The translations under genes and the position numbers were made by a program. From an uncultured virus (IMG/VR IMGVR_UViG_3300044638_009799) (taxonomy: Duplodnaviria > Heunggongvirae > Uroviricota > Caudoviricetes), in the IMG/VR virus record IMGVR_UViG_3300044638_009799: DNA of 64,000 nucleotides; one strand, 5' to 3'. This document shows, piece after piece, positions 1 through 64,000 of this stretch. Numbering within the stretch: position 1 is the first letter of the stretch; each line of letters begins with the position of its first letter. A model generated the notes under the pieces. It was given only the letters and a program-made list of their open reading frames with translations. It had not been told where the DNA came from and made no database searches.

Positions 1-655
1 CTTCTTTCTTTGTATATGTATTGAGAGCAATTTCTGTGAATCTGCCAACAAAAGCATCAAAGAGATCAGCAGGATCTGTAGTTGCTATAATAAAAGTAAC
101 CATTTTAGTATCGATATACTTCCGATCTTCTGTCAAAAGAACTCTATCTTTAGGTTCTATTGCCTTAAGTAGACCGTTTTGAAAAACTTTATTAAGATTG
201 TGTGCTTCATCTATAAAAACTACACACGGAGGAACTTGATAATTATTTTGAGTAATCTCTCTCATCTCAAGTAAAGGCTTACGTTCAATAAGCTTTTCAT
301 TGATAGCATCGAATATATCATTAAGAGTTTTGATAGATTTAGGATGGATCTCAATAAATGGAAGATTAAGAATTTTAGCATAAATTCTAGCGAGAGTGGT
401 CTTGCCTACGCTTGATGGACCTGATAACAACCATGCAACATCAGAAGCACAATGATTAGGTTTCTGAAGAGCGTTGAGAAGCACTCTTGCCATTTTCTTT
501 TTAGCAAATTCTTGTCCAACATAACTATTGAAAGGACTGGCAGGATTGTTAGAATCAATTAATGCTATGCATTCCTCTATTGTGGGAGCTGCTGGAAGAC
601 TTGGGTTTGGTGCCAAGACTGGATCGTAATGAAATAAAAGTTGCTTCTGTCCCAT
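1..655 (-). CDS. ruvB: RuvB-like AAA+ ATPase (Holliday junction helicase-like), 3'-truncated by window edge
   Basis: Not in ORF track. Manual translation from ATG 655: ..SYVGQEFAK..GPSSVGKTTLA (Walker A)..VVFIDEAH (Walker B)..IIATTD..GRF; SD AAGGAG upstream. Confidence 0.75.
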   Translation of the reverse strand, partial: MGQKQLLFHYDPVLAPNPSLPAAPTIEECIALIDSNNPASPFNSYVGQEFAKKKMARVLLNALQKPNHCASDVAWLLSGPSSVGKTTLARIYAKILNLPFIEIHPKSIKTLNDIFDAINEKLIERKPLLEMREITQNNYQVPPCVVFIDEAHNLNKVFQNGLLKAIEPKDRVLLTEDRKYIDTKMVTFIIATTDPADLFDAFVGRFTEIALNTYTKKE

Positions 656-687
656 TGGTATTCTCCTTGCCGCAATTGGCAAAGACC

Positions 688-716
688 ATTGTACCAAATG
701 GCTGTTGACGGTTCAA
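688..716 (-). promoter_or_regulatory. sigma70-type promoter
   Basis: TTGAAC-17nt-TACAAT upstream of the ruvB-like gene. Confidence 0.65.
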
Positions 717-783
717 GAGCATGTTTTTCTGGGCTTGCCATAATTTAAATTAAAATTATTTGTTTTTATGATAAATAAACATT

Positions 784-1413
784 ATGAAATTTAAAAAATG
801 GTTAAATGAACAATCTTATGTTGGCATAGAAGATGCCGACAGCTCTCAAATAGAGAGAGTTTATAAAAAATCAAGACTAGCAGTTAAAATTGTTCAAGAT
901 TATGATAAACAAACAGGAAATAATTATCTAACAAACATTACAACCATTGCTCCTATTTCAAAAGCAGGAATCTTCGGTCTTTATAATTCTGCTGAAAATA
1001 AAGCAATTATTGGCAAACCATATAACCAACAAAAATTTACTTTCTCACAGGAAGAATTGGATAAGATGGCTAATCTACCGGCAGATGTTTTAAGACAAAA
1101 CAAAATTCCAGAAGAAATTATCAATTCTATTCAACCAACTGATACGATTCGTATAAATGTATTAAATATTTATGATACCTTTAACAAAGCTCAAAAAGCT
1201 GGCAAGATGAGTCCTGAAGAGGCACAGATCAATATCATTAGGGAAATTGCCAGTACGATTGTCCATGAAAGTACGCACGATAAAGAACGCCGTAAGTCCG
1301 GCAAAACAAGCGAAGCCGGTCCTGAAGCTGCGGAACAGAAGTTTTCTTCTTGGTTTGATCAAAACTTGTCCTCCTTGAAGTCCAGATATCCAGAATTAGT
1401 TAGAACTAATTAA
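784..1413 (+). CDS. Phage protein with HExxH (zincin-like) motif
   Basis: IVHESTH motif; N-terminus MKFKKWLNE; ATAAATA just upstream. Confidence 0.55.
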   Translation: MKFKKWLNEQSYVGIEDADSSQIERVYKKSRLAVKIVQDYDKQTGNNYLTNITTIAPISKAGIFGLYNSAENKAIIGKPYNQQKFTFSQEELDKMANLPADVLRQNKIPEEIINSIQPTDTIRINVLNIYDTFNKAQKAGKMSPEEAQINIIREIASTIVHESTHDKERRKSGKTSEAGPEAAEQKFSSWFDQNLSSLKSRYPELVRTN

Positions 1414-1650
1414 AAATGGTACTCCGCTATATCCTTGCCATAAATTTAGTGGATAAGAAAATGTCTGATCATAAGGTTGCCAACATTCAGAATCATTCTT
1501 CCAAATAAGAATTTTATCTAATTCTACAGATAAAACAGAAATGGTTTCTTCATCAATGAAGAAACCTTCTATAACACCACATTTACAACGATTTCTCGTT
1601 GATTCCCAATTTATACAATAAGAACCACAATCTTTACATTTAAGTACCAT
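1396..1650 (-). CDS. Small Cys-rich (zinc-ribbon-like) hypothetical protein
   Basis: CKDC..CKC; SD GGAGG; own promoter. Confidence 0.55.
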   Translation of the reverse strand: MVLKCKDCGSYCINWESTRNRCKCGVIEGFFIDEETISVLSVELDKILIWKNDSECWQPYDQTFSYPLNLWQGYSGVPFLISSN

Positions 1651-1667
1651 AATTTCCTCCTACCACC

Positions 1668-1696
1668 ATTTTATTTGATGGCAGAAGATGTGTCAA
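1668..1696 (-). promoter_or_regulatory. sigma70-type promoter
   Basis: TTGACA-17nt-TAAAAT. Confidence 0.7.
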
Positions 1697-1724
1697 GATT
1701 GTTTTTATTCACTCTGATAACATT

Positions 1725-2477
1725 ATGACAAGCGCAATTAAACCAAAATGGACAATTGCATCTGTAAATTGGGATTCTTTTGAATTCATTAAATATCAAT
1801 TAAAATATTTCCATGAATTCAGCGAAGATTTTGAATTTATAATTCACGATAATGAAAATGTTAATGAAACGCAAGATTCTCAAGAAATTAAAACAAAATA
1901 TCCATCAGTGAAAATCATACATCCAACATGGCAAGGCAGAGGTGGAGGGGCACACGGAATAGGTCTTAACGAATGTTTGAAAAGAGCAAAAGGTGAGTAT
2001 TTCCTAGCAGTTGATCCTGATTTTTTTTGGATGAAGAAAAAAATATTGCCATTCTTAGAATCATACTTTGAATGTGGGTATCACGCAGTAGGCACTGAAT
2101 ATATAGGAACTAGTTTTCCTATGCCTTGGGGAGCAGCTTACATTACAGAAGAAATAAGAGATTTAAATTTGATGGCAAAGACTTCCATTTGTGAAGGATG
2201 CAAAACTTGGATTTACGATAGAGATTATGATACAGGATGGCAACTTAGAATAAGACTTGGAAACAAACCCCATCATGCATTTAAACAAGTACTCAATCAA
2301 GTTCCAGATTTAGGAAAATTCAACACAGGATATACGCAAACATATGTACATGATGAAAAAGTAATTGCCCATCATTTGAAGGGTGGAAGTCAAATAGAAA
2401 CTAATCACACTAAAGAACAAGTAAAAGAAATAAAAAACAAATATACAGAATGGATGTGGAATCAATTATATGATTAA
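1725..2477 (+). CDS. Glycosyltransferase, GT-A/GT2-like
   Basis: IIHDN, HGIGLN, AVDPDFF (DxD). Confidence 0.7.
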   Translation: MTSAIKPKWTIASVNWDSFEFIKYQLKYFHEFSEDFEFIIHDNENVNETQDSQEIKTKYPSVKIIHPTWQGRGGGAHGIGLNECLKRAKGEYFLAVDPDFFWMKKKILPFLESYFECGYHAVGTEYIGTSFPMPWGAAYITEEIRDLNLMAKTSICEGCKTWIYDRDYDTGWQLRIRLGNKPHHAFKQVLNQVPDLGKFNTGYTQTYVHDEKVIAHHLKGGSQIETNHTKEQVKEIKNKYTEWMWNQLYD

Positions 2478-2972
2478 TCCATACATGATGCTATCAATAT
2501 ATAATCCTCGTTTATGGATTTGTTCTTTCCTAATGCCTTCTTGAACAAATCCATTCTTTTCACACATTTTTCTGCTGGCAATATTGTTCTCTAAAATCTC
2601 ACAAGAAAGCTTTCTTAAATTTAATATTTGTTTAGAGAAAGAAATCCCAGAAGCAATTAATCTAGTTCCATATCCATTTCCTCTGTATTGTTTATAAATA
2701 TCACAAGCAATATCAGCAGTTCTATCAATATAATTAATGTTAGAAAGCCTAAAGCTTCCTATATCATTGTCTTTATCCATGCCTATTAAAACTAAGTTTC
2801 TTGGCTGATTAACATTTTGATCCAAACTTTCAAACCATTTTATTTGATCTTGTTCATTTATGATTGATAAAGAATGATGCATATCATTAGATTCTTGCTT
2901 GGCAAGCATAAGATTCTTCAAATCATTTCTATGTGCTTTTCTTAATTCTAAATTAAAATTGAACATTACCAA
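2466..2972 (-). CDS. GNAT N-acetyltransferase (RimL/PseH-like)
   Basis: YRGNGYG acetyl-CoA motif, N-x-AS..EKNGFVQEG; coupled to the DegT gene. Confidence 0.8.
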   Translation of the reverse strand: MVMFNFNLELRKAHRNDLKNLMLAKQESNDMHHSLSIINEQDQIKWFESLDQNVNQPRNLVLIGMDKDNDIGSFRLSNINYIDRTADIACDIYKQYRGNGYGTRLIASGISFSKQILNLRKLSCEILENNIASRKMCEKNGFVQEGIRKEQIHKRGLYIDSIMYGLII

Positions 2973-4078
2973 CCTCTATTAACCGTTTCTGCTATGTATT
3001 CCATTTCTTGCTGTTCTAACCACCAACCACATGGCAGGCAAATCATATTATCGCAAACGTAAGTAGTTTGTGGTAAATTTATATTATATTTCTTAAAACA
3101 AGGATGCTTATCATTCCTATCATGCACCCTGCTCACCATAATCCCTTTATCAGTCATAAGTTGAATAAATTTCTCTCTATTTTCCACAAAAACAGTAAAA
3201 ATCCATTCTGAACTGTCTCTATCATCTTTGTTTTCTGTAAATTTAACATTTTTTAAGTTTTCTCTTAAATATTTGGCATTTGACTTGTGTTTATTGATTA
3301 TTTGATTTATTTTTTTAAAATTTTCGATGCCAATTGTAGCAGCAATATCGTTCATATGAAATTTAAACCCTGCTTCTTCTATCATTTGTTCACATCTGAA
3401 ATCAGCTTTAGTAGTTCTGTCTAATCCATACCAACGCAGCAATTTAGCTTTTTGGTGAAAATAATCATTTGGACAAATTAATGCGCCTCCATCGCCAGTT
3501 GTTAAATGTTTAATAGCTTGAAAACTATATGCAGCAAAATTATTAGTCCCTAATTTTTTGCCTTGATAAGTTGACCCAAATGCATGAGCGCAATCTTCTA
3601 TTACAAAAGGTCTAAATCCAAATTTAAGTTTGGCTCTATCTAAAATTTCGTCAAGTGAATTCATGTCAACAGGATATCCACCCCAATGAACAATCATTAC
3701 AGCTAATGTTTTTTCATCTATTTTGTTTTCTAAATCAGCAAGATCAATATTGCATGTGTTTGTATCAGTATCTGCCCATTTTATATCAAGACCATTGTTA
3801 ACTATAGAAGAATTGGTTGCTGTACATGTCAATGGTACTGAAATAACTTGATTTCTTTTGTCGTTTGAAAATTCTTTAATCATGTGTAAAGCAAGATGAA
3901 GAGCAGACGTGGCAGAATTAACTGTATTTACATAAGGTGTTTCAAGATAACTTCTTAGTAGTCCTTCAAATTTTTCTACTTTTGGTCCTTGTCCAATAAA
4001 ACCTGATTCTAATACTACACCAACCTCTTCTTTGCACGAATTTGCCATAAACACTTTAAATAAAGGTAAATTTTTCAT
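2966..4078 (-). CDS. DegT/DnrJ/EryC1/StrS sugar aminotransferase
   Basis: NSATSAL, IEDCAHA, SFQAIKHLTTGDGG (PLP lysine). Confidence 0.92.
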   Translation of the reverse strand: MKNLPLFKVFMANSCKEEVGVVLESGFIGQGPKVEKFEGLLRSYLETPYVNTVNSATSALHLALHMIKEFSNDKRNQVISVPLTCTATNSSIVNNGLDIKWADTDTNTCNIDLADLENKIDEKTLAVMIVHWGGYPVDMNSLDEILDRAKLKFGFRPFVIEDCAHAFGSTYQGKKLGTNNFAAYSFQAIKHLTTGDGGALICPNDYFHQKAKLLRWYGLDRTTKADFRCEQMIEEAGFKFHMNDIAATIGIENFKKINQIINKHKSNAKYLRENLKNVKFTENKDDRDSSEWIFTVFVENREKFIQLMTDKGIMVSRVHDRNDKHPCFKKYNINLPQTTYVCDNMICLPCGWWLEQQEMEYIAETVNRGW

Positions 4079-4092
4079 TACTATATTTAAGC

Positions 4093-4665
4093 ATGGAACC
4101 TAAATTTACTTCAGATTGGTTTAGTCACAATAATTTTAAATGGGACGTTTATCTTGAAAAGTTTAAAAACAAACCAAATATTAATTTTTTAGAAATTGGG
4201 TCTTATGAAGGCATGTCTTGTTTATGGTTATTAGAAAACATATTAACACACGAAAAATCAAAAATCACTTGCTGCGATGCTTTTTACGATGAAACATATA
4301 AACAAAAAAATGGAGTAAGCTTACAAGAAACATTTATAGCAAATACAAAACAATATTCAAATAAGATAACTTTAATTGATGACTATAGTTTTATTTGTTT
4401 AAGAAAATTAATAGACAGAGAAAATAAATTTGATTTTATTTATATTGATGGTTGTCATGCCGCTAAAAGTGTGCTGGAAGATGCTGTTCTTAGTTTCCAT
4501 TTAATCAAAAGTGGAGGCATAATTATATTCGATGATTACAAATGGGGTAAAGATTTGAAAATTATAAATAGACCTCAAGCTTCAATAGATGCTTTTTTAA
4601 CAATTTATTCTAATTGTTTTCACGTTTTGAGTATTCACGAACAAGTAGTGTTAGAAAAACTATGA
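4093..4665 (+). CDS. Class I SAM methyltransferase (Methyltransf_24-like)
   Basis: LEIGSYEG, FDFIYIDGCH, IFDDY. Confidence 0.85.
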   Translation: MEPKFTSDWFSHNNFKWDVYLEKFKNKPNINFLEIGSYEGMSCLWLLENILTHEKSKITCCDAFYDETYKQKNGVSLQETFIANTKQYSNKITLIDDYSFICLRKLIDRENKFDFIYIDGCHAAKSVLEDAVLSFHLIKSGGIIIFDDYKWGKDLKIINRPQASIDAFLTIYSNCFHVLSIHEQVVLEKL

Positions 4666-5372
4666 TAAGTGCTGTTGTTCCAGTAATGAATCGTAGTGAT
4701 CGCATTATCCCATGTCTTAGTACTTGGATAGATCAAAATGAAATCGGGGAAATTGTTATCGTTGATTGGTCATCTACTATTCCAATCAGAAATGATTCAA
4801 ATCTTGAGAAATTTTTAAAACATTGGAAAATAAGAATTATCCGAGTCAATGAAGAGCCATATTTTATATCAATGTCGCATAGTTTAAATGTTGGTATTTT
4901 TCATGCAAGAGGCGATCATATTCTGAAAATAGATATTGACTATCAGTTAAAAAACAAAGAATTATTAAGATCTTTAGAAAGAAGTCAATTTAATAAACAT
5001 TTATTTTGTGGAACAATACCTAATGAAGAAAACTATGACTTTCATGGATTCTGTTTTTTTGAAAAAAGATATTTTACAGAAATAAATGGTTACAATGAAA
5101 ATTGTCGTGGTTGGGGATTTGATGATGAAGATTTTTATAGAAGAATGGAAAAAATTGGTTTAGAACGAGTCGTTATTATGAACATGAGTGATTTCATTTA
5201 TCACATGCCACATGATGATGATTTAAGAGTTGCTAATTATCCTCAAAAAAATAAAAAAGAAACAAATATGGCTAATGAAATAATAACACAGACAAAAGAT
5301 TCACATAAGTTATCAGAATACACAACTATAGTAAATGAAATCAATTATATCGAATTAGTCAGGAAGAAATGA
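4662..5372 (+). CDS. Glycosyltransferase GT2/GT7-like
   Basis: VVPVMNR, VDWSS, DID, GYNE..GWGFDDEDF; start moved to ATG 4662 (ATGA overlap with upstream stop). Confidence 0.8.
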   Translation: MISAVVPVMNRSDRIIPCLSTWIDQNEIGEIVIVDWSSTIPIRNDSNLEKFLKHWKIRIIRVNEEPYFISMSHSLNVGIFHARGDHILKIDIDYQLKNKELLRSLERSQFNKHLFCGTIPNEENYDFHGFCFFEKRYFTEINGYNENCRGWGFDDEDFYRRMEKIGLERVVIMNMSDFIYHMPHDDDLRVANYPQKNKKETNMANEIITQTKDSHKLSEYTTIVNEINYIELVRKK

Positions 5373-6223
5373 AACCAAAATTAATTACTGTCACAGGTCA
5401 TAGAACCAATACTTTAAGGCATCAGTTAAATCATTATAAAGATAAAGTTAGTGATGCTTTTATTGTAGTTTATGAAAATGCTGATTCTCCAAAAAATCTT
5501 ACTGATGAGATTAAAGAAATAACAAAAGAATTTGGTTTAGGTATTCATTCTGTAAAAATTCATAGACCATTTGATTGGGTTGAAGTAACAAACCAATACA
5601 ATATTACCAAAAATTTATTTCCTAATGATTGGTGGCTTGTTGCAGACGATGATGAACTACAAGTTTACTGGAAAGATATAGAAGATATAATTACAGAATG
5701 TGAGGAAAATGGTTGGAAATATGTATCTGGCGGATTTGTTGATAGAATTGGCGCAACTGGTAATTTTCCAGAAATAGAAAGAGATTCTAACTTATGGAAA
5801 CTTTTCCCTGTTGCTGGATTTTTTAGATATCCTATGAGTGGTGCGTGTCCTAATAAAGTGACTTTATGTAAAGGAAACATTGAATTAACAAGTGGTCAAC
5901 ATTACATTAGAGAAAACAACAAAAACATCTATGGTCCTGCTGGTTGGAATCATCCTTGGAGATATCCAATTAGACAAAATTTTGTACAAGTTCATCATTT
6001 CAAATGGGATAACACAGTTCTAGAAAGATTAATTGATGTGGCAAAAGTAGAAAAAGATTATTCTTATTCTCATGAATACAGAAGAATGTATGAAATGATA
6101 GCAAAAAGTAATTTTAAAATAGACATTAACAATAAAAATTTTTTCTGTCAATTTTCTCCAGAACCAAATTATGAAGATTATAAATTCTGGAAAAAATTAA
6201 CAAATATTATTTTACATATTTAG
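5369..6223 (+). CDS. GT2-like glycosyltransferase
   Basis: WWLVADDDEL, HHFKW motifs. Confidence 0.6.
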   Translation: MKPKLITVTGHRTNTLRHQLNHYKDKVSDAFIVVYENADSPKNLTDEIKEITKEFGLGIHSVKIHRPFDWVEVTNQYNITKNLFPNDWWLVADDDELQVYWKDIEDIITECEENGWKYVSGGFVDRIGATGNFPEIERDSNLWKLFPVAGFFRYPMSGACPNKVTLCKGNIELTSGQHYIRENNKNIYGPAGWNHPWRYPIRQNFVQVHHFKWDNTVLERLIDVAKVEKDYSYSHEYRRMYEMIAKSNFKIDINNKNFFCQFSPEPNYEDYKFWKKLTNIILHI

Positions 6224-6504
6224 TCTAAAACACCTTCTGTTTTACCTATATTACCCAAAACATTTATAGCATTCCATGTTGTGTTATAAATATCTGGATC
6301 TTGTGCTGTATATGCAAGAAAGTCTCTTATGATTAGTTGTTTAGGATCTGCTGTTGGATGAAAAACAGGTATTTGATTTTCATCTAGATAGCAAAGTTTA
6401 TAATCAATAACGAGAACAACTTTACCTTGTTCTCTCAAAGTTGCATCAATGTTCATTTTTTCGATCCACCAGACATCGTATGTTTTTTCTGGTGTAGCTG
6501 GCAC
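6220..6504 (-). CDS. Hypothetical virion-region protein (start possibly further upstream at 6534)
   Basis: ORF track; frame stays open upstream to 6546. Confidence 0.55.
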   Translation of the reverse strand: MPATPEKTYDVWWIEKMNIDATLREQGKVVLVIDYKLCYLDENQIPVFHPTADPKQLIIRDFLAYTAQDPDIYNTTWNAINVLGNIGKTEGVLD

Positions 6505-6598
6505 TGTAACAGGCGTATTGGTTGTAATTGGCGTAAAACATCCTTGTTATTATTGTTGCAAACATATATATATCTGATATTGAAAAAATGGAGAATTA

Positions 6599-7090
6599 AT
6601 GGGTGATTTGAATTATCTGCAATCTGCTTTATCGATAAACATTGTTGATAATGACTCCAAAGCAGTCGTAACTGGATCTAATCCTTCTGGATCAGAAGAA
6701 GCGTTAGTTGTTAGAAATATACCTTCTGGTTTACAAGGAGTAGCCGAAAAACCTGATTCTACAAGCACTTATACTCCATCTACTTACAACTCAACAGCAT
6801 ATGAAAGTTCTGGAATTGCAAAAGCATCCAGTGGTGTTTTATATGGATTAAGTGGATTTAACAGTAGTGCAAGTATTCAGTTTATACAAATACATGATTC
6901 TGCGACAGTTCCGGTTAATGGAAGTATTCCGAAGATAATAATTTGTATTTTCCCAAATGACAATTTCTTTTGGGATGGAAGTAAATTTGGAATGTATTTT
7001 AGCAATGGAATTGTTTGGTGCAACAGTTCAACTGGACCTACTAAAACTATAGGTTCGGCAGATTGTTGGGTTAATTTATTTTATGCATAA
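6599..7090 (+). CDS. Putative virion structural protein
   Basis: Ser/Thr/Gly-rich beta protein, SD GGAG, first gene of fibre cluster. Confidence 0.5.
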   Translation: MGDLNYLQSALSINIVDNDSKAVVTGSNPSGSEEALVVRNIPSGLQGVAEKPDSTSTYTPSTYNSTAYESSGIAKASSGVLYGLSGFNSSASIQFIQIHDSATVPVNGSIPKIIICIFPNDNFFWDGSKFGMYFSNGIVWCNSSTGPTKTIGSADCWVNLFYA

Positions 7091-7099
7091 TGAGGTGCC

Positions 7100-8143
7100 A
7101 TGCCAGTAGTAAGTTTTGCATATCATGTGACAAGTGGTGGAGTTGGTTCAGGCAGCATTGGAAACAATGCTGTTCTGTCTGGCAATATTGCATCTGGTCA
7201 AGTTGGTCAGTTCAAACTGTCTTCTGGTGCAGCAAACAGTGGTCATATCGGTAATAATGCAGTTGTATCTGGATCTATTGCTAGTGGACAAATTGGACTA
7301 AATCATATCGCTTCAGGTGTTATTTCTGCTGGCTTAACTTCTGGTTCTGTTACCTCTGGTTTTATTGGAAATGCAGCTGTAGTTAGTGGAAGTATTGGGT
7401 CTGGACAGATAGGAAGTATTCATTTAGCTTCAGGAACAATTCCTGCTGGATTTAGTTTAACTTCTGGCAGTGTTGTTTCTGGATTTATTGGTGACGCAGC
7501 TGTAGTTAGTGGAAATATTGGATCGGGACAAATTGGAACTAATCACATTGCATCTGGAGTTTTGTTTAACATAACTAATGCTGCCGATAACAGAATATTA
7601 ACCAGTCTTGCTTCAGGAACCAATCAAGGAAACTCTGAAGCAAATTTAACATTTGACGGATCTACATTAACGGCAACATCGACAACTATTTCGGGAACTA
7701 TAGCTAATTTCACTGGTGTTTCTGGATCTTTATTAAGAATAATAGATTCTAAAATTGGTGATATTCTACAAGTAAATAACACTTCTGGAATTACTGTTTT
7801 TGCAATTAATCAACTAAATTATGCAAAGATAAATTCATCTTTATACTCTGGCGTTGCTACAAATACCATAATTTATAGTGTTCCAAAGAATGCTGGATCT
7901 GCTGCTTATTTTGACTATTCAGTAAAAAACACATTAACCAGTGGCTTTAGAGCAGGAACTGTTATTGCGGTGTGGGACGATATTTCTAATATATCAGAAT
8001 TTACTGATTATTCAACAAGTGATTTGGGTGGTTCTACTCAGTGGCTAACATTTAACACCACCATTCAATCAGGAAATGTAGATTTGTACGCTAATATAAA
8101 CTCTGGAAATTTTAACATTAAGATTGGTGCTAGACTTATATGA
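7100..8143 (+). CDS. Ser/Gly decapeptide-repeat fibre-like protein 1
   Basis: IASGQIGxxH / IGNNAVVSGS repeats; C-terminal domain paralogous to 9146..10831. Confidence 0.65.
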   Translation: MPVVSFAYHVTSGGVGSGSIGNNAVLSGNIASGQVGQFKLSSGAANSGHIGNNAVVSGSIASGQIGLNHIASGVISAGLTSGSVTSGFIGNAAVVSGSIGSGQIGSIHLASGTIPAGFSLTSGSVVSGFIGDAAVVSGNIGSGQIGTNHIASGVLFNITNAADNRILTSLASGTNQGNSEANLTFDGSTLTATSTTISGTIANFTGVSGSLLRIIDSKIGDILQVNNTSGITVFAINQLNYAKINSSLYSGVATNTIIYSVPKNAGSAAYFDYSVKNTLTSGFRAGTVIAVWDDISNISEFTDYSTSDLGGSTQWLTFNTTIQSGNVDLYANINSGNFNIKIGARLI

Positions 8144-8949
8144 TTATAATTGAAGGATTACTAGAATTAAATAGTACAACACAAGTTGGCGATGAATATG
8201 CAGCAAGCCCGCCATATCAAGATTTGGACAAAATTGCTATTTATTTAAGAGATTATATAACAACAAGCTTAAGAAATACAAGTTTTTTTTCATATAGTCT
8301 TGATGGTAATCAATATTCAATAACTGATGGTGGAAATGATATGTTTGAAAGTGGGAATTATACTACTTTATGGCTGATTGCCGAAACAGATTACACACAA
8401 GGCACGACAATTCCAATTCCTCCATGTTTAAGCTACAGTCAAACAACAGCAACGGTAACAGATACCGATTTTTATCATGTTAGTTTAGGATATGGCATAT
8501 CTCCAGACAGAAGACCTCTAACTTTTTTGGGAGCCAGAAGTGGCACCGATGGTCCAATTGGATTCCAGAAAGCTGGAAATATTGGTGCCGATGGCAGCGG
8601 AAACATCACAATATCAGATGTTTATACAGGATCGATAATTAACGGATTTACAGTTCATGCATACTATAGACAAACATTTGGGCAAGCAGCCGATCCAGCT
8701 ATTTGTGACTTATATATTTTGTTAGGACATCCCAGTTGGAATTCAACATTTGGAACAATTTATAAATATAGTAGTACTAACAAGGGCATACAAGGTGCTT
8801 ATTTTTACACCAAAGGTGCAGGAACAAAGAATATTTTAGCAATTACAACCTTGTTAAGCAGAGCGAGTCCAACTGAAATTCCTTTAAATGACATACAAAC
8901 TGTTGTTCAAAATTATACGCTAAGAATTAAAGAAGCTTTGGGATTTTAA
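8140..8949 (+). CDS. Hypothetical virion-associated protein
   Basis: ATGA-coupled to fibre gene; IxDGGxDMF motif. Confidence 0.5.
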   Translation: MIIIEGLLELNSTTQVGDEYAASPPYQDLDKIAIYLRDYITTSLRNTSFFSYSLDGNQYSITDGGNDMFESGNYTTLWLIAETDYTQGTTIPIPPCLSYSQTTATVTDTDFYHVSLGYGISPDRRPLTFLGARSGTDGPIGFQKAGNIGADGSGNITISDVYTGSIINGFTVHAYYRQTFGQAADPAICDLYILLGHPSWNSTFGTIYKYSSTNKGIQGAYFYTKGAGTKNILAITTLLSRASPTEIPLNDIQTVVQNYTLRIKEALGF

Positions 8950-8977
8950 TAATAGTGGTAGTATTTTAGTGAAAATG

Positions 8978-9046
8978 GCAGCTTATTTTGATTGTGTGGC
9001 AAAAAAAACGGTTACCGTGCAAGAAAAAATTACAATAATTTGTGAC
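8978..9046 (+). pseudogene. Degenerate relic of the fibre C-terminal domain
   Basis: Encodes AAYFDCVAKK / (shifted frame) NGYRA / KITIICD, matching AAYFDYSVKN..GFRAGTVIAVWD of 7100..8143. Confidence 0.45.
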
Positions 9047-9145
9047 AATTGAGACATTGGAATAATACATAATAATGTATCAACTTGTTTTTAACAATTA
9101 TTATTTAAGGAATTATTTAATTTAATAAAAAAATAGGAGTAAAAA

Positions 9146-10831
9146 ATGGCTAATGAATTTATAATTCGTAATGGTTTAACAGTAATAAGCGGTCAAATAA
9201 GCGGGACTTTAGCTAATAATATAATTTTTTCTGGAAATGTAAATTCTGGAGTAATTGGAACTTTTCATTTAGCTTCAGGTGTTTTATCAACAGCAACACT
9301 TGGTAGTGGTCAGGTTACTTCTGGCGTAATCGCCAGTGGAACTGTCAATCAATTTGCGCTATCTTCAGGCGCTGTCAATAGCGGACATATCGGTAATGCT
9401 GCTGTTGTTTCCGGCAGTATTGCAAGTGGTTCTATTTCTAAATTCCAAATTGCTAGTGGTCAAGTAGTCAAAGGATTAGCCCAAGGCACAAGTATCACTA
9501 TTACTGCTGACGCAAATGATGTTTTTACAATTAACGCTGTTGTCTCTGGCGGAATGGCTCCGCTAATTGTTTCAAGTGGTTTGAGTTTTTCTTCTGGTTC
9601 ATATTTTGACGGTACACAGTCCGGCGCTATTATTGGTATTAATAGCGGAGGAATTACAAGTCAACTTATTGCTAATAATGCAATTGTTTCTGGTAAAATA
9701 GCTTCAGGAAGTATTGGTGTGTTTCAGCTTGCGTCAGGGGTTATTTCAACAGCAACACTTGGTAGTGGTCAAGTCACATCTGGAGTAATTGGTAACGCAG
9801 CAGTTGTTTCTGGGTCAATTGCTAGCGGCAGTGTTGGATCTCTTCACTTATCTTCAGGTGCCGCTTCCGCCAATTTATTATCAGGCAGCGTTTCAAACAA
9901 TCAACTTGCCAATAGTTCAGTAACCATCAACGGTGCATCTACTTCTCTTGGCGGAAGTTACAACAATCAAACACTTACCATAGGATCAGGTCTTACTGGT
10001 GGCAGTTATAACGGCAGTGGCGCAGTAACTATTGCTTTGGCTTCTGGCGCTTCTTTATCTAATCTCTTGAGTGGAAGCATCGGCTCTGGTTTACTTGCTA
10101 ACAATAGTGTTGTTTCTGGAAGCATTGCTTCTGGTCAAATTGGAACTAACCACATTGCTTCTGGAGCAATACTAAATGCCAATTTGAGTACAGGATTGAT
10201 TCAAGCAAGTAATATGACATTCAATTCTGTACTATCTGGAACACTAGGAAGCGGAATTGTTGGATCTGTTCACTTGGCTGACGGTGCTGTTCAGTCTGGA
10301 GATATTAGCAGTGGTCAAATAGGTCAATTCCATGTTGCATCAGGAGTTTTGTTCTCAGTAACAAATCCTGTAGACAACAGAGTTCTTACGAGTTTGGCAT
10401 CAGGGACCAATCAGGCTAATGCTGAGTCTAATTTCACATTTGATGGATCAAATCTTAATGTTGGTTCGGTTGGAGGATTGACAACATTTTCTGTCACAAG
10501 TGGCGGATATGTAAAAATTCAATCAAGTTTGTTTAGTGGTCAAGTTTCAACATTTAACGCTTACAGTATTCCGCAAACAGATGGGGTTGCAGCATTTTAT
10601 GATTACTATGTTTTTAATCAAACAAATGGAGCTTATCGTGCTGGTAATGTCGTAACAACTTGGAATACCGCAAGTGGCATTATTGTTTATAGTGAAACTG
10701 GTACTGATGATCTGGGCGGCTCAACAATTGATCTTCAGTGGTCAACTGTATTACAATCTGGAAATGTTGTTTTAAGACCAACTTTAACTGCTGGTACTTG
10801 GAATCTTAAAGTTGGCGCAAGAGTTTTATAA
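9146..10831 (+). CDS. Ser/Gly decapeptide-repeat fibre-like protein 2
   Basis: MANEFIIRNGL start, same repeats, shared C-terminal domain; SD AGGAG. Confidence 0.65.
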   Translation: MANEFIIRNGLTVISGQISGTLANNIIFSGNVNSGVIGTFHLASGVLSTATLGSGQVTSGVIASGTVNQFALSSGAVNSGHIGNAAVVSGSIASGSISKFQIASGQVVKGLAQGTSITITADANDVFTINAVVSGGMAPLIVSSGLSFSSGSYFDGTQSGAIIGINSGGITSQLIANNAIVSGKIASGSIGVFQLASGVISTATLGSGQVTSGVIGNAAVVSGSIASGSVGSLHLSSGAASANLLSGSVSNNQLANSSVTINGASTSLGGSYNNQTLTIGSGLTGGSYNGSGAVTIALASGASLSNLLSGSIGSGLLANNSVVSGSIASGQIGTNHIASGAILNANLSTGLIQASNMTFNSVLSGTLGSGIVGSVHLADGAVQSGDISSGQIGQFHVASGVLFSVTNPVDNRVLTSLASGTNQANAESNFTFDGSNLNVGSVGGLTTFSVTSGGYVKIQSSLFSGQVSTFNAYSIPQTDGVAAFYDYYVFNQTNGAYRAGNVVTTWNTASGIIVYSETGTDDLGGSTIDLQWSTVLQSGNVVLRPTLTAGTWNLKVGARVL

Positions 10832-10910
10832 AAATTAATATTTAAAGCGCAAGGAAGCGCATATATAATTTTGCAATATACTCCTTTTGGATAGTGAAAA
10901 AAGGTAAAAA

Positions 10911-13900
10911 ATGTCAGACTTTATGGTAAAAAGGGGGCTTCTTCTTGACGATCAAGCCCCAGCTAAATTTGTTGATGCTTCTGGTGTACTTTATGTGAGT
11001 TTAAAAGCTCCCAGTCAAGTAAGTTCAGGGAATGTCTTCATCACGCTTCCAGCCAATCAACCAATCAGCGGAACCATATTAATCGCCAATGCTTCTGGCG
11101 AACTATGCTGGTGTCCAATATTAAAATCTGGAGATGTAACGTCTGGATTTATTGGTAATGCATCAGTTGTATCTGGAAGTATTGCTAGTGGTCAAATCGG
11201 CAGTATTCATTTAGCTTCTGGTACTATCCCTGCTGGATTTGCTTTATCTTCTGGAATAATCACTTCAGGTTATATTGGTAACGCTGCTGTCACTAGCGGA
11301 AATGTTGCTTCTGGACAAATTGGTCACTTTCACATAGCAGATAATGCAGTCCAGTCTGGTAATATTGCAAGTGGGAATGTTGGTATTTACAAACTTGATG
11401 CACTGACAACAACGTACACAGCAAATTCCGGCTTAATAGTTGGTCAAGTATTGACATATACTGGTTCTGGGATGATCTGGCAAGACTCAGAAAAAGAAAT
11501 TTTGATTGTGCGAAATGACACTGGTGTTACAATAACAAAAGGAAGTGTCGTTTATATCAGTGGTGGTCTGGGAAACAAGCCACTTGTCACTCTTGCTTCT
11601 GCATCATCAGAGTCTGCAAGTAGCAAAACAATTGGTGTTATGCAAGATGACTTGGCTAACAATGAAGAAGGTAGATGTCTTGTATCAGGCATTCTTGAGG
11701 ATGTAAATACTAATTCTTATGCTGCTGGCGATAGATTGTATCTTTCCATTACAGCGGGTCAGTGGACGACGACAAGATATCAGCCTCCTGTTGGGCATCA
11801 AGTTTATATTGGGACAGTTGTAAGGTCACATATAAACTTCGGCAGAATTGCCATAACCATCCAAAATGGCTTTGAGGTGAATGAATTACACGATGTAAGA
11901 GTCATGAGTGGATCATATGCTAGTGGTCAAGTGCTCCAGTACACTACTCAGAGTGGTGGATATTGGCAGAATGTAATGTATTCTGTTGGCTCTGGTTACA
12001 TTGGCAATGGAGCAATTTTAAGTGGTAATATTGCTAGTGGACAAATTGATTTATTTCATCTTGCAAGTGGAACTGTATTTTCTGGCACATTTGTCACATC
12101 TGGTAGTGTTCAGAGTGGATCACTAGGAAATGCTTCTGTTGTTAGTGGAAGCATTGGATCAGGGCAAATTGGTCTTAGTCATCTTGCATCTGGCACTGTA
12201 TTTTCTGGTACGTTCTTGTTATCAGGTAATGTAACTTCTGGCTATATTGGTAACTCTTCTGTTAATTCAGGTAATATAACATTAGGCGTTATTGGCAATA
12301 TTCACATTGCTTCTGGTGGTTTAACTTCAGGAGCAATTTCTTCTGGCAGTATCGGTTCTGTTCATTTAGCTGATGGTGCAGTTCAATCTGGAGATATATC
12401 TTCTGGACAAATTGGCAGAATGCATCTGAGTTCTGGTGCTGTTAATAGTGGACATTTAGCTGCAAATAGCGTTGTTTCTGGAGACATTGCTAGTGGAACA
12501 ATAACTGGTGGTTCTTCTGGACAAGTTCAAGTAAATAATGGTGCAGCATTAACTGGTTCATCTGGTTTGACATGGGACGGCACAATTTTAAGTGCAAATC
12601 AACTCACACTAACAAACTCAGTGGGAGATGAAGGTGGAGAAATACTATTAGCTAAAGCCCAGACCAATACAACACTAAGTGGTACTGGTGTTACTATAGA
12701 TGTTTATCAAGATAGATTAAGATTTTTTGAACAAGGTGGTAATGCTAGAGGTTTTTATCTTCAAATTACAAGCGGTGGCGGTGGTGTTAGCACAAACATC
12801 ATGGCAGACGGCGCTGTTGTGCTACAAAGCGGACAAGTTCAGTCTGGATTGATTGGAAACAATGCTGTTGTTTCTGGAAGTATTGCTAGTGGACAAATTG
12901 GACAGTTCCATCATGCTAGCGGAAGTGTAACAAGTGGTCATATTGGAAACAATGCTGTTGTTTCTGGAAGTATTGCTAGTGGACAAATAGGTGTTAATCA
13001 TTTAATTTCTGGATTAATTACAACATTGACACTAGGATCTGGTCAAGTAACAAGTGGGATAATTGCCAGCGGAAGTATTGGTAGCTTCCATTTAGCTAAT
13101 GGTGCAATATTAAGCGGAGATATTGCAAGTGGTCAAATAGGACAATTCCATCTAAGTAGCGGAACTGTAAATAGTGGTCATATTGGAAACAATGCTGTAG
13201 TAAGTGGATCAATTGCATCAGGTCAAATCGGTCAATTCCATCTATCAAATAACAGCGTGTTCAGCGGTGCAATTGCATCTGGTCAAATTGGTAATTTTCA
13301 CCTATCTTCTGGTGCAGTCACTAGTGGAGATATTGGTAATAATGCAGTTGTGTCTGGATCTATTGCTAGTGGTCAAGTAGGTATTAATCATTTAGTTTCA
13401 GGTTTGATCACAACATTAACGCTTGGTTCTGGTCAGGTAACTTCTGGAAATATTGCTAGTGGTGTGATCTTTAGATTACTTTCTGGAAATATTACATCTG
13501 GATTTATTGGAAACAATGCTGTAGTAAGTGGATCAATTGCATCTGGTCAAGTAGGACAATATCATTTATCAAATAACAGCGTGTTCAGCGGTGCAATTGC
13601 ATCTGGTCAAATTGGTAATTTTCACCTATCTTCTGGTGCTGTTACTAGTGGAGATATTGGTAATAATGCTGTAGTAAGTGGATCTATTGCTAGTGGACAA
13701 ATTGGACAATTCCATCATGCTAGTGGAAGTGTAACAAGTGGTCATATTGGAAATAACGCAGTTGTTTCTGGAAGTATGGGATCTGGTCTTATTGTAGGTA
13801 TCAGTAGCACTTCTGGAAATTTAGCCGTTGGCACTAATTCTTTAAATGTTAACAGATCAGGAGGATATAATACAGCAATAGGAACTCAAGCGTTAAATGC

Positions 13901-15392
13901 TTGTTACAATGGTGGATTCAACACAGCTGTTGGCTATCAAGCTTTAGCCACCGTCAGCGGTGAGATAAATGCTAATGATGCGTTCGGCGCACAATCTTTG
14001 TCGAAATTAGAATATGGGGCTAACAATGTAAGCATAGGAGGTGGAACTCTTTCAAATCTGCGATCAGGTGGTCTTAATACTACATTAGGAGCATTTGCAG
14101 GACAATACGTTTCTGGAGATATAAATACATTTACAAGAGGTAGTGGAAATATTGCAATAGGTTTTGCGACAAAATTTGCAACAGATGATACAAAAAATCA
14201 AATAGTAATAGGATTTAATGCTACTGGTATTGGATCAGATTCAACAGTTATTGGTAATAATAACATTATATCTGGAAGAATTTTTGGTAATATAAATTTT
14301 CCTCATGGTTTATATTGGAGTTCGGGAAATATCGTTTCAGGTGGTGCATTAGTATCGACATTTGGATCTGGAACAATTACATCTGGTGCTATTGCTAGTG
14401 GTCAAATCGGTAAATTCCATCTATCAAATAATTCTGTATTTTCTGGCAATGTTTCATCAAGCGAAATTGGAGCCATTCATCTTGCAAGTGGCGCTGTTAC
14501 ATCTGGCGCTATTGCATCAGGAGTTATAGGAGTAAACCATCTTTCTCAGATAATCCAAAACAATATACAACAAAAAACAAATGACTTTAGATTGAGTGTG
14601 CAGTCTGGAGTTGCCATAACCTCAACAGATCAGTCAGGACAATCAACTTTGTATCTTGTGCCGTACACTGGCAACACTATTAGTCTGCATGATGGAACCA
14701 ACTGGAAAACGAGTATTGCATCGGGCACTGTAGTTAGCCTATCTATAACAGGACTAACTAGCGGCAGACCATATGATGTTTTTGCATATGATAATTCTGG
14801 AGTTCCTGCTTTGGAATTTGGCACAGTATGGACCACCGTTAATACAAGAGCCGATGCAATTCAAGTGGTTGATGGGGTAAGTCTTAAATCTGGAACACTA
14901 ACGAGAAGATTAATTGGAACAATTCTGCCAACTGCACCTACCACAACAAATGACACAGCAATTCAAAGATATGTTCATAATTTTGACAACCAAGTTTCCA
15001 GACGACTTTTTGTGGGAGATGCAACTAGTCATACTTACGCATCAACAACAAATAGAATATGGAATCTTAATAGTGGAATTCAAATCCAATATGTGGCAAG
15101 TCAGGATGGAATTGCAGGAAATTTGGGAATGCAGACCGCCAGCAGAATAAGTACTGGTGCATCTTTCGCAAGAACGCAAGTCACTGGTGGAACAAATCAA
15201 CTGCCGACCACTAATAACGGAATTTCAACTCTAGCAGCTAGCGGAGCTTTACTCCAATATATGAGCGCACCTAGTGCCACCCATCAGAGCGTTCTGGGAT
15301 ATAATTATTTTTATCCCCAAGAAAGTGTCACTGCTGCTGGAGCGACTGGCACTTTTGCCGCAGTTGACCTCTTTGGTGAAATTAAAGGATAA
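10911..15392 (+). CDS. Long Ser/Gly-repeat tail fibre/adhesin-like protein
   Basis: 1493 aa; dozens of decapeptide repeats, NTAIG/NTAVG YadA-head-like repeats, globular inserts. Confidence 0.7.
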   Translation: MSDFMVKRGLLLDDQAPAKFVDASGVLYVSLKAPSQVSSGNVFITLPANQPISGTILIANASGELCWCPILKSGDVTSGFIGNASVVSGSIASGQIGSIHLASGTIPAGFALSSGIITSGYIGNAAVTSGNVASGQIGHFHIADNAVQSGNIASGNVGIYKLDALTTTYTANSGLIVGQVLTYTGSGMIWQDSEKEILIVRNDTGVTITKGSVVYISGGLGNKPLVTLASASSESASSKTIGVMQDDLANNEEGRCLVSGILEDVNTNSYAAGDRLYLSITAGQWTTTRYQPPVGHQVYIGTVVRSHINFGRIAITIQNGFEVNELHDVRVMSGSYASGQVLQYTTQSGGYWQNVMYSVGSGYIGNGAILSGNIASGQIDLFHLASGTVFSGTFVTSGSVQSGSLGNASVVSGSIGSGQIGLSHLASGTVFSGTFLLSGNVTSGYIGNSSVNSGNITLGVIGNIHIASGGLTSGAISSGSIGSVHLADGAVQSGDISSGQIGRMHLSSGAVNSGHLAANSVVSGDIASGTITGGSSGQVQVNNGAALTGSSGLTWDGTILSANQLTLTNSVGDEGGEILLAKAQTNTTLSGTGVTIDVYQDRLRFFEQGGNARGFYLQITSGGGGVSTNIMADGAVVLQSGQVQSGLIGNNAVVSGSIASGQIGQFHHASGSVTSGHIGNNAVVSGSIASGQIGVNHLISGLITTLTLGSGQVTSGIIASGSIGSFHLANGAILSGDIASGQIGQFHLSSGTVNSGHIGNNAVVSGSIASGQIGQFHLSNNSVFSGAIASGQIGNFHLSSGAVTSGDIGNNAVVSGSIASGQVGINHLVSGLITTLTLGSGQVTSGNIASGVIFRLLSGNITSGFIGNNAVVSGSIASGQVGQYHLSNNSVFSGAIASGQIGNFHLSSGAVTSGDIGNNAVVSGSIASGQIGQFHHASGSVTSGHIGNNAVVSGSMGSGLIVGISSTSGNLAVGTNSLNVNRSGGYNTAIGTQALNACYNGGFNTAVGYQALATVSGEINANDAFGAQSLSKLEYGANNVSIGGGTLSNLRSGGLNTTLGAFAGQYVSGDINTFTRGSGNIAIGFATKFATDDTKNQIVIGFNATGIGSDSTVIGNNNIISGRIFGNINFPHGLYWSSGNIVSGGALVSTFGSGTITSGAIASGQIGKFHLSNNSVFSGNVSSSEIGAIHLASGAVTSGAIASGVIGVNHLSQIIQNNIQQKTNDFRLSVQSGVAITSTDQSGQSTLYLVPYTGNTISLHDGTNWKTSIASGTVVSLSITGLTSGRPYDVFAYDNSGVPALEFGTVWTTVNTRADAIQVVDGVSLKSGTLTRRLIGTILPTAPTTTNDTAIQRYVHNFDNQVSRRLFVGDATSHTYASTTNRIWNLNSGIQIQYVASQDGIAGNLGMQTASRISTGASFARTQVTGGTNQLPTTNNGISTLAASGALLQYMSAPSATHQSVLGYNYFYPQESVTAAGATGTFAAVDLFGEIKG
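13243..13639 (+). repeat. 73-bp exact direct repeat inside fibre gene (13243-13315 = 13567-13639)
   Basis: Read directly; 324-nt offset. A second exact pair lies at about 12852-12898 / 12942-12988. Confidence 0.85.
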
Positions 15393-15395
15393 AAA

Positions 15396-15893
15396 ATGGA
15401 AATTGAACAAATTCATGAACTTATTGAAAAAGTATGCCCCATCTATGGTGTGTATAAAGACAAAGATGGTATTGCAAATATTCACTACAAAGAAGAAGCA
15501 ACATCAGATCAAATTGCAGCTTCTATAGATTTGGTGCAACAACTACCACTTCTTTCTGCTAAACAAAATAAAATGGCTAAGATAGATAAAGAATTCAGTA
15601 ATAAAATTGATTCAGGATTTCTTACAAGTTACGGCTGGAAACTAGGATTATCTATTGATGATCTTGTTTTACTATCTAGTTTGTACCTCATGGCAACTAC
15701 ATGTGAAAAAGCAGGACTTCAAATCCCATCAATCATAGATACAGATGGGATGCCACATCTTCTTGATATGCAATGGTTAACTGTGATTATGCTGCAATAT
15801 GGAGAATATCGGTCGCAAATGAGCCTTGAGTACGCAACTAAAAAGAAATCTGTTAATGATGCGACGACCATCGAAGAGGTGGAAAATGTCTGA
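15396..15893 (+). CDS. Putative tail-fibre assembly/chaperone protein
   Basis: Directly after fibre gene; C-terminus ..VNDATTIEEVENV typical of such proteins. Confidence 0.5.
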   Translation: MEIEQIHELIEKVCPIYGVYKDKDGIANIHYKEEATSDQIAASIDLVQQLPLLSAKQNKMAKIDKEFSNKIDSGFLTSYGWKLGLSIDDLVLLSSLYLMATTCEKAGLQIPSIIDTDGMPHLLDMQWLTVIMLQYGEYRSQMSLEYATKKKSVNDATTIEEVENV

Positions 15894-15960
15894 TCGGGAA
15901 AGAAGAACAGAAAAATTATCTGTAAAACTGATAACACAAGAAATTCACAACCTGCCTAAT

Positions 15961-16560
15961 CTAAAACTTATCAAAAAATACATTGAAACTTACACTGATT
16001 CTGTCATCAGAAGAATTATTCGTTTGCACACTATGCTCTAACCAAGATGGAAATAAATAGACAGAACCAGCAACAGCAGGATAAATCAATACATTTGAAT
16101 TAACTAAATTAAGCTCATTATAATTAGGATCAATCATTTCCTTAGCAATCAATGGACTATGAAAAACTATATTCCCACAATTCTCAGGTGTCTGTAAATA
16201 ATATACACCCGACAAGAAACTCCTCGGATGTATATGCCTAACATTATACGATCCCTTAGCATTAACATTTACCCAAGAATTAAAAATACGAAGCTCTTCA
16301 ACAATATTCAAAGAATTTTTAATCTTACCAATAACTTCTTCCAAATCTTTTTTCAAAAGCTCACAAATCTTAGTATCTAAAAAATTATCAACACTCTGCC
16401 AACCACCATTCATGTTCGTCTTCTGCACTCCAGAAGAATATGCTTGCTTATACCTCGTATACTCTATTAATGTATCTCTATAGATATCATTAATTTTACA
16501 ACTATAAATGGTGGTTGGAAATACTAACTCACACTTAATTTCATTCATAATACTTTCCAC
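15961..16560 (-). CDS. 2OG-Fe(II) oxygenase (TIGR02466-like)
   Basis: WVNVN, HIHPRSFLSGVYYL, FPSWLEHSV, RISVSFN. Confidence 0.85.
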   Translation of the reverse strand: MESIMNEIKCELVFPTTIYSCKINDIYRDTLIEYTRYKQAYSSGVQKTNMNGGWQSVDNFLDTKICELLKKDLEEVIGKIKNSLNIVEELRIFNSWVNVNAKGSYNVRHIHPRSFLSGVYYLQTPENCGNIVFHSPLIAKEMIDPNYNELNLVNSNVLIYPAVAGSVYLFPSWLEHSVQTNNSSDDRISVSFNVFFDKF

Positions 16561-17710
16561 TAGTCACATCCAAATGACGACACTTGATATCACCATCGAC
16601 CAACAACTTGAATCCCTTGTCACGAAGCTTCTGCGACAAGAAACTATCTTGCGTCAAATGAGCAGTTGTTACAGTCCAAGGATACTCGGTCTGTAAAAAA
16701 CATTCCATAGGGAAAAGAGTAAATCCTTGAGCAATCGTGTAAACTTCATATACACCAACATCTTTGTTACTTAACGTCAGGGCTTGTCTCTTTCCCCCGA
16801 CGATTTGTATGTGAACACCTTCTCTGTTTTCTTGCTTTTTCACATAATATCCACCCAATACTACCTTGGGATCACCAATTTCCCTGTATCTTTGCAATAA
16901 CTTAAAGAATCCATCATCTGGAGGGAAAGTATCATCTTCTACAGTAAGAAGAAAGTCTGCGCCATCATCCAGAGCGGTCTGGATTGCGTCATTATATGCA
17001 TCGGCTGTCGATCTGCCAAACACGTTAAGATACTTAATCTGAACACCAGAAGGAATAGACAATTTCTCTAGTACTGGCAAATTCTCTGCCTTTTCCCTTG
17101 TTGGAACAACAATTAAAACTTTTACATCACCGACTTCCAAATATTTTTTTTCGACCTCTCGGATATGATCTAACTTAGGTGTACCAGTAAGATTGATCTG
17201 GCGTAATGCTTCACTGTTGCCGACACCAATACGACCAGTTGCCTGAAGATCTTGCTGTGCCTGTCGTTCTAAACGAAGCTTCCAATAATCAGGTTGAGCA
17301 GCATCAATTTCTTGCCTTGTATACTTCTTGGGGAAACTTTGCCAAATCTTATAAAGAGATTCAAACTCTCTTAAAGCTCCCAACACTGCACGATCTTGCT
17401 CTTCTAGGTCAATTCTTTTTAGATCTGCGTCAATCTGATCAATTTCAGTTCCCTTGTCTTCCAATTCCTTGATTTGAATTTCAATCTTTCTTCTTCCTAG
17501 TTTTGCTCTCCTTAAATTATCATATTTGATTTGCATCTCCAAAACGCATTGAGAGTATGCTAATGTATCGTGGTCATGCTGACCAACTACGAATTTGTCT
17601 AGGACATATGCTGTTCTAGGCATTTGGATTTCAAGGAAAGCTGATTCCATTTCCTTTACTAAATCAATTGCTTTATCAACTCTTTCATCAATCGGAATAA
17701 GTTCGCTCAT
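16541..17710 (-). CDS. Coiled-coil domain fused to GT-A glycosyltransferase domain
   Basis: Helical N-half; C-half VLIVVPTRE, TVEDD, TQDSFL, CRHLD. Confidence 0.6.
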   Translation of the reverse strand: MSELIPIDERVDKAIDLVKEMESAFLEIQMPRTAYVLDKFVVGQHDHDTLAYSQCVLEMQIKYDNLRRAKLGRRKIEIQIKELEDKGTEIDQIDADLKRIDLEEQDRAVLGALREFESLYKIWQSFPKKYTRQEIDAAQPDYWKLRLERQAQQDLQATGRIGVGNSEALRQINLTGTPKLDHIREVEKKYLEVGDVKVLIVVPTREKAENLPVLEKLSIPSGVQIKYLNVFGRSTADAYNDAIQTALDDGADFLLTVEDDTFPPDDGFFKLLQRYREIGDPKVVLGGYYVKKQENREGVHIQIVGGKRQALTLSNKDVGVYEVYTIAQGFTLFPMECFLQTEYPWTVTTAHLTQDSFLSQKLRDKGFKLLVDGDIKCRHLDVTSGKYYE

Positions 17711-17788
17711 AATTTTTCTCCTATATCTTAATAGAGAATTTATTAATTTTTCCTATATTAAAACATAATAAATTATTAGGTAATAAAT

Positions 17789-18460
17789 ATGCCAGCATCA
17801 TGGGAACAAATAAATACAGCTCCAATCAACCACAATAGAGTACTTGGATGTATTCTTACAAGAGAAACAGTTAGTACTGCATGGGCATTTGGCTTCAGAA
17901 ACATACATATGCCAAATGGAGCTTGGACGGCATTATCGGGAATGCCATTCGGGCATGCCAGAGATACTGGTGGTCTAAAACTCTTAGAGCTAGGCTGGGA
18001 ATGGTTGTTCTTCCTAGACGATGATGTAATTTGTCCACCAGACACAATTTTAAAACTATTAAGTCACAACAAACCAATCGTAAGTGGTGTCTATTACAGG
18101 CGTTACGCTCCATTAGCACCCGTAATGCTTCTAGATTCAGCAAACGGACCACAATGGATCACTGAATATCCTGCTAACAGCTTAATAAAAGTCGATTATG
18201 TCGGAGCTGGATGTTTGTTAATTCACAGATCTGTTTTAGAAAGTTTGCCACCATTAAGTACTAGTGCTCACTGGTTCGAATGGAGGTGCAATAGGACAGA
18301 TCTTCCTCATCTAGAAAAGACCAGCGAAGATTTTACCTTCTGTAAGCATGCACGAAATCATGGTTTTGAAATTTTTGTCGATACTTCGATACAATGTCAA
18401 CATTGTGGTCAGGCAAGCAGTAATATTGAAGGATTCAAACCATTGGAGATCAAACCATGA
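17789..18460 (+). CDS. GT2-like glycosyltransferase
   Basis: FFLDDDV, GAGCLLIHR, SEDFTFC, CQH. Confidence 0.8.
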   Translation: MPASWEQINTAPINHNRVLGCILTRETVSTAWAFGFRNIHMPNGAWTALSGMPFGHARDTGGLKLLELGWEWLFFLDDDVICPPDTILKLLSHNKPIVSGVYYRRYAPLAPVMLLDSANGPQWITEYPANSLIKVDYVGAGCLLIHRSVLESLPPLSTSAHWFEWRCNRTDLPHLEKTSEDFTFCKHARNHGFEIFVDTSIQCQHCGQASSNIEGFKPLEIKP

Positions 18461-19515
18461 AAATGACACATTTACCAACAAGCAGCACCAAAAAACTCAA
18501 GATCTGTGTAATATCAACGACAGTTTTACCTTGTCCCCCAACTGGATATGCTGGATTGGAGATGATTTCTTGGCAATGCGCCGAAGGTTTGCATGCTAAA
18601 GGTCATGAAGTAACACTTATTGCACCTAAAGGATCAAAAACTAACGCAAATTTACATGAAACCACATTAGGTGAATCTGAAAGACAAGCATATTCTGGTT
18701 ATTGGGAAAAACTAACACAATTTGATGTAATTATTGACCATAGCTGGGAAAAATGGAGTTATATCCTAAAGATGGAAGGTCATCTTCCACAACCTATCTT
18801 AGGTGTCCTACATGCTCCTGTAGAAACAATGTACAGCATTGCTCCTCCTGTTCCTTTTCCTTCTTTTATTTGTATCAGCAAAGATCAATCAGAAGTATGC
18901 ACAACACATTTAAAGTGCGGTTCAAGAGTTGCTTACAATGGTGTTGATGTTGATTTTTATTCTAGAAGCAATAAAGCCAGAAATAACAGATATTTGTTTT
19001 TAGCAAGAATCAGTTCTATTAAAGGTCCACATATTGCTTGTAGTGTTGCAAACATATGTGGAGTTGGGTTAGATTTGGTTGGAGATGATCGTATCACTGG
19101 TGAACCAGACTTATTGCGTAAGATTAAAGACGCATGTATTATTTCTCCAAATTTGCGTTATATAGGGCATCAAGACAGGAATGAATGCGTAGATTGGTTT
19201 AATACAAATAAAGCCCTTCTGCACCCCAATTTGCACTACAGGGAACCATTTGGATTAGCTCCTGTTGAAGCACAGTTGTGTGGAATGCCAGTTATTGCAT
19301 GGGATAATGGTGCAATGCGTGAAACAGTTAAGCATGGTGAGACTGGATTCTTGGTTAGGACTCAGGATGAGATGGAAAATTTGATTAAGTCTGATGCTGT
19401 TAATGATATTAAGTCAGAAAACTGTATTGAGTGGGCAAGACAATTTTCTTACGAAAATATGGTTAATAGGTATGAAGAATTGTGTTACGAAGCTATTGAC
19501 ACAGGTGGTTGGTAA
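18457..19515 (+). CDS. GT4 glycosyltransferase
   Basis: PPTGYAGLE, EPFGLAPVEAQLCGMPV. Confidence 0.88.
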   Translation: MKMTHLPTSSTKKLKICVISTTVLPCPPTGYAGLEMISWQCAEGLHAKGHEVTLIAPKGSKTNANLHETTLGESERQAYSGYWEKLTQFDVIIDHSWEKWSYILKMEGHLPQPILGVLHAPVETMYSIAPPVPFPSFICISKDQSEVCTTHLKCGSRVAYNGVDVDFYSRSNKARNNRYLFLARISSIKGPHIACSVANICGVGLDLVGDDRITGEPDLLRKIKDACIISPNLRYIGHQDRNECVDWFNTNKALLHPNLHYREPFGLAPVEAQLCGMPVIAWDNGAMRETVKHGETGFLVRTQDEMENLIKSDAVNDIKSENCIEWARQFSYENMVNRYEELCYEAIDTGGW

Positions 19516-19575
19516 ATTTTCTTTACTAGCATTTGCTGATAGTCAGATAACTTTTACTTAAAAGGAAATTATTAA

Positions 19576-20583
19576 ATGTTTCTTTACATCACTTGTGATA
19601 GAATTGGCAATGGAACTGGTGGTGGCACAGTTACCAAAAATGAATTGGAAGCACTTAGCAATTTGGGTCCAATTGATGTAGTTAATCCTCAACCAACTCA
19701 AGATCCGTTTGAAGCAGAAAATGTAATTGATATTCCCAATTTAGAAAAATACAAACTAGCACACTTTTATGCTGGAACATTTCCTAAATTAACTAAAAAA
19801 TTGAAAGAAAAAGGCATCAAGATTTCTTATACGGCAGCAGCCCACGATATTAAAGCAAGCCAAGAGGAATTTAAAATCCTTGGCATTCCTTATGACTTTC
19901 CACACATTAGCAATCCCATACTATGGAATCAATATATATCAAGTTATATTGATGCTGATCTTGTTATTTGTCCAAGCAAACATAGCAATAAAGTAATGCA
20001 AGAATTTGGATGCAAGAACACAACTGTAATACCTCACGGATGCTATGAAGGTGTTAACTATCCTTATCCTAAAACCTTTTCAGTAGGGTACTTGGGTCAA
20101 ATTGGACCAGATAAAGGAGTTAAATATTTAATTGAGGCTTGGGCAAAATTGAATTATAAGGATGCAGTATTAACATTTGCAGGACAGCAATCGCCATATT
20201 TGATTCATATGATTCGTCAATTTGGTGGTAGAGCTAATTATAATATTTTAGGTTATGTGAAAACATTAGATGAATTTTTTAAATCAATTAATGTTTATGT
20301 CCAACCGAGTGTTACGGAAGGTTTTGGAATTGAGATTCTTGAAGCCATGACATTTGGAAGACCAGTTATTGCTTCATACGGAGTTGGTGCTGCTGATTGT
20401 TTGAATAATAATTGTAAACTAGTATTGAAGAAAGATCCCAACTGTATTGCTAAAGCGATTGATTGGTATAAGAACAATACATGGGATTATAGAGAAGAAT
20501 TAATGTCTTATGTTAAAAAATACAATTGGAAAAATATAAGGGAATGTTACATTAATACTTGGAGAGGAATGTTGGAATCATGA
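19576..20583 (+). CDS. GT4 glycosyltransferase
   Basis: PSVTEGFGIEILEAMTFGRPVI. Confidence 0.88.
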   Translation: MFLYITCDRIGNGTGGGTVTKNELEALSNLGPIDVVNPQPTQDPFEAENVIDIPNLEKYKLAHFYAGTFPKLTKKLKEKGIKISYTAAAHDIKASQEEFKILGIPYDFPHISNPILWNQYISSYIDADLVICPSKHSNKVMQEFGCKNTTVIPHGCYEGVNYPYPKTFSVGYLGQIGPDKGVKYLIEAWAKLNYKDAVLTFAGQQSPYLIHMIRQFGGRANYNILGYVKTLDEFFKSINVYVQPSVTEGFGIEILEAMTFGRPVIASYGVGAADCLNNNCKLVLKKDPNCIAKAIDWYKNNTWDYREELMSYVKKYNWKNIRECYINTWRGMLES

Positions 20584-22205
20584 GTTATACTTTTCCGTTT
20601 ACAAAAAATGTAATTGAATTGGGTGGAGGAGACAATCCTTACTTCCGTCCAAATGTTGATGTTCGTTCTGGTGACACTGTGGATGTAGTGGCTGATTTCA
20701 ATCAATCTTTGCCTCTTACAAATTCCACATACGATGGTGTTTTTAGTTGCTATTGTATTGAACATCTTTCTTGGCGTAAAGTCAAACTTTTTGTTTCAGA
20801 AGTATTTAGAATTCTTCGTGATAGTGGCAAAGCCGTTTTTATAACAGCTAACACAAAAAGACAAATGGAATGGGTATTGAATCAAGAAGAATGGAATGAT
20901 GACAGTTCTTCCATTATATTTGGTGATCAGAATTATGATGAAAACACGCACAGAAACAGTCTTTGTCCTGTTTATGCAATCAAGCTAATGCGTGAAGCAG
21001 GGTTTGAAAACATAGTAGTTTTACCACATGGGGAGTTAGGAACAGACATGATTATTGAAGTTGCAAAACCAAAAAAAGAAGATCGCAAAAGTCTATTCGA
21101 CAAACATTATTTCAATGGTGGCGGCAAAGTTGGCGGTTACGCTCATGAAGGATATTGGGATTATCCTGTTCACTGGGTTACTTATCAAAAAGTAATGGAA
21201 CACAATCCCGAATCCATTCTAGAGATTGGTGCTGCTAGAGGGTACATGGTTAAGAAATTTAATGATGCTGGAGTTAGATCTAAAGGATTAGAAATTAGTC
21301 ATCATTGTCAACTAACCAGAGTTACCAATGATGTGATTGAATGGGACATTTGTCAGACTCCTTGGAATTTCAAAGACAAAGAATTTGATTTAGCGTTTTC
21401 AACAGCAGTTTTTGAACATATTCCAGAAGAACATCTTGATGCTGTTTTGAAAGAAATGGATCGAGTTAGTAAGCGTGGCTTGCATGGTGTTGATTTTGGT
21501 GAAAATGATGATGGATTTGATAAAACTCATTGTACTTTGAGAACTAAGGAATGGTGGCTTAAAAGAATGCCATCAACGCAATTGGTTGTTGACAAAGAAG
21601 ACTTAGAGCGTGGAAATATTGCTGTCAACATTCCTGCTGGCGACAATAAACTTAAGGTTAACTTTGGCAGCTTTATTAATATGTTCCATTACGGATGGAT
21701 CAATACTGATGTTTTGAATTTACAAGATTTTGCATCTAGGCACAAATATAAATTTTTAGCAATTAATGCACAAAATCCATTACCTTTTCAAAATGAAACT
21801 ATTGATTTGGCTTATTCAAGTCATATGTTTGAACACTTGACTGTCGCAGAAGGTATCAGTTTCCTTAGTGAATGTTATCGTTGCATGAAAAAAGGTGCTG
21901 TATTGCGTATTGCAGTACCAGATGCTGATAAATTGATTAAATATTATCAAGCCAATCAATTGAATGTATTTGATGAAATTAACGATGGCTGTGCTAGAAA
22001 TGAATTTGAATCAGGTAAATTGTGGTCATTGCTATTTGAAGGTCATAAAATTGCATATGATTTTGCTGGTTTAAAGACATTAGGTGAAAAATCAGGATTT
22101 AAAGTGGAAAAGAAAACATTTTGCAATGGAAATGAACAGATTGTCAAGGAAACTATTGATATGTTGCCTGAAATTAGTTTGTTTGTCGAAATGACAAAAA
22201 ATTAA
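20580..22205 (+). CDS. Triple SAM-methyltransferase-domain protein
   Basis: Three motif-I/EH pairs: ELGGG..CIEHL, EIGAARG..VFEHI, NFGS..MFEHL; start moved to ATG 20580. Confidence 0.75.
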   Translation: MSYTFPFTKNVIELGGGDNPYFRPNVDVRSGDTVDVVADFNQSLPLTNSTYDGVFSCYCIEHLSWRKVKLFVSEVFRILRDSGKAVFITANTKRQMEWVLNQEEWNDDSSSIIFGDQNYDENTHRNSLCPVYAIKLMREAGFENIVVLPHGELGTDMIIEVAKPKKEDRKSLFDKHYFNGGGKVGGYAHEGYWDYPVHWVTYQKVMEHNPESILEIGAARGYMVKKFNDAGVRSKGLEISHHCQLTRVTNDVIEWDICQTPWNFKDKEFDLAFSTAVFEHIPEEHLDAVLKEMDRVSKRGLHGVDFGENDDGFDKTHCTLRTKEWWLKRMPSTQLVVDKEDLERGNIAVNIPAGDNKLKVNFGSFINMFHYGWINTDVLNLQDFASRHKYKFLAINAQNPLPFQNETIDLAYSSHMFEHLTVAEGISFLSECYRCMKKGAVLRIAVPDADKLIKYYQANQLNVFDEINDGCARNEFESGKLWSLLFEGHKIAYDFAGLKTLGEKSGFKVEKKTFCNGNEQIVKETIDMLPEISLFVEMTKN

Positions 22206-22369
22206 TTCCAATGTCTCATACAATTAGCCATAATAAAACCACATGTAATTATATTTATCACCCAAAAGAATGTACGAATGATCACTGTTAAGCAGTGATC
22301 ATTTTCATTTAAGTCCAAGGCTCTTCGCCAAATAGATGAAAAATATTCAATGTTTGTTTTTGTAGTCAT
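22202..22369 (-). CDS. Small membrane protein (55 aa), T4-like phage ..IIRTF..RHWN family
   Basis: Not in ORF track. MTTKTNIEYFSSIWRRALDLNENDHCLTVIIRTFFWVINIITCGFIMANCMRHWN; family recognised from memory. Confidence 0.6.
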   Translation of the reverse strand: MTTKTNIEYFSSIWRRALDLNENDHCLTVIIRTFFWVINIITCGFIMANCMRHWN

Positions 22370-22449
22370 TTTAAATATTTAATTTATTTTGTGCAAATTT
22401 GTAAAAAATATTTAAACAATGAATATAATTTTAGCTTCTTGGTCAAATA

Positions 22450-23190
22450 TTATCCCATAAATTTGCCATTTACTGTTTTTGCTTTTACTTCATTGTAAAA
22501 TAATATGTCACTTTCTATGCTTCTGTATATCTTTTTATACATTTTTGAATTTAATTCTTTTTTTGCATTTGTGTTTCTATTTGTTCCATTTCTACAGCTG
22601 TTTATATCCAGATAGTCCCATCCAGCTAAATCTTTCATTACTTTGATATCTTCTTGATAATTATCTACAAAAATTATTGCATCAAATTGTCTAAGCCTCT
22701 CCCTTGCTAACTCTACACTCTTGCCACAAGCCAAATAATGCACCAAAGGTCCACTAAAGTACGAGCTTTCATCTTCGTAAATAATTGATTTCATTCTTTC
22801 AAGTGATCTTTTGTTTTCTAAAAAAATTTTAAAATTTTTTTTGTATTTACTTGTTTCACATTCGTGATGATAACAACTTAAAAGTATATCAATAGGATGC
22901 CTCAAAACTGTAACATATTTAATTTTTGAATCAAGATGGAAATCTTTAATGTAACCTTCATTAGCGCAAAAGGTAAATTTTTCTGTATCTAAAAAATTCA
23001 GTAAATCTTCTTTACCATAGTTCCAAAATTCAATAATTTTGTTTTCTGAATCATATGGATTGCCATTTTTGTGTGAATCATAAAATTTCTCACCATTTTT
23101 TTCAGCAAGATTCACAAAAGTGCTACCCCCTGACTTGTGTATGTGTAAAAAATAAATCATTCTGTTCATAATTATTGAATTATATATCAA
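22450..23190 (-). CDS. Sulfotransferase family 2-like protein
   Basis: FLHIHKSGGST (5'-PSB) and LRHPIDILLSCY (3'-PB). Confidence 0.8.
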   Translation of the reverse strand: MIYNSIIMNRMIYFLHIHKSGGSTFVNLAEKNGEKFYDSHKNGNPYDSENKIIEFWNYGKEDLLNFLDTEKFTFCANEGYIKDFHLDSKIKYVTVLRHPIDILLSCYHHECETSKYKKNFKIFLENKRSLERMKSIIYEDESSYFSGPLVHYLACGKSVELARERLRQFDAIIFVDNYQEDIKVMKDLAGWDYLDINSCRNGTNRNTNAKKELNSKMYKKIYRSIESDILFYNEVKAKTVNGKFMG

Positions 23191-23216
23191 ATAAATTTAA
23201 AATTAATCTATAGTAT

Positions 23217-23319
23217 AAATGGCTGGTCTGATAATGGTGGTCATTTTAGCACTTTCTCGACCCGGTATCAGTTTATGCAGAAGCAAAGATTAAGTGCGTC
23301 AGCTATGCAACAGCCATTT
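23217..23319. ncRNA. Candidate structured ncRNA (three-way junction with kissing loops)
   Basis: Closing stem AAATGGCTG/CAGCCATTT, two internal arms, complementary loops GCACTT/AAGTGC. Confidence 0.5.
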
Positions 23320-23353
23320 TAATATTTCATCTAAACAAATATATAATGTTATC

Positions 23354-24289
23354 ATGGACATTAACGAAACATACAAAAACTCAGGTCTTGGTAAATGGTT
23401 TGATGAGAAATGGGTAGACATTTCTCGCAAAGACAAATCAGGTAAACATCCACCATGCGGTTCCAGCGCCAAAAAAGGGTCTAGAAAAGGCGATCAGAAG
23501 AAAGCCTACCCTAAGTGCCGTCCAGCAAAAAAAGCTGCTGCAATGAGTCCTGAGCTTAAAGAAAAGGCTACTGCGCAAAAACGTAGGGCAGAAAAGAAAA
23601 AATCACATCGTAAAGGAAGGAAACCAGTGATGGTATCTCACGAAAATCTTAATGAAGGCAAAAATTTACCAAATAATCCTAAATTATGGGCACAGTCTAA
23701 AGCTAAAGCTAAAAGAAAATTTGATGTGTATCCATGTTTACCTGTGTCGTATCCAGCTTTAACTAAAGATGGGTGGAAATACTTTAATGAATTAGAAATA
23801 GGAGATGAGATTGCGGCATTTGACTTGCAACAAAGAATAAGGAAATTTGTTAAAATAGAAAATATACATATTCATAAAAACGCTCCTGTTCATGAAATTT
23901 ACACTGATGGACACTATTTCTGTACATCTACTCTTGATCACAAATGGGTTATTGAGCAAAACGATGAATTATTGCTTGAAGCTGTGATGGGATTCCAATC
24001 ATACACAAAATTGTTTGTTGATAATGGTGTACCTTTACTGAGCAATTTTGAAATACATTCATCTGGTAGTGAAATGGTTTGGTGCCCAGAAACTTCATTA
24101 GGAACATGGGTTACCAGTATTAATGATCAACCATGTGTTACAGGAAATTCAGCTTATGCAAATGCATGGGCATCAGGAGACTATAAGAAAAATGGCGGTA
24201 CATGGCGTAAAAGCAAAAAAAAATATATGTTAAAAGAACATAATATGCCAAGTTTTAATGAATGGCTAAAGAACAGAGAGAATCAGTAG
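23354..24289 (+). CDS. Basic conserved phage protein (..KWFDEKWVDI..YPKCRP..YP/SAYAN..) interrupted by a mini-intein
   Basis: Removing the intein restores VYPSAYANAWA; ATG 23354 preferred to GTG 23294. Confidence 0.7.
   Translation: MDINETYKNSGLGKWFDEKWVDISRKDKSGKHPPCGSSAKKGSRKGDQKKAYPKCRPAKKAAAMSPELKEKATAQKRRAEKKKSHRKGRKPVMVSHENLNEGKNLPNNPKLWAQSKAKAKRKFDVYPCLPVSYPALTKDGWKYFNELEIGDEIAAFDLQQRIRKFVKIENIHIHKNAPVHEIYTDGHYFCTSTLDHKWVIEQNDELLLEAVMGFQSYTKLFVDNGVPLLSNFEIHSSGSEMVWCPETSLGTWVTSINDQPCVTGNSAYANAWASGDYKKNGGTWRKSKKKYMLKEHNMPSFNEWLKNRENQ
23735..24148 (+). mobile_element. Mini-intein, 138 aa, no homing endonuclease
   Basis: Block A CLPVSYPALT, block B STLDHKW (TxxH), block F VWCPET, block G VTGN followed by +1 Ser. 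Confidence 0.88.
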
Positions 24290-24707
24290 ACCAATGTTCT
24301 ATTTCTGGCAAATTTGAATATTGGTTACCACAAAGATAACCAAAAGCAAGGCTTCTGTTGAGCATCATCTTAGTCAGATTAGTTTGTGGTTGATTAACAA
24401 TTTGAATTTCCCCTAAAGACAAATAATCAAAATAAAATAAACCGTTGCTTACCCCTTCATAATCATGTAATTCTTGAAGGACATCTTTAGCCACTTCGTA
24501 AATTTCACCAGAAACTGTATTAGTTCCATTCTTAGCTTTTACCAATGCTGGATATCGTCCACAGTTAAGCAATTTATATTCTGGTTGAAGCTCTGCCATA
24601 GCTATAAGTTTTGATCCTTTGAGTTTATTGTAAGCTCTTTCTCCCTTTTTTAGTGTGCCGTAAACGAATACAGGAACTTTTTTTGTTATTGTCTTTAAAT
24701 TATACAT
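24255..24707 (-). CDS. Gamma-glutamylcyclotransferase (AIG2-like)
   Basis: VFVYGTLKKG, YPALV, GEIYEV, LHDYEG. Confidence 0.85.
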   Translation of the reverse strand: MYNLKTITKKVPVFVYGTLKKGERAYNKLKGSKLIAMAELQPEYKLLNCGRYPALVKAKNGTNTVSGEIYEVAKDVLQELHDYEGVSNGLFYFDYLSLGEIQIVNQPQTNLTKMMLNRSLAFGYLCGNQYSNLPEIEHWSTDSLCSLAIH

Positions 24708-24789
24708 TTATTGCATCCTTGAGGATAAAATCCAAATTAAGTTAGTTATGGTTACTCATTTAATTTGTATAAACATACAAGGAGGCTTC

Positions 24790-25020
24790 ATGTTAGTACT
24801 CACACGCAAGTTGTACGAAAAAGTTTACATCACGACACCAGACGGTAAAAAAATTGCCTTAACAATTTGTGGAATTCAAGGTTATGGCAAGAATGGAAGA
24901 GTAAAAATTGGTATCGATGCAGACAAAAATTATGTTATTGCAAGAGAAGAATTGATTTTATCTAAAAATCAAGAAGAAGAAGAAGAAGAAATATTTTTCA
25001 ACAAGAGTTTGAATTCTTGA
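24790..25020 (+). CDS. csrA: Carbon storage regulator CsrA homolog
   Basis: MLVLTRK..E.V.I..VKIGIDA....IAREEL; SD AAGGAGG before ATG 24790. Confidence 0.88.
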   Translation: MLVLTRKLYEKVYITTPDGKKIALTICGIQGYGKNGRVKIGIDADKNYVIAREELILSKNQEEEEEEIFFNKSLNS

Positions 25021-25262
25021 AATGTAAAGCATTCATCAACAGCATTTATTAATATATTCCAAGAATGATCATCAAGCTTACATTCAAGCTTGATTTGATC
25101 ATTCTTTTTTCCTCTGGTTTTGTTAATTATTCTAAAAGCACTTAGCATTTTGTTTGTGTAAGAACTTTCTACCATTTGTTCGCAATTTCCGCAAAAAACA
25201 ATTCCTTCTTCCAAAACATATGGAAGGAAACCACCGCAGAATGGACAATTTGATATTGGCAT
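24969..25262 (-). CDS. Zinc-ribbon protein
   Basis: CPFC..CGNC. Confidence 0.55.
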   Translation of the reverse strand: MPISNCPFCGGFLPYVLEEGIVFCGNCEQMVESSYTNKMLSAFRIINKTRGKKNDQIKLECKLDDHSWNILINAVDECFTFQEFKLLLKNISSSSSS

Positions 25263-25300
25263 CTATGCTTATATACTAATCAAGATAAAAATTTAAAAAA

Positions 25301-25374
25301 TGACCCCGGTGGGACTCGAACCCACGACCTACGCATTAAAAGTGCGTTGTTCTAGCCAACTGAACTACGAGGTC
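25301..25374 (-). tRNA. tRNA-Lys(UUU), CCA not encoded
   Basis: Acceptor GACCTCG/CGGGGTC, D arm, anticodon arm ACGCA-CTTTTAA-TGCGT, T loop GTTCGAG. Confidence 0.95.
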
Positions 25375-25381
25375 ATAAAAC

Positions 25382-25463
25382 GGGTGATGGATTAGTTGAG
25401 ATGGAGGGTCAGGAAGTCTGACTTTTGCTGCGTAGCACTACATCTTTCCCCAATCCATTACCC
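25382..25463 (+). ncRNA. Candidate structured RNA next to the tRNA
   Basis: Stem GGGTGATGGATT/AATCCATTACCC, inner GAGATG/CATCTT, hairpin GGGTCAG-GAAGT-CTGACTT; G-U pairs favour + strand. Confidence 0.4.
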
Positions 25464-25475
25464 ATTGATCACATG

Positions 25476-26732
25476 TTAACCAATTTCATCATTAATGTCA
25501 ACATCTCCTCCTGCATTAACTGGCAATCCTGCTTCAGCAAAACGAGTTGACCAACGATAAACAAAATCTTGATAAGAAATTTTTTCTTCAAACATTGCTT
25601 TGATCATATCGGCAAAGCAATTATTGAGAATAGGCGTAATTGTTTCATGTTCATCAGTCATATGTCCTCTAGCAATAGATGCTTCAATATCTTTCACCCA
25701 ATTATCACGAGCAGACTTCATAGTAATCTTGACCTTGCTTTTTTTAGGAGCAGTAGGTTCTTCTTCATCGCTATCATTTTCAATGATTGGTTCTGCGTCA
25801 ATATCATCAATAGCTTCTTCAACATTTTTACTATTAACACGAGGTGTGATATCATTTCTTTCACGCTTGCGTTCTTCTAACGTAGAAGTGTGTTTTTCTA
25901 TTAACGCATCTGCATTAGTGATATCATCAATATCGCCACACTCTTCAGCTTCTTCTTTTACTTTCTCAGCTTTCTTTAATTTTCTGTTAGTATTAAAAAT
26001 AGCGTTATCTTGTTTCTTCAGTTTTTCTTCATAGTCGCATGAAGCTTTTTTGATAGCAATTTGGAAAATACGCTGACGTTCTTCTTCATCAGTAATTTCC
26101 ATCAAAGAACTTGCAGCATTTGCATTGATCCTGCCATCAAGAAGAGCTTCCTTGATATCAGGGTCTTGATTTACTTTTTGCAACAACTTTGTTGCATAAC
26201 GAAGCCAAGATATAGTCTTTCCACACATTTCAAAAATTTTATTTTCAGGCATGTTAAAAACAATACAATAATCAACAAATCTAATGGTAGCGTTTTCACC
26301 AAAAGAAATCTTATTGCTATCGCTTTCAAATGACCGACTGAAACATTGAGAAGGATTTAATCCATGATGAATTTTGACAATAATATTTTCATACAAATCC
26401 TTAGCAGGAACATGTTGATTGGTATGTATATCATAACAAGCAGCATTGTCTGCAATTAATTGAGAGATAGCTTCGTGTCTACGATGACCATCAATCAAAA
26501 CATATTCACCATTAATGTGGTTAACATGAAAATTTTCCATAAGACCTTTTGACTTAATGGAATTTTTCAACTGATCAATTTCTTCTGATGAAAAACCATA
26601 ATTCTCACGATTTTTAACATCAAGGATACGAGGATTGAAGAAACCAAACTCAAATTCATCAAACTCCTTAGCTGGCTTAATAGAAGATAAGGGAATGCGA
26701 AACAAACCTGTTTCAATGTCAACAACTTGCAT
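25476..26732 (-). CDS. ParB/Srx-like N-terminal domain protein with coiled/acidic C-terminus
   Basis: FNPR, LKNSIKSKGL, LIDGHRRHEA. Confidence 0.75.
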   Translation of the reverse strand: MQVVDIETGLFRIPLSSIKPAKEFDEFEFGFFNPRILDVKNRENYGFSSEEIDQLKNSIKSKGLMENFHVNHINGEYVLIDGHRRHEAISQLIADNAACYDIHTNQHVPAKDLYENIIVKIHHGLNPSQCFSRSFESDSNKISFGENATIRFVDYCIVFNMPENKIFEMCGKTISWLRYATKLLQKVNQDPDIKEALLDGRINANAASSLMEITDEEERQRIFQIAIKKASCDYEEKLKKQDNAIFNTNRKLKKAEKVKEEAEECGDIDDITNADALIEKHTSTLEERKRERNDITPRVNSKNVEEAIDDIDAEPIIENDSDEEEPTAPKKSKVKITMKSARDNWVKDIEASIARGHMTDEHETITPILNNCFADMIKAMFEEKISYQDFVYRWSTRFAEAGLPVNAGGDVDINDEIG

Positions 26733-26792
26733 GCGAGACTCCTTTCGGTGTCGGTCAAAGACACAACAATGAGCTTCTGCTCATCTGCACCA

Positions 26793-26821
26793 ATGGTAAA
26801 TAAACAAGGAATGGTTGTCAA
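26793..26821 (-). promoter_or_regulatory. sigma70-type promoter
   Basis: TTGACA-17nt-TACCAT; two small hairpins in the leader. Confidence 0.6.
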
Positions 26822-26867
26822 GTACTGTTTTGCGATACTCATTTAAGTTGTCAAGGAGCAGAAGAAA

Positions 26868-27740
26868 ATGCGAGACGAAACGCTTAAATTGTCAGTGTAC
26901 AAGACTCATCCTAAAGCTTGTCGAATTGAACGAGCAGAAAAAACACTCAAAGGTGATGCTGACAAGAATGGAATAAAGTGGTGCATGCCATACAAAATTG
27001 CCAATCAAATGGGTTTCTGGATATATCCTCCTATAGACTTTGAAATCACTTGGCATGGAGGTAAAGACTTTACTTATAAAAACTACGAAGATTATGATGA
27101 TTCAGACTATGGAATTGTGCATGAAATGCTCAGAGCACCAGAATTAGCGAAATCGGAAAAATGGAATCATATGGGAATAGGAAGATCAAAATTTACTTAT
27201 GGATTAGTTGAGGAAGGTGTTGTCCAAGTTTATACAGGCTGTATTTTTAAAACCTCACCAAATTGGTGTATGCAAATTCGGTCGCCAATTAATTTTCCTG
27301 AAAGACAGCCTTATTACGTCATGGAAGGGTTGTTAGAAACCGATTGGATGCAATATGACATTTGGATTAATCTTGTCTTTACACAGAAATTTAAGCCATT
27401 GCGATTCAAACCAGATGATAAAACGCCAATTGCGCATCTTATGCCTGTTCACAGAAAAACATTCACATCAGATTGGGATCTAAGTAACGAAATGATTAAC
27501 ACTGACAATCCTGAAGCTAAAAAAGCGGCTAGATTTTACATTGATTATAATGTGTGCAAATTTACTTCTGGCGGGAATAATAATATTAGTGATTATGATA
27601 AAAAAGACAGCACTACATTTGTAAAACAAAAACAAAAGAATTTAAATAAAGATGGCTCTTGCAAGGAACAAGTTGTCCCTGCAAGAGTTAAAAGAAAATT
27701 GTTAAATGTCAAGAGAAAAAAGCTTGACGACAAACAGTAA
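26868..27740 (+). CDS. DUF6065-like (dUTPase-fold-like) protein
   Basis: CMPYKIANQMGFWI, SPINFP, EGLLETDW. Confidence 0.6.
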   Translation: MRDETLKLSVYKTHPKACRIERAEKTLKGDADKNGIKWCMPYKIANQMGFWIYPPIDFEITWHGGKDFTYKNYEDYDDSDYGIVHEMLRAPELAKSEKWNHMGIGRSKFTYGLVEEGVVQVYTGCIFKTSPNWCMQIRSPINFPERQPYYVMEGLLETDWMQYDIWINLVFTQKFKPLRFKPDDKTPIAHLMPVHRKTFTSDWDLSNEMINTDNPEAKKAARFYIDYNVCKFTSGGNNNISDYDKKDSTTFVKQKQKNLNKDGSCKEQVVPARVKRKLLNVKRKKLDDKQ

Positions 27741-27885
27741 TTGCTGGCAACCATGCAGAATACAAAACGCTACATTGACTGTTATAATTAATCTTAGGGC
27801 AGTTAGGTGGAAACTGCCTCATAGCAACGCCAACTATAGTATTATCAATTTTTTTGCAATCAACAGTACCTGTAAAAACACTCAT
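27709..27885 (-). CDS. Small 58-aa hypothetical protein
   Basis: Not in ORF track. Strong SD GGAGGAG; MSVFTGTVDCKKIDNTIVGVAMRQFPPNCPK... Confidence 0.5.
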   Translation of the reverse strand: MSVFTGTVDCKKIDNTIVGVAMRQFPPNCPKINYNSQCSVLYSAWLPAITVCRQAFFS

Positions 27886-27897
27886 ATTTTCTCCTCC

Positions 27898-27960
27898 TTT
27901 AGTATTTAGTATTTAGTATTTAGTATTTAGTATTTAGTATTTAGTATTTAGTATTTAGTA
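27898..27960. repeat. Perfect tandem repeat (TTTAGTA)9
   Basis: Read directly; fills the space between a stop codon and an SD. Confidence 0.97.
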
Positions 27961-28716
27961 TTATTTTCTTATTTTGTTCAAAAGGTCAATATTAGATTTC
28001 ATAATTTCAAGATTTTTAACATTTTTAGAAATTAAACTTTTTATAGTAAGTGATCCTTTGTGCTCAACAAAACTTTTATAAGATATTGCAATTTTGTATC
28101 CAAGTTTGGTTAATTTGTAACAAAATGCTTCATCTTCAAACCAAGCCAATGGAAATTCAGGTATTCCTTGAGTGCTATGCCACGCCGCCAACTCAATAAT
28201 GCAGCAATACATAGGAACAAAATTATTAATAATTAATTTTGGTGGTTCATCAACCACATTTTTTCTTTGTAAAATATTTTCATTTACTTGTGGATTATTA
28301 GTAATGGCTGTCATCATGGCAACATTATCATGTCTCATGGAGATAAAGTCTTTATATAAATTTGAAAGCGATTTTCTATCAACTAAACATGAATCACTGT
28401 GCATAATAACAACAATTGTTTTTTCGACATTTCTCATTCCCAGATTAACGCCTGCACCAAAACCCAGATTTTTTTCACTTCTTATAATCTTTATTTTTGG
28501 ATGTTGGCTATACATTAAGCCAAATTCTTTATTTTCAGATCCGTTATCAACTAAAATCAATTTATTGATGATTTGAGAAGAATGCATAAATATACTTTTT
28601 ATCAATTTGTTTACAGATTCATAACATCCATGAAATGGTACAATAATATCAATTAATTTTTCCGTAGGAGGTCTGATATTAACCACTGGCTTAAAACTAT
28701 TTTTTTCAGTTGTCAT
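27961..28716 (-). CDS. GT2 glycosyltransferase
   Basis: DIIVPF, LVDNGS, NLGFGAGVN, WFEDE. Confidence 0.85.
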   Translation of the reverse strand: MTTEKNSFKPVVNIRPPTEKLIDIIVPFHGCYESVNKLIKSIFMHSSQIINKLILVDNGSENKEFGLMYSQHPKIKIIRSEKNLGFGAGVNLGMRNVEKTIVVIMHSDSCLVDRKSLSNLYKDFISMRHDNVAMMTAITNNPQVNENILQRKNVVDEPPKLIINNFVPMYCCIIELAAWHSTQGIPEFPLAWFEDEAFCYKLTKLGYKIAISYKSFVEHKGSLTIKSLISKNVKNLEIMKSNIDLLNKIRK

Positions 28717-29332
28717 TTTCTAACTCAATATTCCAATATGTTTCGTTAAGCCATTGATTCCAGCTTGGATAAATGGTATGCATTTTTATTTCTTTGTACT
28801 TTGGTCTTCTTGGTTCTTTCAAGAGTTTCATTCCATTGATAAATTTTTTGTGTCTTACTTCTTCTGGAAGTCTGCCGCCTTTAATTTTGTTGCATTCTGC
28901 ACAACAAATAACACAATTTTCCCATGTTGTCATGCCTCCCTTGCATCTAGGAAGAACATGATCAATAGTTAATTCTTCTGTTCCGGGTTTTATAGAGCAA
29001 TATTGACATTGATAATTGTCTCTTTTGTAAAGATTATTGCGGCAAAATACTACTCGTTGCTTTGGTATCTTGTCATAACTACACAATCTAATAACTTGAG
29101 GAATTTTTAAAGAAAAATTGATAGTATTGATTGTCTCTTCATCTTGCTCTGGTTTCAGAAGACTCCATTGTTCCCAAGTATATGGAGCGCAATCTATATC
29201 AATAATTTCTGCTTTATGTTTAGTTTCAGCACTATTAAAAATAAGATTAAACGCTTTATAAAGCGGTGTAGTTCCTACAGCAATCCAATGTTTGTTTAGT
29301 ACAAGGACTGGTTTAGTTAGTTTTTGGTCCAT
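28706..29332 (-). CDS. HNH endonuclease (McrA-like)
   Basis: VLVLN..RDNYQCQYC..TIDHVLPRCKGG.TTWENCVICCAECNKIK; ATG 29332 preferred. Confidence 0.88.
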   Translation of the reverse strand: MDQKLTKPVLVLNKHWIAVGTTPLYKAFNLIFNSAETKHKAEIIDIDCAPYTWEQWSLLKPEQDEETINTINFSLKIPQVIRLCSYDKIPKQRVVFCRNNLYKRDNYQCQYCSIKPGTEELTIDHVLPRCKGGMTTWENCVICCAECNKIKGGRLPEEVRHKKFINGMKLLKEPRRPKYKEIKMHTIYPSWNQWLNETYWNIELENDN

Positions 29333-29360
29333 TGCTGTATTTATGGACCAATTCCGTCTT

Positions 29361-29942
29361 TTAAAAATCGTATTCAATTGAATTTGATCTCCAAACAAAT
29401 TCCTTCTTCTTATTAATTCTATTAATTGTTCTTGCCAAACTAAAAAAATAATCACTTAAACGATTAATAAAAACTTGAATTTTTTCATTAGTTTCAACGG
29501 GATCTTCTAAAGAAGCTATGTATGAGCAAAGATTCCTTTCAATGCTTCTTGTTTTAGATCGGCAAATATGAGCAAAAGAAGCTGCTTGAGTTCCATTGGG
29601 AAGAATAAAATTACTAATAGGTTCGTTTTCTTTTTCTTGAACATCTATTTCGTATTCAAGAGTTGTAATTGCCTTTTCTAAACTTTCTTTATTAATCATG
29701 GTATTATAACCTAAGAACGCACCTATATGAAAAATGAGAGATTGAATTCTTCTTTGAAATAATGCATATTTTTCCTGACGTGCTTTTTTCTCTAGCAAGT
29801 AGACAAGATACCCAACATGACTATTAAGTTCATCTAATTCGCCAATAAGATGAATTAGCTTATCATGTTTAGGTGTTTTAGGATTTTTTTTAGTAAACGT
29901 GCAACCTTTATCGCCATAACCTGTGTAGAGACTAGTTGTCAT
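29361..29942 (-). CDS. pduO: PduO-type ATP:cob(I)alamin adenosyltransferase
   Basis: YTGYGDKG, GELDELNS, FILP, RSIER, NRLSDYFF. Confidence 0.88.
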   Translation of the reverse strand: MTTSLYTGYGDKGCTFTKKNPKTPKHDKLIHLIGELDELNSHVGYLVYLLEKKARQEKYALFQRRIQSLIFHIGAFLGYNTMINKESLEKAITTLEYEIDVQEKENEPISNFILPNGTQAASFAHICRSKTRSIERNLCSYIASLEDPVETNEKIQVFINRLSDYFFSLARTINRINKKKEFVWRSNSIEYDF

Positions 29943-30217
29943 TTTTTATTCTCGCTTTTGTTTTGTTTCCTGTTATTTTTCCCAGAATACCTTTTGGTCA
30001 AATTGTGATTTGAATTTAATTGACGCATGAATTTATCGCCACATTTATCACAAATATATTTTGAAGGTAAATTTTGACTACCAAATTCAGCATGAATCAT
30101 GCCACCGCAATGGCACTTCCTTGGATATCCACTAAGACATTCGTCACAAGATGATTGACCAATCTGATGCTTAGCGTTGCCGATACAAACAAAATTCATT
30201 ATTCTATCCTCTGGCAA
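29939..30217 (-). CDS. Cys-rich zinc-binding protein
   Basis: CDEC, CHCG, CDKC. Confidence 0.5.
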   Translation of the reverse strand: MPEDRIMNFVCIGNAKHQIGQSSCDECLSGYPRKCHCGGMIHAEFGSQNLPSKYICDKCGDKFMRQLNSNHNLTKRYSGKNNRKQNKSENKK

Positions 30218-30243
30218 TTTAAAGCAATTCTTATTCGCACCAA

Positions 30244-30270
30244 TTACTGCTGTTTTCCTTTCAGCAGTAA
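30244..30270 (-). promoter_or_regulatory. Hairpin with AAGGA loop (candidate CsrA site or terminator)
   Basis: TTACTGCTG-AAAGGAAAA-CAGCAGTAA on minus strand, intergenic. Confidence 0.45.
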
Positions 30271-30302
30271 CTTAAATGAGTGTGAAATGATAATTTAAAA
30301 CA

Positions 30303-30704
30303 TCAAGGTTTTATAACAATGCTATTTTTGATTTCTCCAAAAGAAGGAGTGCTTGATTCATCTTTATTTTTCAAAGATAACTTTAAAGAATCATTTTCAC
30401 TCTGAAGCTTTTCTATAATAGCAATGTTTTTTCTATCTGGAGGAGGGTCTCTTAATACTATTCCAAGTCCCAAAAAAATACCTAAAATAAATAAACCGAT
30501 ACTTCTTGCTAAACCTGTCACAAAACTAACTAGGCTGAAAATGCGTTGATAAGAACGCTCTTGTGGACCTGTTGGGTTATTATCAGTGCTGGTTGTTTCT
30601 ACTGACATAATTTCACCTCTTATTTTTCCTAAATTTTTCAAATTATATGCTATAGAGTAGTTATTAGGATCAACAACTTTTCTCACAATTTTTTGCTCTG
30701 CCAT
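30303..30704 (-). CDS. Hypothetical membrane protein
   Basis: Hydrophobic segment followed by coiled coil. Confidence 0.45.
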   Translation of the reverse strand: MAEQKIVRKVVDPNNYSIAYNLKNLGKIRGEIMSVETTSTDNNPTGPQERSYQRIFSLVSFVTGLARSIGLFILGIFLGLGIVLRDPPPDRKNIAIIEKLQSENDSLKLSLKNKDESSTPSFGEIKNSIVIKP

Positions 30705-30869
30705 GTCTTTTTATGATAATCAAATTCTTGTGCAGCATGATTTTCATAATCTTCTAACGCATCAAAACAACTGCCTAAGTTCAAAAAATTATCCAAACTT
30801 CTCATAATGAATGAAACAGGAACATCTTTATATTCTTTTGAAAATGCTGAAAACATTTGACGTTTATTT

Positions 30870-31856
30870 TTAGAAGGTTTTTGCATTGCCATATCCTCTG
30901 TAAATCCTTGTAAGTAACTTTTTAGCTTGGTTCTTGTATTCATGAACTTTACTAAATCTGATCAATCTCTTCAAAACCCATATCTTAGTTTTAATGAGAT
31001 CATGATCTAAAATGCAAAGTGATTTCCCGTCACCAAATCCACAAATATTAAAAAAAAATTCAATATTCATATTTTTTGACTTTGGTGGTTTAATAGACTT
31101 CATGTTTTCTACAAAACTTAAAAGTATAAATATAAAATTCTTAATTGTTTCTTGGCAAAGGGTTCCTTCAGGAAATCTAAATTCAATAGTCTTTCTTTTG
31201 AATTTTGTTTTAGAAGCAACAAAATAATTTAATAAATTAAGTGAATATCTTTTTTCAGTTGGGTTTCTAATATTAATTGTCTTAGGTCTATACATTTCCC
31301 ATATTTTCATGCTATTTTTTATAGCAGACATGGCATTCTTGTAATTGTTGTTTTTTATTTTTACTTTTTTGCAATAACGGTTGACAGTTCTTCTGAATGG
31401 AACCATATTAAAAAAAACGTCTTCAATTAAAAGCCAATAACTTATTAATTGTCCCATCTCTTCTTCATTGAAATCTGAAGCATTAATGTGAATGTGATAA
31501 CCGCAATTATTATTAGCTCTAACACCGCTTCTTTTCAAATTATGAGCAACTTTAGAAATTTTTTCAATATCTTCTATCCCGGAAGCGACAAAGGAAGCTA
31601 TTTCATAACCTCCTTCATTAATACCATTGCTTTTAACTCTTCTCCCACAAGACGCATCTGTCTTCACAACCCAATGTGCATTATTAACCGATTGTGTATA
31701 ATTTGATATATTGACTTTCATGTTTGTGGTATTTTTTATAATGTTTGATATAAATCCTCTGGGATATTCATTACCAACTTCTAATTCAACACCAAAATTT
31801 CGTGTTGAATTAAAAGTTTTGTATTGGACCAGCATGTTAATATTCCATTGGTTCAA
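30870..31856 (-). CDS. Amidoligase (COOH-NH2 ligase, Amidoligase_2-like)
   Basis: FGVELEV, W.VKTDAS, YEIAS, CGYHIH, TIEFRFP. Confidence 0.8.
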   Translation of the reverse strand: MNQWNINMLVQYKTFNSTRNFGVELEVGNEYPRGFISNIIKNTTNMKVNISNYTQSVNNAHWVVKTDASCGRRVKSNGINEGGYEIASFVASGIEDIEKISKVAHNLKRSGVRANNNCGYHIHINASDFNEEEMGQLISYWLLIEDVFFNMVPFRRTVNRYCKKVKIKNNNYKNAMSAIKNSMKIWEMYRPKTINIRNPTEKRYSLNLLNYFVASKTKFKRKTIEFRFPEGTLCQETIKNFIFILLSFVENMKSIKPPKSKNMNIEFFFNICGFGDGKSLCILDHDLIKTKIWVLKRLIRFSKVHEYKNQAKKLLTRIYRGYGNAKTF

Positions 31857-31878
31857 TTTAATAGAGCGTGTTTAAATG

Positions 31879-32217
31879 TTAAAGATCGTCCAAATTTCTT
31901 TGTCTATAACCTAAGAATACAGCCAAATTCATAAGATTTTTTTGATTTTCAGAAACCAAATCAACAATTTTTTGATCATTTTCAGTCAAACTTTGAACAA
32001 TCTTTTCGTCGTTTTCCGTGACTATCTTTATGATATTTTCATGATCTTCTAAATTTTTCCCAAAATTTTTGTTTATAAATTCAACAAGTATTTTGAAAGC
32101 ATCAGCATTATCTCGAAGCACTAAATACTGATATCTTAATAAGTAAAAAACAACACAAAAAGAGACAAAATTAAAAGCCAAAGATGTAATTACAAGTATT
32201 TCAGGTGTCACAATCAA
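31879..32217 (-). CDS. Membrane-anchored coiled-coil protein
   Basis: N-terminal TM helix; 11-aa repeat ENDEKIV/ENDQKIV. Confidence 0.5.
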   Translation of the reverse strand: MIVTPEILVITSLAFNFVSFCVVFYLLRYQYLVLRDNADAFKILVEFINKNFGKNLEDHENIIKIVTENDEKIVQSLTENDQKIVDLVSENQKNLMNLAVFLGYRQRNLDDL

Positions 32218-34847
32218 GCTCCAATTGACATGATAAGATTAGGATCATTTTTCCAAGCTTCTGACAGAAATAAATTAATTCTGTCGTTAATATTAGTAGA
32301 GTTAATAAACGACGAATTGTTTAACTGAAGAATCAATGTATTTAGATTAACTGTTACTTTGACATTAAAAGTATTTGCGTCAAACTGAGGACATATGTAA
32401 TTACTCAAAACATAAACTATTACATTCGTTTGGACATCATTAAAACCGACAGTCGATCTCTTTATATTCAAATTTAGTATCCAATTATATCTGTTTGCAA
32501 ACTGATTGTATTCTCCAGTGCAATAAAGATTAAATATTACATTCCAATATTCTTTAGCATTGACGAATGAAGACAAACCTTCAAGCTTTATACTACCAGA
32601 ATATTGATCAATTTTTTCATTATATAACAAAGAAATTATTGATGGTATAGTTAGATTGTTTCTAATAGCAAATCTTGTAAGTTCACTAGATTTTGTCAGA
32701 TTGTGCCTCAATTGAATTTGATATGGAACATTTTTGCAATCGCATATATTTTTCCTAAAAGCCGTTCCCAATCCAATCAAATTCGTGCCTGCATTATTTT
32801 TGAGCAAAGGAGTTACTTGCAATATATTCATATCGCCACCAGTTTCAACAAGCAATGTTCCTTTGTCTGAAGAATTTTGCTGAGATGATCCAGTTACGTC
32901 AATACCACCTGCTGCTGTATAAGAAGTCCCATCTATGCCACCAACTTGAGAAGCTATTACAGATCCTGCCAATTCAAACAAACCAGAAGGTGTATACTCG
33001 TTTTTAGAGCAATAAACAGTTGCTGTGCCGCTTGATTCTAATCCTCCTGTACCTTCAATGTGATTATAATCACTTGTTGCGTAAGCTATTGCTGATATTG
33101 AAACATTGCCCACTGCTCCAATACAAAAATCAACACATTCTGAATTTTCACAAAAACTTGTTACATCTGTATAAACACCATATTGATCTCTTCCTCCCGT
33201 GCCACCACCATATGGACCTGATAAATTATTCGACCATTCAGAAATAGATTTTATATTAATCAAAAAATTAATTGCTTTAATTTTTTTACATACTTCATTT
33301 ACATCCCTTGCCCAAACTTGCTGAACAACTGTTCTTAACTTGTGCTCTGGATTAGGAATTGCTACCTGAGATAAAGGATCATCTTCATAAAAATCAAAAG
33401 ATTCTACTTGAAAAGACTTAAGAGGCAAAGTGCCAAGATTAAAACTAATTGATAAACTTTTTTCAAAAGCAGAAAATGCTCCCAAACTATATAAATTTAA
33501 AAAATCCCAACCAGTAATTGCAAAATTATAAACTCTTAAATCGTCAATCAATGAGTTTTGGCATAAATACGGGTTGCCAGATGAATAAGTCGTACCATCC
33601 CAACCAAGATAAAACTTTCCAGCAGCTAACAAACTTCTTGTAGCAGGTATTTCTCCAAAAATATTTCCATTTAAGAAGAAAACATACCTGCCAATATTTG
33701 CATTATAAACAATACCAAAATGATTCCAATCAGTCAAAGTAGCAGGAATTTCAATTGAAGATCCATTGAGAGTGCCGTCGTTTACTTTAAATATGTTCTT
33801 GCAGTCATAACCAAACTGAATTATATTAACGCCATCTGCTGTCAATATTGATAAAATAGAAACTTGATTTGTTACTTCTGGTAAAGCATCGGAATATCTC
33901 TTAACCCAAAAGGATAATGAATAACTATCTCCTCCATCACCAAGTATATTTCCATTGTATGAAGCATAACCATAATAATCATAACCCAAATAAGACCTTA
34001 AGGAATAAGTATTTCCTATTTGCAATGCATTGTTAAATTTTCCTTCTACTATATAACTGGTGCCTCCTGTAGTGCTATATTGAGTTATAGTTAAATTGGC
34101 GTTTCCAGAATCATCTGCTGTTGAGTTGTCGAATGAATAATAATGTGTTGGCAAGTCCCATAGAATTGCTTGATCGCCACCATTTATTGCATTTGGATTG
34201 CCATTGTTGTAAATATAACTAACTTCTTCTGACATTAATAAATTTTTATAAAATCTAATATCGTCCCAAAATAATGCAGAATTTTTAGAAGGTGACAAAA
34301 CATCGAGGTCTGTTGGTGAAACTGAATTGAATCTAATTGGTGTGTAATTGTAAGCATATGTTATTGGTGTTTGATTGTTTAATTGTACGGAAACATTTGA
34401 CCCATTTTTTTTGATGCAAACAAAATACCAAGTTGACACAGATAATACTGTAGAAGATATTGGATTAGATAAAGAATTAAAGTATATTTTCTTATCAACA
34501 GAATTGTATTTGATTACTAAATCTTCATCTGGACTGTTGATCTTGAATATATTTTGATTTTTATTAATTGTCTCTATTTTGAACCACATGCAAAATGTGA
34601 AAAAATTTCCGTTATAAAAAGCTCCGTTTTTATCTGCATTACCCTCTATCGTTGAAAACTTAGAGGTTAATGCAGCATAATTTAAAATACCAGTCTGATA
34701 TTGATTATTACCAATAAGATCGAAAAATCCAAAACTATCTAAATTGTTATTTTCAAATTTATAATAGTGGACAATGCTAGCTAGATTATCAGCTGATCCT
34801 ACTAGCTCGAAGCCTCCAGAAGTTAAATATTTATAATTTAAAGCCAT
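32214..34847 (-). CDS. LamG/concanavalin-domain virion protein
   Basis: Two LamG-like units (HYYKFE..WFK..DDIRFY; HYYSFD..FWVK..DDLRVY). Confidence 0.7.
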   Translation of the reverse strand: MALNYKYLTSGGFELVGSADNLASIVHYYKFENNNLDSFGFFDLIGNNQYQTGILNYAALTSKFSTIEGNADKNGAFYNGNFFTFCMWFKIETINKNQNIFKINSPDEDLVIKYNSVDKKIYFNSLSNPISSTVLSVSTWYFVCIKKNGSNVSVQLNNQTPITYAYNYTPIRFNSVSPTDLDVLSPSKNSALFWDDIRFYKNLLMSEEVSYIYNNGNPNAINGGDQAILWDLPTHYYSFDNSTADDSGNANLTITQYSTTGGTSYIVEGKFNNALQIGNTYSLRSYLGYDYYGYASYNGNILGDGGDSYSLSFWVKRYSDALPEVTNQVSILSILTADGVNIIQFGYDCKNIFKVNDGTLNGSSIEIPATLTDWNHFGIVYNANIGRYVFFLNGNIFGEIPATRSLLAAGKFYLGWDGTTYSSGNPYLCQNSLIDDLRVYNFAITGWDFLNLYSLGAFSAFEKSLSISFNLGTLPLKSFQVESFDFYEDDPLSQVAIPNPEHKLRTVVQQVWARDVNEVCKKIKAINFLINIKSISEWSNNLSGPYGGGTGGRDQYGVYTDVTSFCENSECVDFCIGAVGNVSISAIAYATSDYNHIEGTGGLESSGTATVYCSKNEYTPSGLFELAGSVIASQVGGIDGTSYTAAGGIDVTGSSQQNSSDKGTLLVETGGDMNILQVTPLLKNNAGTNLIGLGTAFRKNICDCKNVPYQIQLRHNLTKSSELTRFAIRNNLTIPSIISLLYNEKIDQYSGSIKLEGLSSFVNAKEYWNVIFNLYCTGEYNQFANRYNWILNLNIKRSTVGFNDVQTNVIVYVLSNYICPQFDANTFNVKVTVNLNTLILQLNNSSFINSTNINDRINLFLSEAWKNDPNLIMSIGA

Positions 34848-34848
34848 T

Positions 34849-35535
34849 TTAGATTCTTTCGACGATTGCAGATATCAATGGATGTCTTACAATTGATGAA
34901 TCTGGCAAATCAACAACACCTATTCCCTTAACATCTCTAAGCTTTTCCACAATTTCCATAACTGCAATTTTACCGGGCAAATCTGATTGCTTAGGATCTC
35001 CTGTGATGATTAATTTGCTGTTCTGACCCAATCGTGTAAGAAACAATTTTAATTGGGTGTAGGTACAGTTTTGAGCCTCATCAAGGATGCATACAGAATG
35101 TTTAAAAGTGCGACCACGAAGATAAGCTAGTGGAGCAACTTCAAGAGATTTATTAAGAGCCATACGTTGTGGTCCTTCTGTGCCCACCAATTCATCCAAT
35201 GTATCGTAAATTGGAAGCATGTAAGGATGGACTTTATCTTCAAACGATCCCGGTAAAAATCCGAGACGTTCACCAGCTTCAACAATAGGTCTTGTAATTG
35301 TTATTTTTTGTGTTTCCTTTCTAAGGAAACTATAAACAGAATATGCGGTAGAAATGAATGTTTTGCCGCTACCTGCACTGCCTAAAAGGAAAACAATATC
35401 ATTGTTTTGTATTGTTTCCCAACATTTTTTTTGCACAGAATTAAGGAACTCAATATGAAAAAGCTCCTTTTTCTTGGCGCTAGCGTGAACTGGTTTCTGA
35501 ATTTCTTCAGGAGTTGGTTTTTTTCTTCTTTTCAT
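34849..35535 (-). CDS. phoH: PhoH-family ATPase
   Basis: GSAGSGKT, RPIVEAGE.LGFLPG, LRGRTF, DEAQN, GDPKQ, VRH; ATG 35535 preferred. Confidence 0.93.
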   Translation of the reverse strand: MKRRKKPTPEEIQKPVHASAKKKELFHIEFLNSVQKKCWETIQNNDIVFLLGSAGSGKTFISTAYSVYSFLRKETQKITITRPIVEAGERLGFLPGSFEDKVHPYMLPIYDTLDELVGTEGPQRMALNKSLEVAPLAYLRGRTFKHSVCILDEAQNCTYTQLKLFLTRLGQNSKLIITGDPKQSDLPGKIAVMEIVEKLRDVKGIGVVDLPDSSIVRHPLISAIVERI

Positions 35536-35550
35536 AATAGTATATATGGC

Positions 35551-35985
35551 ATGAGAAGTTTTATTATATTCATGGAACAAAAATCTGAAGAAGAAAAAAA
35601 TCTTCAAGACACAATTAAAAAATTACCACAAAAATATAAAGATTTATTAAAAAACTTTAATATTAAATTAACATGTAAAAACACCTTGAATGGAGATAAA
35701 AACCATATTGGTTATATCAATAAATTTGATATAGAAGTAGCTGCTCCATGGAATTATGGCAGAGAATTTACATTTTTACATGAAGTTGCTCATCTTGTTT
35801 TTGAAAAAGTTATTACAGACAAACAGAAAAGTGAATGGAAAAAGCTTGCCAAATTTTACAAAGGCAAGCCAAAAATGAATTCAGAGGAGTTATTTTGCAT
35901 GGTTTTCGCAAACACTTATGCTAATCACCATGTAGAAACATACAATCATCCAAAACTAGTCAATTTTATCAAAAGCTTAAATTAA
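35551..35985 (+). CDS. HExxH metallopeptidase-like phage protein
   Basis: FLHEVAH, EELFC; start MRSFIIFME after TATATA. Confidence 0.55.
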   Translation: MRSFIIFMEQKSEEEKNLQDTIKKLPQKYKDLLKNFNIKLTCKNTLNGDKNHIGYINKFDIEVAAPWNYGREFTFLHEVAHLVFEKVITDKQKSEWKKLAKFYKGKPKMNSEELFCMVFANTYANHHVETYNHPKLVNFIKSLN

Positions 35986-36434
35986 TTACATTTTCCGCCA
36001 CAGCATTGTTTCTTTGGTGCTGTAATGCCGCATTTATCAGGGGCAAGGCAATCTGTCTTCTTTTTGATCAAATTACAAACAAGCGCATTTTTGATAATTT
36101 CAACAGAATCAATATTATAAGTTGCCAGTGTATCTGTCTCGTATTCAACGAGTAGATCCATGTCATTTTCATTTTCTAACAATGTATTAAGCATAATTTT
36201 TCTGATTTTACCAGCATTGATACGATGTTCAAAGTCATTAGCCGCCCAAAGTTGAATAGAAGCGTAAGTTTCATTACGTTCTACTCCACCGCAATCTCTA
36301 AATTTTTTATTAACGGTGGCAGCTTCTGTAACATGAAAATGAAACGGAATAAATTTACCATCAGGTGTTTTGAAGATTACTTGTCTATCTTCTGAAACAA
36401 TTTCAAGATTCTTAAAAAAACTACTTACTTTCAT
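35982..36434 (-). CDS. DUF6428-like protein
   Basis: HFHVTE..DCGG..QLW.A.D.EHR..TDCLAPDKCG..CC. Confidence 0.7.
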   Translation of the reverse strand: MKVSSFFKNLEIVSEDRQVIFKTPDGKFIPFHFHVTEAATVNKKFRDCGGVERNETYASIQLWAANDFEHRINAGKIRKIMLNTLLENENDMDLLVEYETDTLATYNIDSVEIIKNALVCNLIKKKTDCLAPDKCGITAPKKQCCGGKCN

Positions 36435-36445
36435 ACTTTCCTCCT

Positions 36446-37168
36446 TTAAACTGATCTACTTTGTGTTTGACTAACAATTTTAGGCAACAAAGCCATTGCT
36501 TCTTCTGAAAGTCTTTCATATGTGTTGACATCGACAGAAAAATTCTTGTAATGATGAACAAGATTGTTCTTCATAACTTGTGGTCTAAATCCTTCTTGTT
36601 GTGCTTTAAGAGTAGCGATAAAAGCGTTGCCAACAAGAGGTAGTTGTTCAGGGAACCCATGAATCTTTTCAAAGCATTGTCTTGTCATAAGAAGACACCA
36701 TTCTTGAATAAATTCTACCTTTTGGTTTCCAATAAAATATGAGCCAGATTCAACGCCAACAAACCCACTCTTATTAGCTTCTCCGATATTTATAATCAAA
36801 TCAATCCAAGCAGGGTTAAGGACAACCACATCGTGATGCATGAAAATAATATATTTGCTATTTTTATCTGCGTGACGAAAACCAAGATTAGCTGCTGCGC
36901 TAAAATAAAGATTTTTATCAGCTCTTACAACTTTAATATCTTTTTCGAGGTCATCAAGGAATGCTTGTGTTTCCAGTCCACTTTGGTTATCAACTACAAT
37001 AATTTCATAATTATTATTGATTGAATTAACAGCAATTGATTGCAAACAAATATTAAGATATTCTGGTTTATCTTTATGAACAATAACAATTGACACAGAA
37101 TCTTGAACATTTGCTTTAGACAAATCAATCTTAACTTCATTCTTTACTTCAGAAACATTATTAGACAT
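36446..37168 (-). CDS. GT2 glycosyltransferase
   Basis: SIVIVH, EIIVVDNQS, NLYFSAAAN. Confidence 0.8.
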   Translation of the reverse strand: MSNNVSEVKNEVKIDLSKANVQDSVSIVIVHKDKPEYLNICLQSIAVNSINNNYEIIVVDNQSGLETQAFLDDLEKDIKVVRADKNLYFSAAANLGFRHADKNSKYIIFMHHDVVVLNPAWIDLIINIGEANKSGFVGVESGSYFIGNQKVEFIQEWCLLMTRQCFEKIHGFPEQLPLVGNAFIATLKAQQEGFRPQVMKNNLVHHYKNFSVDVNTYERLSEEAMALLPKIVSQTQSRSV

Positions 37169-37169
37169 G

Positions 37170-37430
37170 TTAACCTTCCACTTCTACTTCATAGACATTT
37201 CGTTCACATAAACAATTGATAGACTGCTCTGGCAATCTGATCTTATCTGGATAAGATGCTGGCATAGAGTCCATAAACTTCTGTGCCAGCTCACGAGAAT
37301 TAAAAGCTTTTTCAACCTTTACAGCGGTTAGTCTTCCTTCAACTTCCATAGCTACAGCTATAACAATATAAATTTTCAAACTATTTAACTCCGGTTGAAC
37401 CAAATCCACCTGTCCCACGTTCTGTATCAT
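37170..37430 (-). CDS. Hypothetical protein
   Basis: ORF track; start uncertain (overlaps dut). Confidence 0.4.
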   Translation of the reverse strand: MIQNVGQVDLVQPELNSLKIYIVIAVAMEVEGRLTAVKVEKAFNSRELAQKFMDSMPASYPDKIRLPEQSINCLCERNVYEVEVEG

Positions 37431-37824
37431 TTAATGAAGTAACTTGAACAAATTCTGTATCAATATTTTTCTCAAAAAACATTTGAGCAATTCTTGATTT
37501 ATTCTCTATTTTGTAAGGAAATTTACCAATATTTGTCAACAAGACACAAATATCACTACGGTAATCAGAATCTATGATCCCCGGAGCATTAGTTACAATA
37601 ATACCTTTGCTTGACATGCCGCTTCTGGAAACAATTTTAGCGTGATAACCATCTGGAATGGCTATTGAAAAACCTGCTTTAATCTTAACTGTTTCGAGAG
37701 GATTTAAAACAATTTCATCAGATTCAAGCTTAGCTTTCAAATCAAGTCCAAGCGAACCTTTTGTTGCTCGAACAGGAATGAATTCATTATCATCACAAAC
37801 GATTTCAATTTGAAGAGGATTCAT
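37381..37824 (-). CDS. dut: dUTPase
   Basis: GLDL, SRSG, GIIDSDYR, RIAQ, RGTGGFGSTG. Confidence 0.95.
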   Translation of the reverse strand: MNPLQIEIVCDDNEFIPVRATKGSLGLDLKAKLESDEIVLNPLETVKIKAGFSIAIPDGYHAKIVSRSGMSSKGIIVTNAPGIIDSDYRSDICVLLTNIGKFPYKIENKSRIAQMFFEKNIDTEFVQVTSLNDTERGTGGFGSTGVK

Positions 37825-38197
37825 TTTGAAACTCCTTGCCTGATTGCTCTGAGAGACTGTTTCTCATAGCATTCATGTCTTCAATAGTAATCTCTTCAAG
37901 CTTTTGTGGCAAATCATTTTTTTCATTTTCTGGTGACATACTTGCTATTGCTTCAGTAATTTTATTTTCAATATTATCTAAAAAAAATTGTAGAGCGCCG
38001 TCAGGACATTTTTTTAACTTAATAAGTATTATTTTCTTTATTTTCTCGTCAATTATTACATTTTTAATGTAATTAATAGCAATATCGTGAGTTAAATATT
38101 TAGGTTTTTCCTGATTCCTAATCAAATAATTTCTATCAGAAAGTGTTGTTTTGTTTGGTTTTATTTTTAATTCAAAATTTTGATTTTCAATTGACAT
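37805..38197 (-). CDS. Hypothetical protein
   Basis: ORF track, SD AAGGA. Confidence 0.45.
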   Translation of the reverse strand: MSIENQNFELKIKPNKTTLSDRNYLIRNQEKPKYLTHDIAINYIKNVIIDEKIKKIILIKLKKCPDGALQFFLDNIENKITEAIASMSPENEKNDLPQKLEEITIEDMNAMRNSLSEQSGKEFQNESSSN

Positions 38198-38243
38198 ATT
38201 AAAATCCTTATAAAATTACATACATACTAACATAGGGTGAAAA

Positions 38244-38708
38244 ATGATTGGTTTTAAAAAATTCATAGAAAACGTGAACATATTTCCCGGCGCTATGGTA
38301 ACAAGCAGCGATACCGGGTCACAAGCTGTTTCTACTTTTGGATATACTGGTCGTCCTAATCACTTGCCAGATCTCGACATGGCTATAAATGATGGAGATT
38401 TTTCGATACCTAAAGTTAAAAAAGAAGGAATAATAAAACGCTTGTCCGATAAAACGAAAACAATAGAAGCAGAGCTTGAAGATGGGACCAAATTGTTTTT
38501 CAGCCCCACCCAATACAGGATGATAAGAGGTGAAACACCTTTGGTCCCAAAATACACCAAGCTAAAAGTCGTTTTCCAGCGTTTAGGAAAAGACTTTAGC
38601 TCAAGTTCATCGAATATAGTTGATATAGAAGCGTCATTTATTGGTCCAGATCATCTTCGACCCGTATATAAAATAAAAACTACTAACTACAAAGCAGCAC
38701 AGCTTTAA
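38244..38708 (+). CDS. Hypothetical phage protein
   Basis: Start MIGFKKFIE after TACATA. Confidence 0.5.
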   Translation: MIGFKKFIENVNIFPGAMVTSSDTGSQAVSTFGYTGRPNHLPDLDMAINDGDFSIPKVKKEGIIKRLSDKTKTIEAELEDGTKLFFSPTQYRMIRGETPLVPKYTKLKVVFQRLGKDFSSSSSNIVDIEASFIGPDHLRPVYKIKTTNYKAAQL

Positions 38709-38997
38709 TAGTAACTGGATCTACAAGAACCTTATCACGTTCTGATTCAGGACCATATTCTGGTGCTGGGACAGCGTTGCCTGAAATAACAACACGATCA
38801 CCCACTGCAAAACCATAAGACTTGTTATCAACCTGTGGTCCGATTCCAAGGATAATTGCTTGATACTCAGCACCAGCTCTCTTATTCGTATTATTAAGAA
38901 TAAGCTTAGTGTTTGCCATCTCTTGTGTAGTCAAAAGTTCGATAAGAACTTGGTTACCACATGGTTTGCAGCCAGTTACTTTCTTGATATCGCTCAT
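38683..38997 (-). CDS. groES: GroES/Cpn10-like co-chaperonin
   Basis: KPCGNQVLIE, ILGIGP, VGDRVVI, IKAVL. Confidence 0.7.
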   Translation of the reverse strand: MSDIKKVTGCKPCGNQVLIELLTTQEMANTKLILNNTNKRAGAEYQAIILGIGPQVDNKSYGFAVGDRVVISGNAVPAPEYGPESERDKVLVDPVTIKAVLLCS

Positions 38998-39046
38998 TTT
39001 ATAAATCCTCTTTGTGACAAATAATGTTACACTATTGTAAACTAAA

Positions 39047-39580
39047 TTAGTTTAAAACTTTTGTTTTTTGTGGAGCTAAACGACAAATTAATTTAGATCC
39101 TTCAAATTTAGGATGTAATTCCACTGTAGATAATTCTTTACATTTTTCTAAAACAGAATTAATCTTAACAAATCCCACATCCTTGTGTTGCATCTCTCTT
39201 GATCTAAACTTCATATAAATTTGTACTTTTTTATCTTCTTTTAAAAATTCCAAAATATGTTTGATTTTTGTATCAAGATCATGCTCACCGATGGATGGAG
39301 ATAATCTTATTTCTTTGACACACTGTGTCATTTCCCTTTGTTTCTTCATGTGTTCTTTTTGCTTGACTTTTTGTTCGTACTTATACTTGGAATAATCAAG
39401 AATATGGCATACGGGTGGATGCGCATTAGGAACCATCTCTACCAAATCAAGACCTTGGTCATAAGCTAAATTTCTTGCTTTTTCAGCAGGCATTAAGCCT
39501 AATTGTTCTCCATTTTGAACAACTCTAACTTGAGGAACTCTGATCTGAAAATTAACACGAAAACGATTATTATCTAACAA
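39047..39580 (-). CDS. infC: Translation initiation factor IF-3 (TTG start)
   Basis: VNFQIRVPQVRVV, LDLVEM.PNA.PPVC.ILDYSKYKYE, KEIRLSP.I.EHD, FRSRE. Confidence 0.93.
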   Translation of the reverse strand: MLDNNRFRVNFQIRVPQVRVVQNGEQLGLMPAEKARNLAYDQGLDLVEMVPNAHPPVCHILDYSKYKYEQKVKQKEHMKKQREMTQCVKEIRLSPSIGEHDLDTKIKHILEFLKEDKKVQIYMKFRSREMQHKDVGFVKINSVLEKCKELSTVELHPKFEGSKLICRLAPQKTKVLN

Positions 39581-39581
39581 A

Positions 39582-40412
39582 TTAACACTCCGCAGTTGGG
39601 CTAGCAGTGACTTCTATCACAAAACCTTCCTTGTCGTTAGGGAATCTTCGTGCCCATTCGACACCGACACCTAAATTACAATGATAATCAATTTCATTCT
39701 TAGAAATAATATTGAAATCATCAAGGTTGGCAAGTAAATTCATTTTCAAGACTTTAAACTCAAAATAATATTTACCAACAAAACAAACATCTTCTGGTTT
39801 CCAATCATAAATAAGTGTGCTTTTTTGCAAAACATTTTTAGTTGTAGTCCCATCAATATTTTCTTTGTCATAATAAGTTAGTTCTGAAGAAGCAGAAGCA
39901 TTAAGAAATCTCAAAATTTTTACTGAAGTTCCTTTAGTCCAAGATCTAGCAGTTGTAGAACAAGCTCCTCTTTCCACTTGAATTACTTTGTTGACATCAT
40001 CAAATCCAACTATCAACATGCGTTCAAAGTCTCTCCCACTGGAAATATGCAAAATAGAATTAGGACCAACACTATCATATCCAATATTATCTGCAAACTT
40101 AATATAAATATCACTAGCTGTTATCGCTGTTTTTAATTTGCCAACTGTCCACATTGCCGCTTCAATGATCAAATCATTAACATCATATGGCAAACCATTA
40201 CAGTCTGTAATATCAACTTTAAAAGGAGGGTAATTGCTATGTTGTTTAACAACATGAATTGGAATTTCTGCGATTGCTGTATTGCAACCGCAACTAGTTG
40301 ATGTTAAAGAGCTAGAAAGATATCTACAATTAACCATTTTTATTCCTATTTTTTTTACGCCTTGGTTTACGTTTTGGCTTGTGTTCTCCGTCAGTTGTGC
40401 CGAAAATATCAA
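39582..40412 (-). CDS. Putative virion/baseplate-associated protein
   Basis: Beta-rich; VERG..T.A..W, YDW...D...G.Y.FEF pattern; start uncertain. Confidence 0.45.
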   Translation of the reverse strand: MIFSAQLTENTSQNVNQGVKKIGIKMVNCRYLSSSLTSTSCGCNTAIAEIPIHVVKQHSNYPPFKVDITDCNGLPYDVNDLIIEAAMWTVGKLKTAITASDIYIKFADNIGYDSVGPNSILHISSGRDFERMLIVGFDDVNKVIQVERGACSTTARSWTKGTSVKILRFLNASASSELTYYDKENIDGTTTKNVLQKSTLIYDWKPEDVCFVGKYYFEFKVLKMNLLANLDDFNIISKNEIDYHCNLGVGVEWARRFPNDKEGFVIEVTASPTAEC

Positions 40413-40563
40413 CTAATTTGTTCATAATATCTGGTGGAGGTGTACTATGGGACATAAAATCTGCTCTAAGAGGATAAGTTCCCATCCTTCCCCAACCAAG
40501 TCTTTGGGCAGTAAGAGGAGATCTTTCATTCATTATTAGCCAATCAGAATACTTAGTTAGCAT
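40330..40563 (-). CDS. Small basic phage protein
   Basis: MLTKYSDWLIMNE start; Lys/Arg-rich tail. Confidence 0.45.
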   Translation of the reverse strand: MLTKYSDWLIMNERSPLTAQRLGWGRMGTYPLRADFMSHSTPPPDIMNKLVDIFGTTDGEHKPKRKPRRKKNRNKNG

Positions 40564-40894
40564 TTTGTCTCCCTGAATATTTAATTTTAATTCTGCCTTG
40601 ATCTAATTCACGCAGAACATAAAAATCAAAGTCTTTCTTTGCTTTAGTATATATGTCGATCAGACTCTTAAATTTAAAATACTGTTTACATAAAAATGAA
40701 GCAGATACTTTGTAACCAGTATGATCTTGAAAATAATAAATATTATTCTCACCCATAACGTAAAAATACTCCATTGCTAACCTTTGTTCTTTCCTTCTGA
40801 AATATTTATAAAGGAAAGAATGCTCTTTAGCAGGCTTTTTAGTGACAAATTCCGAATTCAACCATAAAAGATTATACTCTTCAAATGTTGCCAT
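40553..40894 (-). CDS. Hypothetical protein
   Basis: ORF track. Confidence 0.5.
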   Translation of the reverse strand: MATFEEYNLLWLNSEFVTKKPAKEHSFLYKYFRRKEQRLAMEYFYVMGENNIYYFQDHTGYKVSASFLCKQYFKFKSLIDIYTKAKKDFDFYVLRELDQGRIKIKYSGRQNAN

Positions 40895-40912
40895 ATAATA
40901 TATCTATACCGC

Positions 40913-41323
40913 CTATAATGGAAAATAAATAAACTTAACTATTAGTAATAAAAATCCACACACAAATTTTTTTGGTATGCGTTTATCATGAAGATAATTC
41001 AATAATTCAATAATTTTAAGCACATCTGGTGATGGGATCGATTCATGGTCATCTTTAAAATAAATTGATTCTTGACTTTTAACATGTTTGTTAAGTAACT
41101 TGTAAACCACATCCATCGAATTTTCTATATTGCATTTTTCTATTATTTTTTTATAAGATAATTCGTATTTTACTCTTCCTGCCAAAGCCATACCGTTAAT
41201 ATCAGACAAATCAGAAAAAACTCTATCAAACATATTCTCTATATAATTTCCGTAATAATAAAATTCAACATTATCATCAACATGAGACCCAATAACATCA
41301 ATCTCGTCAAGACGGTGCATCAT
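40913..41323 (-). CDS. Hypothetical protein
   Basis: ORF track; SD GGAG; own promoter. Confidence 0.5.
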   Translation of the reverse strand: MMHRLDEIDVIGSHVDDNVEFYYYGNYIENMFDRVFSDLSDINGMALAGRVKYELSYKKIIEKCNIENSMDVVYKLLNKHVKSQESIYFKDDHESIPSPDVLKIIELLNYLHDKRIPKKFVCGFLLLIVKFIYFPL

Positions 41324-41355
41324 GCCAAAACTCCATTCTTAAACAACAAACGAAC

Positions 41356-41406
41356 TGGTGCAATCCTTGCACCAAAAACTATACTATAAAGAAATACACA
41401 AGTCAA
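41356..41406 (-). promoter_or_regulatory. sigma70 promoter followed by a GGA-loop hairpin
   Basis: TTGACT-17nt-TATAGT, then TGGTGCAA-GGA-TTGCACCA. Confidence 0.6.
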
Positions 41407-41657
41407 GCATTTTTTGAGTCATAACCAACATTCAAATGAATAAAAATTGGATACCCTTTACAATTATCGCCTATAGGAATTTTTAATCCGATATTTATGC
41501 CTTCTTCTGTTTCTTCATCTATTTCTTTTTTAAATTGTGATTTTTTAAGACAATGATAATCTGTACCATGACCATCTTGAGATAAATATCGACAACATTT
41601 ACCATCTGGATCTGTCGCTAAACAAACATCATACACTTGACTTAAAGTTAATGGCAT
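41403..41657 (-). CDS. Small Cys-rich protein
   Basis: VC..CCRYL..CLK..DNC.GY. Confidence 0.5.
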   Translation of the reverse strand: MPLTLSQVYDVCLATDPDGKCCRYLSQDGHGTDYHCLKKSQFKKEIDEETEEGINIGLKIPIGDNCKGYPIFIHLNVGYDSKNA

Positions 41658-41666
41658 CGTTATTAC

Positions 41667-41987
41667 CTACTCGTCAAGATGATCATAAGCTGAAGGTTTT
41701 GACCAAGGACCGTCTGGTTTCTCTTTTTGTAACTGATCATATAAAGATTCAATAATATAATCTGCTTTTTGTTTAAACCATTCTCTCATGTACAATTTGT
41801 CACCACGCTTGTCCTTTGGAACATCTAGGACAATTCTTACAATTTCTTTATCATCAGTAAAATAATCATTAACGAACTTCTTGATATAGTCAGACGCTTT
41901 CTGACCTTTTGCGGAAGCAACATTACTGATTCGAACATGCAAAGATTCTAAAACACCAAAGGTGATTATTTTTTGTTTTTCGGACAT
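41667..41987 (-). CDS. Possible ribbon-helix-helix DNA-binding protein
   Basis: KIITFGV-helix-G..ASDYI pattern. Confidence 0.4.
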   Translation of the reverse strand: MSEKQKIITFGVLESLHVRISNVASAKGQKASDYIKKFVNDYFTDDKEIVRIVLDVPKDKRGDKLYMREWFKQKADYIIESLYDQLQKEKPDGPWSKPSAYDHLDE

Positions 41988-42241
41988 GGCTTTTCTTTCT
42001 TCTTTACAGGAAAACTTTCACGCATTTGGCTCTTGAGAATTGTTGCTTCCTTCTCTCTTGCCTTGCGCCTCTTCTTCTCAGCAGGACTTTCATACGTTTC
42101 TCTAAGCCTGTATTCTCTGAGAATACCAGCTTTATTAACAGCTTGCCTAAAAGCACTCAAAAGTGACTTAAATGACTTTTCTCTGTTATCGTCATAACCA
42201 TTGTCTCTTGAGACAACACGAACATTAGCTTTGCGTGACAT
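41966..42241 (-). CDS. rpsU: Ribosomal protein bS21 homolog
   Basis: SFKSLLSAFRQAVNKAGILREYRLRETYESPAEKKRRK. Confidence 0.8.
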   Translation of the reverse strand: MSRKANVRVVSRDNGYDDNREKSFKSLLSAFRQAVNKAGILREYRLRETYESPAEKKRRKAREKEATILKSQMRESFPVKKKEKPCPKNKK

Positions 42242-42242
42242 T

Positions 42243-43388
42243 TTAATCCCCAATCACTTTCTTATTCAAACCAATAAATTTAGGTTGTAACTTTTTTATC
42301 TTTTCAATTGTTGCTGCATTGAGATCAATGTTGTACTTCAAACTATTAACATTAATCTTATTAATACCAGCTTCTTCAATTTGATACACTAACTTATCTA
42401 TGAAAAACAATTTTTTATCAATAAGATTGTAATTTAATTCAAAAAAAGAAAACAATTTACGATCAATAATGTTATCGTTCATGCAAATTTCAATATCTTT
42501 GTAATTAGAAGCTGCATACATATTTCTTTCCATAACTGTAACACTTGGACAACCACAATAAATTGATAAAAAACTTAACCCAGTAAACAAATCAACATAC
42601 ATCTTTGAAGCAAGCATGTATGCCATTACTAAAAACCAATCATCCTCTTGTATGAAAACAACATTAGGATTATTGACAAAATTATTAGAGACATCAAATG
42701 TTAAATAATTCTTCAAAACTATACACTTAACATTTTTTTTCAACAAAGATTCTATACAGTTGACATAAAATGTCGAAGATAACTTGTAATTATTTACTTT
42801 CCCTAACATCCATTGCCGCAAGAACTTAAATGGAATTAAAAATGTCTTTTTTTCTCCCAACTCATCTATTTTACTCAAAATACTTTGATTTAAATAATTC
42901 AAATTGGGAATTTTATTTTTAACTATTTCAACACTTTTATTCTTAATATTATCTCGTTTGAATCCAAAATGGAATTGATTAGAGAATTTTGCTGGATCAA
43001 CAACATTCCTAAAATATTCATTTAAACTTCTGTATATGACATTGAGCATTTCTGATTTATTGATAAAGCCTTCACTTTTTTCATAAAAACGATCAACATT
43101 TTCGTTTCCTTTAAAAGCCCAAACTTCATCTGCTTCTGAAAAGAATTTTGAGAATCCTTTCCAAGTCACAATTATGATATATTTGTCTTTTAAATTAATA
43201 TCATTTCTTATAGTTGGAAATATGTAGTTCGCAAAAACAACAATATGACTAATATCGCCGAATATTGGTATGACGATAATTTTTTGCATATTGTCAGGAA
43301 CATTATTGGAGTCAAACTTTTCTCTAATAAGATCGCCTCTAGATGCAGCTAATTGTAATATTTCTTTGATATCTGATTGAGTTACCAT
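42243..43388 (-). CDS. Hypothetical protein, possibly GT-B (GT9-like)
   Basis: IFGDISH..ADEVW..TGLSFLSIYCGCPSV. Confidence 0.4.
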   Translation of the reverse strand: MVTQSDIKEILQLAASRGDLIREKFDSNNVPDNMQKIIVIPIFGDISHIVVFANYIFPTIRNDINLKDKYIIIVTWKGFSKFFSEADEVWAFKGNENVDRFYEKSEGFINKSEMLNVIYRSLNEYFRNVVDPAKFSNQFHFGFKRDNIKNKSVEIVKNKIPNLNYLNQSILSKIDELGEKKTFLIPFKFLRQWMLGKVNNYKLSSTFYVNCIESLLKKNVKCIVLKNYLTFDVSNNFVNNPNVVFIQEDDWFLVMAYMLASKMYVDLFTGLSFLSIYCGCPSVTVMERNMYAASNYKDIEICMNDNIIDRKLFSFFELNYNLIDKKLFFIDKLVYQIEEAGINKINVNSLKYNIDLNAATIEKIKKLQPKFIGLNKKVIGD

Positions 43389-44590
43389 AATCTTTTAATA
43401 CTACCTTCTTGAAGAGATGACGCATAACCATTTGGTCTTAAAAATAAATCATCAGCATTTTTTTCAACAATCAATTCATGAACTGCTCTTTTTGTCAACT
43501 CTACTGACTCATCTGTATTTTCATCAACATCAGCAAAATTAGCCAAAACAAGCTTTTTATTATTATAGTTTTTTGTCATTAAAGATAATCGTATCCCCTC
43601 TTGTCCTCTTCCATATATTTGATCAACTGATTCAAACAAAACAAAAGGCTTGTCAAGCATACTGCTAATTCGTGTTGATGCTGTAAAAAACTGCAATGAA
43701 AATACACAACGATTAACAATTGCAAATGCTGCTTCAAGATTTCCTGCCAACTTGTGATTCATAAAATTAATTATTTTTGTATTATCTAAATTATATGACG
43801 AAACATTCTCTCCTAGTAATACAATATTATATCCTAAAGAAGATAACATATCTATAATTTTGTTATAATGATTTGTTGAAAGATTTCTTTTATATGTCTT
43901 CCTGTTTCTTGCAAATAAAGCCACTGTGTTTTCTGGAATATATTCATTGGCAAAATCTAAAAATTCTTTTCTTATTGGAGGTAATAGATTAGAACCAAGT
44001 TTGTAAGATTTTGCGCCTTGAAGTAATGAATTAAATATTTTATCTGTATGGCACTTTGGGCAACAAATGTCTCCTCTATCCACTTCAAACTCAAAATCGC
44101 ATTTCTGACACTTAGCAGTAACGCATAACTTACCTATCTTTGTTCCATCTATAATTTTACCCAAAGGCGACAATCTTTTAGCAAGATTCCTGATTTCTAA
44201 TGAAGCGTTTTCAAAAGCATACGAATGATCTTTAAGAGACATGTATTGAGAATCTAATTCCCAATATTCATCGCAAATATTACGATAAAAATATTCCCTG
44301 TCATGCCAACCAACAACTATTTTTCTATATTCCTGAAAATTACTATTAACTCTAGGAATCAAAAATGTTGGAAGCATGGTTTCACAACCAAATTCTCCAA
44401 ATGAAAAATAAAATATTTTACCTTGAATATCTTTTTCTTCGTTAAATATATGTTTATTAAATGATATCTCTTGAAACAAAACTTTGCGATTTTGATTTGG
44501 TTTAAATAGTTTAGGGAGCACTTTTTTTAATCCGTAACATCTTTGCTGCACGACCACATTTCGGACATTTAAACTGACGAGGTGTTCCAC
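43382..44590 (-). CDS. Hypothetical GT-B-like protein with zinc-ribbon insert
   Basis: FGEFG, CQKC/CPKC, RNL, IVLLG, KPFV; start uncertain. Confidence 0.45.
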   Translation of the reverse strand: MEHLVSLNVRNVVVQQRCYGLKKVLPKLFKPNQNRKVLFQEISFNKHIFNEEKDIQGKIFYFSFGEFGCETMLPTFLIPRVNSNFQEYRKIVVGWHDREYFYRNICDEYWELDSQYMSLKDHSYAFENASLEIRNLAKRLSPLGKIIDGTKIGKLCVTAKCQKCDFEFEVDRGDICCPKCHTDKIFNSLLQGAKSYKLGSNLLPPIRKEFLDFANEYIPENTVALFARNRKTYKRNLSTNHYNKIIDMLSSLGYNIVLLGENVSSYNLDNTKIINFMNHKLAGNLEAAFAIVNRCVFSLQFFTASTRISSMLDKPFVLFESVDQIYGRGQEGIRLSLMTKNYNNKKLVLANFADVDENTDESVELTKRAVHELIVEKNADDLFLRPNGYASSLQEGSIKRLW

Positions 44591-44750
44591 AATTCATGCA
44601 TGTTCTAGGAATTTCAGTCAAATGAGTTAAGTCAGATGTAATACCAGTGGAAGTTTCCGCCCACCGGCACTTAAGACAACGAATCATGAAATTTTTAGGT
44701 ACGTCATGCATAATAATGATTAGTCTTGTAATCGCCAGCAAACTTATCAC
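44511..44750 (-). CDS. Zinc-finger protein
   Basis: CLKC, CMNC, CPKC. Confidence 0.55.
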   Translation of the reverse strand: MISLLAITRLIIIMHDVPKNFMIRCLKCRWAETSTGITSDLTHLTEIPRTCMNCGTPRQFKCPKCGRAAKMLRIKKSAP

Positions 44751-45441
44751 TTAAATTAGCGATGTCACCTTTTAATTTATCAAACTTTTTACCCATTTTT
44801 TTATACTTCAATTCATCAAGACCATCTGGCTTACTCATGCTAGACTCAAGATCATGAAGCTTCTTTTTAAGATCTTCTAACTTTCTCATGTTCGGGTCTT
44901 CAGTCCAACCAGCAGAAACCTTGACCTTGCCACTGTTATCTGATCCATCTCTACCATAAGTATGAGAATCAACCTTATTAGGAAGATTCGCTAGCTTCTT
45001 GACCTTAGAAACTAAATTGGTGTCCTTGGAATATGGTTTCTCTAAACTTGCTTGCATGTCCACATAACTAAAAGAATCAGGATTAAGCAAATCAAAAGGC
45101 TTTTTATTTGGTTTGTTTTCTTTGAAAGCTGACTTTTTAGCAGTAGATTTCTTACCTACTTTTTTTTTACGAGATCTCTTGGCTGCTTCATTTAAAAGAC
45201 TGCCATCTCCATCTTCTGTAGAATAATTCAACTTGTGCTTAAAAATTCTATCCCAGTCTTTTTGATAAGAAGAACTGGTATAATCGAACGATTCTTTAAG
45301 TGTGCAATATGCCTTGTTTTCAACAATTTTTTTAGATTTTACAGAATCTTTTCTCTTTGATTCTTCCCATGTATCACAAAGATCTTTAATAAATTTCTTT
45401 TGTTTTTCCCATTCTGACATCTCAGACATATCGACCTCCAT
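44704..45441 (-). CDS. Basic hypothetical phage protein
   Basis: ORF track. Confidence 0.5.
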   Translation of the reverse strand: MEVDMSEMSEWEKQKKFIKDLCDTWEESKRKDSVKSKKIVENKAYCTLKESFDYTSSSYQKDWDRIFKHKLNYSTEDGDGSLLNEAAKRSRKKKVGKKSTAKKSAFKENKPNKKPFDLLNPDSFSYVDMQASLEKPYSKDTNLVSKVKKLANLPNKVDSHTYGRDGSDNSGKVKVSAGWTEDPNMRKLEDLKKKLHDLESSMSKPDGLDELKYKKMGKKFDKLKGDIANLSDKFAGDYKTNHYYA

Positions 45442-45458
45442 CAGCTATATATTGCTTG

Positions 45459-45998
45459 CTATTTATTTTTCAACAGCTTTTTGCAATCTTCTGCACTCTT
45501 ATTGTTAAACTCTTTATACCAAGAATTTTTTTTTCCATAGTATCTAGTATATCCAGAGAAGAAAAGATCAAAAGCATTAATTGTTTTTTTTAAATAAAAT
45601 GATTTTTCTAACATTTTGATTAAATTTAAATTTTTAATAATTCTTAATGCAGACCTAATTAGCAAAGTCAGCAAACTAAATTTTATTTTAGTTTTCCAAA
45701 ATTTGCTAAGTTTTACAAAATAAATATTTTTTCTTTGAGTAATGAAAATTTTTGATTTGTTGTCAATGTTTAATTGATTTTCAATAAAATCGAAAAATTT
45801 TATAATTCTGTTCTTTTTATATGATGGCACACAAATTAAAAGATTTTTAGTTATTGGAAAATCTTCATGAAAAATTTCCCGACACTTATAAAATTGTTCT
45901 GCTACAAAAAAACCATTTCTCTTTGTTAACGCCACGCTAAAACTATTAGATATTTCTTTGTAAGGCAGTAAAATTCGAACTATTTTTTCCAAACTCAT
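45459..45998 (-). CDS. Hypothetical protein
   Basis: ORF track. Confidence 0.45.
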   Translation of the reverse strand: MSLEKIVRILLPYKEISNSFSVALTKRNGFFVAEQFYKCREIFHEDFPITKNLLICVPSYKKNRIIKFFDFIENQLNIDNKSKIFITQRKNIYFVKLSKFWKTKIKFSLLTLLIRSALRIIKNLNLIKMLEKSFYLKKTINAFDLFFSGYTRYYGKKNSWYKEFNNKSAEDCKKLLKNK

Positions 45999-46383
45999 CT
46001 GAAATCACCATCCAACGCCTATCATTCATAGGAACATATTTATCTTTTGTGTAAAAAAACATTTGCAATATGAAAGGATATTCTTTAATAATTATGCTTT
46101 CTTTGGTCATTCCATCCATATAATCCTTTATAATATTTTTACATAATTTAATGCCTTCGGGATGAGGAGCATAGGCAAATTTAAACAACTTTCCTAAACA
46201 TTTGCTAATACCGTTAAAATTATAAAACAAAAGGTCAATTATTTCTTCCTTTAATTTTCCTTTTGAAAAAACAGCTGAAGAAGAAAACATTACAATAATA
46301 TCATTCTTCTGCTTTTTGCTATTTCTAGTGTTTCTAAAGTATTTATCAAAATTACTTTCATCAATAATTAAATTGTCTTCCAT
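45946..46383 (-). CDS. Hypothetical protein
   Basis: ORF track. Confidence 0.5.
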   Translation of the reverse strand: MEDNLIIDESNFDKYFRNTRNSKKQKNDIIVMFSSSAVFSKGKLKEEIIDLLFYNFNGISKCLGKLFKFAYAPHPEGIKLCKNIIKDYMDGMTKESIIIKEYPFILQMFFYTKDKYVPMNDRRWMVISDEFGKNSSNFTALQRNI

Positions 46384-46391
46384 AGAATGAA

Positions 46392-48860
46392 TTAGTTCAT
46401 CAAAACAATTCTATAATCCATTTCAGCAGATGGAAGCAAATATCTCTTGTGTTTGGGAGGAGAATTTAAACTATATGTAGAAAAACCATTAGAAGGTGGC
46501 TTGACCTGCATCGATAAACAATTGTTAACATTCAACAAATTCTTAAACACAGCATAATCATCTTCCCAAACATTAATCTTCTCTATTCTAAAACTACTGT
46601 CCATAGCCGTTATCTGACAATAAGGTTTATTTGACTTGGAAAGCTTTTTGTTAACTTCTAATAATTCTATTTGAACCATATGCTTAGTGGCACCTAACGC
46701 ATGAGAATTAACCACAGAATCAAATGTGCAATTTTCATTATACATTTTCATGAGATTAAGCCTACAAGTAAACTGAAATCCATAATGCTTTCTCTCAGCA
46801 AGGTAAATATCATTCAATTCTGATAATAAATCTTCATCTTCAATGACAATATCATCATCGTCAAAATCTTCATAAGAAATTTCAATCTTTGCTTCTTCTT
46901 TGCTTTCCATTCTCTTCCATTTTTTATACAATTTATTCACATCACTTGAATCGTTAATTGATTTGAGAACACCAAACAACTCTTCCGATAAATCTAAATT
47001 CCAATACTTCTCTGGAATCAATGACAAAACAGTCTTTTTTAATTCAATATATGATCTGTTTACCCTCTTGTTCTTTTCAGTAACTTTTTTGTTTTTATTT
47101 AAAAAAGACTGCCAATAACTGTAAAACTTGATGGTCTCATCACCAAAAACCCGTAAAGGAATTAACGCCTTCAACACACTCGCATCTGTACCAAATCTCC
47201 TCAAAAAATCATCAACATCCTTGTATGGCTGAAGAGAAACAATTTTATTTGCTGTGTCTGTTCCAATTCCCTTAATATTACCAAAACCAATATAAATAAC
47301 ACCATCTTGTATGGAAAAACTAGCCTTGCTCTTGTTCAAATCTACAGCTCTAACCTCAATACCATGCTTTTGAGCATCTGTAATGTAAATTCTTTTCTTC
47401 TCTTCACTTCCCTCTAACATCAATAAGGCTGCATAAAACTCAAGCGGATAATGTGTCTTTAAATATAATTGGCGTGATGAGACGTAAGTATAAGCTGTGG
47501 CATGACTTAGATTGAATCCGTAGGCAGCGAATGCCTCAATTTCAGAGAAAATTTGTGTTACTTCTTCTCTCTTGGCATCAAGTACATGAACGCCATTTTC
47601 AATAAATTGTTCTTTGTATTTTACGAAACTGCTAATTTTCTTTTTTGAAATAGCTTTTCTGATTGTTTCGCAATCTTTGAGAGGAATCTTGCCAACTACG
47701 TTAAGAATCCTCATAACCTGTTCTTGGTAAACAATAATTCCATATGTAGAAGAAAGGATTGGTGCAAGAGCAGGATGAAGGACATATTCTTCTTGTTTTC
47801 TTTTTCTTCTGATGAATACTTTATCCATTTCTGCGTTGAGAGGACCGGGACGATATAAACTGACGATTGCTACTAAGTCATCAAAACTATCGATCCCAGA
47901 GGATTTTACGACCTCTCTAATGCCATTGCTATCATACTGGAACACACCAATAAGATCTGCATCATTAGCATTTGCTATTGATTTTGTATCATTAAGATAA
48001 GACGTATCATCCCAATCTTCATTTTTACCTGAAATAAATGTTACATTATGTCTTTCCTTAACCATCTTTGCAGTATAAGCCATCTGCTCCAAAGCACTGA
48101 TAACCAACAAATCAAATTTTACAAGACCAAGCGGTCCAAGCTCTTGTGTTGCTAATCCTTCAACAAATTGTGATACTAAGTAATCGCCACCAGTAGTCTT
48201 CATCAAAGGAACAAATTTATTGATTTCATCCCTGCATATAATAACACCGCCAGCATGTTTACCTGTGTTTCTCACTCTATGAAGCAATTTCTGAACCGCT
48301 AATGCTAATTCTGGATATTTTTCTAGATATGATTTAAGTTCAGGATATGTTTCAACAGCTTCCTCGTAAGTTAATTCATCACCATCTTCATCTTTCATCC
48401 TTAAATTTGTCGTAATATTTAATACTTCATTTCTATCCAATCCATAAATTCTTGCCATGTCAATCATGGCACTCTTAAGAGCATATCTACCATATGTTCC
48501 AATAGAGCAAGTATTTACAGCTTTATATTCATTAGGAGCATATATGTTTTTAAGATAATCTCTAACATCTGCTATAAAGTCAATATCAACGTCTGGAAAT
48601 TCATTTGTTTTTGTTTTGGGCATTTCGTTTATGTTAAATTCATCACATATTCCAAGAAGAACTGGAACAAGGAGGTTGTTTTCATTTGGTAATTTCTTTT
48701 TTTGCCTTACGAGGTCAATAAAATAATCACAACAATTTTGTGTTTCTATTTCAATTAATTCATATCTGAGCCGGAATTTGTGTTCCGGGTCATTGCAAAA
48801 AGGAAATTTGTTAAACTGATTATTGATCAGTTTGGTAAAACTTTCAATTGTAATGCTCAT
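46392..48860 (-). CDS. dnaE: DNA polymerase III alpha (DnaE), C-terminal catalytic part
   Basis: PDVDIDF, GKHAGG, GLVKFDLL, GVFQ, LYRPGP, YQEQVM, YGFNLSHA, IKGIG, OB fold. Confidence 0.93.
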   Translation of the reverse strand: MSITIESFTKLINNQFNKFPFCNDPEHKFRLRYELIEIETQNCCDYFIDLVRQKKKLPNENNLLVPVLLGICDEFNINEMPKTKTNEFPDVDIDFIADVRDYLKNIYAPNEYKAVNTCSIGTYGRYALKSAMIDMARIYGLDRNEVLNITTNLRMKDEDGDELTYEEAVETYPELKSYLEKYPELALAVQKLLHRVRNTGKHAGGVIICRDEINKFVPLMKTTGGDYLVSQFVEGLATQELGPLGLVKFDLLVISALEQMAYTAKMVKERHNVTFISGKNEDWDDTSYLNDTKSIANANDADLIGVFQYDSNGIREVVKSSGIDSFDDLVAIVSLYRPGPLNAEMDKVFIRRKRKQEEYVLHPALAPILSSTYGIIVYQEQVMRILNVVGKIPLKDCETIRKAISKKKISSFVKYKEQFIENGVHVLDAKREEVTQIFSEIEAFAAYGFNLSHATAYTYVSSRQLYLKTHYPLEFYAALLMLEGSEEKKRIYITDAQKHGIEVRAVDLNKSKASFSIQDGVIYIGFGNIKGIGTDTANKIVSLQPYKDVDDFLRRFGTDASVLKALIPLRVFGDETIKFYSYWQSFLNKNKKVTEKNKRVNRSYIELKKTVLSLIPEKYWNLDLSEELFGVLKSINDSSDVNKLYKKWKRMESKEEAKIEISYEDFDDDDIVIEDEDLLSELNDIYLAERKHYGFQFTCRLNLMKMYNENCTFDSVVNSHALGATKHMVQIELLEVNKKLSKSNKPYCQITAMDSSFRIEKINVWEDDYAVFKNLLNVNNCLSMQVKPPSNGFSTYSLNSPPKHKRYLLPSAEMDYRIVLMN

Positions 48861-48866
48861 ACGATG

Positions 48867-48895
48867 ATTTTACTGGATTTGATTGTAAAAATCAA
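48867..48895 (-). promoter_or_regulatory. sigma70 promoter of dnaE-C, probably leaderless
   Basis: TTGATT-17nt-TAAAAT ends 6 nt before ATG 48860; no SD. Confidence 0.55.
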
Positions 48896-48928
48896 ACGAA
48901 AATCGTAAATAAAGCATAGAGGTGAACA

Positions 48929-49222
48929 ATGGCAAAAAAAGTTAAATCATTAGCTGCTTATAAAAAAGATTTAGAAATTAGCGATTCTCAAAAGAAATTG
49001 CAGGATATTATGAAAAGTTATGCTTTTCCTGATACAAATGCACCAGAAGATACTTTCGTCAAAGGTAAACATTACGGTTTCCCACTACAAGGCAAAAAAA
49101 GTTTGCCCTATAGAGCTAAAGGTTATAACACAGACAAACCTTTCGGTGATCTAGGAACACCAAGTATTGATTATTCAAGAAAAAGCAAGTTTGATGATTA
49201 TGAAGTTAGTCACTTGGACTAA
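48929..49222 (+). CDS. Hypothetical phage protein
   Basis: TAAATA + SD GAGGTG. Confidence 0.55.
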   Translation: MAKKVKSLAAYKKDLEISDSQKKLQDIMKSYAFPDTNAPEDTFVKGKHYGFPLQGKKSLPYRAKGYNTDKPFGDLGTPSIDYSRKSKFDDYEVSHLD

Positions 49223-49224
49223 AA

Positions 49225-51036
49225 ATGATTATAATTAATTTTCGTGAATATTTTTATTTATATGAATCAATTGATCAAAATTTTGATCAATGGCTTGTAG
49301 ATTTGAAAACACATGCAAGACCAGATGAATCAGAAATAAAAACATTCAATATTCCAGATAATAAAAAACAATTTATAATTAATATTCTTAAATCAAAAAA
49401 TGTTGAAAATAAACAATATATGAAGTACTTGCTTGGTTTTGCAACAACACCTCAATCATCTCACATTGAAGACTATGATCGTGTTGTTGACACACTAAAA
49501 TGGTTCATCCAAACAAATAGATTAACCAAAGCACAAGTCGAAGCAGATGGATGGTTTAATACAGGAAAAAGAGCAACAGAACTGACACAAGAAAAAGATC
49601 AAATACTTAACCCATATTCAAAAACAAAAGAAAAAAAAGAAAAAAAACTTGGAATAGCAGAAAATATTTTACCTTTATTCCAATCAGGAAATATAAAAAT
49701 TTATTTTTCTCCAAAAGCAACCAATGAAAAAAGTAATTTTGAAAAAATAAAAGAAGATGCTGAAAAACCAGAGATGAAAGCAAGACATAAAATTTTGTGC
49801 AAATACGGTAAAGATACAAATTGGTGTACAGCATCAGCAAGTGGAACTTTTCATGCAATATATGCAGATAGAAACATTTACATAGTTCATATAGATGACA
49901 AACCAGCTTATCAATTTATGGATTGTAGTGAAGGTGACACAGATAATAGATGTCAATTTCATGATGCTAAGAACGCAAGTGCTAAATCAATTCCTCTTGA
50001 TTTAGCATTATTGATTAAAGAAAAATTACCAAAGATAGCTTCATTTTATGGTTGCATAATAAACACTTTTATCAAAAATGGTCCTTTAAATCTTGTTAAA
50101 TATCTTATAGATGAAAAAGAATATAAAATAAATATTGATTCACTTTCTATGGCACTCCAAGGTGGTCATTTAGATATTATTAAATATCTTGAAGATGAAA
50201 AAGGTGCAAAAATAGATACTTATACAATTAGTAATATAATTGAAAGTGGTAATTTAGATGTTGTTAAAGATCTTGTGGAAAAAAAAGGTGCAGGCATAGG
50301 TGTTAATGCATATTCTGATGCAGTCAAAAGTGGCAATTTAAATGTTGTTAAATATGTTGTGGAAAAAGGTGCAACAATAGGTATTAATGCAGTTAATAAT
50401 GCAATAGAAACTGGTAATTTAGATCTTATTGAATATCTTGTAGATGAAAAAGAATATTTTATACATAATGATGGATTTATTCTAGCAATCAAAAATGGTC
50501 ATTTACATATTGTTAAATATCTTGTAAATGAAAAAGGTAAAGAAATAAGTTATGATTTATTTCAGAAAGCGGTACTCAGTGGTCATTTAAATATTGTTAA
50601 ATTTTTTATGGAAAAAAATGCAAGAATAGCAAGCCTAGGTGATGGACATATGGCTTACCTTGCAGCAAGCAAGGGTCATTTACATATTCTTAAATATCTT
50701 GTAGAGGAAAAAGGTGTAAAAATAAATGATATGACATATAACGAAGCAATCGATAAAGGTCATTTAGATGTTATAAAATATTTATCGGGAGATGAGGTTG
50801 TTGATAAGGAAGGCAATGTTTATAAATTGAAAGATGGTATAAAACCATACAAAATAGATAATTACGCAGTTTATGCTGCGGCACAAAATGGAAAATTAAA
50901 TATTGTTAAATATCTTGTAGAAAAAGGTGCAGAAATAATTGATGATGCAGTTTATATTGCATATGAAAAAGGGCATAAAGATATAGGTGATTATTTGAGA
51001 TCAGCGATCAGCCATGATTGGAGTAAAAATGATTAG
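49225..51036 (+). CDS. Ankyrin-repeat protein A (shared N-domain with YGKDTxWCTAS)
   Basis: Many GHL/GNLxxVKYLVE repeats. Confidence 0.85.
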   Translation: MIIINFREYFYLYESIDQNFDQWLVDLKTHARPDESEIKTFNIPDNKKQFIINILKSKNVENKQYMKYLLGFATTPQSSHIEDYDRVVDTLKWFIQTNRLTKAQVEADGWFNTGKRATELTQEKDQILNPYSKTKEKKEKKLGIAENILPLFQSGNIKIYFSPKATNEKSNFEKIKEDAEKPEMKARHKILCKYGKDTNWCTASASGTFHAIYADRNIYIVHIDDKPAYQFMDCSEGDTDNRCQFHDAKNASAKSIPLDLALLIKEKLPKIASFYGCIINTFIKNGPLNLVKYLIDEKEYKINIDSLSMALQGGHLDIIKYLEDEKGAKIDTYTISNIIESGNLDVVKDLVEKKGAGIGVNAYSDAVKSGNLNVVKYVVEKGATIGINAVNNAIETGNLDLIEYLVDEKEYFIHNDGFILAIKNGHLHIVKYLVNEKGKEISYDLFQKAVLSGHLNIVKFFMEKNARIASLGDGHMAYLAASKGHLHILKYLVEEKGVKINDMTYNEAIDKGHLDVIKYLSGDEVVDKEGNVYKLKDGIKPYKIDNYAVYAAAQNGKLNIVKYLVEKGAEIIDDAVYIAYEKGHKDIGDYLRSAISHDWSKND

Positions 51037-53011
51037 AATTAATTTTCGTGAATATTTTTATTTATACGAATCAATTGATCAAAATTTTAATCAATGGCTT
51101 GTAGATTTGAAAACACATGCAAGACCAGATGAATCAGAAATAAAAACATTCAATATTCCAGATAATAAAAAACAATTTATCATTAATACTCTTAAATCAA
51201 AAAATATTGAAGATAAACAATATATGAAATATTTAATTGGTTTTGCAACAACACCTCAATCATCTCACATTGAAGATTATGATCGTGTTGTTGACACACT
51301 AAAATGGTTCATTCAAACAAATAGATTAACCAAAGCACAAGTCGAAGCAGATGGATGGTTCAATACAGGAAAAAGGGCAACGGAACTAACAAGAGAAAAA
51401 GATCAAATACTTAACCCAGCTTCAAAAACAAAAGAGAAAAAAGAAAAAAAACTTGGAATAGCAGAAGATATTTCACCTTTATTCCAATCAGGAAATATAA
51501 AAATTTATTTTTCTCCAAAAGTAACCAATGAAAAAAACAATTTTGAAAAAATAAAAGAAAATGCTGAAAAACCAGAGATGAAAGCAAGACATAAAATTTT
51601 GTGCAAATACGGTAAAGATACAGATTGGTGTACAGCATCACCAACTGGAACTTCTCATGTAATGTATGCAGACAGAAACATTTACATAGTTCATATAGAT
51701 GACAAACCAGCTTATCAATTTATGGATTGTAGTTATGAGGGTGACACAGATGGTACATGTCAATTTCATGATGCTAAGAACGTAAGTGCTATATCAATTC
51801 CTCTTGATTTAGCATTATTGATTAAAGAAAAATTACCAAAGATAGCTTCATTTTATGGTTGTGTAATAAACACTTTTATTGAAAATGGTGATTTAGATAT
51901 TGTTAAATATCTTGTAGAAAAAGGTGGGAAAGTAGGTTTTGATACAGTTTCTTATGCAGCAGGAACTAGAAATTTAGAACTTGTTGAATATCTTATAGAA
52001 AAATGTGGAAAAATAGGTGATAAGGAAGTTTATTATGCAGCAGAGAAGGGCAATTTAGATTTTGTTAAATGTCTTGTAAAAAAAGGTGCAAAAATAGGTG
52101 ATGAGACAGTTTCTAAAGCAGCAGAAATTAATCGTTTAGATCTTGTTAAATTTCTTGTAGAAAACGGTGGAAAAATAGGTGATGAGGCAGTTTCTAGTGC
52201 AGCAGAGAAGGGCAATTTAGATCTTGTTAAATTTCTTGTAGAAAACGGTGGAAAAATAGGTGATGAGGCAGTTTCTAAAGCAGCAAGGGCTGACAATTTA
52301 GAACTTGTTGAATATCTTGTAGAAAAAGGTGCAGAAATAGGTGATGTGGCAGTTTATTATGCAGCAGAGAAGGGCGATTTAGATTTTGTTAAATATCTTG
52401 TAAAAAAAGGTGCAAAAATAAGTTATGATGCAGTTTCTAGTGCAGTAGAGAAGGGCAATTTAGATCTTGTTAAATTTCTTGTAGAAAACGGTGGAAAAAT
52501 AGATGAATATACAGTTAATCGTGCAGTAAGGATTGACAATTTAGCTCTTGTTAAATATCTTGTAGATGAAAAAAGTGCAAAAATAAGTGATGACGTAGTT
52601 TCTAATGCAATTCATAATGCAGTAATGACTGGTAGTTTAGATACTATTGAATATCTTTTAGAAAAAGGTGCAAAAATAGGCAAATATGACGTTTATAGAG
52701 CAGTCGAATACGGCTTTGACAATGGCGTTGATCTTGTTGAATATCTTATAGAAAAAGGTGGAATAATAGATGACGAGACAGTTAGATTGGCAGCAAAAAA
52801 TAATGATTTAAAATTTGTTAAATATCTTGTAGAAAAAGGTGCAGAAATAGGTGATGCAGTTACTTATGCAGCAGGAACTGGAAATTTAGAACTTGTTGAA
52901 TATCTTGTAGAAAAAGGTGGGAAAGTAGATAATTATGCAGTTAGATATGCAGCAAATAAGGGCAATTTAGATCTTGTTAATTATTTGAAATCAGCCATGA
53001 ATAGAAACTAA
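51029..53011 (+). CDS. Ankyrin-repeat protein B, tandem paralog
   Basis: N-terminal ~285 codons near-identical to A; 27-aa repeats; exact 62-bp DNA repeat 52135-52196 = 52216-52277. Confidence 0.85.
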   Translation: MIRINFREYFYLYESIDQNFNQWLVDLKTHARPDESEIKTFNIPDNKKQFIINTLKSKNIEDKQYMKYLIGFATTPQSSHIEDYDRVVDTLKWFIQTNRLTKAQVEADGWFNTGKRATELTREKDQILNPASKTKEKKEKKLGIAEDISPLFQSGNIKIYFSPKVTNEKNNFEKIKENAEKPEMKARHKILCKYGKDTDWCTASPTGTSHVMYADRNIYIVHIDDKPAYQFMDCSYEGDTDGTCQFHDAKNVSAISIPLDLALLIKEKLPKIASFYGCVINTFIENGDLDIVKYLVEKGGKVGFDTVSYAAGTRNLELVEYLIEKCGKIGDKEVYYAAEKGNLDFVKCLVKKGAKIGDETVSKAAEINRLDLVKFLVENGGKIGDEAVSSAAEKGNLDLVKFLVENGGKIGDEAVSKAARADNLELVEYLVEKGAEIGDVAVYYAAEKGDLDFVKYLVKKGAKISYDAVSSAVEKGNLDLVKFLVENGGKIDEYTVNRAVRIDNLALVKYLVDEKSAKISDDVVSNAIHNAVMTGSLDTIEYLLEKGAKIGKYDVYRAVEYGFDNGVDLVEYLIEKGGIIDDETVRLAAKNNDLKFVKYLVEKGAEIGDAVTYAAGTGNLELVEYLVEKGGKVDNYAVRYAANKGNLDLVNYLKSAMNRN

Positions 53012-53055
53012 ATTTTCCCTGATATTCTCTAAATAATTGCTAAGAGTCAAACTAA

Positions 53056-54393
53056 TCAAGCTTGACTAAACTTTAGTACAGCTTGACTACCTCTGTTCTC
53101 TGAGAGGAATCTAGAGAATAGCAGGTCATGTCTGATTGGATCTACGTCAGTAACACCAAGTAAATATAAGACGAGAGAACCAGCACCAGAACCTCTTCCG
53201 GGTCCAACCGCATAGACACCATCCAAACCAGTAATCTCATGACTAATTCTCCTAGCTTCATCAGTAAAACTTTTAACAATTAAAAAGTAAGATGAAAATT
53301 GCTTTCTAAAAATCAAATCTAATTCTTCTAATATTCTCTTGAAATAAACACCATTAGTTTTACTAATCCCTCTCTTCTTCAAACCTTGCATCACTAATTC
53401 TTTCAATTTCTCCTCTTCATCAACAATCTTAGGCAATTTAACACTTCTGTCCAACTTAACATTCTCTGCCATGCGACATATCTTAACAGTATTCATCTTG
53501 GCTTGTTCAAATATCTCCAAAGGAATTACATCAGAATATTTCTCAAGCCACTTCTTGTTCATTTCATCTTCAGTCTTCATCCAAAGATTTCTATCCTGCA
53601 ATTCAAAAACATCAGCATTTTCTGACTTCAACTTTTCAATTTCAGCTAATGTCCTCTTAGTGTTAACCAACATCATTATTGTCTGATACTTGCTATCTTC
53701 CTCATATGCATAATGAACATCATTGCTCATAATCATAGGAATACCATGCTTAAGATGCATTTCTACTAAAAATTGGTCATAACCTCTCTGATACTCAAAA
53801 TCAAGCAACATCATTTCAAGATAAAAGTTATCACCAAACATATCCTTGTATTTCAGAACCATTTCTTCTGCTTTTTCTTTTCCATATAGCTTCAAAGCTC
53901 TTGCTGCTTCTGAAGCGCAACAACAACTAGTAAAGATTATACCTTCTCTGTGTTTCTTTAATAATTCATGATTAACTCTAGGTTTCCTATAAAAACCTTG
54001 TGACCAACCAAGGCTACAAAGTTTAGTTAAGTTTTCGTAACCTTTGTTTGAAACGGCAATGGCTAATATATGACTTGATGTTTTGAATGCTTCGTATTGA
54101 TCAGGAGAAAGACTCTTTATGAAGTTATTTCTTTCTTCTTCGTTCTCAGTTGCTTCTGTGTGAATAGGATTAACGTAAAGCTCGCAGCCAAAAACGGGCT
54201 TAAACTTCTTTTTATCAAATTGTTCTGTTTGTGAGATTAGACTTGGAATTGATGCCATAAGTCCATGATCAGTAACACAAAGATAGTCGCCATGCGTACT
54301 CCATCTGTCGCAATATTCTAAAATTTTCCCAAAACCGTCAAGGATACTGTATTCGCTATGTAAATGAAGGTGTTCAAATCCAACAATATTCAT
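53056..54393 (-). CDS. dnaE: DNA polymerase III alpha (DnaE), N-terminal PHP part
   Basis: HLHLHSEYSILDG, TDHG, GCELY, KPR, NDVHY, GPGRGSGAGSLV, LLFSRFL; start ATG 54393 (or TTG 54420). Confidence 0.92.
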   Translation of the reverse strand: MNIVGFEHLHLHSEYSILDGFGKILEYCDRWSTHGDYLCVTDHGLMASIPSLISQTEQFDKKKFKPVFGCELYVNPIHTEATENEEERNNFIKSLSPDQYEAFKTSSHILAIAVSNKGYENLTKLCSLGWSQGFYRKPRVNHELLKKHREGIIFTSCCCASEAARALKLYGKEKAEEMVLKYKDMFGDNFYLEMMLLDFEYQRGYDQFLVEMHLKHGIPMIMSNDVHYAYEEDSKYQTIMMLVNTKRTLAEIEKLKSENADVFELQDRNLWMKTEDEMNKKWLEKYSDVIPLEIFEQAKMNTVKICRMAENVKLDRSVKLPKIVDEEEKLKELVMQGLKKRGISKTNGVYFKRILEELDLIFRKQFSSYFLIVKSFTDEARRISHEITGLDGVYAVGPGRGSGAGSLVLYLLGVTDVDPIRHDLLFSRFLSENRGSQAVLKFSQA

Positions 54394-54431
54394 GTGATTA
54401 ACTATCCTTGCTAATAACAAATTACCTCCAC

Positions 54432-54460
54432 ATTTTAACATATGGAGTTGTTTTTGTCAA
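54432..54460 (-). promoter_or_regulatory. sigma70 promoter of dnaE-N
   Basis: TTGACA-17nt-TAAAAT with TGn extended -10. Confidence 0.7.
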
Positions 54461-54477
54461 TATTCAAACCATTAATT

Positions 54478-55173
54478 TTAACTTAAAATGAATGTGTTCC
54501 AATGATCTAATGTTCCCACATTAACATAATTTGTTACTTCACATGCCTGAAAAACTTCTTGATTTGCTATCATGCTTGAGACAACATGAGACATGAATAT
54601 TTCTTTATGTTTATCTATAATCATTTTAAAATGGTTGATAAAGCTTGTCTTTTTGCTAAACTGATATCCTCCAACACAAAAATCATCTGATACAATTTTC
54701 TTTTCAACAACCGAATAAATAATATTGTCTTCATTCTTTACAACATATCCTAATTGTTCTGGATTTTTAATTAATTTATTGTTAGAGAGTTTTGAAATGA
54801 AAACAAAATTTCCATCATTGCAGTTAAAATCAAAAAAACTGTCACAATCTCTTACTAAAAAAGATCCATCATTTTTTGTTTTCTCAAGTGTCAAAAACAC
54901 TGTTTCTGCTGGACCTTTTGTTAAATGATCAATTACAACAATTTGTACAAATTCTCCAAACTTCTTTTTAACAATTTCGTAAGCATTATATTTGTCAATA
55001 TGTTCTTTAAGTAATGATATGTACACATTGTTATTTTTGTGCATGTTTCCAATAACATTTTCAATCATTAATTTACCTTTATTATCTTCTAATAAATATT
55101 TTGGTTTTAAATTTGGGAATCTTGAAGATAAACCAGCACAAGGTATAATTATATCCATAATTTGTTTATCCAT
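54478..55173 (-). CDS. Nucleotidyltransferase (NTP-transferase/GT-A fold)
   Basis: IIIPCAGLSSRF..KPKYLL, TKGPAET, DCD, VEKK, VGT. Confidence 0.78.
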   Translation of the reverse strand: MDKQIMDIIIPCAGLSSRFPNLKPKYLLEDNKGKLMIENVIGNMHKNNNVYISLLKEHIDKYNAYEIVKKKFGEFVQIVVIDHLTKGPAETVFLTLEKTKNDGSFLVRDCDSFFDFNCNDGNFVFISKLSNNKLIKNPEQLGYVVKNEDNIIYSVVEKKIVSDDFCVGGYQFSKKTSFINHFKMIIDKHKEIFMSHVVSSMIANQEVFQACEVTNYVNVGTLDHWNTFILS

Positions 55174-55895
55174 TTCAACAAAAAACTCTTATCTTGATCG
55201 TTATCGCAATAAGGAAGAACCCTAAGTAACATCAAAATTAAAATATAATTATTATTTAATTCTGGATATATTTCAGATAATTTTTTGAATAAATAATTTA
55301 TTTTATTTTCATGTTTATTAGCATGCTTTCTTGAATGCCAACCGCAAATCAAATCTTGGTTCAATTTGGCGAGATCAAACACATAAGAATCATAAACAGA
55401 TGTAATGGGATCTATCAAAAAGAATTTTTGTTTTTCTGTGTTATAAAGTATGTTGTCTAAAGTCAAATCACCATGATAGATTGTTTGAGGTATAGTATCA
55501 GGCAATTTTTCTATTAGCTCGTATTTTTTAAATACTAAAAAACTAAAATCGCAATAATTTAATTTTTCCTCATAAGTATTAATGTAATTTTTAAGAACAG
55601 TGACATGTTTAAGTGTATTAAATATGTTTTTTAAAAATTCTAATAATAAATCAATGTCATAAAAAGAAACAAATTTAATCATATCAATTGATTCTATAAA
55701 TTCCATATCATAATAATTTTTTTCAATCTTTAATATTTTAGGCATTGAAATGTCAAATTCTTTCAACACTTCATATCTTTCAATATTTCTTTGAATGTTT
55801 TCAAATTTTCTAACAAAAAAATTATTATCTTTTTTTATCTTTAATATTTTGCTTTTAGAAAAGCCGTAAAATTCTTGAATTATTTGTTCCATCAA
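55149..55895 (-). CDS. APH/choline-kinase-like phosphotransferase
   Basis: YHGDLTLDNIL, LIDP, DLAKL.QD. Confidence 0.75.
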   Translation of the reverse strand: MMEQIIQEFYGFSKSKILKIKKDNNFFVRKFENIQRNIERYEVLKEFDISMPKILKIEKNYYDMEFIESIDMIKFVSFYDIDLLLEFLKNIFNTLKHVTVLKNYINTYEEKLNYCDFSFLVFKKYELIEKLPDTIPQTIYHGDLTLDNILYNTEKQKFFLIDPITSVYDSYVFDLAKLNQDLICGWHSRKHANKHENKINYLFKKLSEIYPELNNNYILILMLLRVLPYCDNDQDKSFLLKWINKLWI

Positions 55896-55946
55896 TTTCC
55901 TCGATTTTTAGTATATATGTATATATTTAAGGAACGTAATTGATAT

Positions 55947-56681
55947 ATGCTAATGATTGCGCCTGCTAAAATGAAAGTTGCAATAATTTTAAGTGGCATG
56001 CAGAATGTCTATGAAAGATCTATTGCAAGCATAAAAGAAATTGAAAAAAATTACAAAACACATATATTTTGTCATTGTTGGGAAAATGAATCAGAAATGA
56101 GAAATTATGGATTTGAATCAATAAAATATCCATTTCCTTCTTGTCCTGCAAAAAGCGTTTTGGAAAAATATAAAAATATCAATTATAAGATATCGAAAAA
56201 CAGTCTTTATAAAGATTATTTTGATAGTTTGTATGATCAAATCATTAACAAAAATGGACAATCAAATTCAAGTCTTTTTAGTCAATTCTTTAGCATGAAC
56301 AAAGCAGATAAATTAAGAAGAAATTACGAACGAGACAATTGCATGAAATTCGACATTGTGATAAGAATGCGTTTTGATTCTTTAATAAAATCTAAGTTGG
56401 TATTTGAAAAATTTGATTTAAAAAAAATAAATGTAGAACGCAGTATGTATCATTTTGCAGAACAGGTGCAGCCGGGCAAGCCCAAAGGAATTAATGATCA
56501 ATTTGCTTTTGGACCCTCGGATTTAATGACTTATTACTTTGATGTGTTTGACGAAATGGTAAAAATAGCTAATAAAAAAAATTCACGTTTTTGTCCACAT
56601 TTTATGTTAGGACAACATCTTTTAAATGGAAATATACCTGTAGACTTATTAGGAATTACAGTTAGAGTTCATCAAGACTAA
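55947..56681 (+). CDS. Glycan-related hypothetical protein
   Basis: MKVAIILSG, FDIVIRMRFD, INDQFAFG motifs common beside sugar genes. Confidence 0.55.
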   Translation: MLMIAPAKMKVAIILSGMQNVYERSIASIKEIEKNYKTHIFCHCWENESEMRNYGFESIKYPFPSCPAKSVLEKYKNINYKISKNSLYKDYFDSLYDQIINKNGQSNSSLFSQFFSMNKADKLRRNYERDNCMKFDIVIRMRFDSLIKSKLVFEKFDLKKINVERSMYHFAEQVQPGKPKGINDQFAFGPSDLMTYYFDVFDEMVKIANKKNSRFCPHFMLGQHLLNGNIPVDLLGITVRVHQD

Positions 56682-56960
56682 TTAAACTGTATTGTTATGT
56701 ACAAGACTTCTTTTGTATTGATTCTCTAACAAACATAAAGATTCACGAAGCCGATAAATTTCTTTGTTTAATCTTTCAATTGTCATTTGCTGCAAAGAGT
56801 CAATAGATTGAAGTTCTTCGTTAAGTTTTTTAAGTTGATTTATTTGATTAAACATTTCAAGAGGACTTTGTTCAATCAAAATAGAAATATCTTGAATGTC
56901 ATTCATAATAATCGTCCTTTTTTTGTTGGTTTGAAAAATATGCAATTGTTGTAATAACAA
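56682..56960 (-). CDS. Coiled-coil hypothetical protein
   Basis: ORF track; heptad pattern. Confidence 0.4.
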   Translation of the reverse strand: MLLQQLHIFQTNKKRTIIMNDIQDISILIEQSPLEMFNQINQLKKLNEELQSIDSLQQMTIERLNKEIYRLRESLCLLENQYKRSLVHNNTV

Positions 56961-57010
56961 TTGTTGTCATTGCTAAGAATAACAAATAATCTATTATTTG
57001 CATTGCCATT

Positions 57011-57757
57011 TTATGTCTTCACCAAGCCAATCGTTCTTCCACGCAAGTCTCTCCATCCTACCATGTTTGGTCCTTCAATATCAAGATTTTTCAATAATAA
57101 AAGCCCATTTTTTTCTATTTTGTCCATATAAAAAGAAACATCAACGGGCTTGCTCATTGTGTCTAGATATAAAATTTTATATTTTTTGTCTTTTTCTAAT
57201 TGGTAATTTATATTCATATGTTTTCCAAATATATGAGAATTTTTAACAACAAAATCATCCATGACTAATGCTTCTGCATTACTCTCTGTGAAAAATAAAG
57301 ACCATATATAACTAAATGGCATAAAAGAATAGTAATCGCTTAATTTGTAAAATAACTTTGGTTTATTTTGTGAATAAAATTGCCAAGATTCATTAAACAT
57401 TTTAAACAAATCGATCCTATTGTAATCTCTAAGAACAAAATTTTTATGTGTATCTGAATCAAATTCCAATTTACATTCAGAAAACATACCTTTTAAAAGG
57501 ATATGCTCGCAGTGTTTTTTAATATGAGTTTCAATTAATTGTAATTCTTGCAATACATTATCTGAAAAAAATATATTAACAAAGGTTTTATGGCTAAGAA
57601 TGCTTCTAACAAAAAACGAATTAGCTATCGAATGATCGCAAAACAAATAATTTTTATAATTTTTATTTTTTAGGCTTTCATCAAATTTTTGATACCACTT
57701 AGTAAAAGGCAATCCCGGAGCATTTTGAAAAATAAATCTAAAATCTGGATAATTCAT
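57011..57757 (-). CDS. Hypothetical protein
   Basis: ATGA-coupled to spoVR. Confidence 0.5.
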   Translation of the reverse strand: MNYPDFRFIFQNAPGLPFTKWYQKFDESLKNKNYKNYLFCDHSIANSFFVRSILSHKTFVNIFFSDNVLQELQLIETHIKKHCEHILLKGMFSECKLEFDSDTHKNFVLRDYNRIDLFKMFNESWQFYSQNKPKLFYKLSDYYSFMPFSYIWSLFFTESNAEALVMDDFVVKNSHIFGKHMNINYQLEKDKKYKILYLDTMSKPVDVSFYMDKIEKNGLLLLKNLDIEGPNMVGWRDLRGRTIGLVKT

Positions 57758-59349
57758 AGTTTATTCAATTGCTCCCTAGTAATTGATTTTGGATCAGCTG
57801 AATCATAATCACCATTCATATCCTGACAATAATAAAAAACTTCGTCGCCATTATGGTTTTTAGTTTCTAAAACAACTGGCTGTCTCATTAAGGAACAAAT
57901 AGACTTCATTACTTCGTATGCATAAGGTTTATAAAGTTCGATACCTTCCCACTTATGTTCCATAAAAAACATATTACCTTTAAATCTTGGCTCAATCAAT
58001 TTAATTGATGGTAATCCTCGATTAATATATTTCCTAAGCAACTCTTTCTTGATCTTCTTGTAATCTCTACTTTCAATCTTAACTTCACCATTTGGATATC
58101 TTTTGTATTCAAAAAATTCGTTCTTTTCGCAAAAATCTTTAGTAAAAAATTCATTAATAAATTGATAATCATCATAGTTTTTGCAAACTTCAAAAACTTT
58201 TTGCTTACCAAGACCAAGCTTTAGATCCCAATTTTCTTTCTCAAGAGGATCAGCACAGTTTTCATAATCTGTACCAAATCTACCCTTGTCCCATCTTTCC
58301 TCAATATCCATCAAAAGAGTGAATCCAAGTTTATATGGATTCATACTATACTTACCACCAAGAACACCAGCCTTATGAATTGAATATTCCACAATCCCAG
58401 CATCTTCTGTTTCTTGACCAAGGCTACAATAACCTTGTTTTGCAATAATGTGATAATCGCAATAACTCGCAAGTCCTTCATTCAATGCTTTGGTTTTACC
58501 TTGTGGGCTAAAATAAATTGCTTCATTATAAAGAATTTCTGCAATATCTCGTTGCCAAGGTTTGAATGGCGCATTTTCTTTAATATAACCAAATATATCA
58601 GTCTCTGGTGTAATAAGAAGATTAAGATCTTGCATAATCTCACGTTCTTCAATTTTCTTGTTTTGAGTTTTTATAAAAGATTTAGTGTTAATCCAATCTT
58701 CCATGTAATCATTTTTTGTTTTAATCCTTCGTGGAAATACATAATCTTTATTATCTGTGATGACAACGTCTTTTGCTTTTCTTTCTTTCCATATATTCAT
58801 TGGATCGACAAGCGTTTCTATCCTAAATAAATGATCCATAAATTCAGTAACAGTCTCTCTTCCATATCGAGACATATACTTTCTTACATTTGATCCATTG
58901 TTGGCAAGCTCATTGTGAGCATTCGTATTAGTTCTAGAAAAATGAATGTTGTTTTTGAAAAAATGACAATGCCCAAGAGCATGAGCAATAACTGTAATAT
59001 TATCAAGTAAAGTGTTTGAATTTAGGCAATACAAGTAACATGGTGAAGAATTAATCACCATTTCATATATTCTATGATTGCCATATAGATATCCTCTTTG
59101 CATTTCCTCGTATTCTGCACCAAATTTCCAATGAGGAAACCTTACTGCAAAGCCGCCGTAGCTTGCAACTTCAGACATTTCATCATGAGAAAGCATTTGA
59201 ACAATAGTAGGGTAAAAATCCAAACCAAAATCTTTACAAGCTTGAAAAATAGTGGGAATATGTTTTTGTAATTCTTCTGGAATGGGCACACCGGGAGTGG
59301 TTGCTGATCCAAACAAAACTGGTGAGCCGAATAAGAATTTATCTGACAT
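57754..59349 (-). CDS. spoVR: SpoVR/YcgB family protein
   Basis: GLDFYP, RFPHWKFG, IYEMVIN..PC, AHALGHCHFFKNN, PQGKTKALNEG.ASY, NPYKLG. Confidence 0.93.
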   Translation of the reverse strand: MSDKFLFGSPVLFGSATTPGVPIPEELQKHIPTIFQACKDFGLDFYPTIVQMLSHDEMSEVASYGGFAVRFPHWKFGAEYEEMQRGYLYGNHRIYEMVINSSPCYLYCLNSNTLLDNITVIAHALGHCHFFKNNIHFSRTNTNAHNELANNGSNVRKYMSRYGRETVTEFMDHLFRIETLVDPMNIWKERKAKDVVITDNKDYVFPRRIKTKNDYMEDWINTKSFIKTQNKKIEEREIMQDLNLLITPETDIFGYIKENAPFKPWQRDIAEILYNEAIYFSPQGKTKALNEGLASYCDYHIIAKQGYCSLGQETEDAGIVEYSIHKAGVLGGKYSMNPYKLGFTLLMDIEERWDKGRFGTDYENCADPLEKENWDLKLGLGKQKVFEVCKNYDDYQFINEFFTKDFCEKNEFFEYKRYPNGEVKIESRDYKKIKKELLRKYINRGLPSIKLIEPRFKGNMFFMEHKWEGIELYKPYAYEVMKSICSLMRQPVVLETKNHNGDEVFYYCQDMNGDYDSADPKSITREQLNKL

Positions 59350-59351
59350 GA

Positions 59352-60539
59352 TTAAAACACCCGATTGGCACTTTGGAAAGGAGACCCTAAAATATCTTTA
59401 ATAGCTTTCAGAATAGCTTCATTTCTTCTTTCTTCGCTATTGATAACATCAAATGGAATTTCTGCAACAACCACATTGTCTTCTAAATCGCCTTCTACAA
59501 TAGCTTTCTCAACAGATTCTGCAACGCTGTGGTTGTAAGCATAAGCTCCTATTTGAGTTACAGCAACGAGATTTACAATATTTTGACCAAACTCTTTCTT
59601 TAACAGTGAAACAAAAACTTCATTATCATTGTCATAGTTTTCACCATCAGTAAAATAAAAGAAATAGATGTTCCAATTGTTTGGAGGAAATCTGTTTTCA
59701 AATTGTTTTGCGACTAGATCTAAAGCTGTAGAGCATGTGGTGCCACCGCCATTTCTTATCCTGTAGAAATCTTTGGCATCGACTTCATGAGCGGCAACAT
59801 CGTGCCATACATAAAGTCTTTCTACTCGTTCATAAAAATTTCGAATATAAGTATCAATCCAATATGCCATGTCAGAAACAACGGACACTTTCCTGTCGTC
59901 CATAGATCCACTAGCATCTCTGGCAAAGATAACCACAGCATTGCTGGACGGAAATTTAATTTCTTTGTATTGTCGATATCTTTTGTCAGAGTTAATTGGA
60001 TTAATCATCTTGACTTTATCTTTAACACCGGGAATTTCATATAAATTGTTAATTTCTCCAGTTCCGCATAGACGCTTCATTGCTGTAAGCATTGTTCTGC
60101 GTGTATGACGAAGAGATTCTGGACCAACAAGAGAAATATTGTTGTATTTTATTTTTATGTCTTCAAGATTAGCTTGTTGTTTAGGTTTAAGGTCAGGGAG
60201 TTGCAATTCATCTTTCATAAAATGAAGGATGTCTTCCATGTCAATCTGAACGATAATGCCTTCACTTTCATCCTGCCCTGCACCGTTACCTTGTCCTTGA
60301 CCTTTGTCTTTCCCTAAGACATCACCTTCTTGACCATCTCCACGTCCAACACCATTGGGATTTTTCCCGTGAAGAAAATGAGGAATGTCAATTGCAGGAA
60401 TCTTTATAGAAACTTTGCCATTTTTACCACGGTGACGAAAAATTTCACCACTTTTGATGAACTTCTTTAAGTTCTTTCTAATCCTACCGCTGACCACATC
60501 CCTAAAGTCTTTGTGGTCAGAATCAATCCTTCTGGGCAA
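59352..60539 (-). CDS. yeaH: YeaH/YhbH (DUF444) VWA-domain protein
   Basis: DHKDFR, P.SNAV, MIDAS DASGSM, GGT..S, WNIY.F.FTDGEN. Confidence 0.92.
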   Translation of the reverse strand: MPRRIDSDHKDFRDVVSGRIRKNLKKFIKSGEIFRHRGKNGKVSIKIPAIDIPHFLHGKNPNGVGRGDGQEGDVLGKDKGQGQGNGAGQDESEGIIVQIDMEDILHFMKDELQLPDLKPKQQANLEDIKIKYNNISLVGPESLRHTRRTMLTAMKRLCGTGEINNLYEIPGVKDKVKMINPINSDKRYRQYKEIKFPSSNAVVIFARDASGSMDDRKVSVVSDMAYWIDTYIRNFYERVERLYVWHDVAAHEVDAKDFYRIRNGGGTTCSTALDLVAKQFENRFPPNNWNIYFFYFTDGENYDNDNEVFVSLLKKEFGQNIVNLVAVTQIGAYAYNHSVAESVEKAIVEGDLEDNVVVAEIPFDVINSEERRNEAILKAIKDILGSPFQSANRVF

Positions 60540-60555
60540 TTTTATTCTCCTTAAA

Positions 60556-62631
60556 TTAGAACAGATCTTCTGCTAGATCGCCTCTTGCAAAAATACTGCT
60601 TACATAATCAAGCACATCTGTTGCGCTCTGCTCATTATAACCATATTTTTCAACAAGTCTTTGCTTAACCGCATCAATCTTCTTTTGAACATCTGGGTCA
60701 ACTGTTGTCGCTCCAGATGAAAATGCACTTAGCTTAATGTGATCTTTTGTGTCTTCAAACAATTTTGCTTCCAAAGCTTTCTTAAGGAGGGAATTACTAT
60801 CCCACCTAAAAACCTTTTGTTTAATAGCAAGATCACCAATAAATGCCGCAATCATTCTTCGGAAGTCATCACAAGTAGATTCTGGAACATCAATCTTACT
60901 CTCAATAGATCGCATTAATTTTTCATCTGGACTTTCTTCTCGTCCAGTAATCTTATTGGTAATTTTTGCTTTATTAATGTAAGCCATCAAATTGTCGATA
61001 TAATTTGCACAAAGCCTGACAATTGCTTCTTCATCTCCAACAAGAGCCTTTTGAACTTCATTCTTAAGAATGTCATCAAGCTTCTTAGTTGCAAGAGTAA
61101 CACAGTTTTGATACTTGCGCACCAAATCTTTATTAGAAATAAGAGAATGATTATCAAGTCCACTCTTTAAGGCATTTAACACCATGAATGGATTGATGTA
61201 ATCATGTCTGCTTGACAGCGTAGAAGAAATCTTGTCCTGCACATACCTTGCAGACATACCAGTCATGCCTTCATTCGGATTCTTATCTCTGAGTTCACGA
61301 ACTCTATCAATTGTCCATCCGGGCAACATCTTTCCATCGTAAAGATCTGCCTTTTCAGTCAAAGTAATCTTATTGTCCTTATCATCTTCCAAACGTGTCA
61401 ACACTGAAAACAATGCAGCAATCTGCAAAGTATGAGGAGCAATATGTTGCTTAATCTTATTCAAATTATAATCTTGTTCCAACACCTTAAGCTCCTTGCT
61501 CCATTCCAAGAGATAAGGAACTTCAATTCTTACAGTTCTGTCCTTTAAAGCTTCCATGTATTGGTTATTCTTTAACTTTTCGTACTCAGGAATGTTAGTG
61601 TGTCCAATGATAGCTTCGTCAATACTAATCTGAGAAAACTTCTTAGGCTTGATTGACTTCTCTTGTGATGCTCCGAGAAGATCATACAAGAAAGCTGTTT
61701 CAAGCTTTAACATTTCAATGAATTCAATAACACCACGATTAGCAACGCAGAATTCCCCATCAAAATTGAATGTTCTTGGATCAGAATCACTTCCAAATGT
61801 TGGCAATAAAGCGAAATTAATATCACCAGTAAGCTCTGTACTATCTTGGTTCTTTTCGTCTTTAGGTTGGAAAGAAGCAATGCCAACTCTATCTGCTTCA
61901 GAATATTGCTTTCGGACAACAACAATGTGGTTGTTTACAACTTTAACCCAATCTCCATTATACATCTTGAGTAATTTGTCAAAGAAAAACTTACATTTTG
62001 GATTGATTTCACCTTCTACAGCAAGACTATAGAGAGTTGTTCTTTGTGATGGGTCAGCATTGCCGCTATGAATCTTATTTAGTTCATCAAGTACTTGCTT
62101 CCTTACTGTAAGGGGAAGAAGCTTCAAAGGATCTTCATTCATTGGGCAATCACAAACATCGCTTGTATAAAATCCATTCTGTCCTGTTGGGAGATTAACC
62201 CATTTATATGAATACCAAGCACCATTTTCAGTCTTGGAATAATCTTCCATGTTACGTTTAATTAATCGACAAATAGTAGATTTAGCAGAACCTACAGGTC
62301 CGCATAGAAGAAGTATGCGTTTTTCTGGACCATAATGTCCGGCTGCGCCCTTGAAATGAGCAACCAAAGACTCAAGCTGTTCTTCAATACCAAAAACTTT
62401 AATTTCTTCATGGTTCTCAAAAAACTTATAAGTTACGATCTTCTTGCGATACTTATCAATTTCTTCTGTTCCAAATGAAGTAATCATGTCGTAAATTCTT
62501 TGATGAGAATTACGAGCCAATTTTGGATTGTTATAACATCTGTTAATATATTCTTCAAAGCCAAGCTCTTCATGGAGCTTTTTGTAATCATCAAGATTAT
62601 TGTTATTAGCGAACTGTGTTAAACTAACCAT
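60556..62631 (-). CDS. prkA: PrkA/YeaG AAA+ serine protein kinase
   Basis: ARNSHQRIYDMI, LCGPVGSAKST, P.DEKNQD, DGEFCVANRG, EMLK, HTN. Confidence 0.95.
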   Translation of the reverse strand: MVSLTQFANNNNLDDYKKLHEELGFEEYINRCYNNPKLARNSHQRIYDMITSFGTEEIDKYRKKIVTYKFFENHEEIKVFGIEEQLESLVAHFKGAAGHYGPEKRILLLCGPVGSAKSTICRLIKRNMEDYSKTENGAWYSYKWVNLPTGQNGFYTSDVCDCPMNEDPLKLLPLTVRKQVLDELNKIHSGNADPSQRTTLYSLAVEGEINPKCKFFFDKLLKMYNGDWVKVVNNHIVVVRKQYSEADRVGIASFQPKDEKNQDSTELTGDINFALLPTFGSDSDPRTFNFDGEFCVANRGVIEFIEMLKLETAFLYDLLGASQEKSIKPKKFSQISIDEAIIGHTNIPEYEKLKNNQYMEALKDRTVRIEVPYLLEWSKELKVLEQDYNLNKIKQHIAPHTLQIAALFSVLTRLEDDKDNKITLTEKADLYDGKMLPGWTIDRVRELRDKNPNEGMTGMSARYVQDKISSTLSSRHDYINPFMVLNALKSGLDNHSLISNKDLVRKYQNCVTLATKKLDDILKNEVQKALVGDEEAIVRLCANYIDNLMAYINKAKITNKITGREESPDEKLMRSIESKIDVPESTCDDFRRMIAAFIGDLAIKQKVFRWDSNSLLKKALEAKLFEDTKDHIKLSAFSSGATTVDPDVQKKIDAVKQRLVEKYGYNEQSATDVLDYVSSIFARGDLAEDLF

Positions 62632-62632
62632 A

Positions 62633-62959
62633 TTATTCTACCTCTCCAAAGTGGTTACCACTGGAAATATCATCAATACGCCTATATGGATTTTCTCCAG
62701 CGTTTGATGCTTTTTCTGCGTCTCTACGAAGATTCTGAGCTTGTTCTAGATTGTAACCTGCACGATAATTAAAATTGTCAAATTTGCTCGTATCTTTCGG
62801 TTGAGCAAATTTGACATTGGCATCATTTAACAGTTTTTTCTTTTTCTTTGAATTACAATGTGGACATGAGACACTAGCATATCGACCTTTAGGATCGAAC
62901 AATACTAGTGACTCATAATTTTTATTACAATTATTACACAAAAAATTATATGTAGGCAA
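62633..62959 (-). CDS. FmdB-family zinc-ribbon protein
   Basis: (M)PTYNFLCNNC..CPHCNS; TTG 62959 preferred. Confidence 0.7.
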   Translation of the reverse strand: MPTYNFLCNNCNKNYESLVLFDPKGRYASVSCPHCNSKKKKKLLNDANVKFAQPKDTSKFDNFNYRAGYNLEQAQNLRRDAEKASNAGENPYRRIDDISSGNHFGEVE

Positions 62960-63005
62960 GATACTAACCCCTGAACCAACCTTAAAATAGTATGGTTCAG
63001 GAAAA

Positions 63006-63287
63006 TCATTCACTGATAATTTTTTTTATTTCTTCATATACAATTTTAACTTTTTTCATTCTAGAAGGAATAGACATGAATGACCACATCCATGAACCTT
63101 TACAAATTTTATATGCTTCTTCAATAAGCTTAGCTTGTATTTCTTGTTCTATGAGTATGTTTTGCTCCATCTGCATAGCAACCATCTGTGAGTCGATGAA
63201 GGCATTTTCCTTATCATTTTCATCTTCATCTTCATCCTCATCCTCGAACCCATCATCGCCATAAGCAAAATCAAACCTGTTCTTCAT
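63006..63287 (-). CDS. Acidic hypothetical protein
   Basis: EDEDEDEDE tract; SD AGGAGG. Confidence 0.55.
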   Translation of the reverse strand: MKNRFDFAYGDDGFEDEDEDEDENDKENAFIDSQMVAMQMEQNILIEQEIQAKLIEEAYKICKGSWMWSFMSIPSRMKKVKIVYEEIKKIISE

Positions 63288-63864
63288 GGCGAACCTCCTG
63301 ATTTAAAAGAGTTCTTATGCTTTTGGCATCTTCCCATATAGATTCTAATTTAATCTGATTTAAACTTTTATCTCTAGAGAATAAACCGATATTATTTACT
63401 AGCTTGTGCCTAACTTCTTCAAAATTATTTTTAATATCCCAAAATGTCGCATGACAGTACTTATTTACTGCTATATCTTCAATTAAAAATTCTTCATTAT
63501 CTGGTGTCTCAGAACGCATAATCATAAAATCACTATCAAAATTTTTATTAAATTTAAATTTTCGCATACAAAAAACATTAGAAGTTACAATTGCGTAAGA
63601 CTTATCCCAGATGTCAATATCTATAAGCTGATTCGGATGGAAGCAATCATGAATATAAATTACAGGAAAATTTAGTTTTCTAGCCCACCCAGCAAAATCA
63701 AAAGAAGGATTTCCAACAACAATAATAATTGGATTTATTTTTGGCAAATATTTAAAAAATGAGAACCAACATAAAAACGAAAAAATATCATGAGGTTTGT
63801 GCGGAGGGACAATAATTCCTAAATTAAATTTTGAATAATCGGTTTTTGGAAATAAAAGCATCAA
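63271..63864 (-). CDS. Hypothetical protein
   Basis: ORF track. Confidence 0.45.
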   Translation of the reverse strand: MMLLFPKTDYSKFNLGIIVPPHKPHDIFSFLCWFSFFKYLPKINPIIIVVGNPSFDFAGWARKLNFPVIYIHDCFHPNQLIDIDIWDKSYAIVTSNVFCMRKFKFNKNFDSDFMIMRSETPDNEEFLIEDIAVNKYCHATFWDIKNNFEEVRHKLVNNIGLFSRDKSLNQIKLESIWEDAKSIRTLLNQEVRHEEQV

Positions 63865-64000
63865 ATCTTAAAGAGTTTTTTCATTTCTTTTTTTGCAGAA
63901 GCTGGTTGTGGATTTTGATAATTCATCCTCAATACAGTAAAAGAATTATGGCGTTTACCACCATGACCGTTAGCCTCATCCATTTTAATGAATTCTTTAA
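63861..64000 (-). CDS. Small protein, 5'-truncated by window edge
   Basis: Manual translation ..KEFIKMDEANGHGGKRHNSF..KLFKI*. Confidence 0.45.
   Translation of the reverse strand, partial: KEFIKMDEANGHGGKRHNSFTVLRMNYQNPQPASAKKEMKKLFKI

Follow-up and report, generated by a model that had tools for sequence, protein, structure and literature searches.

A putative stand-alone RNA with a loop-loop clamped three-way junction in very large freshwater phages

The genomes of very large phages include genes for tRNAs, translation factors and ribosomal proteins, and the phage DNA considered here encodes IF3 and S21. To our knowledge, the non-coding RNAs of such phages are almost unexplored. The question raised by the present locus is what lies between two divergent open reading frames, 22450-23169 (- strand) and 23354-24289 (+ strand), of the window, i.e., the whole stretch of 64,000 nucleotides that was analysed (IMG/VR record IMGVR_UViG_3300044638_009799). 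An original prediction, made from the sequence alone, had described a GC-richer island between these divergent genes that could form a three-way junction with kissing loops, and had taken it for a novel phage ncRNA or a cis-regulator of uncertain strand. The island is real, with a GC fraction of 0.37 at 23200-23299 as compared with 0.21 at 23150-23249 and 0.26 at 23100-23199. Our best explanation, to which we assign a probability of roughly 0.7, is that positions 23217-23319 of the + strand encode a stand-alone structured small RNA of ~100 nt that occurs once per record in very large freshwater phages.

The fold and its compensatory changes

All the stems first proposed (the closing helix P1, arm 2 and arm 3) are present within 23217-23319 where they had been placed, and GCACTT (23249-23254) in one loop can pair with all 6 nt of AAGTGC (23292-23297) in the other (Table 1). 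The three-way junction is the minimum-energy fold of the + strand of the element as computed by RNAfold.

Table 1. Coordinates of the RNA element and of neighbouring features in the window.
Feature	Position	Strand	Remark
P1, 5' strand, AAATGGCTG (= AAAUGGCUG)	23217-23225	+	pairs with 23311-23319
P1, 3' strand, CAGCCATTT (= CAGCCAUUU)	23311-23319	+	pairs with 23217-23225
U-rich tail UAAUAUUU after P1	23320-23327	+	putative 3' end of the element
Arm 2 (P2), whole	23228-23271	+	two stems, internal loop and L2
Arm 2, lower stem CTGATA/TATCAG	23228-23233 / 23266-23271	+	
Arm 2, upper stem GGTC/GACC	23239-23242 / 23259-23262	+	
Arm 2, internal loop UGGNGG / CGG	23235-23240 / 23263-23265	+	conserved
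L2, 16-nt loop of arm 2	23243-23258	+	
Kissing sequence GCACUU in L2	23249-23254	+	pairs with 23292-23297
Arm 3 (P3), whole	23276-23309	+	three helices and L3
Arm 3, basal helix TGCA/TGCA	23276-23279 / 23306-23309	+	
Arm 3, second helix AGC/GCT	23282-23284 / 23302-23304	+	
Arm 3, top helix GAT/GTC	23288-23290 / 23298-23300	+	
L3, 7-nt loop of arm 3	23291-23297	+	kissing sequence AAGUGC at 23292-23297
Sigma-70-like promoter candidate TTGAAT-17-TAAAAT	23175-23203	+	consensus scan; ends 13 nt before P1
Promoter-like site TTAATA-17-TATAAT of the DUF5872 gene	23319-23347	+	scan; abuts the RNA gene, 6 nt before ATG 23354
Stretch with sulfotransferase-like gene (22450-23169, -) and RNA gene	22348-23336	.	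178 bp in L004 instead

Folding energy is a weak guide here and not decisive in either direction. The + strand folds at -27.4 kcal/mol (z -1.57), with 14 of 200 shuffled sequences as good, and the - strand reaches z -1.97, with 7 of 200 shuffles as good. Across the five versions of the element introduced below, z was -1.57, -1.61, -1.31, -1.50 and +0.18, and the minimum-energy folds of V, L031 and L034 differ from the consensus fold. The P1 9-mer occurs three times in the window (0.95 occurrences expected). Judged by shuffling, the window copy alone is therefore not clearly above chance, whereas the covariation among its relatives is well beyond it.

Four further, diverged versions were found, once per record, in five other IMG/VR phage records (59-340 kb). 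The set of five versions comprises the window (with the 1-nt variant L017), V (L019/L020/L032), L031, L034 and s4 (L026/L036). Search model R2 gave exactly one strong match in each of the five records that were searched whole (93-122 bits) and one in the window. Neither the window nor any record has a second copy or a family of repeats resembling PeSL-like cassette ends. No match was obtained with R2 in five records of distant DUF5872 relatives, with model R1 in the records of L011 and L013, or by BLAST among GenBank phages with the 2-kb region and two versions of the element as queries. The sulfotransferase protein as query returned only the identical IMG/VR contig and one metagenome contig of 97.7% identity.

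Several candidates were rejected. L003, found with exact 19-20-mers, is a chance match; one 20-mer query missed the relatives because its last base varies. Degenerate pattern scans returned L030/L035, L033/L037, L062 and L068, which are chance matches in coding DNA without a model match. A model match was also missing in 19 of 19 pattern matches among bacterial and archaeal genome contigs, and thus no bacterial copy that keeps those 20 bases was found. A 13-bit R2 match in S-SM2 has a would-be kissing loop without a partner and a z of -0.65.

The 20 sequencing runs listed with the stretch are all DNA, and all are lake or freshwater metagenomes. Contigs of four runs contained a single variant (23277 G>A) and pointed to the V allele; a V-type allele is also present in lake metagenome run X18, which contains the phage of the window. 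Fremin et al. (2023; PMC10690425) reported 8,495 RNA candidates from DNA viruses; the six IMG/VR sample numbers of the present RNA are absent from the part of its supplementary data that was searched.

In an alignment of six sequences that was fitted to the model, and so favours the structure, and that holds only five versions in two main groups, 98.1% of the 215 pair cells over 37 pairs are paired and 20 of the 37 pairs are changed on both sides. None of 500 shuffles reached any of five covariation measures, and slid controls were 27-42% paired. RNAalifold, run on a plain, unfitted MAFFT alignment, returned the same junction with 32 pairs, 16 of them with compensatory changes. The kissing helix, whose columns the search model treats as unpaired, is paired in 100% of its cells, has double changes in three of its six pairs, and reads GCACUU/AAGUGC in the window, ACACUU/AAGUGU in V and L031, and GCUGUU/AACAGC in L034 and s4. 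Double changes occur in seven of the nine P1 pairs (the L034 helix being AACCCG/CGGGUU), in three of the 12 pairs of arm 2 (98.6% of cells paired) and in all seven pairs of the two lower helices of arm 3. The top helix of arm 3, GAU/GUC, and the block AAGAUUAA are invariant. These comparisons show, at the level of sequence, that P1, arm 2, arm 3 and the kissing helix are maintained by compensatory substitutions. The collection of homologs that had been proposed as a check thus bears out both the junction and the loop-loop pairing, and we are highly confident that the element is a real structured RNA gene.

The dimensions of the fold vary little. In each of the five versions, arm 2 consists of strands of 15 and 13 nt and a loop of 16 nt. 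The strands of arm 3 measure 15-17 and 12-13 nt and its L3 7-8 nt, and the junction strands are 2, 4 and 1 nt long. The best-conserved unpaired bases, UGGNGG/CGG, GUUUU...UUUC in L2 and AAGAUUAA, lie at the clamped end and not at the junction. In s4, a terminator hairpin takes the 3' strand of P1, so that P1 may not form there.

The covariation of the loops is compatible with pairing within or between molecules, and the element might accordingly form dimers or rings that serve as a scaffold, like phi29 prohead RNA. A 7-nt loop with six paired positions is commonly seen in kissing complexes between molecules, and the L3 of the window copy fits this description. On the other hand, the arms are of near-equal and constant length in the five versions, which an intramolecular clamp needs and a ring does not, and a link to packaging or head genes is absent at every locus. 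We consider pairing between molecules unlikely.

Strand, promoters and ends

The strand, which had been left uncertain, can now be assigned to the + strand of the window from the G-U pairs and the genomic context, and we infer that the RNA gene is read in this direction. Of the 215 cells, the + strand has 195 Watson-Crick, 16 G-U and 4 unpaired, as compared with 3 G-U and 17 unpaired on the opposite strand; most of this signal is carried by two invariant U-G pairs, one isolated and the other terminal in its helix. In the L017 variant (23277 G>A), a + strand pair is lost that would persist as G-U on the - strand.

The promoter-like sites of Table 1 belong to a region in which 13 such sites were found and 12.9 were expected from shuffles. 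V carries a similarly placed TTGATT-18-TATTAT that ends 4 nt before its P1, and the scan of the element strand found no site in L031 and s4. The hexamers assigned to the DUF5872 gene also precede that gene in L004 (- strand of L036). Downstream of the element, s4 has a 12-pair terminator with a U tail on the same strand, while the adjacent hairpin of V is a terminator for the opposite strand only. The RNA would be transcribed from its own sigma-70-like promoter or together with a tRNA operon, and its 3' end could be formed by the P1 helix and the U-rich tail, by a separate terminator or by an RNase P cut at a following tRNA. A small protein gene was dismissed as an explanation of the locus: the 24-codon ORF from 23219 stops after 13 codons in V, and its changes include L>Q and V>E.

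Genomic surroundings and alternative readings

The RNA gene moves between phage genomes as a small cassette, independent of its neighbours. The feature downstream differs in all five versions, and the genes around it change from locus to locus. In the window, P1 stops 35 nt short of the ATG (23354) of a DUF5872 gene; in L031, a GNAT ORF starts 47 nt after P1; in L034/L059, the element lies within an array of six same-strand tRNAs and ends 3 nt before tRNA-Gly; in s4, the terminator is followed by a convergent gene; and in V there is no same-strand ORF for ~300 nt. Four of the five versions are outside any tRNA array. The closest relative, L004, aligns by blastn on both sides (window 20043-22347 with L004 1-2305, 98.3%; window 23337-25291 with L004 2484-4443, 84.5%). 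Between these blocks, the window has the RNA gene and the sulfotransferase-like gene (Pfam Sulfotransfer_2, E 1.8e-5), and the 178 bp of L004 hold a diverged RNA gene and a terminator. This RNA gene is inverted relative to the same flanking genes and points away from the DUF5872 gene; the covariance-model match in the L004 record lies at 62317-62428. Between L017 and the window, 44 of 45 differences are outside 22305-23862.

The differing neighbours, the inversion in L004 and the same-strand copy in a tRNA array argue for a stand-alone RNA and not for a riboswitch. Thus, of the two possibilities named in the original prediction, an ncRNA gene fits and a cis-regulator does not. A cis-acting leader, be it a riboswitch or a protein-control site, for the same-strand downstream gene would agree with the short distances from P1 to the DUF5872 ATG and to the GNAT ORF of L031. 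It would also agree with the junction clamped by loop-loop pairing, which is the architecture of purine riboswitches, and with the P1 3' strand that s4 shares with its terminator stem, resembling an expression platform. Such a leader, however, would have no protein gene to regulate in L034, s4 and V; the promoter-like site of the DUF5872 gene lies after the element; and conservation peaks at the distal end, with short strands at the junction. We give a cis-acting leader little credence, and regard the RNA as probably stand-alone and trans-acting.

A self-standing small-molecule aptamer or a self-cleaving ribozyme, which would soak up a signalling nucleotide or process a tRNA precursor, appears slightly more improbable still. 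In favour of such a function are the compact, pseudoknotted fold, its strong conservation and its invariant unpaired bases, as well as one copy that is flanked by an ORF and a tRNA, a setting that calls for processing. The failure of the first reading to match the element to a known riboswitch or ribozyme was, however, confirmed in three local scans of Rfam 15, none of which gave such a match at E ≤ 10. Moreover, the hammerhead-like CUGAUAA is base-paired and variable, the short junction strands are only moderately conserved, and the element shows no defined candidate cleavage site.

The position of the element exactly at an indel/inversion breakpoint between close relatives, in a recently exchanged island, could suggest that it acts as DNA, i.e., as a cruciform or single-strand fold that is a recombination or replication site at the cassette boundary, and Watson-Crick covariation fits DNA equally well. 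Yet only one strand accommodates the 16 G-U cells, which include the two invariant U-G pairs, and a second copy that might be the recombination partner is found neither in the window nor in any record. The copy in the tRNA array is on the tRNA strand, and a covarying loop-loop helix has no obvious use in duplex DNA. We hold a role as DNA to be very improbable. That the element is intergenic promoter DNA between divergent genes, with stems by chance, has a negligible likelihood: z is only -1.3 to -2.0 and - strand promoter-like hexamers (CTGATA-17-TAAAAT) overlap the element, but 20 of 37 pairs covary with 0 of 500 shuffles equal, the same fold is returned by RNAalifold on the MAFFT alignment, and the element is kept in either orientation and in contexts unrelated to one another.

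Proposed role and comparison with known RNAs

As a stand-alone RNA, the element would pair its loops within one molecule, and the kiss would hold two arms of equal length in parallel, giving a rigid particle roughly as large as a tRNA. The clamped end may be a binding surface for a host or phage protein, since the best-conserved unpaired bases cluster there, and the RNA could be a trans-acting decoy or a subunit of a ribonucleoprotein, with a possible link to tRNA or translation. From the pattern of conservation, a protein-binding or decoy role is a tentative proposal. More speculative, and improbable as it stands, is the idea that the RNA is a phage counter-measure: a rigid, tRNA-sized, kissing-loop-clamped mimic or sponge, made alongside phage tRNAs, that sequesters a host factor active on tRNA or in translation (e.g., an anticodon nuclease or a different defence protein directed at RNA) or else captures a signalling nucleotide. 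Whatever its role, natural covariation among only five versions suffices here to reveal its entire fold, the tertiary loop-loop helix included. The small RNA moves as an independent cassette, which in one phage is part of a tRNA operon, and it is short, well defined and open to direct testing.

T4 rnaC (species 1) and rnaD (species 2) are small stable RNAs that lie by the phage tRNA genes on the tRNA strand (AF158101, 70908-71171), and the L034 copy resembles them in that it is also in a tRNA array, directly before a tRNA. Kinship was rejected: R2 with filters off gave no match above noise on L061 2409-2672, its best match in the 6-kb T4 locus (14.2 bits) is inside a CDS, and the predicted folds of rnaC and rnaD differ from that of the element. 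Nothing relevant emerged from a literature search for stable small RNAs next to phage tRNA genes.

The hammerhead core has unpaired CUGANGA and GAAA at its junction. A hammerhead was likewise rejected, as the CUGAUAA of the element lacks the core G, varies between versions (CAGAUAA, CACAUAG) and has no Rfam match at E ≤ 10. In the purine riboswitch (RF00167), P1 closes a three-way junction and two parallel arms are joined by loop-loop pairing. The element shares this global design but has much shorter joints, a kiss of six Watson-Crick pairs, and neither a conserved downstream gene class nor a conserved expression platform; RF00167 and the other riboswitch classes of Rfam 15 gave no match at E ≤ 10. 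Prohead RNA of phi29 (pRNA, RF00044) is likewise encoded by the phage as an RNA of its own, and it has a three-way junction with a pair of loops that are complementary to each other. Its loops pair between molecules, whereas for the element pairing within one molecule is tentatively favoured, and pRNA gave no Rfam match at E ≤ 10.

An Rfam scan of the whole window and four relative loci at gathering thresholds found only tRNAs, and local scans at E ≤ 10 added only noise and matches to CyVA-1 (RF02965). The DapZ match (22.1 bits) is the terminator hairpin of s4. The tRNA family (RF00005) has no match on the element at E ≤ 10, and the only tRNA of the window is tRNA-Lys at 25300-25375 (ARAGORN, Rfam). 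Hence the novelty originally claimed holds in that no family reaches its threshold, and is qualified by weak CyVA-1 matches on two copies. These score 13.8 bits (L034) and 12.2 bits (s4) against a gathering score of 41.4, and make CyVA-1 the nearest Rfam family; they are the only RF02965 matches at E ≤ 10 in the 340-kb and 78-kb records, and both fall on the element, on the same strand. The window copy, V and L031 have no RF02965 match at E ≤ 10. No RF02965 match was obtained in the genomes of the cyanomyoviruses P-SSM2, Syn9, S-SM2, S-PM2 and S-SSM7, and a literature search on CyVA-1 did not find phage relatives.

CyVA-1 is listed in Rfam as 'Gene; sRNA' and has a mean length of 78 nt (Weinberg et al. 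2017; PMC5737381). Compared through the consensus line of the model, CyVA-1 and the element would both be three-way junctions with two hairpins inside a closing helix. According to the cmscan consensus line, the first CyVA-1 hairpin has 4 bp, a 16-nt loop that begins with GUUUU and, on its 5' side, a G-rich flank (GG..GGG); L2 likewise has 16 nt and starts A/GUUUU, and arm 2 also has the G-rich 5' flank. The second hairpin has 8 bp and a loop of 17 model positions starting GAA; the top of arm 3 has 18 nt in V and L031 and 17 nt in the other three copies, whose L3 is 7 nt long. Junction strands of similar length occur in both (about 2, 4 and 2 nt in CyVA-1, 2, 4 and 1 nt in the element). Arm 2 differs in having a further lower stem of 6 bp and a conserved internal loop, and the overall lengths are ~103 nt for the element and ~78 nt for CyVA-1. 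As cmscan aligns only the first hairpin of the CyVA-1 model consistently with the element, the basal helices appear to be wired differently.

We put the odds that the element is a true CyVA-1 homologue at about even. A relationship would link an orphan catalogued RNA to a broader phage-borne group and provide a second architecture that any model of CyVA-1 function would have to explain, and, if the counter-measure idea is true, the wider CyVA-1-like RNAs would be a widespread class of RNA-based anti-defence decoys. We read the element as a rewired, expanded relative of CyVA-1 that matches the sizes of its two hairpin modules.

Relatives and mobility of the element

The element (23217-23319) lies between divergent ORFs and is richer in GC (0.37) than the sequence immediately upstream (0.21-0.26), as the original prediction had described. 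All stems that it had listed were found (see table), and the proposed three-way junction is the minimum-energy fold of the + strand according to RNAfold. However, folding was only weakly better than that of shuffled sequences (+ strand: z -1.57, 14/200 shuffles equally good; - strand: z -1.97, 7/200), and this single sequence alone is not convincing as a structured RNA.

Features of the element, the window and related records (window positions unless stated; double changes from the six-sequence alignment)
Feature	Position	Strand	Details
P1	23217-23225, 23311-23319		outermost pairing, AAATGGCTG with CAGCCATTT; perfect 9-bp closing helix; double changes in 7/9 pairs
Arm 2			CTGATA with TATCAG, GGTC with GACC; 16-nt loop (L2); double changes in 3/12 pairs, plus one G-C/G-U
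Arm 3			TGCA with TGCA, AGC with GCT, GAT with GTC; 7-nt loop (L3); double changes in 7/7 pairs of the two lower helices; top helix GAU/GUC invariant
Kissing pair	23249-23254, 23292-23297		GCACTT (first loop) complementary to AAGTGC (second loop); double changes in 3/6 pairs; 100% of cells paired
Promoter-like site	23175-23203	+	TTGAAT-17-TAAAAT, just upstream of element
Promoter-like site, version V		element's strand	TTGATT-18-TATTAT, just upstream of element
Sulfotransferase-like ORF	22450-23169	-	Pfam Sulfotransfer_2, E 1.8e-5
DUF5872 ORF	23354-24289	+	Pfam
Hairpin	22277-22303		AATGATCACTG / CAGTGATCATT, perfect 11 bp, 5-nt loop
tRNA-Lys(UUU)	25300-25375	-	placed at 25301-25374 by the Rfam gathering scan
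IF3; ribosomal protein S21; PrkA/DUF444/SpoVR trio	39050-39493; 41969-42241; 57757-62631		phage-encoded
DnaE part 1	53059-54441	-	PHP domain, start of NTPase domain
DnaE part 2	46395-48860	-	rest of NTPase domain, finger, HHH domain
Ankyrin-repeat ORFs	49225-51033; 51014-53008	+	between DnaE parts
ClpX-like ATPase, version V (L019)	1541-2806		directly beside RNA gene
CsrA homologue, version V (L019)	3687-3914		0.7 kb away
tRNA array, L059 (340-kb IMG/VR record)	115-2308	one strand	Arg, Lys, Ile, Gly, Gly, Thr; small ORFs interleaved

The closest IMG/VR relative of the window, locus L004 of record G002, is 98.3% identical up to position 22347 and 84.5% from 23337, while the 989 bp between the two matches, which hold the sulfotransferase gene and the element, correspond to 178 unrelated-looking bp. 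Among contigs from four lake runs, a low-depth contig matched only 23262-23317 and then diverged, and 21 nt of its diverging continuation were used to search IMG/VR. Version V was found in two records (L019 and L020, identical to each other over the element) as a full-length copy ∼88% identical to that of the window. A covariance model built from the window and V copies (R1) detected a much more diverged copy, s4, within the very 178 bp of G002 that replace the cassette of the window, in reversed orientation relative to the flanking genes. Two further true members, L031 and L034, were recovered with a degenerate pattern of the bases common to these three versions. The remaining pattern matches lay in coding-like sequence and did not match the model; they comprised four IMG/VR loci with a first pattern, two with a second, and every one of the 19 from the collection of bacterial and archaeal genomes. 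No BLAST match was obtained in GenBank phages. The second model, R2, gave a single strong match in the window and likewise in every one of the five records that were searched whole. The element is single-copy everywhere, ruling out a repeat or cassette-end element, and the comparisons show cassette-like mobility between phage genomes.

Metagenome contig L017 is 97.7% identical to the window over 1963 bp. Since 44 of its 45 differences fall outside 22305-23862, this stretch is a recently exchanged island; it takes in the sulfotransferase and RNA genes as well as the 5' part of the DUF5872 gene. The sole difference inside is 23277 G>A, in arm 3. A second small-RNA-gene indel lies 2 kb from the element: the stretch 25292-25547, holding the tRNA-Lys gene, does not align with L004, in whose 5.9 kb no tRNA was found.

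Covariation and strand

Two caveats apply to the covariation: the versions number only five and fall into two main groups, and the main count rests on a model-fitted alignment. This alignment comprised six sequences, namely the five versions and the L017 variant, and the kissing helix was added to it by hand. The 37 pairs (215 cells) were paired to 98.1%, with changes on both sides in 20 pairs and 27 further pair types. None of 500 column shuffles reached any of five measures, and sliding the partners by 1-3 columns reduced pairing to 27-42% and double-change pairs to 0-5. The covariation of the kissing helix does not stem from fitting to the model, in which its columns are unpaired; the complementary loop sequences are GCACUU/AAGUGC (window), ACACUU/AAGUGU (V and L031) and GCUGUU/AACAGC (L034 and s4). 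RNAalifold on a plain MAFFT alignment returned the same junction (32 pairs, 16 with compensatory changes). The element is therefore real and has a conserved fold, and the structural reading of the original prediction holds right down to the kissing loops.

The strand, which had been left uncertain, is now favoured to be +. On this strand the 215 cells comprise 195 Watson-Crick pairs, 16 G-U pairs and 4 unpaired, compared with 195, 3 and 17 on the opposite strand. In L034/L059, six tRNAs form an array in which the element is embedded, all on the same strand. The element starts directly behind the stop codon that ends a 177-codon ORF and finishes 3 nt before the first tRNA-Gly. The Rfam DapZ model scores 22.1 bits on a 12-pair hairpin, with a U tail, that follows the element of s4 on the same strand. 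Promoter-like sites precede the window and V copies. Against this strand, the promoter scan found none in L031 and s4, where weaker ones are seen by eye; the L017 variant fits - better; and the hairpin adjoining the element in V is a terminator for the opposite strand only.

A coding role was excluded, since in V the 24-codon frame that opens at 23219 meets a stop after 13 codons. The prediction had offered a noncoding RNA or a cis-regulator; the former fits the data and a cis-regulator of a gene class does not, as the neighbours differ at each locus: sulfotransferase and DUF5872 (window), ClpX and a 72-codon ORF with CsrA nearby (V), phosphatase-like and GNAT genes (L031), a hypothetical ORF and tRNA-Gly (L034), and divergent DUF5872 with a convergent methyltransferase (s4).

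The host phage

A Pfam search of 62 ORFs of the window identified DnaE-type polymerase III alpha, PhoH, dUTPase, IF3, ribosomal protein S21, PrkA/DUF444/SpoVR, ParB-like proteins, an HNH endonuclease and many glycosyl- and methyltransferases, which shows that the window belongs to a large phage. All 20 public runs holding the stretch were lake or freshwater DNA metagenomes. From the lengths (59-340 kb) and CheckV completeness (14-69%) of the records with relatives of the element, we infer genomes of roughly 430-490 kb.

The polymerase is split over two - strand ORFs (46395-54441). In front of the DUF5872 gene (23319-23356), a promoter-like TATAAT ends 6 nt before the ATG and no Shine-Dalgarno sequence is present; the same hexamers precede this gene in L004, which suggests that its mRNA is leaderless or nearly so. 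The hairpin after the methyltransferase gene is also conserved in L004.

Proposed working and comparison with CyVA-1

The RNA is present once per record and belongs in one case to a tRNA operon. It would act as a stable trans-acting small RNA whose two arms are held side by side by an intramolecular kiss. Between versions, arm 3 changes in length by no more than 1-2 nt, and the strand and loop lengths of arm 2 do not change at all, which suits two parallel arms clamped within one molecule; the rival in which the loops pair between molecules, as in pRNA-like multimers, draws on the same complementary loops. The invariant unpaired bases cluster near the clamped end and away from the junction: UGGNGG/CGG of the internal loop, the L2 segments GUUUU and UUUC, and AAGAUUAA, which precedes L3. 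This favours the clamped end as a putative protein-binding surface, with the RNA as a decoy or ribonucleoprotein subunit, possibly tied to tRNA or translation. Other rivals are an aptamer or a ribozyme, a leader RNA and a DNA-level site. Nothing in Rfam 15 of the riboswitch or ribozyme kind, nor any tRNA, matches the element at E<=10, in line with the earlier failure to place it. A leader RNA would have to serve the differing neighbours, and a DNA-level site would have to account for the strand difference in G-U pairs. In s4 the 3' strand of P1 is tied up in the terminator hairpin, so that the core of this small RNA seems to consist of the two kissing hairpins, with P1 dispensable.

CsrA binds the GGA motif. 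GGA occurs within the UGGAGG of V and L031, the other three versions having UGGUGG.

The element is absent from Rfam. The gathering scan of the window found only the tRNA-Lys, and the local scan of the window copy at E<=10 gave no more than two snoRNA noise matches. The element is also unrelated to rnaC and rnaD of T4, two classic orphan RNAs encoded in a phage tRNA cluster. For comparison with the candidates of Fremin et al. (2023), their readable supplements were checked and do not contain any of the six IMG/VR sample numbers. The sole recurring Rfam signal was the sRNA family CyVA-1 (RF02965), whose model scores the L034 copy at 13.8 bits and s4 at 12.2 bits. In the 340-kb and 78-kb records RF02965 has no other match at E<=10, and both matches lie on the element and its strand; the window copy, V and L031 gave none at this threshold. 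Given a gathering score of 41.4 and three unmatched versions, the element does not reach membership of CyVA-1, and its predicted novelty is tempered only by this weak likeness.

According to the consensus line printed by cmscan, CyVA-1 has a 6-bp P1 and, after a joint of 2 nt, a hairpin of 4 bp that has a G-rich 5' flank and whose 16-nt loop begins with GUUUU; a joint of 4 nt then leads to an 8-bp hairpin with a loop region of 17 model positions beginning with GAA, and a last joint of 2 nt follows. The element shares the 16-nt loop, and its joints measure 2, 4 and 1 nt compared with 2, 4 and 2. In V and L031 the top of arm 3 (A/GAA, GAU, L3, GUC and A) measures 18 nt; it measures 17 nt in the three copies whose L3 has 7 nt. 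What chiefly sets the element apart is that the base of arm 2 carries an additional stem of 6 bp and an internal loop. We rate the element as a putative CyVA-1-like stand-alone phage small RNA, and give about even odds, on this consensus-line comparison, that it is a rewired, expanded relative of CyVA-1.

Follow-up and report, generated by a model that had tools for sequence, protein, structure and literature searches.

The viral DNA studied here encodes a complete PrkA-YeaH-SpoVR module headed by a zinc-ribbon gene. We regard this four-gene cassette as an inherited, functional operon of huge freshwater phages that most likely encodes an ATP-driven machine for degrading or remodeling proteins in the infected cell, a reading to which we give about an even chance. 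The window, i.e. the whole stretch of DNA that was analyzed, is 64 kb in length. PrkA/YeaG-YeaH-SpoVR is among the most widespread bacterial systems with unsettled biochemistry, and YeaG was tied to bulk protein turnover in starvation only in 2026. The cassette and its direct neighbors are arranged as follows:

63006-63287, minus strand: acidic ORF of 93 aa directly upstream of the zinc ribbon, without Pfam, PHROG or NCBIfam family
62633-62959, minus strand: FmdB-type zinc-ribbon gene, 108 aa, TTG start (probable)
60556-62631, minus strand: PrkA/YeaG-family AAA+ ATPase, 691 aa, Pfam AAA_PrkA and PrkA_C
59352-60539, minus strand: YeaH/YhbH (DUF444) with VWA domain, 395 aa, Pfam DUF444
57754-59349, minus strand: SpoVR/YcgB-family protein, 531 aa, Pfam SpoVR
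57011-57757, minus strand: orphan of 248 aa, its start overlapping the SpoVR stop, without Pfam, PHROG or NCBIfam family

The genes prkA, yeaH and spoVR are adjacent on one strand and the operon order is kept. The zinc-ribbon stop is separated from the PrkA ATG by 1 nt, PrkA from YeaH by 16 nt and YeaH from SpoVR by 2 nt. This is in agreement with the original prediction of an intact, tightly spaced trio headed by a zinc ribbon and surrounded by phage orphans, as all four minus-strand ORFs are intact and the flanking ORFs belong to no Pfam or PHROG family. The 93-aa ORF had blastp matches in 41 sources, the window included, and 25-100% identity in part of the related loci (tblastn). It is conserved in part of the phage clade and has a dN/dS of 0.076. 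For the 248-aa orphan (dN/dS 0.096) tblastn matches of 30-100% identity were found only in the closest relatives (loci L005-L010, L012 and L027), and it may not necessarily be part of the module.

A promoter scan gave 23 sigma-70-like sites, fewer than expected from shuffled sequences (34.6), and terminator-like sites were mostly located inside genes. No operon boundary was drawn from either scan. In a lake metatranscriptome run, 10 contigs of a relative (90-95% alike) covered parts of the cassette. These are a weak hint of its expression in that relative, as the library may contain DNA according to a warning of the tool; the uncovered parts are no evidence of silence.

PrkA matched the Pfam families AAA_PrkA (PF08298; 3.1e-77, 260.5 bits) and PrkA_C (PF06798; 7.4e-73, 245.8 bits) far above the cut-offs of 25. 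Its Walker A motif GPVGSAKST comprises residues 111-119. Among 31 phage and cellular PrkA sequences G111, P112, V113, G114, S115, K117, S118 and T119 were invariant and position 116, an Ala here, varied. The P-loop is thus intact and retains the lysine equivalent to K108 of B. subtilis PrkA, on which both the ATPase and the protease activity are reported to depend (PMC9512850). Residues 10-683 were matched by the solved chain 9xip_A ("Serine protein kinase", 692 aa) with an E value of 7.8e-205. The score against the equivalog of E. coli YeaG (NCBIfam NF011999) was 201.3 bits and thus under the cut-off of 576. By its sequence, the protein is a member of the PrkA/YeaG family of a long subtype other than that of E. 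coli YeaG.

YeaH matched Pfam DUF444 (PF04285) with 8.5e-63 and 213.3 bits (cut-off 27), and the MIDAS-type residues DASGS and TDGEN are present. Here again NCBIfam NF003711 (322.9 bits) stayed under its equivalog cut-off of 388, as did all NCBIfam equivalogs under theirs. A search of the PDB sequences with YeaH gave no match.

The zinc-ribbon ORF as listed mechanically (62633-63013, with a GTG start at 63013) is probably too long. Because the relatives begin at MPxY, the true start is probably the TTG at 62959, resulting in a protein of 108 aa; this position coincides with the end of the module as initially proposed. The protein scored 35.4 bits against NCBIfam TIGR02605 (FmdB zinc ribbon; cut-off 31.3) and stayed under the Pfam cut-off of 34.4 for Zn_ribbon_8 (PF09723; 4.8e-7, 30.1 bits). 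It carries an N-terminal CxxC...CPxC knuckle, of which C8, C11, C32 and C35 were invariant in 30 sequences, and a conserved C-terminal tail, PY..IDDISSGxxFGEV(K/E).

All 80 related phage loci have the gene immediately in front of PrkA, whereas it was found at none of 80 cellular prkA loci, the best of at least 565 (tblastn E<=1e-2; HMM E<=10). This supports the suggestion that the zinc ribbon belongs with the module. In a single-protein search of IMG/VR, which covered close relatives only, all ten zinc-ribbon loci were found on contigs that also encode PrkA. When PrkA (31-row alignment) and the zinc ribbon (30 rows) were co-folded, the score was 0.00 against a mark of 0.32, a result that is uninformative either way.

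SpoVR was assigned to its family by Pfam SpoVR (PF04293) with 1.4e-100 and 337.4 bits (cut-off 27), and scored 158 bits against NCBIfam NF008737, under the cut-off of 679. The AF2 model was confident (pLDDT 89.4, pTM 0.85). When this model was submitted to VIA-align, zincin-type chains or their relatives were found in 49 of 50 rows (Z 10.6 to 5.6). The top match had a Z of 10.6, an rmsd of 3.6 and 188 aligned residues. This is a middling fold match, and the VIA-align notes warn of chance scores as high as Z 14 for helical models. The structure list of an earlier second model was likewise dominated by zincin metallohydrolases. With Foldseek, neither model had a match in the PDB (best E 0.067 and 0.13). 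Among the PDB sequences a SpoVR profile retrieved no peptidase, only a designed helical protein (E 0.28), and a single-sequence search had no match.

In the model H123-x3-H127 lies on the helix 114-133, E96 on the strand 96-99 and N290-E291-G292 on the helix 287-304. This order of a beta sheet, an active-site helix and a later Glu-bearing helix fits a zincin, and the fold of SpoVR is predicted to be zincin-like. E96, H127 and E291 were invariant in 109 SpoVR sequences. The motif reads H123-A-L-G-H127 here and H-V/A-x-G-H elsewhere, so that the His spacing of zincins is kept. In a 27-row alignment position 124 was Ala in 14 phage rows, Val in 12 of 13 cellular rows and Thr in one, but never Glu. 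As the Glu of HExxH is lacking, SpoVR was not filed as a member of the zincin (clan MA) metallopeptidases. For the same reason SpoVR may, judged by its sequence, be a non-catalytic scaffold.

SpoVR of the window contains no intein. In relatives, in-frame inteins were found at residue ~100 and at residues ~295-312, beside the E96/H-x3-H and E291 motifs. Together with the zincin-like model these intein sites single out E96, H123, H127 and E291 as candidate residues, which would matter equally for the bacterial and the phage system.

The cassette descends from the bacterial long-type prkA-yeaH-spoVR operon (PrkA of ~690 aa), in which the same three families occur in the same gene order. Hosts of such operons were Myxococcota, Planctomycetota, Bdellovibrionota, Calditrichota, Chloroflexota and others. 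Among the best 80 of at least 565 cellular loci, YeaH was found downstream of PrkA in 56 and SpoVR in 49. Here, PrkA was 49-55% identical to that of the window, and the cellular and phage versions share the Walker A, MIDAS and SpoVR motifs. However, the cellular SpoVR lacks the N-terminal extension of the phage protein (~13-19 aa; residues 2-14 were phage-only when compared to the cellular rows) as well as an insert of 7-8 aa, and the zinc-ribbon gene is absent from these 80 loci.

YeaG(SpdA)-YeaH-YcgB of E. coli and PrkA-YhbH-SpoVR of B. subtilis belong to the same Pfam families as the phage trio but represent a distant subtype, the phage proteins reaching 201, 323 and 158 bits when compared to equivalog cut-offs of 576, 388 and 679. 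These systems are controlled by RpoS/NtrC or by sporulation, respectively, a control that the phage copy would escape. In E. coli, yeaG, yeaH and ycgB are reported to be divided between two operons (10.1101/072470).

Phage-borne trios are already annotated, though unstudied, in Thermus phages and in RsoM2USA. The Thermus phages phiYS40, TMA, phiLo, Lalka and MN1 and the Ralstonia jumbo phage RsoM2USA carry PrkA, a DUF444-like gene and SpoVR in a cluster; in the published table of RsoM2USA, ORF30 is PrkA and ORF28 is SpoVR (PMC8504454). Their PrkA is of a short subtype and only 25-31% identical to that of the window. In TMA the order is permuted: a conserved protein is followed by SpoVR, a hypothetical protein and finally the kinase. 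Searches of the Thermus and Ralstonia trios revealed no zinc ribbon. These trios, whose rows served as the outgroup of the trees, are probably separate acquisitions.

In total, 140 of 143 candidate stretches from IMG/VR encoded a relative, and the 79 loci that were kept shared 59-100% identity. The four-gene order recurred across 80 related huge-phage loci. The zinc ribbon was present in all of them, YeaH in 78 and SpoVR in 76, and every missing YeaH or SpoVR fell at a contig end. In each of the trees a single branch set the phage rows apart from the cellular ones, for PrkA with 58 rows and a support of 96, for YeaH with 59 rows and 98 and for SpoVR with 57 rows and 99. The trees were calculated with FastTree only, with the Thermus and Ralstonia phage trios as the outgroup. 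The cellular loci were those 80 of at least 565 that most resembled the phage PrkA, so that a more closely related cellular clade could have been missed in the case of YeaH or SpoVR. The sequence comparisons show a single origin of the cassette copies within the huge-phage clade.

When compared to the related locus L005, dN/dS was 0.026 for PrkA, 0.031 for both YeaH and SpoVR and 0.066 for the zinc ribbon. Values of ~0.03, as estimated from these alignments, show strong purifying selection on the trio. Constraint is also seen on three contigs on which PrkA was 85-97% identical where the C-terminal piece of DnaE was 79-83% identical. Among the findings named beforehand as refuting the original prediction were shallow nesting in a host clade, relaxed selection and absence from related phages. 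Instead, the phage copies stood apart from the sampled cellular rows in all three trees, the trio had a dN/dS of 0.026-0.031 and the module was kept across 79 IMG/VR loci. Strong purifying selection has thus maintained the whole module in a clade of huge phages, which has also added a zinc-ribbon gene of its own. This retention indicates that the three proteins function together independently of regulators specific to the host.

For the activity of this unit several published observations are relevant. E. coli yeaG is reported to be needed for bulk, largely non-specific proteolysis of cytoplasmic proteins in starvation (PMC13684143); YeaH and YcgB do not occur in the main text of that paper. 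B. subtilis PrkA breaks down casein with ATP in vitro, a slow reaction of 16-24 h (PMC9512850). In six bacteria yeaG, yeaH and ycgB were mutually cofit with r>0.7 (10.1101/072470). Taken together, YeaG-dependent proteolysis, the protease activity of PrkA and the zincin-like SpoVR fold favor protein breakdown over dormancy control or a chaperone function.

In the favored reading, we infer proteolysis as the activity, a division of labor, a role for the zinc ribbon and a benefit to the phage. PrkA would be the AAA+ motor, YeaH the VWA/MIDAS adaptor and SpoVR, based on its model, a metal hydrolase of the zincin-like type. The zinc ribbon, which is restricted to the phages, would serve as an additional subunit for regulation or targeting. 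From the turnover of cytoplasmic host protein, a very large phage infecting nutrient-poor lake bacteria would probably gain amino acids and energy, which suggests host protein recycling as a phage strategy in long infections of nutrient-poor cells.

In FtsH an M41 zincin peptidase is joined to an AAA+ motor, and the proposed machine would resemble it in pairing an AAA+ motor with a metal hydrolase of zincin fold. In contrast to FtsH, the parts of the cassette are distributed over distinct polypeptides, a VWA protein standing between motor and hydrolase, and SpoVR lacks the Glu of HExxH. Searching the PDB sequences with the SpoVR profile revealed no sequence relation to FtsH. At most, the cassette would work like FtsH by analogy and it is no FtsH member.

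A more specific version, which is possible but rather doubtful, takes the cassette as a self-contained bulk protease of the phage. PrkA would unfold the substrate, YeaH would couple via its MIDAS, SpoVR would cut and the zinc ribbon would free or aim the machine. According to the model, SpoVR would then be an atypical zincin peptidase with H-x3-H and Glu291, using Glu96 as the base, and might represent the peptidase that has yet to be named in the YeaG/SpdA starvation-proteolysis program. The zinc ribbon would release the machine from starvation control or direct it to host proteins, perhaps via its conserved C-terminal tail and the phage-only N-terminal extension of SpoVR. If true, huge lake phages would break down the proteins of their host to afford a very large proteome of their own.

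YeaG has been called a kinase in other work. An alternative to protein breakdown, which we regard as unlikely, is signaling, with PrkA as a Ser/Thr kinase that together with its partners YeaH and SpoVR would switch the starvation or dormancy program of the host, with no bulk degradation, and so keep the cell productive or stop dormancy. The family is annotated as serine protein kinase (PF06798; title of PDB 9xip) and autophosphorylation of YeaG has been reported (cited in PMC9512850), but the same study detected neither kinase activity nor autophosphorylation for B. subtilis PrkA and describes its C-terminal P-loop as degenerate. Price et al. proposed a signaling pathway on cofitness evidence (10.1101/072470) and Figueira 2015 linked yeaG to survival under nitrogen starvation (PMC4664914), whereas the yeaG effect reported for E. 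coli is bulk protein loss (PMC13684143). Signaling would also leave the zincin-like fold of SpoVR unexplained.

The pairing of an AAA+ protein with a VWA/MIDAS protein is reminiscent of MoxR-type AAA+ systems, and the cassette might encode a remodeling or assembly chaperone that matures or metallates a phage or host complex. SpoVR would be a non-catalytic scaffold derived from a zincin and the zinc ribbon its client or adaptor. The missing HExxH Glu would fit, and the phage-only zinc ribbon and SpoVR extension suggest a new partner surface. However, no evident client is encoded nearby, the only neighbors kept across relatives being orphans, and the published phenotypes indicate protein loss rather than maturation (PMC13684143, PMC9512850). 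Furthermore, the invariance of E96, H127 and E291 in 109 sequences would be expected of an active site, and we consider a chaperone quite improbable. Thus, the original prediction holds in so far as the virus carries the whole module under constraint, while its assignment to dormancy control or a chaperone function is not supported by the current evidence, which points to protein breakdown.

The phage context of the locus is in agreement with a viral cassette. The window encodes PhoH, dUTPase, IF3, DnaE and tail-fibre PHROGs, the latter matching at 9146-15893. No terminase or capsid gene was identified within the 64 kb by Pfam and PHROG annotation. The window is most closely related to the 595-kb phage LR756511.1 and to IMG/VR contigs that reach 381 kb in length; among the records searched, the nearest one was an IMG/VR fragment of 18.6 kb that lacks PrkA. 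TerL (PF03237) was found in four of five related records, among them three contigs of 341-381 kb rated 68-79% complete; the one without TerL is a 91-kb contig that is ~100% identical to the window. With phage genes in the window and TerL in these relatives, the contig is viral as assumed, and the locus proved to be neither cellular nor chimeric. In LR756511.1 the cassette lies at 347 kb of 595 kb with neighbors as in the window. The N-terminal piece of the window's DnaE and an orphan of 402 aa each matched LR756511.1 best among phages, in both cases next to the PrkA of that phage.

A cellular or chimeric nature of the locus, or its recent uptake from a host as a passenger with no role in the phage, could be argued from the IMG/VR class "provirus" of two of four related contigs checked and from the lack of an identified terminase or capsid gene in the window, but this is extremely improbable given the same-neighbor cassette of LR756511.1, the 79 IMG/VR loci with phage rows on one branch side in three trees, a PrkA at most 55% identical to any cellular copy (best 80 of at least 565), a dN/dS of ~0.03 and an even GC content of 27-37% across the cassette within a whole-window range of 27-40%.

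DnaE of the window consists of two pieces. A split intein was rejected as the cause, since neither piece contained a Pfam intein domain and the junction residues were unfitting. An IMG/VR search with the C-terminal piece retrieved five loci only.

At the coordinates given in the original prediction, the cassette of the window consists of four intact minus-strand genes. ORF translation and Pfam searches placed them as follows:

57754-59349, minus strand: SpoVR, 531 aa (Pfam SpoVR, 1.4e-100)
59352-60539, minus strand: YeaH, 395 aa (Pfam DUF444, 8.5e-63)
60556-62631, minus strand: PrkA, 691 aa (Pfam AAA_PrkA, 3.1e-77, and PrkA_C, 7.4e-73)
62633-62959, minus strand: zinc ribbon, likely extent, 108 aa (mechanical ORF 62633-63013; NCBIfam TIGR02605, 35.4 bits, cut-off 31.3)

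The motifs quoted in that prediction (GPVGSAKST, DASGS and TDGEN) were all present in the translations of the window, and its assignment of the zinc ribbon to the FmdB type was borne out by TIGR02605, which represents the FmdB family. The score against Pfam Zn_ribbon_8 was slightly below the cut-off (30.1 versus 34.4). The most likely start of the zinc ribbon is the TTG at 62959, since its homologues start with M-P-x-Y; the same position had been predicted as the end of the cassette. The stop of the zinc ribbon is separated from the ATG of PrkA by 1 nt, PrkA from YeaH by 16 nt and YeaH from SpoVR by 2 nt. At its stop codon SpoVR overlaps the beginning of a 248-aa orphan.

PhoH, dUTPase, DnaE and many glycosyltransferases are encoded in the window, and large proteins matched tail-fibre PHROGs. 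Furthermore, three elements were present which together fit the known content of huge phages:

25300-25375, minus strand: tRNA-Lys (UUU), one copy
38683-38997, minus strand: Cpn10-like co-chaperonin
39047-39580, minus strand: translation initiation factor IF3

The best phage match of PrkA was LR756511.1, an uncultured huge phage of 595 kb (62.6% identity). The N-terminal piece of DnaE, which is split in the window, and a 402-aa orphan had their best phage match in LR756511.1 too, a few kb from its PrkA, and the neighbourhood is therefore common to both phages. A large terminase (PF03237) was found in four of five related records. Three of the four are IMG/VR contigs of 341-381 kb with a CheckV completeness of 68-79%; as a caveat, two of the long contigs are classed as proviruses by IMG/VR. 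The record lacking a terminase was a 91-kb contig, approximately 100% identical to the window and rated 16% complete; the 64-kb window itself yielded neither a terminase nor a capsid gene. At least 0.90 of the sampled words of the cassette DNA were contained in 19 lake-water metagenome runs from 19 studies, 11 of which may be the source of this DNA. Three runs not flagged as a possible source contained cassette pieces with zero differences.

Scanning IMG/VR with PrkA yielded 143 candidate stretches, of which 140 were confirmed and 79 loci of 59-100% identity were kept. Together with LR756511.1 these were compared by tblastn (n=80). The zinc ribbon was located directly upstream of PrkA in all 80 huge-phage loci, and PrkA was followed by YeaH in 78 and by SpoVR in 76, every miss lying at a contig end. 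Among prokaryotes, scanned at one genome per species, at least 565 cellular PrkA relatives were detected. The best 80 of these, from Myxococcota, Planctomycetota, Bdellovibrionota, Calditrichota, Chloroflexota and others, were 49-55% identical to the phage PrkA. YeaH was found downstream in 56 and SpoVR in 49 of these best 80 cellular loci, and the zinc ribbon in none (tblastn, E<=1e-2). An HMM was built on the zinc ribbons of the phages (48 distinct sequences). It hit 74 ORFs, every one in a huge-phage locus; at E<=10 there were zero matches in the cellular loci and in the loci of Thermus phage TMA and Ralstonia phage RsoM2USA.

In FastTree phylogenies, the only tree method used, the huge-phage sequences were placed on one side of a branch for PrkA (58 rows, support 96; 77 cellular rows), YeaH (59 rows, support 98) and SpoVR (57 rows, support 99). 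The cellular sample had been chosen by likeness to phage PrkA; as outgroup we took the copies from the Thermus and Ralstonia phages. Exact duplicates and ORFs shorter than 600 (PrkA), 300 (YeaH) or 420 aa (SpoVR) were left out. Compared with the related locus L005 (Nei-Gojobori; dS of the three core genes 0.58-0.84), dN/dS was 0.026 for PrkA, 0.031 for both YeaH and SpoVR, 0.066 for the zinc ribbon and 0.076-0.143 for flanking ORFs. On three close contigs that also carry the C-terminal piece of DnaE, PrkA was 85-97% identical versus 79-83% for DnaE. The module is clearly of importance to the phage.

The cassette (57754-62631) was mosaic in its identities to close relatives. Compared with the related locus L006, PrkA was 97% identical and YeaH and SpoVR 85-86%, whereas the pattern was reversed with L009 (PrkA 86%, YeaH and SpoVR 89%). 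These identities suggest recombination within the operon.

Phage-borne trios of PrkA, YeaH and SpoVR are already known as a kind. PrkA copies were present in 17 of 50,697 phage records, namely 11 of Thermus phage, Ralstonia RsoM2USA, Enterobacter LAU1, where PrkA sits at the end of the record, and four huge uncultured phages. In Thermus phage TMA, SpoVR and a serine kinase are annotated side by side. PHROGs holds families for all three genes, the best-matching one without a function. Our search for PrkA in jumbo phages and SpoVR in huge phages returned only the RsoM2USA paper, in which a table names PrkA and SpoVR and cell-cycle roles are guessed (PMC8504454). PrkA, SpoVR, sporulation and protease are all absent from the main text of the huge-phage paper, whose supplements may list such genes (PMC7162821). 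The literature searched contains no description of this four-gene variant, in which the zinc ribbon is phage-only and SpoVR is modified. In its zinc ribbon, four Cys are invariant and the tail, PY..IDDISSGxxFGEV(K/E), is conserved. Unlike cellular SpoVR, the phage protein has an N-terminal extension (residues 2-14, pattern KFxxGSxxLxG) and an insert of 7-8 residues. One can only guess that the zinc ribbon and this extension might meet each other.

PrkA matched a solved structure over residues 10-683 (9xip/9xiq/9xir, 'Serine protein kinase', 692 aa; E 7.8e-205); the literature search found no paper describing this entry. The Walker A residues were invariant across 31 phage and cellular sequences. 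For SpoVR, sequence search found no solved relative. A first model, built on 27 sequences, was of mediocre quality (pLDDT 73). A search of 1.84 billion representatives gave 3744 hits at E<=0.001, and a second model from a 109-sequence alignment was confident (pLDDT 89.4, pTM 0.85). Foldseek found nothing with either model. In a Foldseek-independent search with the good model, 49 of 50 rows were zincin-type metallohydrolases or their fold relatives, row 50 being a CDC45 chain. They included DUF885 3o0y (Z 10.6, rmsd 3.6, 188 residues aligned), M30 lugdulysin (Z 9.9), M1 aminopeptidases, M3, M32, M9 and M36 peptidases, thermolysin (Z 7.4) and YbeY; with the first model, the hits were similar. 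This likeness is moderate evidence, because such Z values are middling for helical models according to the tool notes.

The order of the modelled elements fits the zincin plan, with strands 96-99 and 104-109, a helix 114-133 bearing H123-x3-H127 and a later helix 287-304 bearing N290-E291-G292. Among 109 sequences E96, H127 and E291 were invariant and H123 was at least 90% conserved. LNEG-x-AS-Y may resemble the M1 motif 'NEGFASY', and IYEMVIN 'GAMEN'. We refrain from classing SpoVR among the zincin peptidases, because the Glu of HExxH is missing: position 124 is Ala in the window, and Ala, Val or Thr among 27 sequences. SpoVR may use another base, with E96 as candidate, or may be non-catalytic.

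Many relatives have in-frame interruptions of the SpoVR reading frame. These lie at window residue ~100, following RIYEMVIN, at ~295-312, immediately past the NEG motif, or at both positions. In locus L042 (9295-13401), SpoVR shares a single 1368-aa ORF with LAGLIDADG domains and two intein splicing domains, and a 974-aa SpoVR ORF of L035 (9325-12249) carried one intein. All five long SpoVR representatives tested contained inteins; the window's own SpoVR (57754-59349) has none. The sites adjoin the most conserved motifs. Inteins usually occupy conserved, functionally important sites of proteins a genome needs, and their positions are a second pointer to the motifs singled out by the fold. SpoVR with one or two LAGLIDADG inteins was seen in the related loci L023, L029, L035, L037, L039, L040, L042, L047, L049, L051, L062, L066, L071, L073, L076 and L080. 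Additionally, representatives P0024, P0026, P0032 and P0053 (620-730 aa) carried an insert of ~200 aa at profile position ~371, in which Pfam recognised no intein.

According to one study, B. subtilis PrkA binds ATP, hydrolyses it and breaks down casein at a slow rate, and a Walker A mutant loses both ATPase activity and casein degradation (PMC9512850). In E. coli, yeaG (renamed spdA) is needed for starvation-induced, largely non-specific degradation of cytoplasmic proteins, which provides amino acids and ATP; the main text does not mention YeaH or YcgB (PMC13684143). Taken together with the SpoVR fold, these papers on the cellular module are best read as pointing to an ATP-driven machine that degrades or remodels proteins on the phage's own schedule, and we give this reading about an even chance. 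Infected lake bacteria, poor in nutrients, would thereby have their protein converted into building blocks. A signalling role as a kinase, in line with the name of the solved structure, is unlikely; kinase activity was not seen for B. subtilis PrkA (PMC9512850). We regard a chaperone role as quite improbable. Contamination or a neutral passenger can hardly be entertained: phage context, synteny, trees, dN/dS and the identity of PrkA versus DnaE argue against a contig that is chimeric or cellular, against genes nested shallowly within a host clade, against a relaxation of selection and against absence from related phages, any of which would have spoken against the original prediction.

Expression is hinted at by one lake metatranscriptome run, in which 10 contigs from a relative with 90-95% likeness cover parts of SpoVR, YeaH and PrkA. 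A contig of 1519 nt reaches from the 5' part of PrkA across the zinc ribbon into the acidic ORF upstream of it. This is a hint only, because such libraries can contain DNA and contigs cannot prove a transcript.

DNA polymerase III alpha of the window was split into two minus-strand ORFs (53056-54441, 461 aa; 46392-48860, 822 aa), unlike the single 1179-aa ORF of LR756511.1 (2839-6378 of its stretch L182). The break lies just ahead of the PDVD motif, the C-terminal piece begins with a head of ~80 aa, a weak repeat of how the N-terminal piece ends, and Pfam found no intein domain in either. The split seems to be maintained, since three close relatives keep the same C-terminal piece (79-83% identity). 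The ~4.2 kb between the pieces hold two ankyrin-repeat genes on the opposite strand (49225-53011):

49225-51036, plus strand: ankyrin-repeat protein, 603 aa
51014-53011, plus strand: ankyrin-repeat protein, 665 aa

Such large ankyrin-repeat proteins are unusual in a bacteriophage; one had a weak match to DUF249, the multigene family 530 domain of large eukaryotic DNA viruses. At 1725-8949, 17789-23190 and 27961-28716 the window is densely packed with glycosyltransferases and methyltransferases, along with a DegT-type aminotransferase, a GNAT and a sulfotransferase. These genes lie around the tail-fibre-like ones, and the set may serve glycan modification of the virion or of the host surface.
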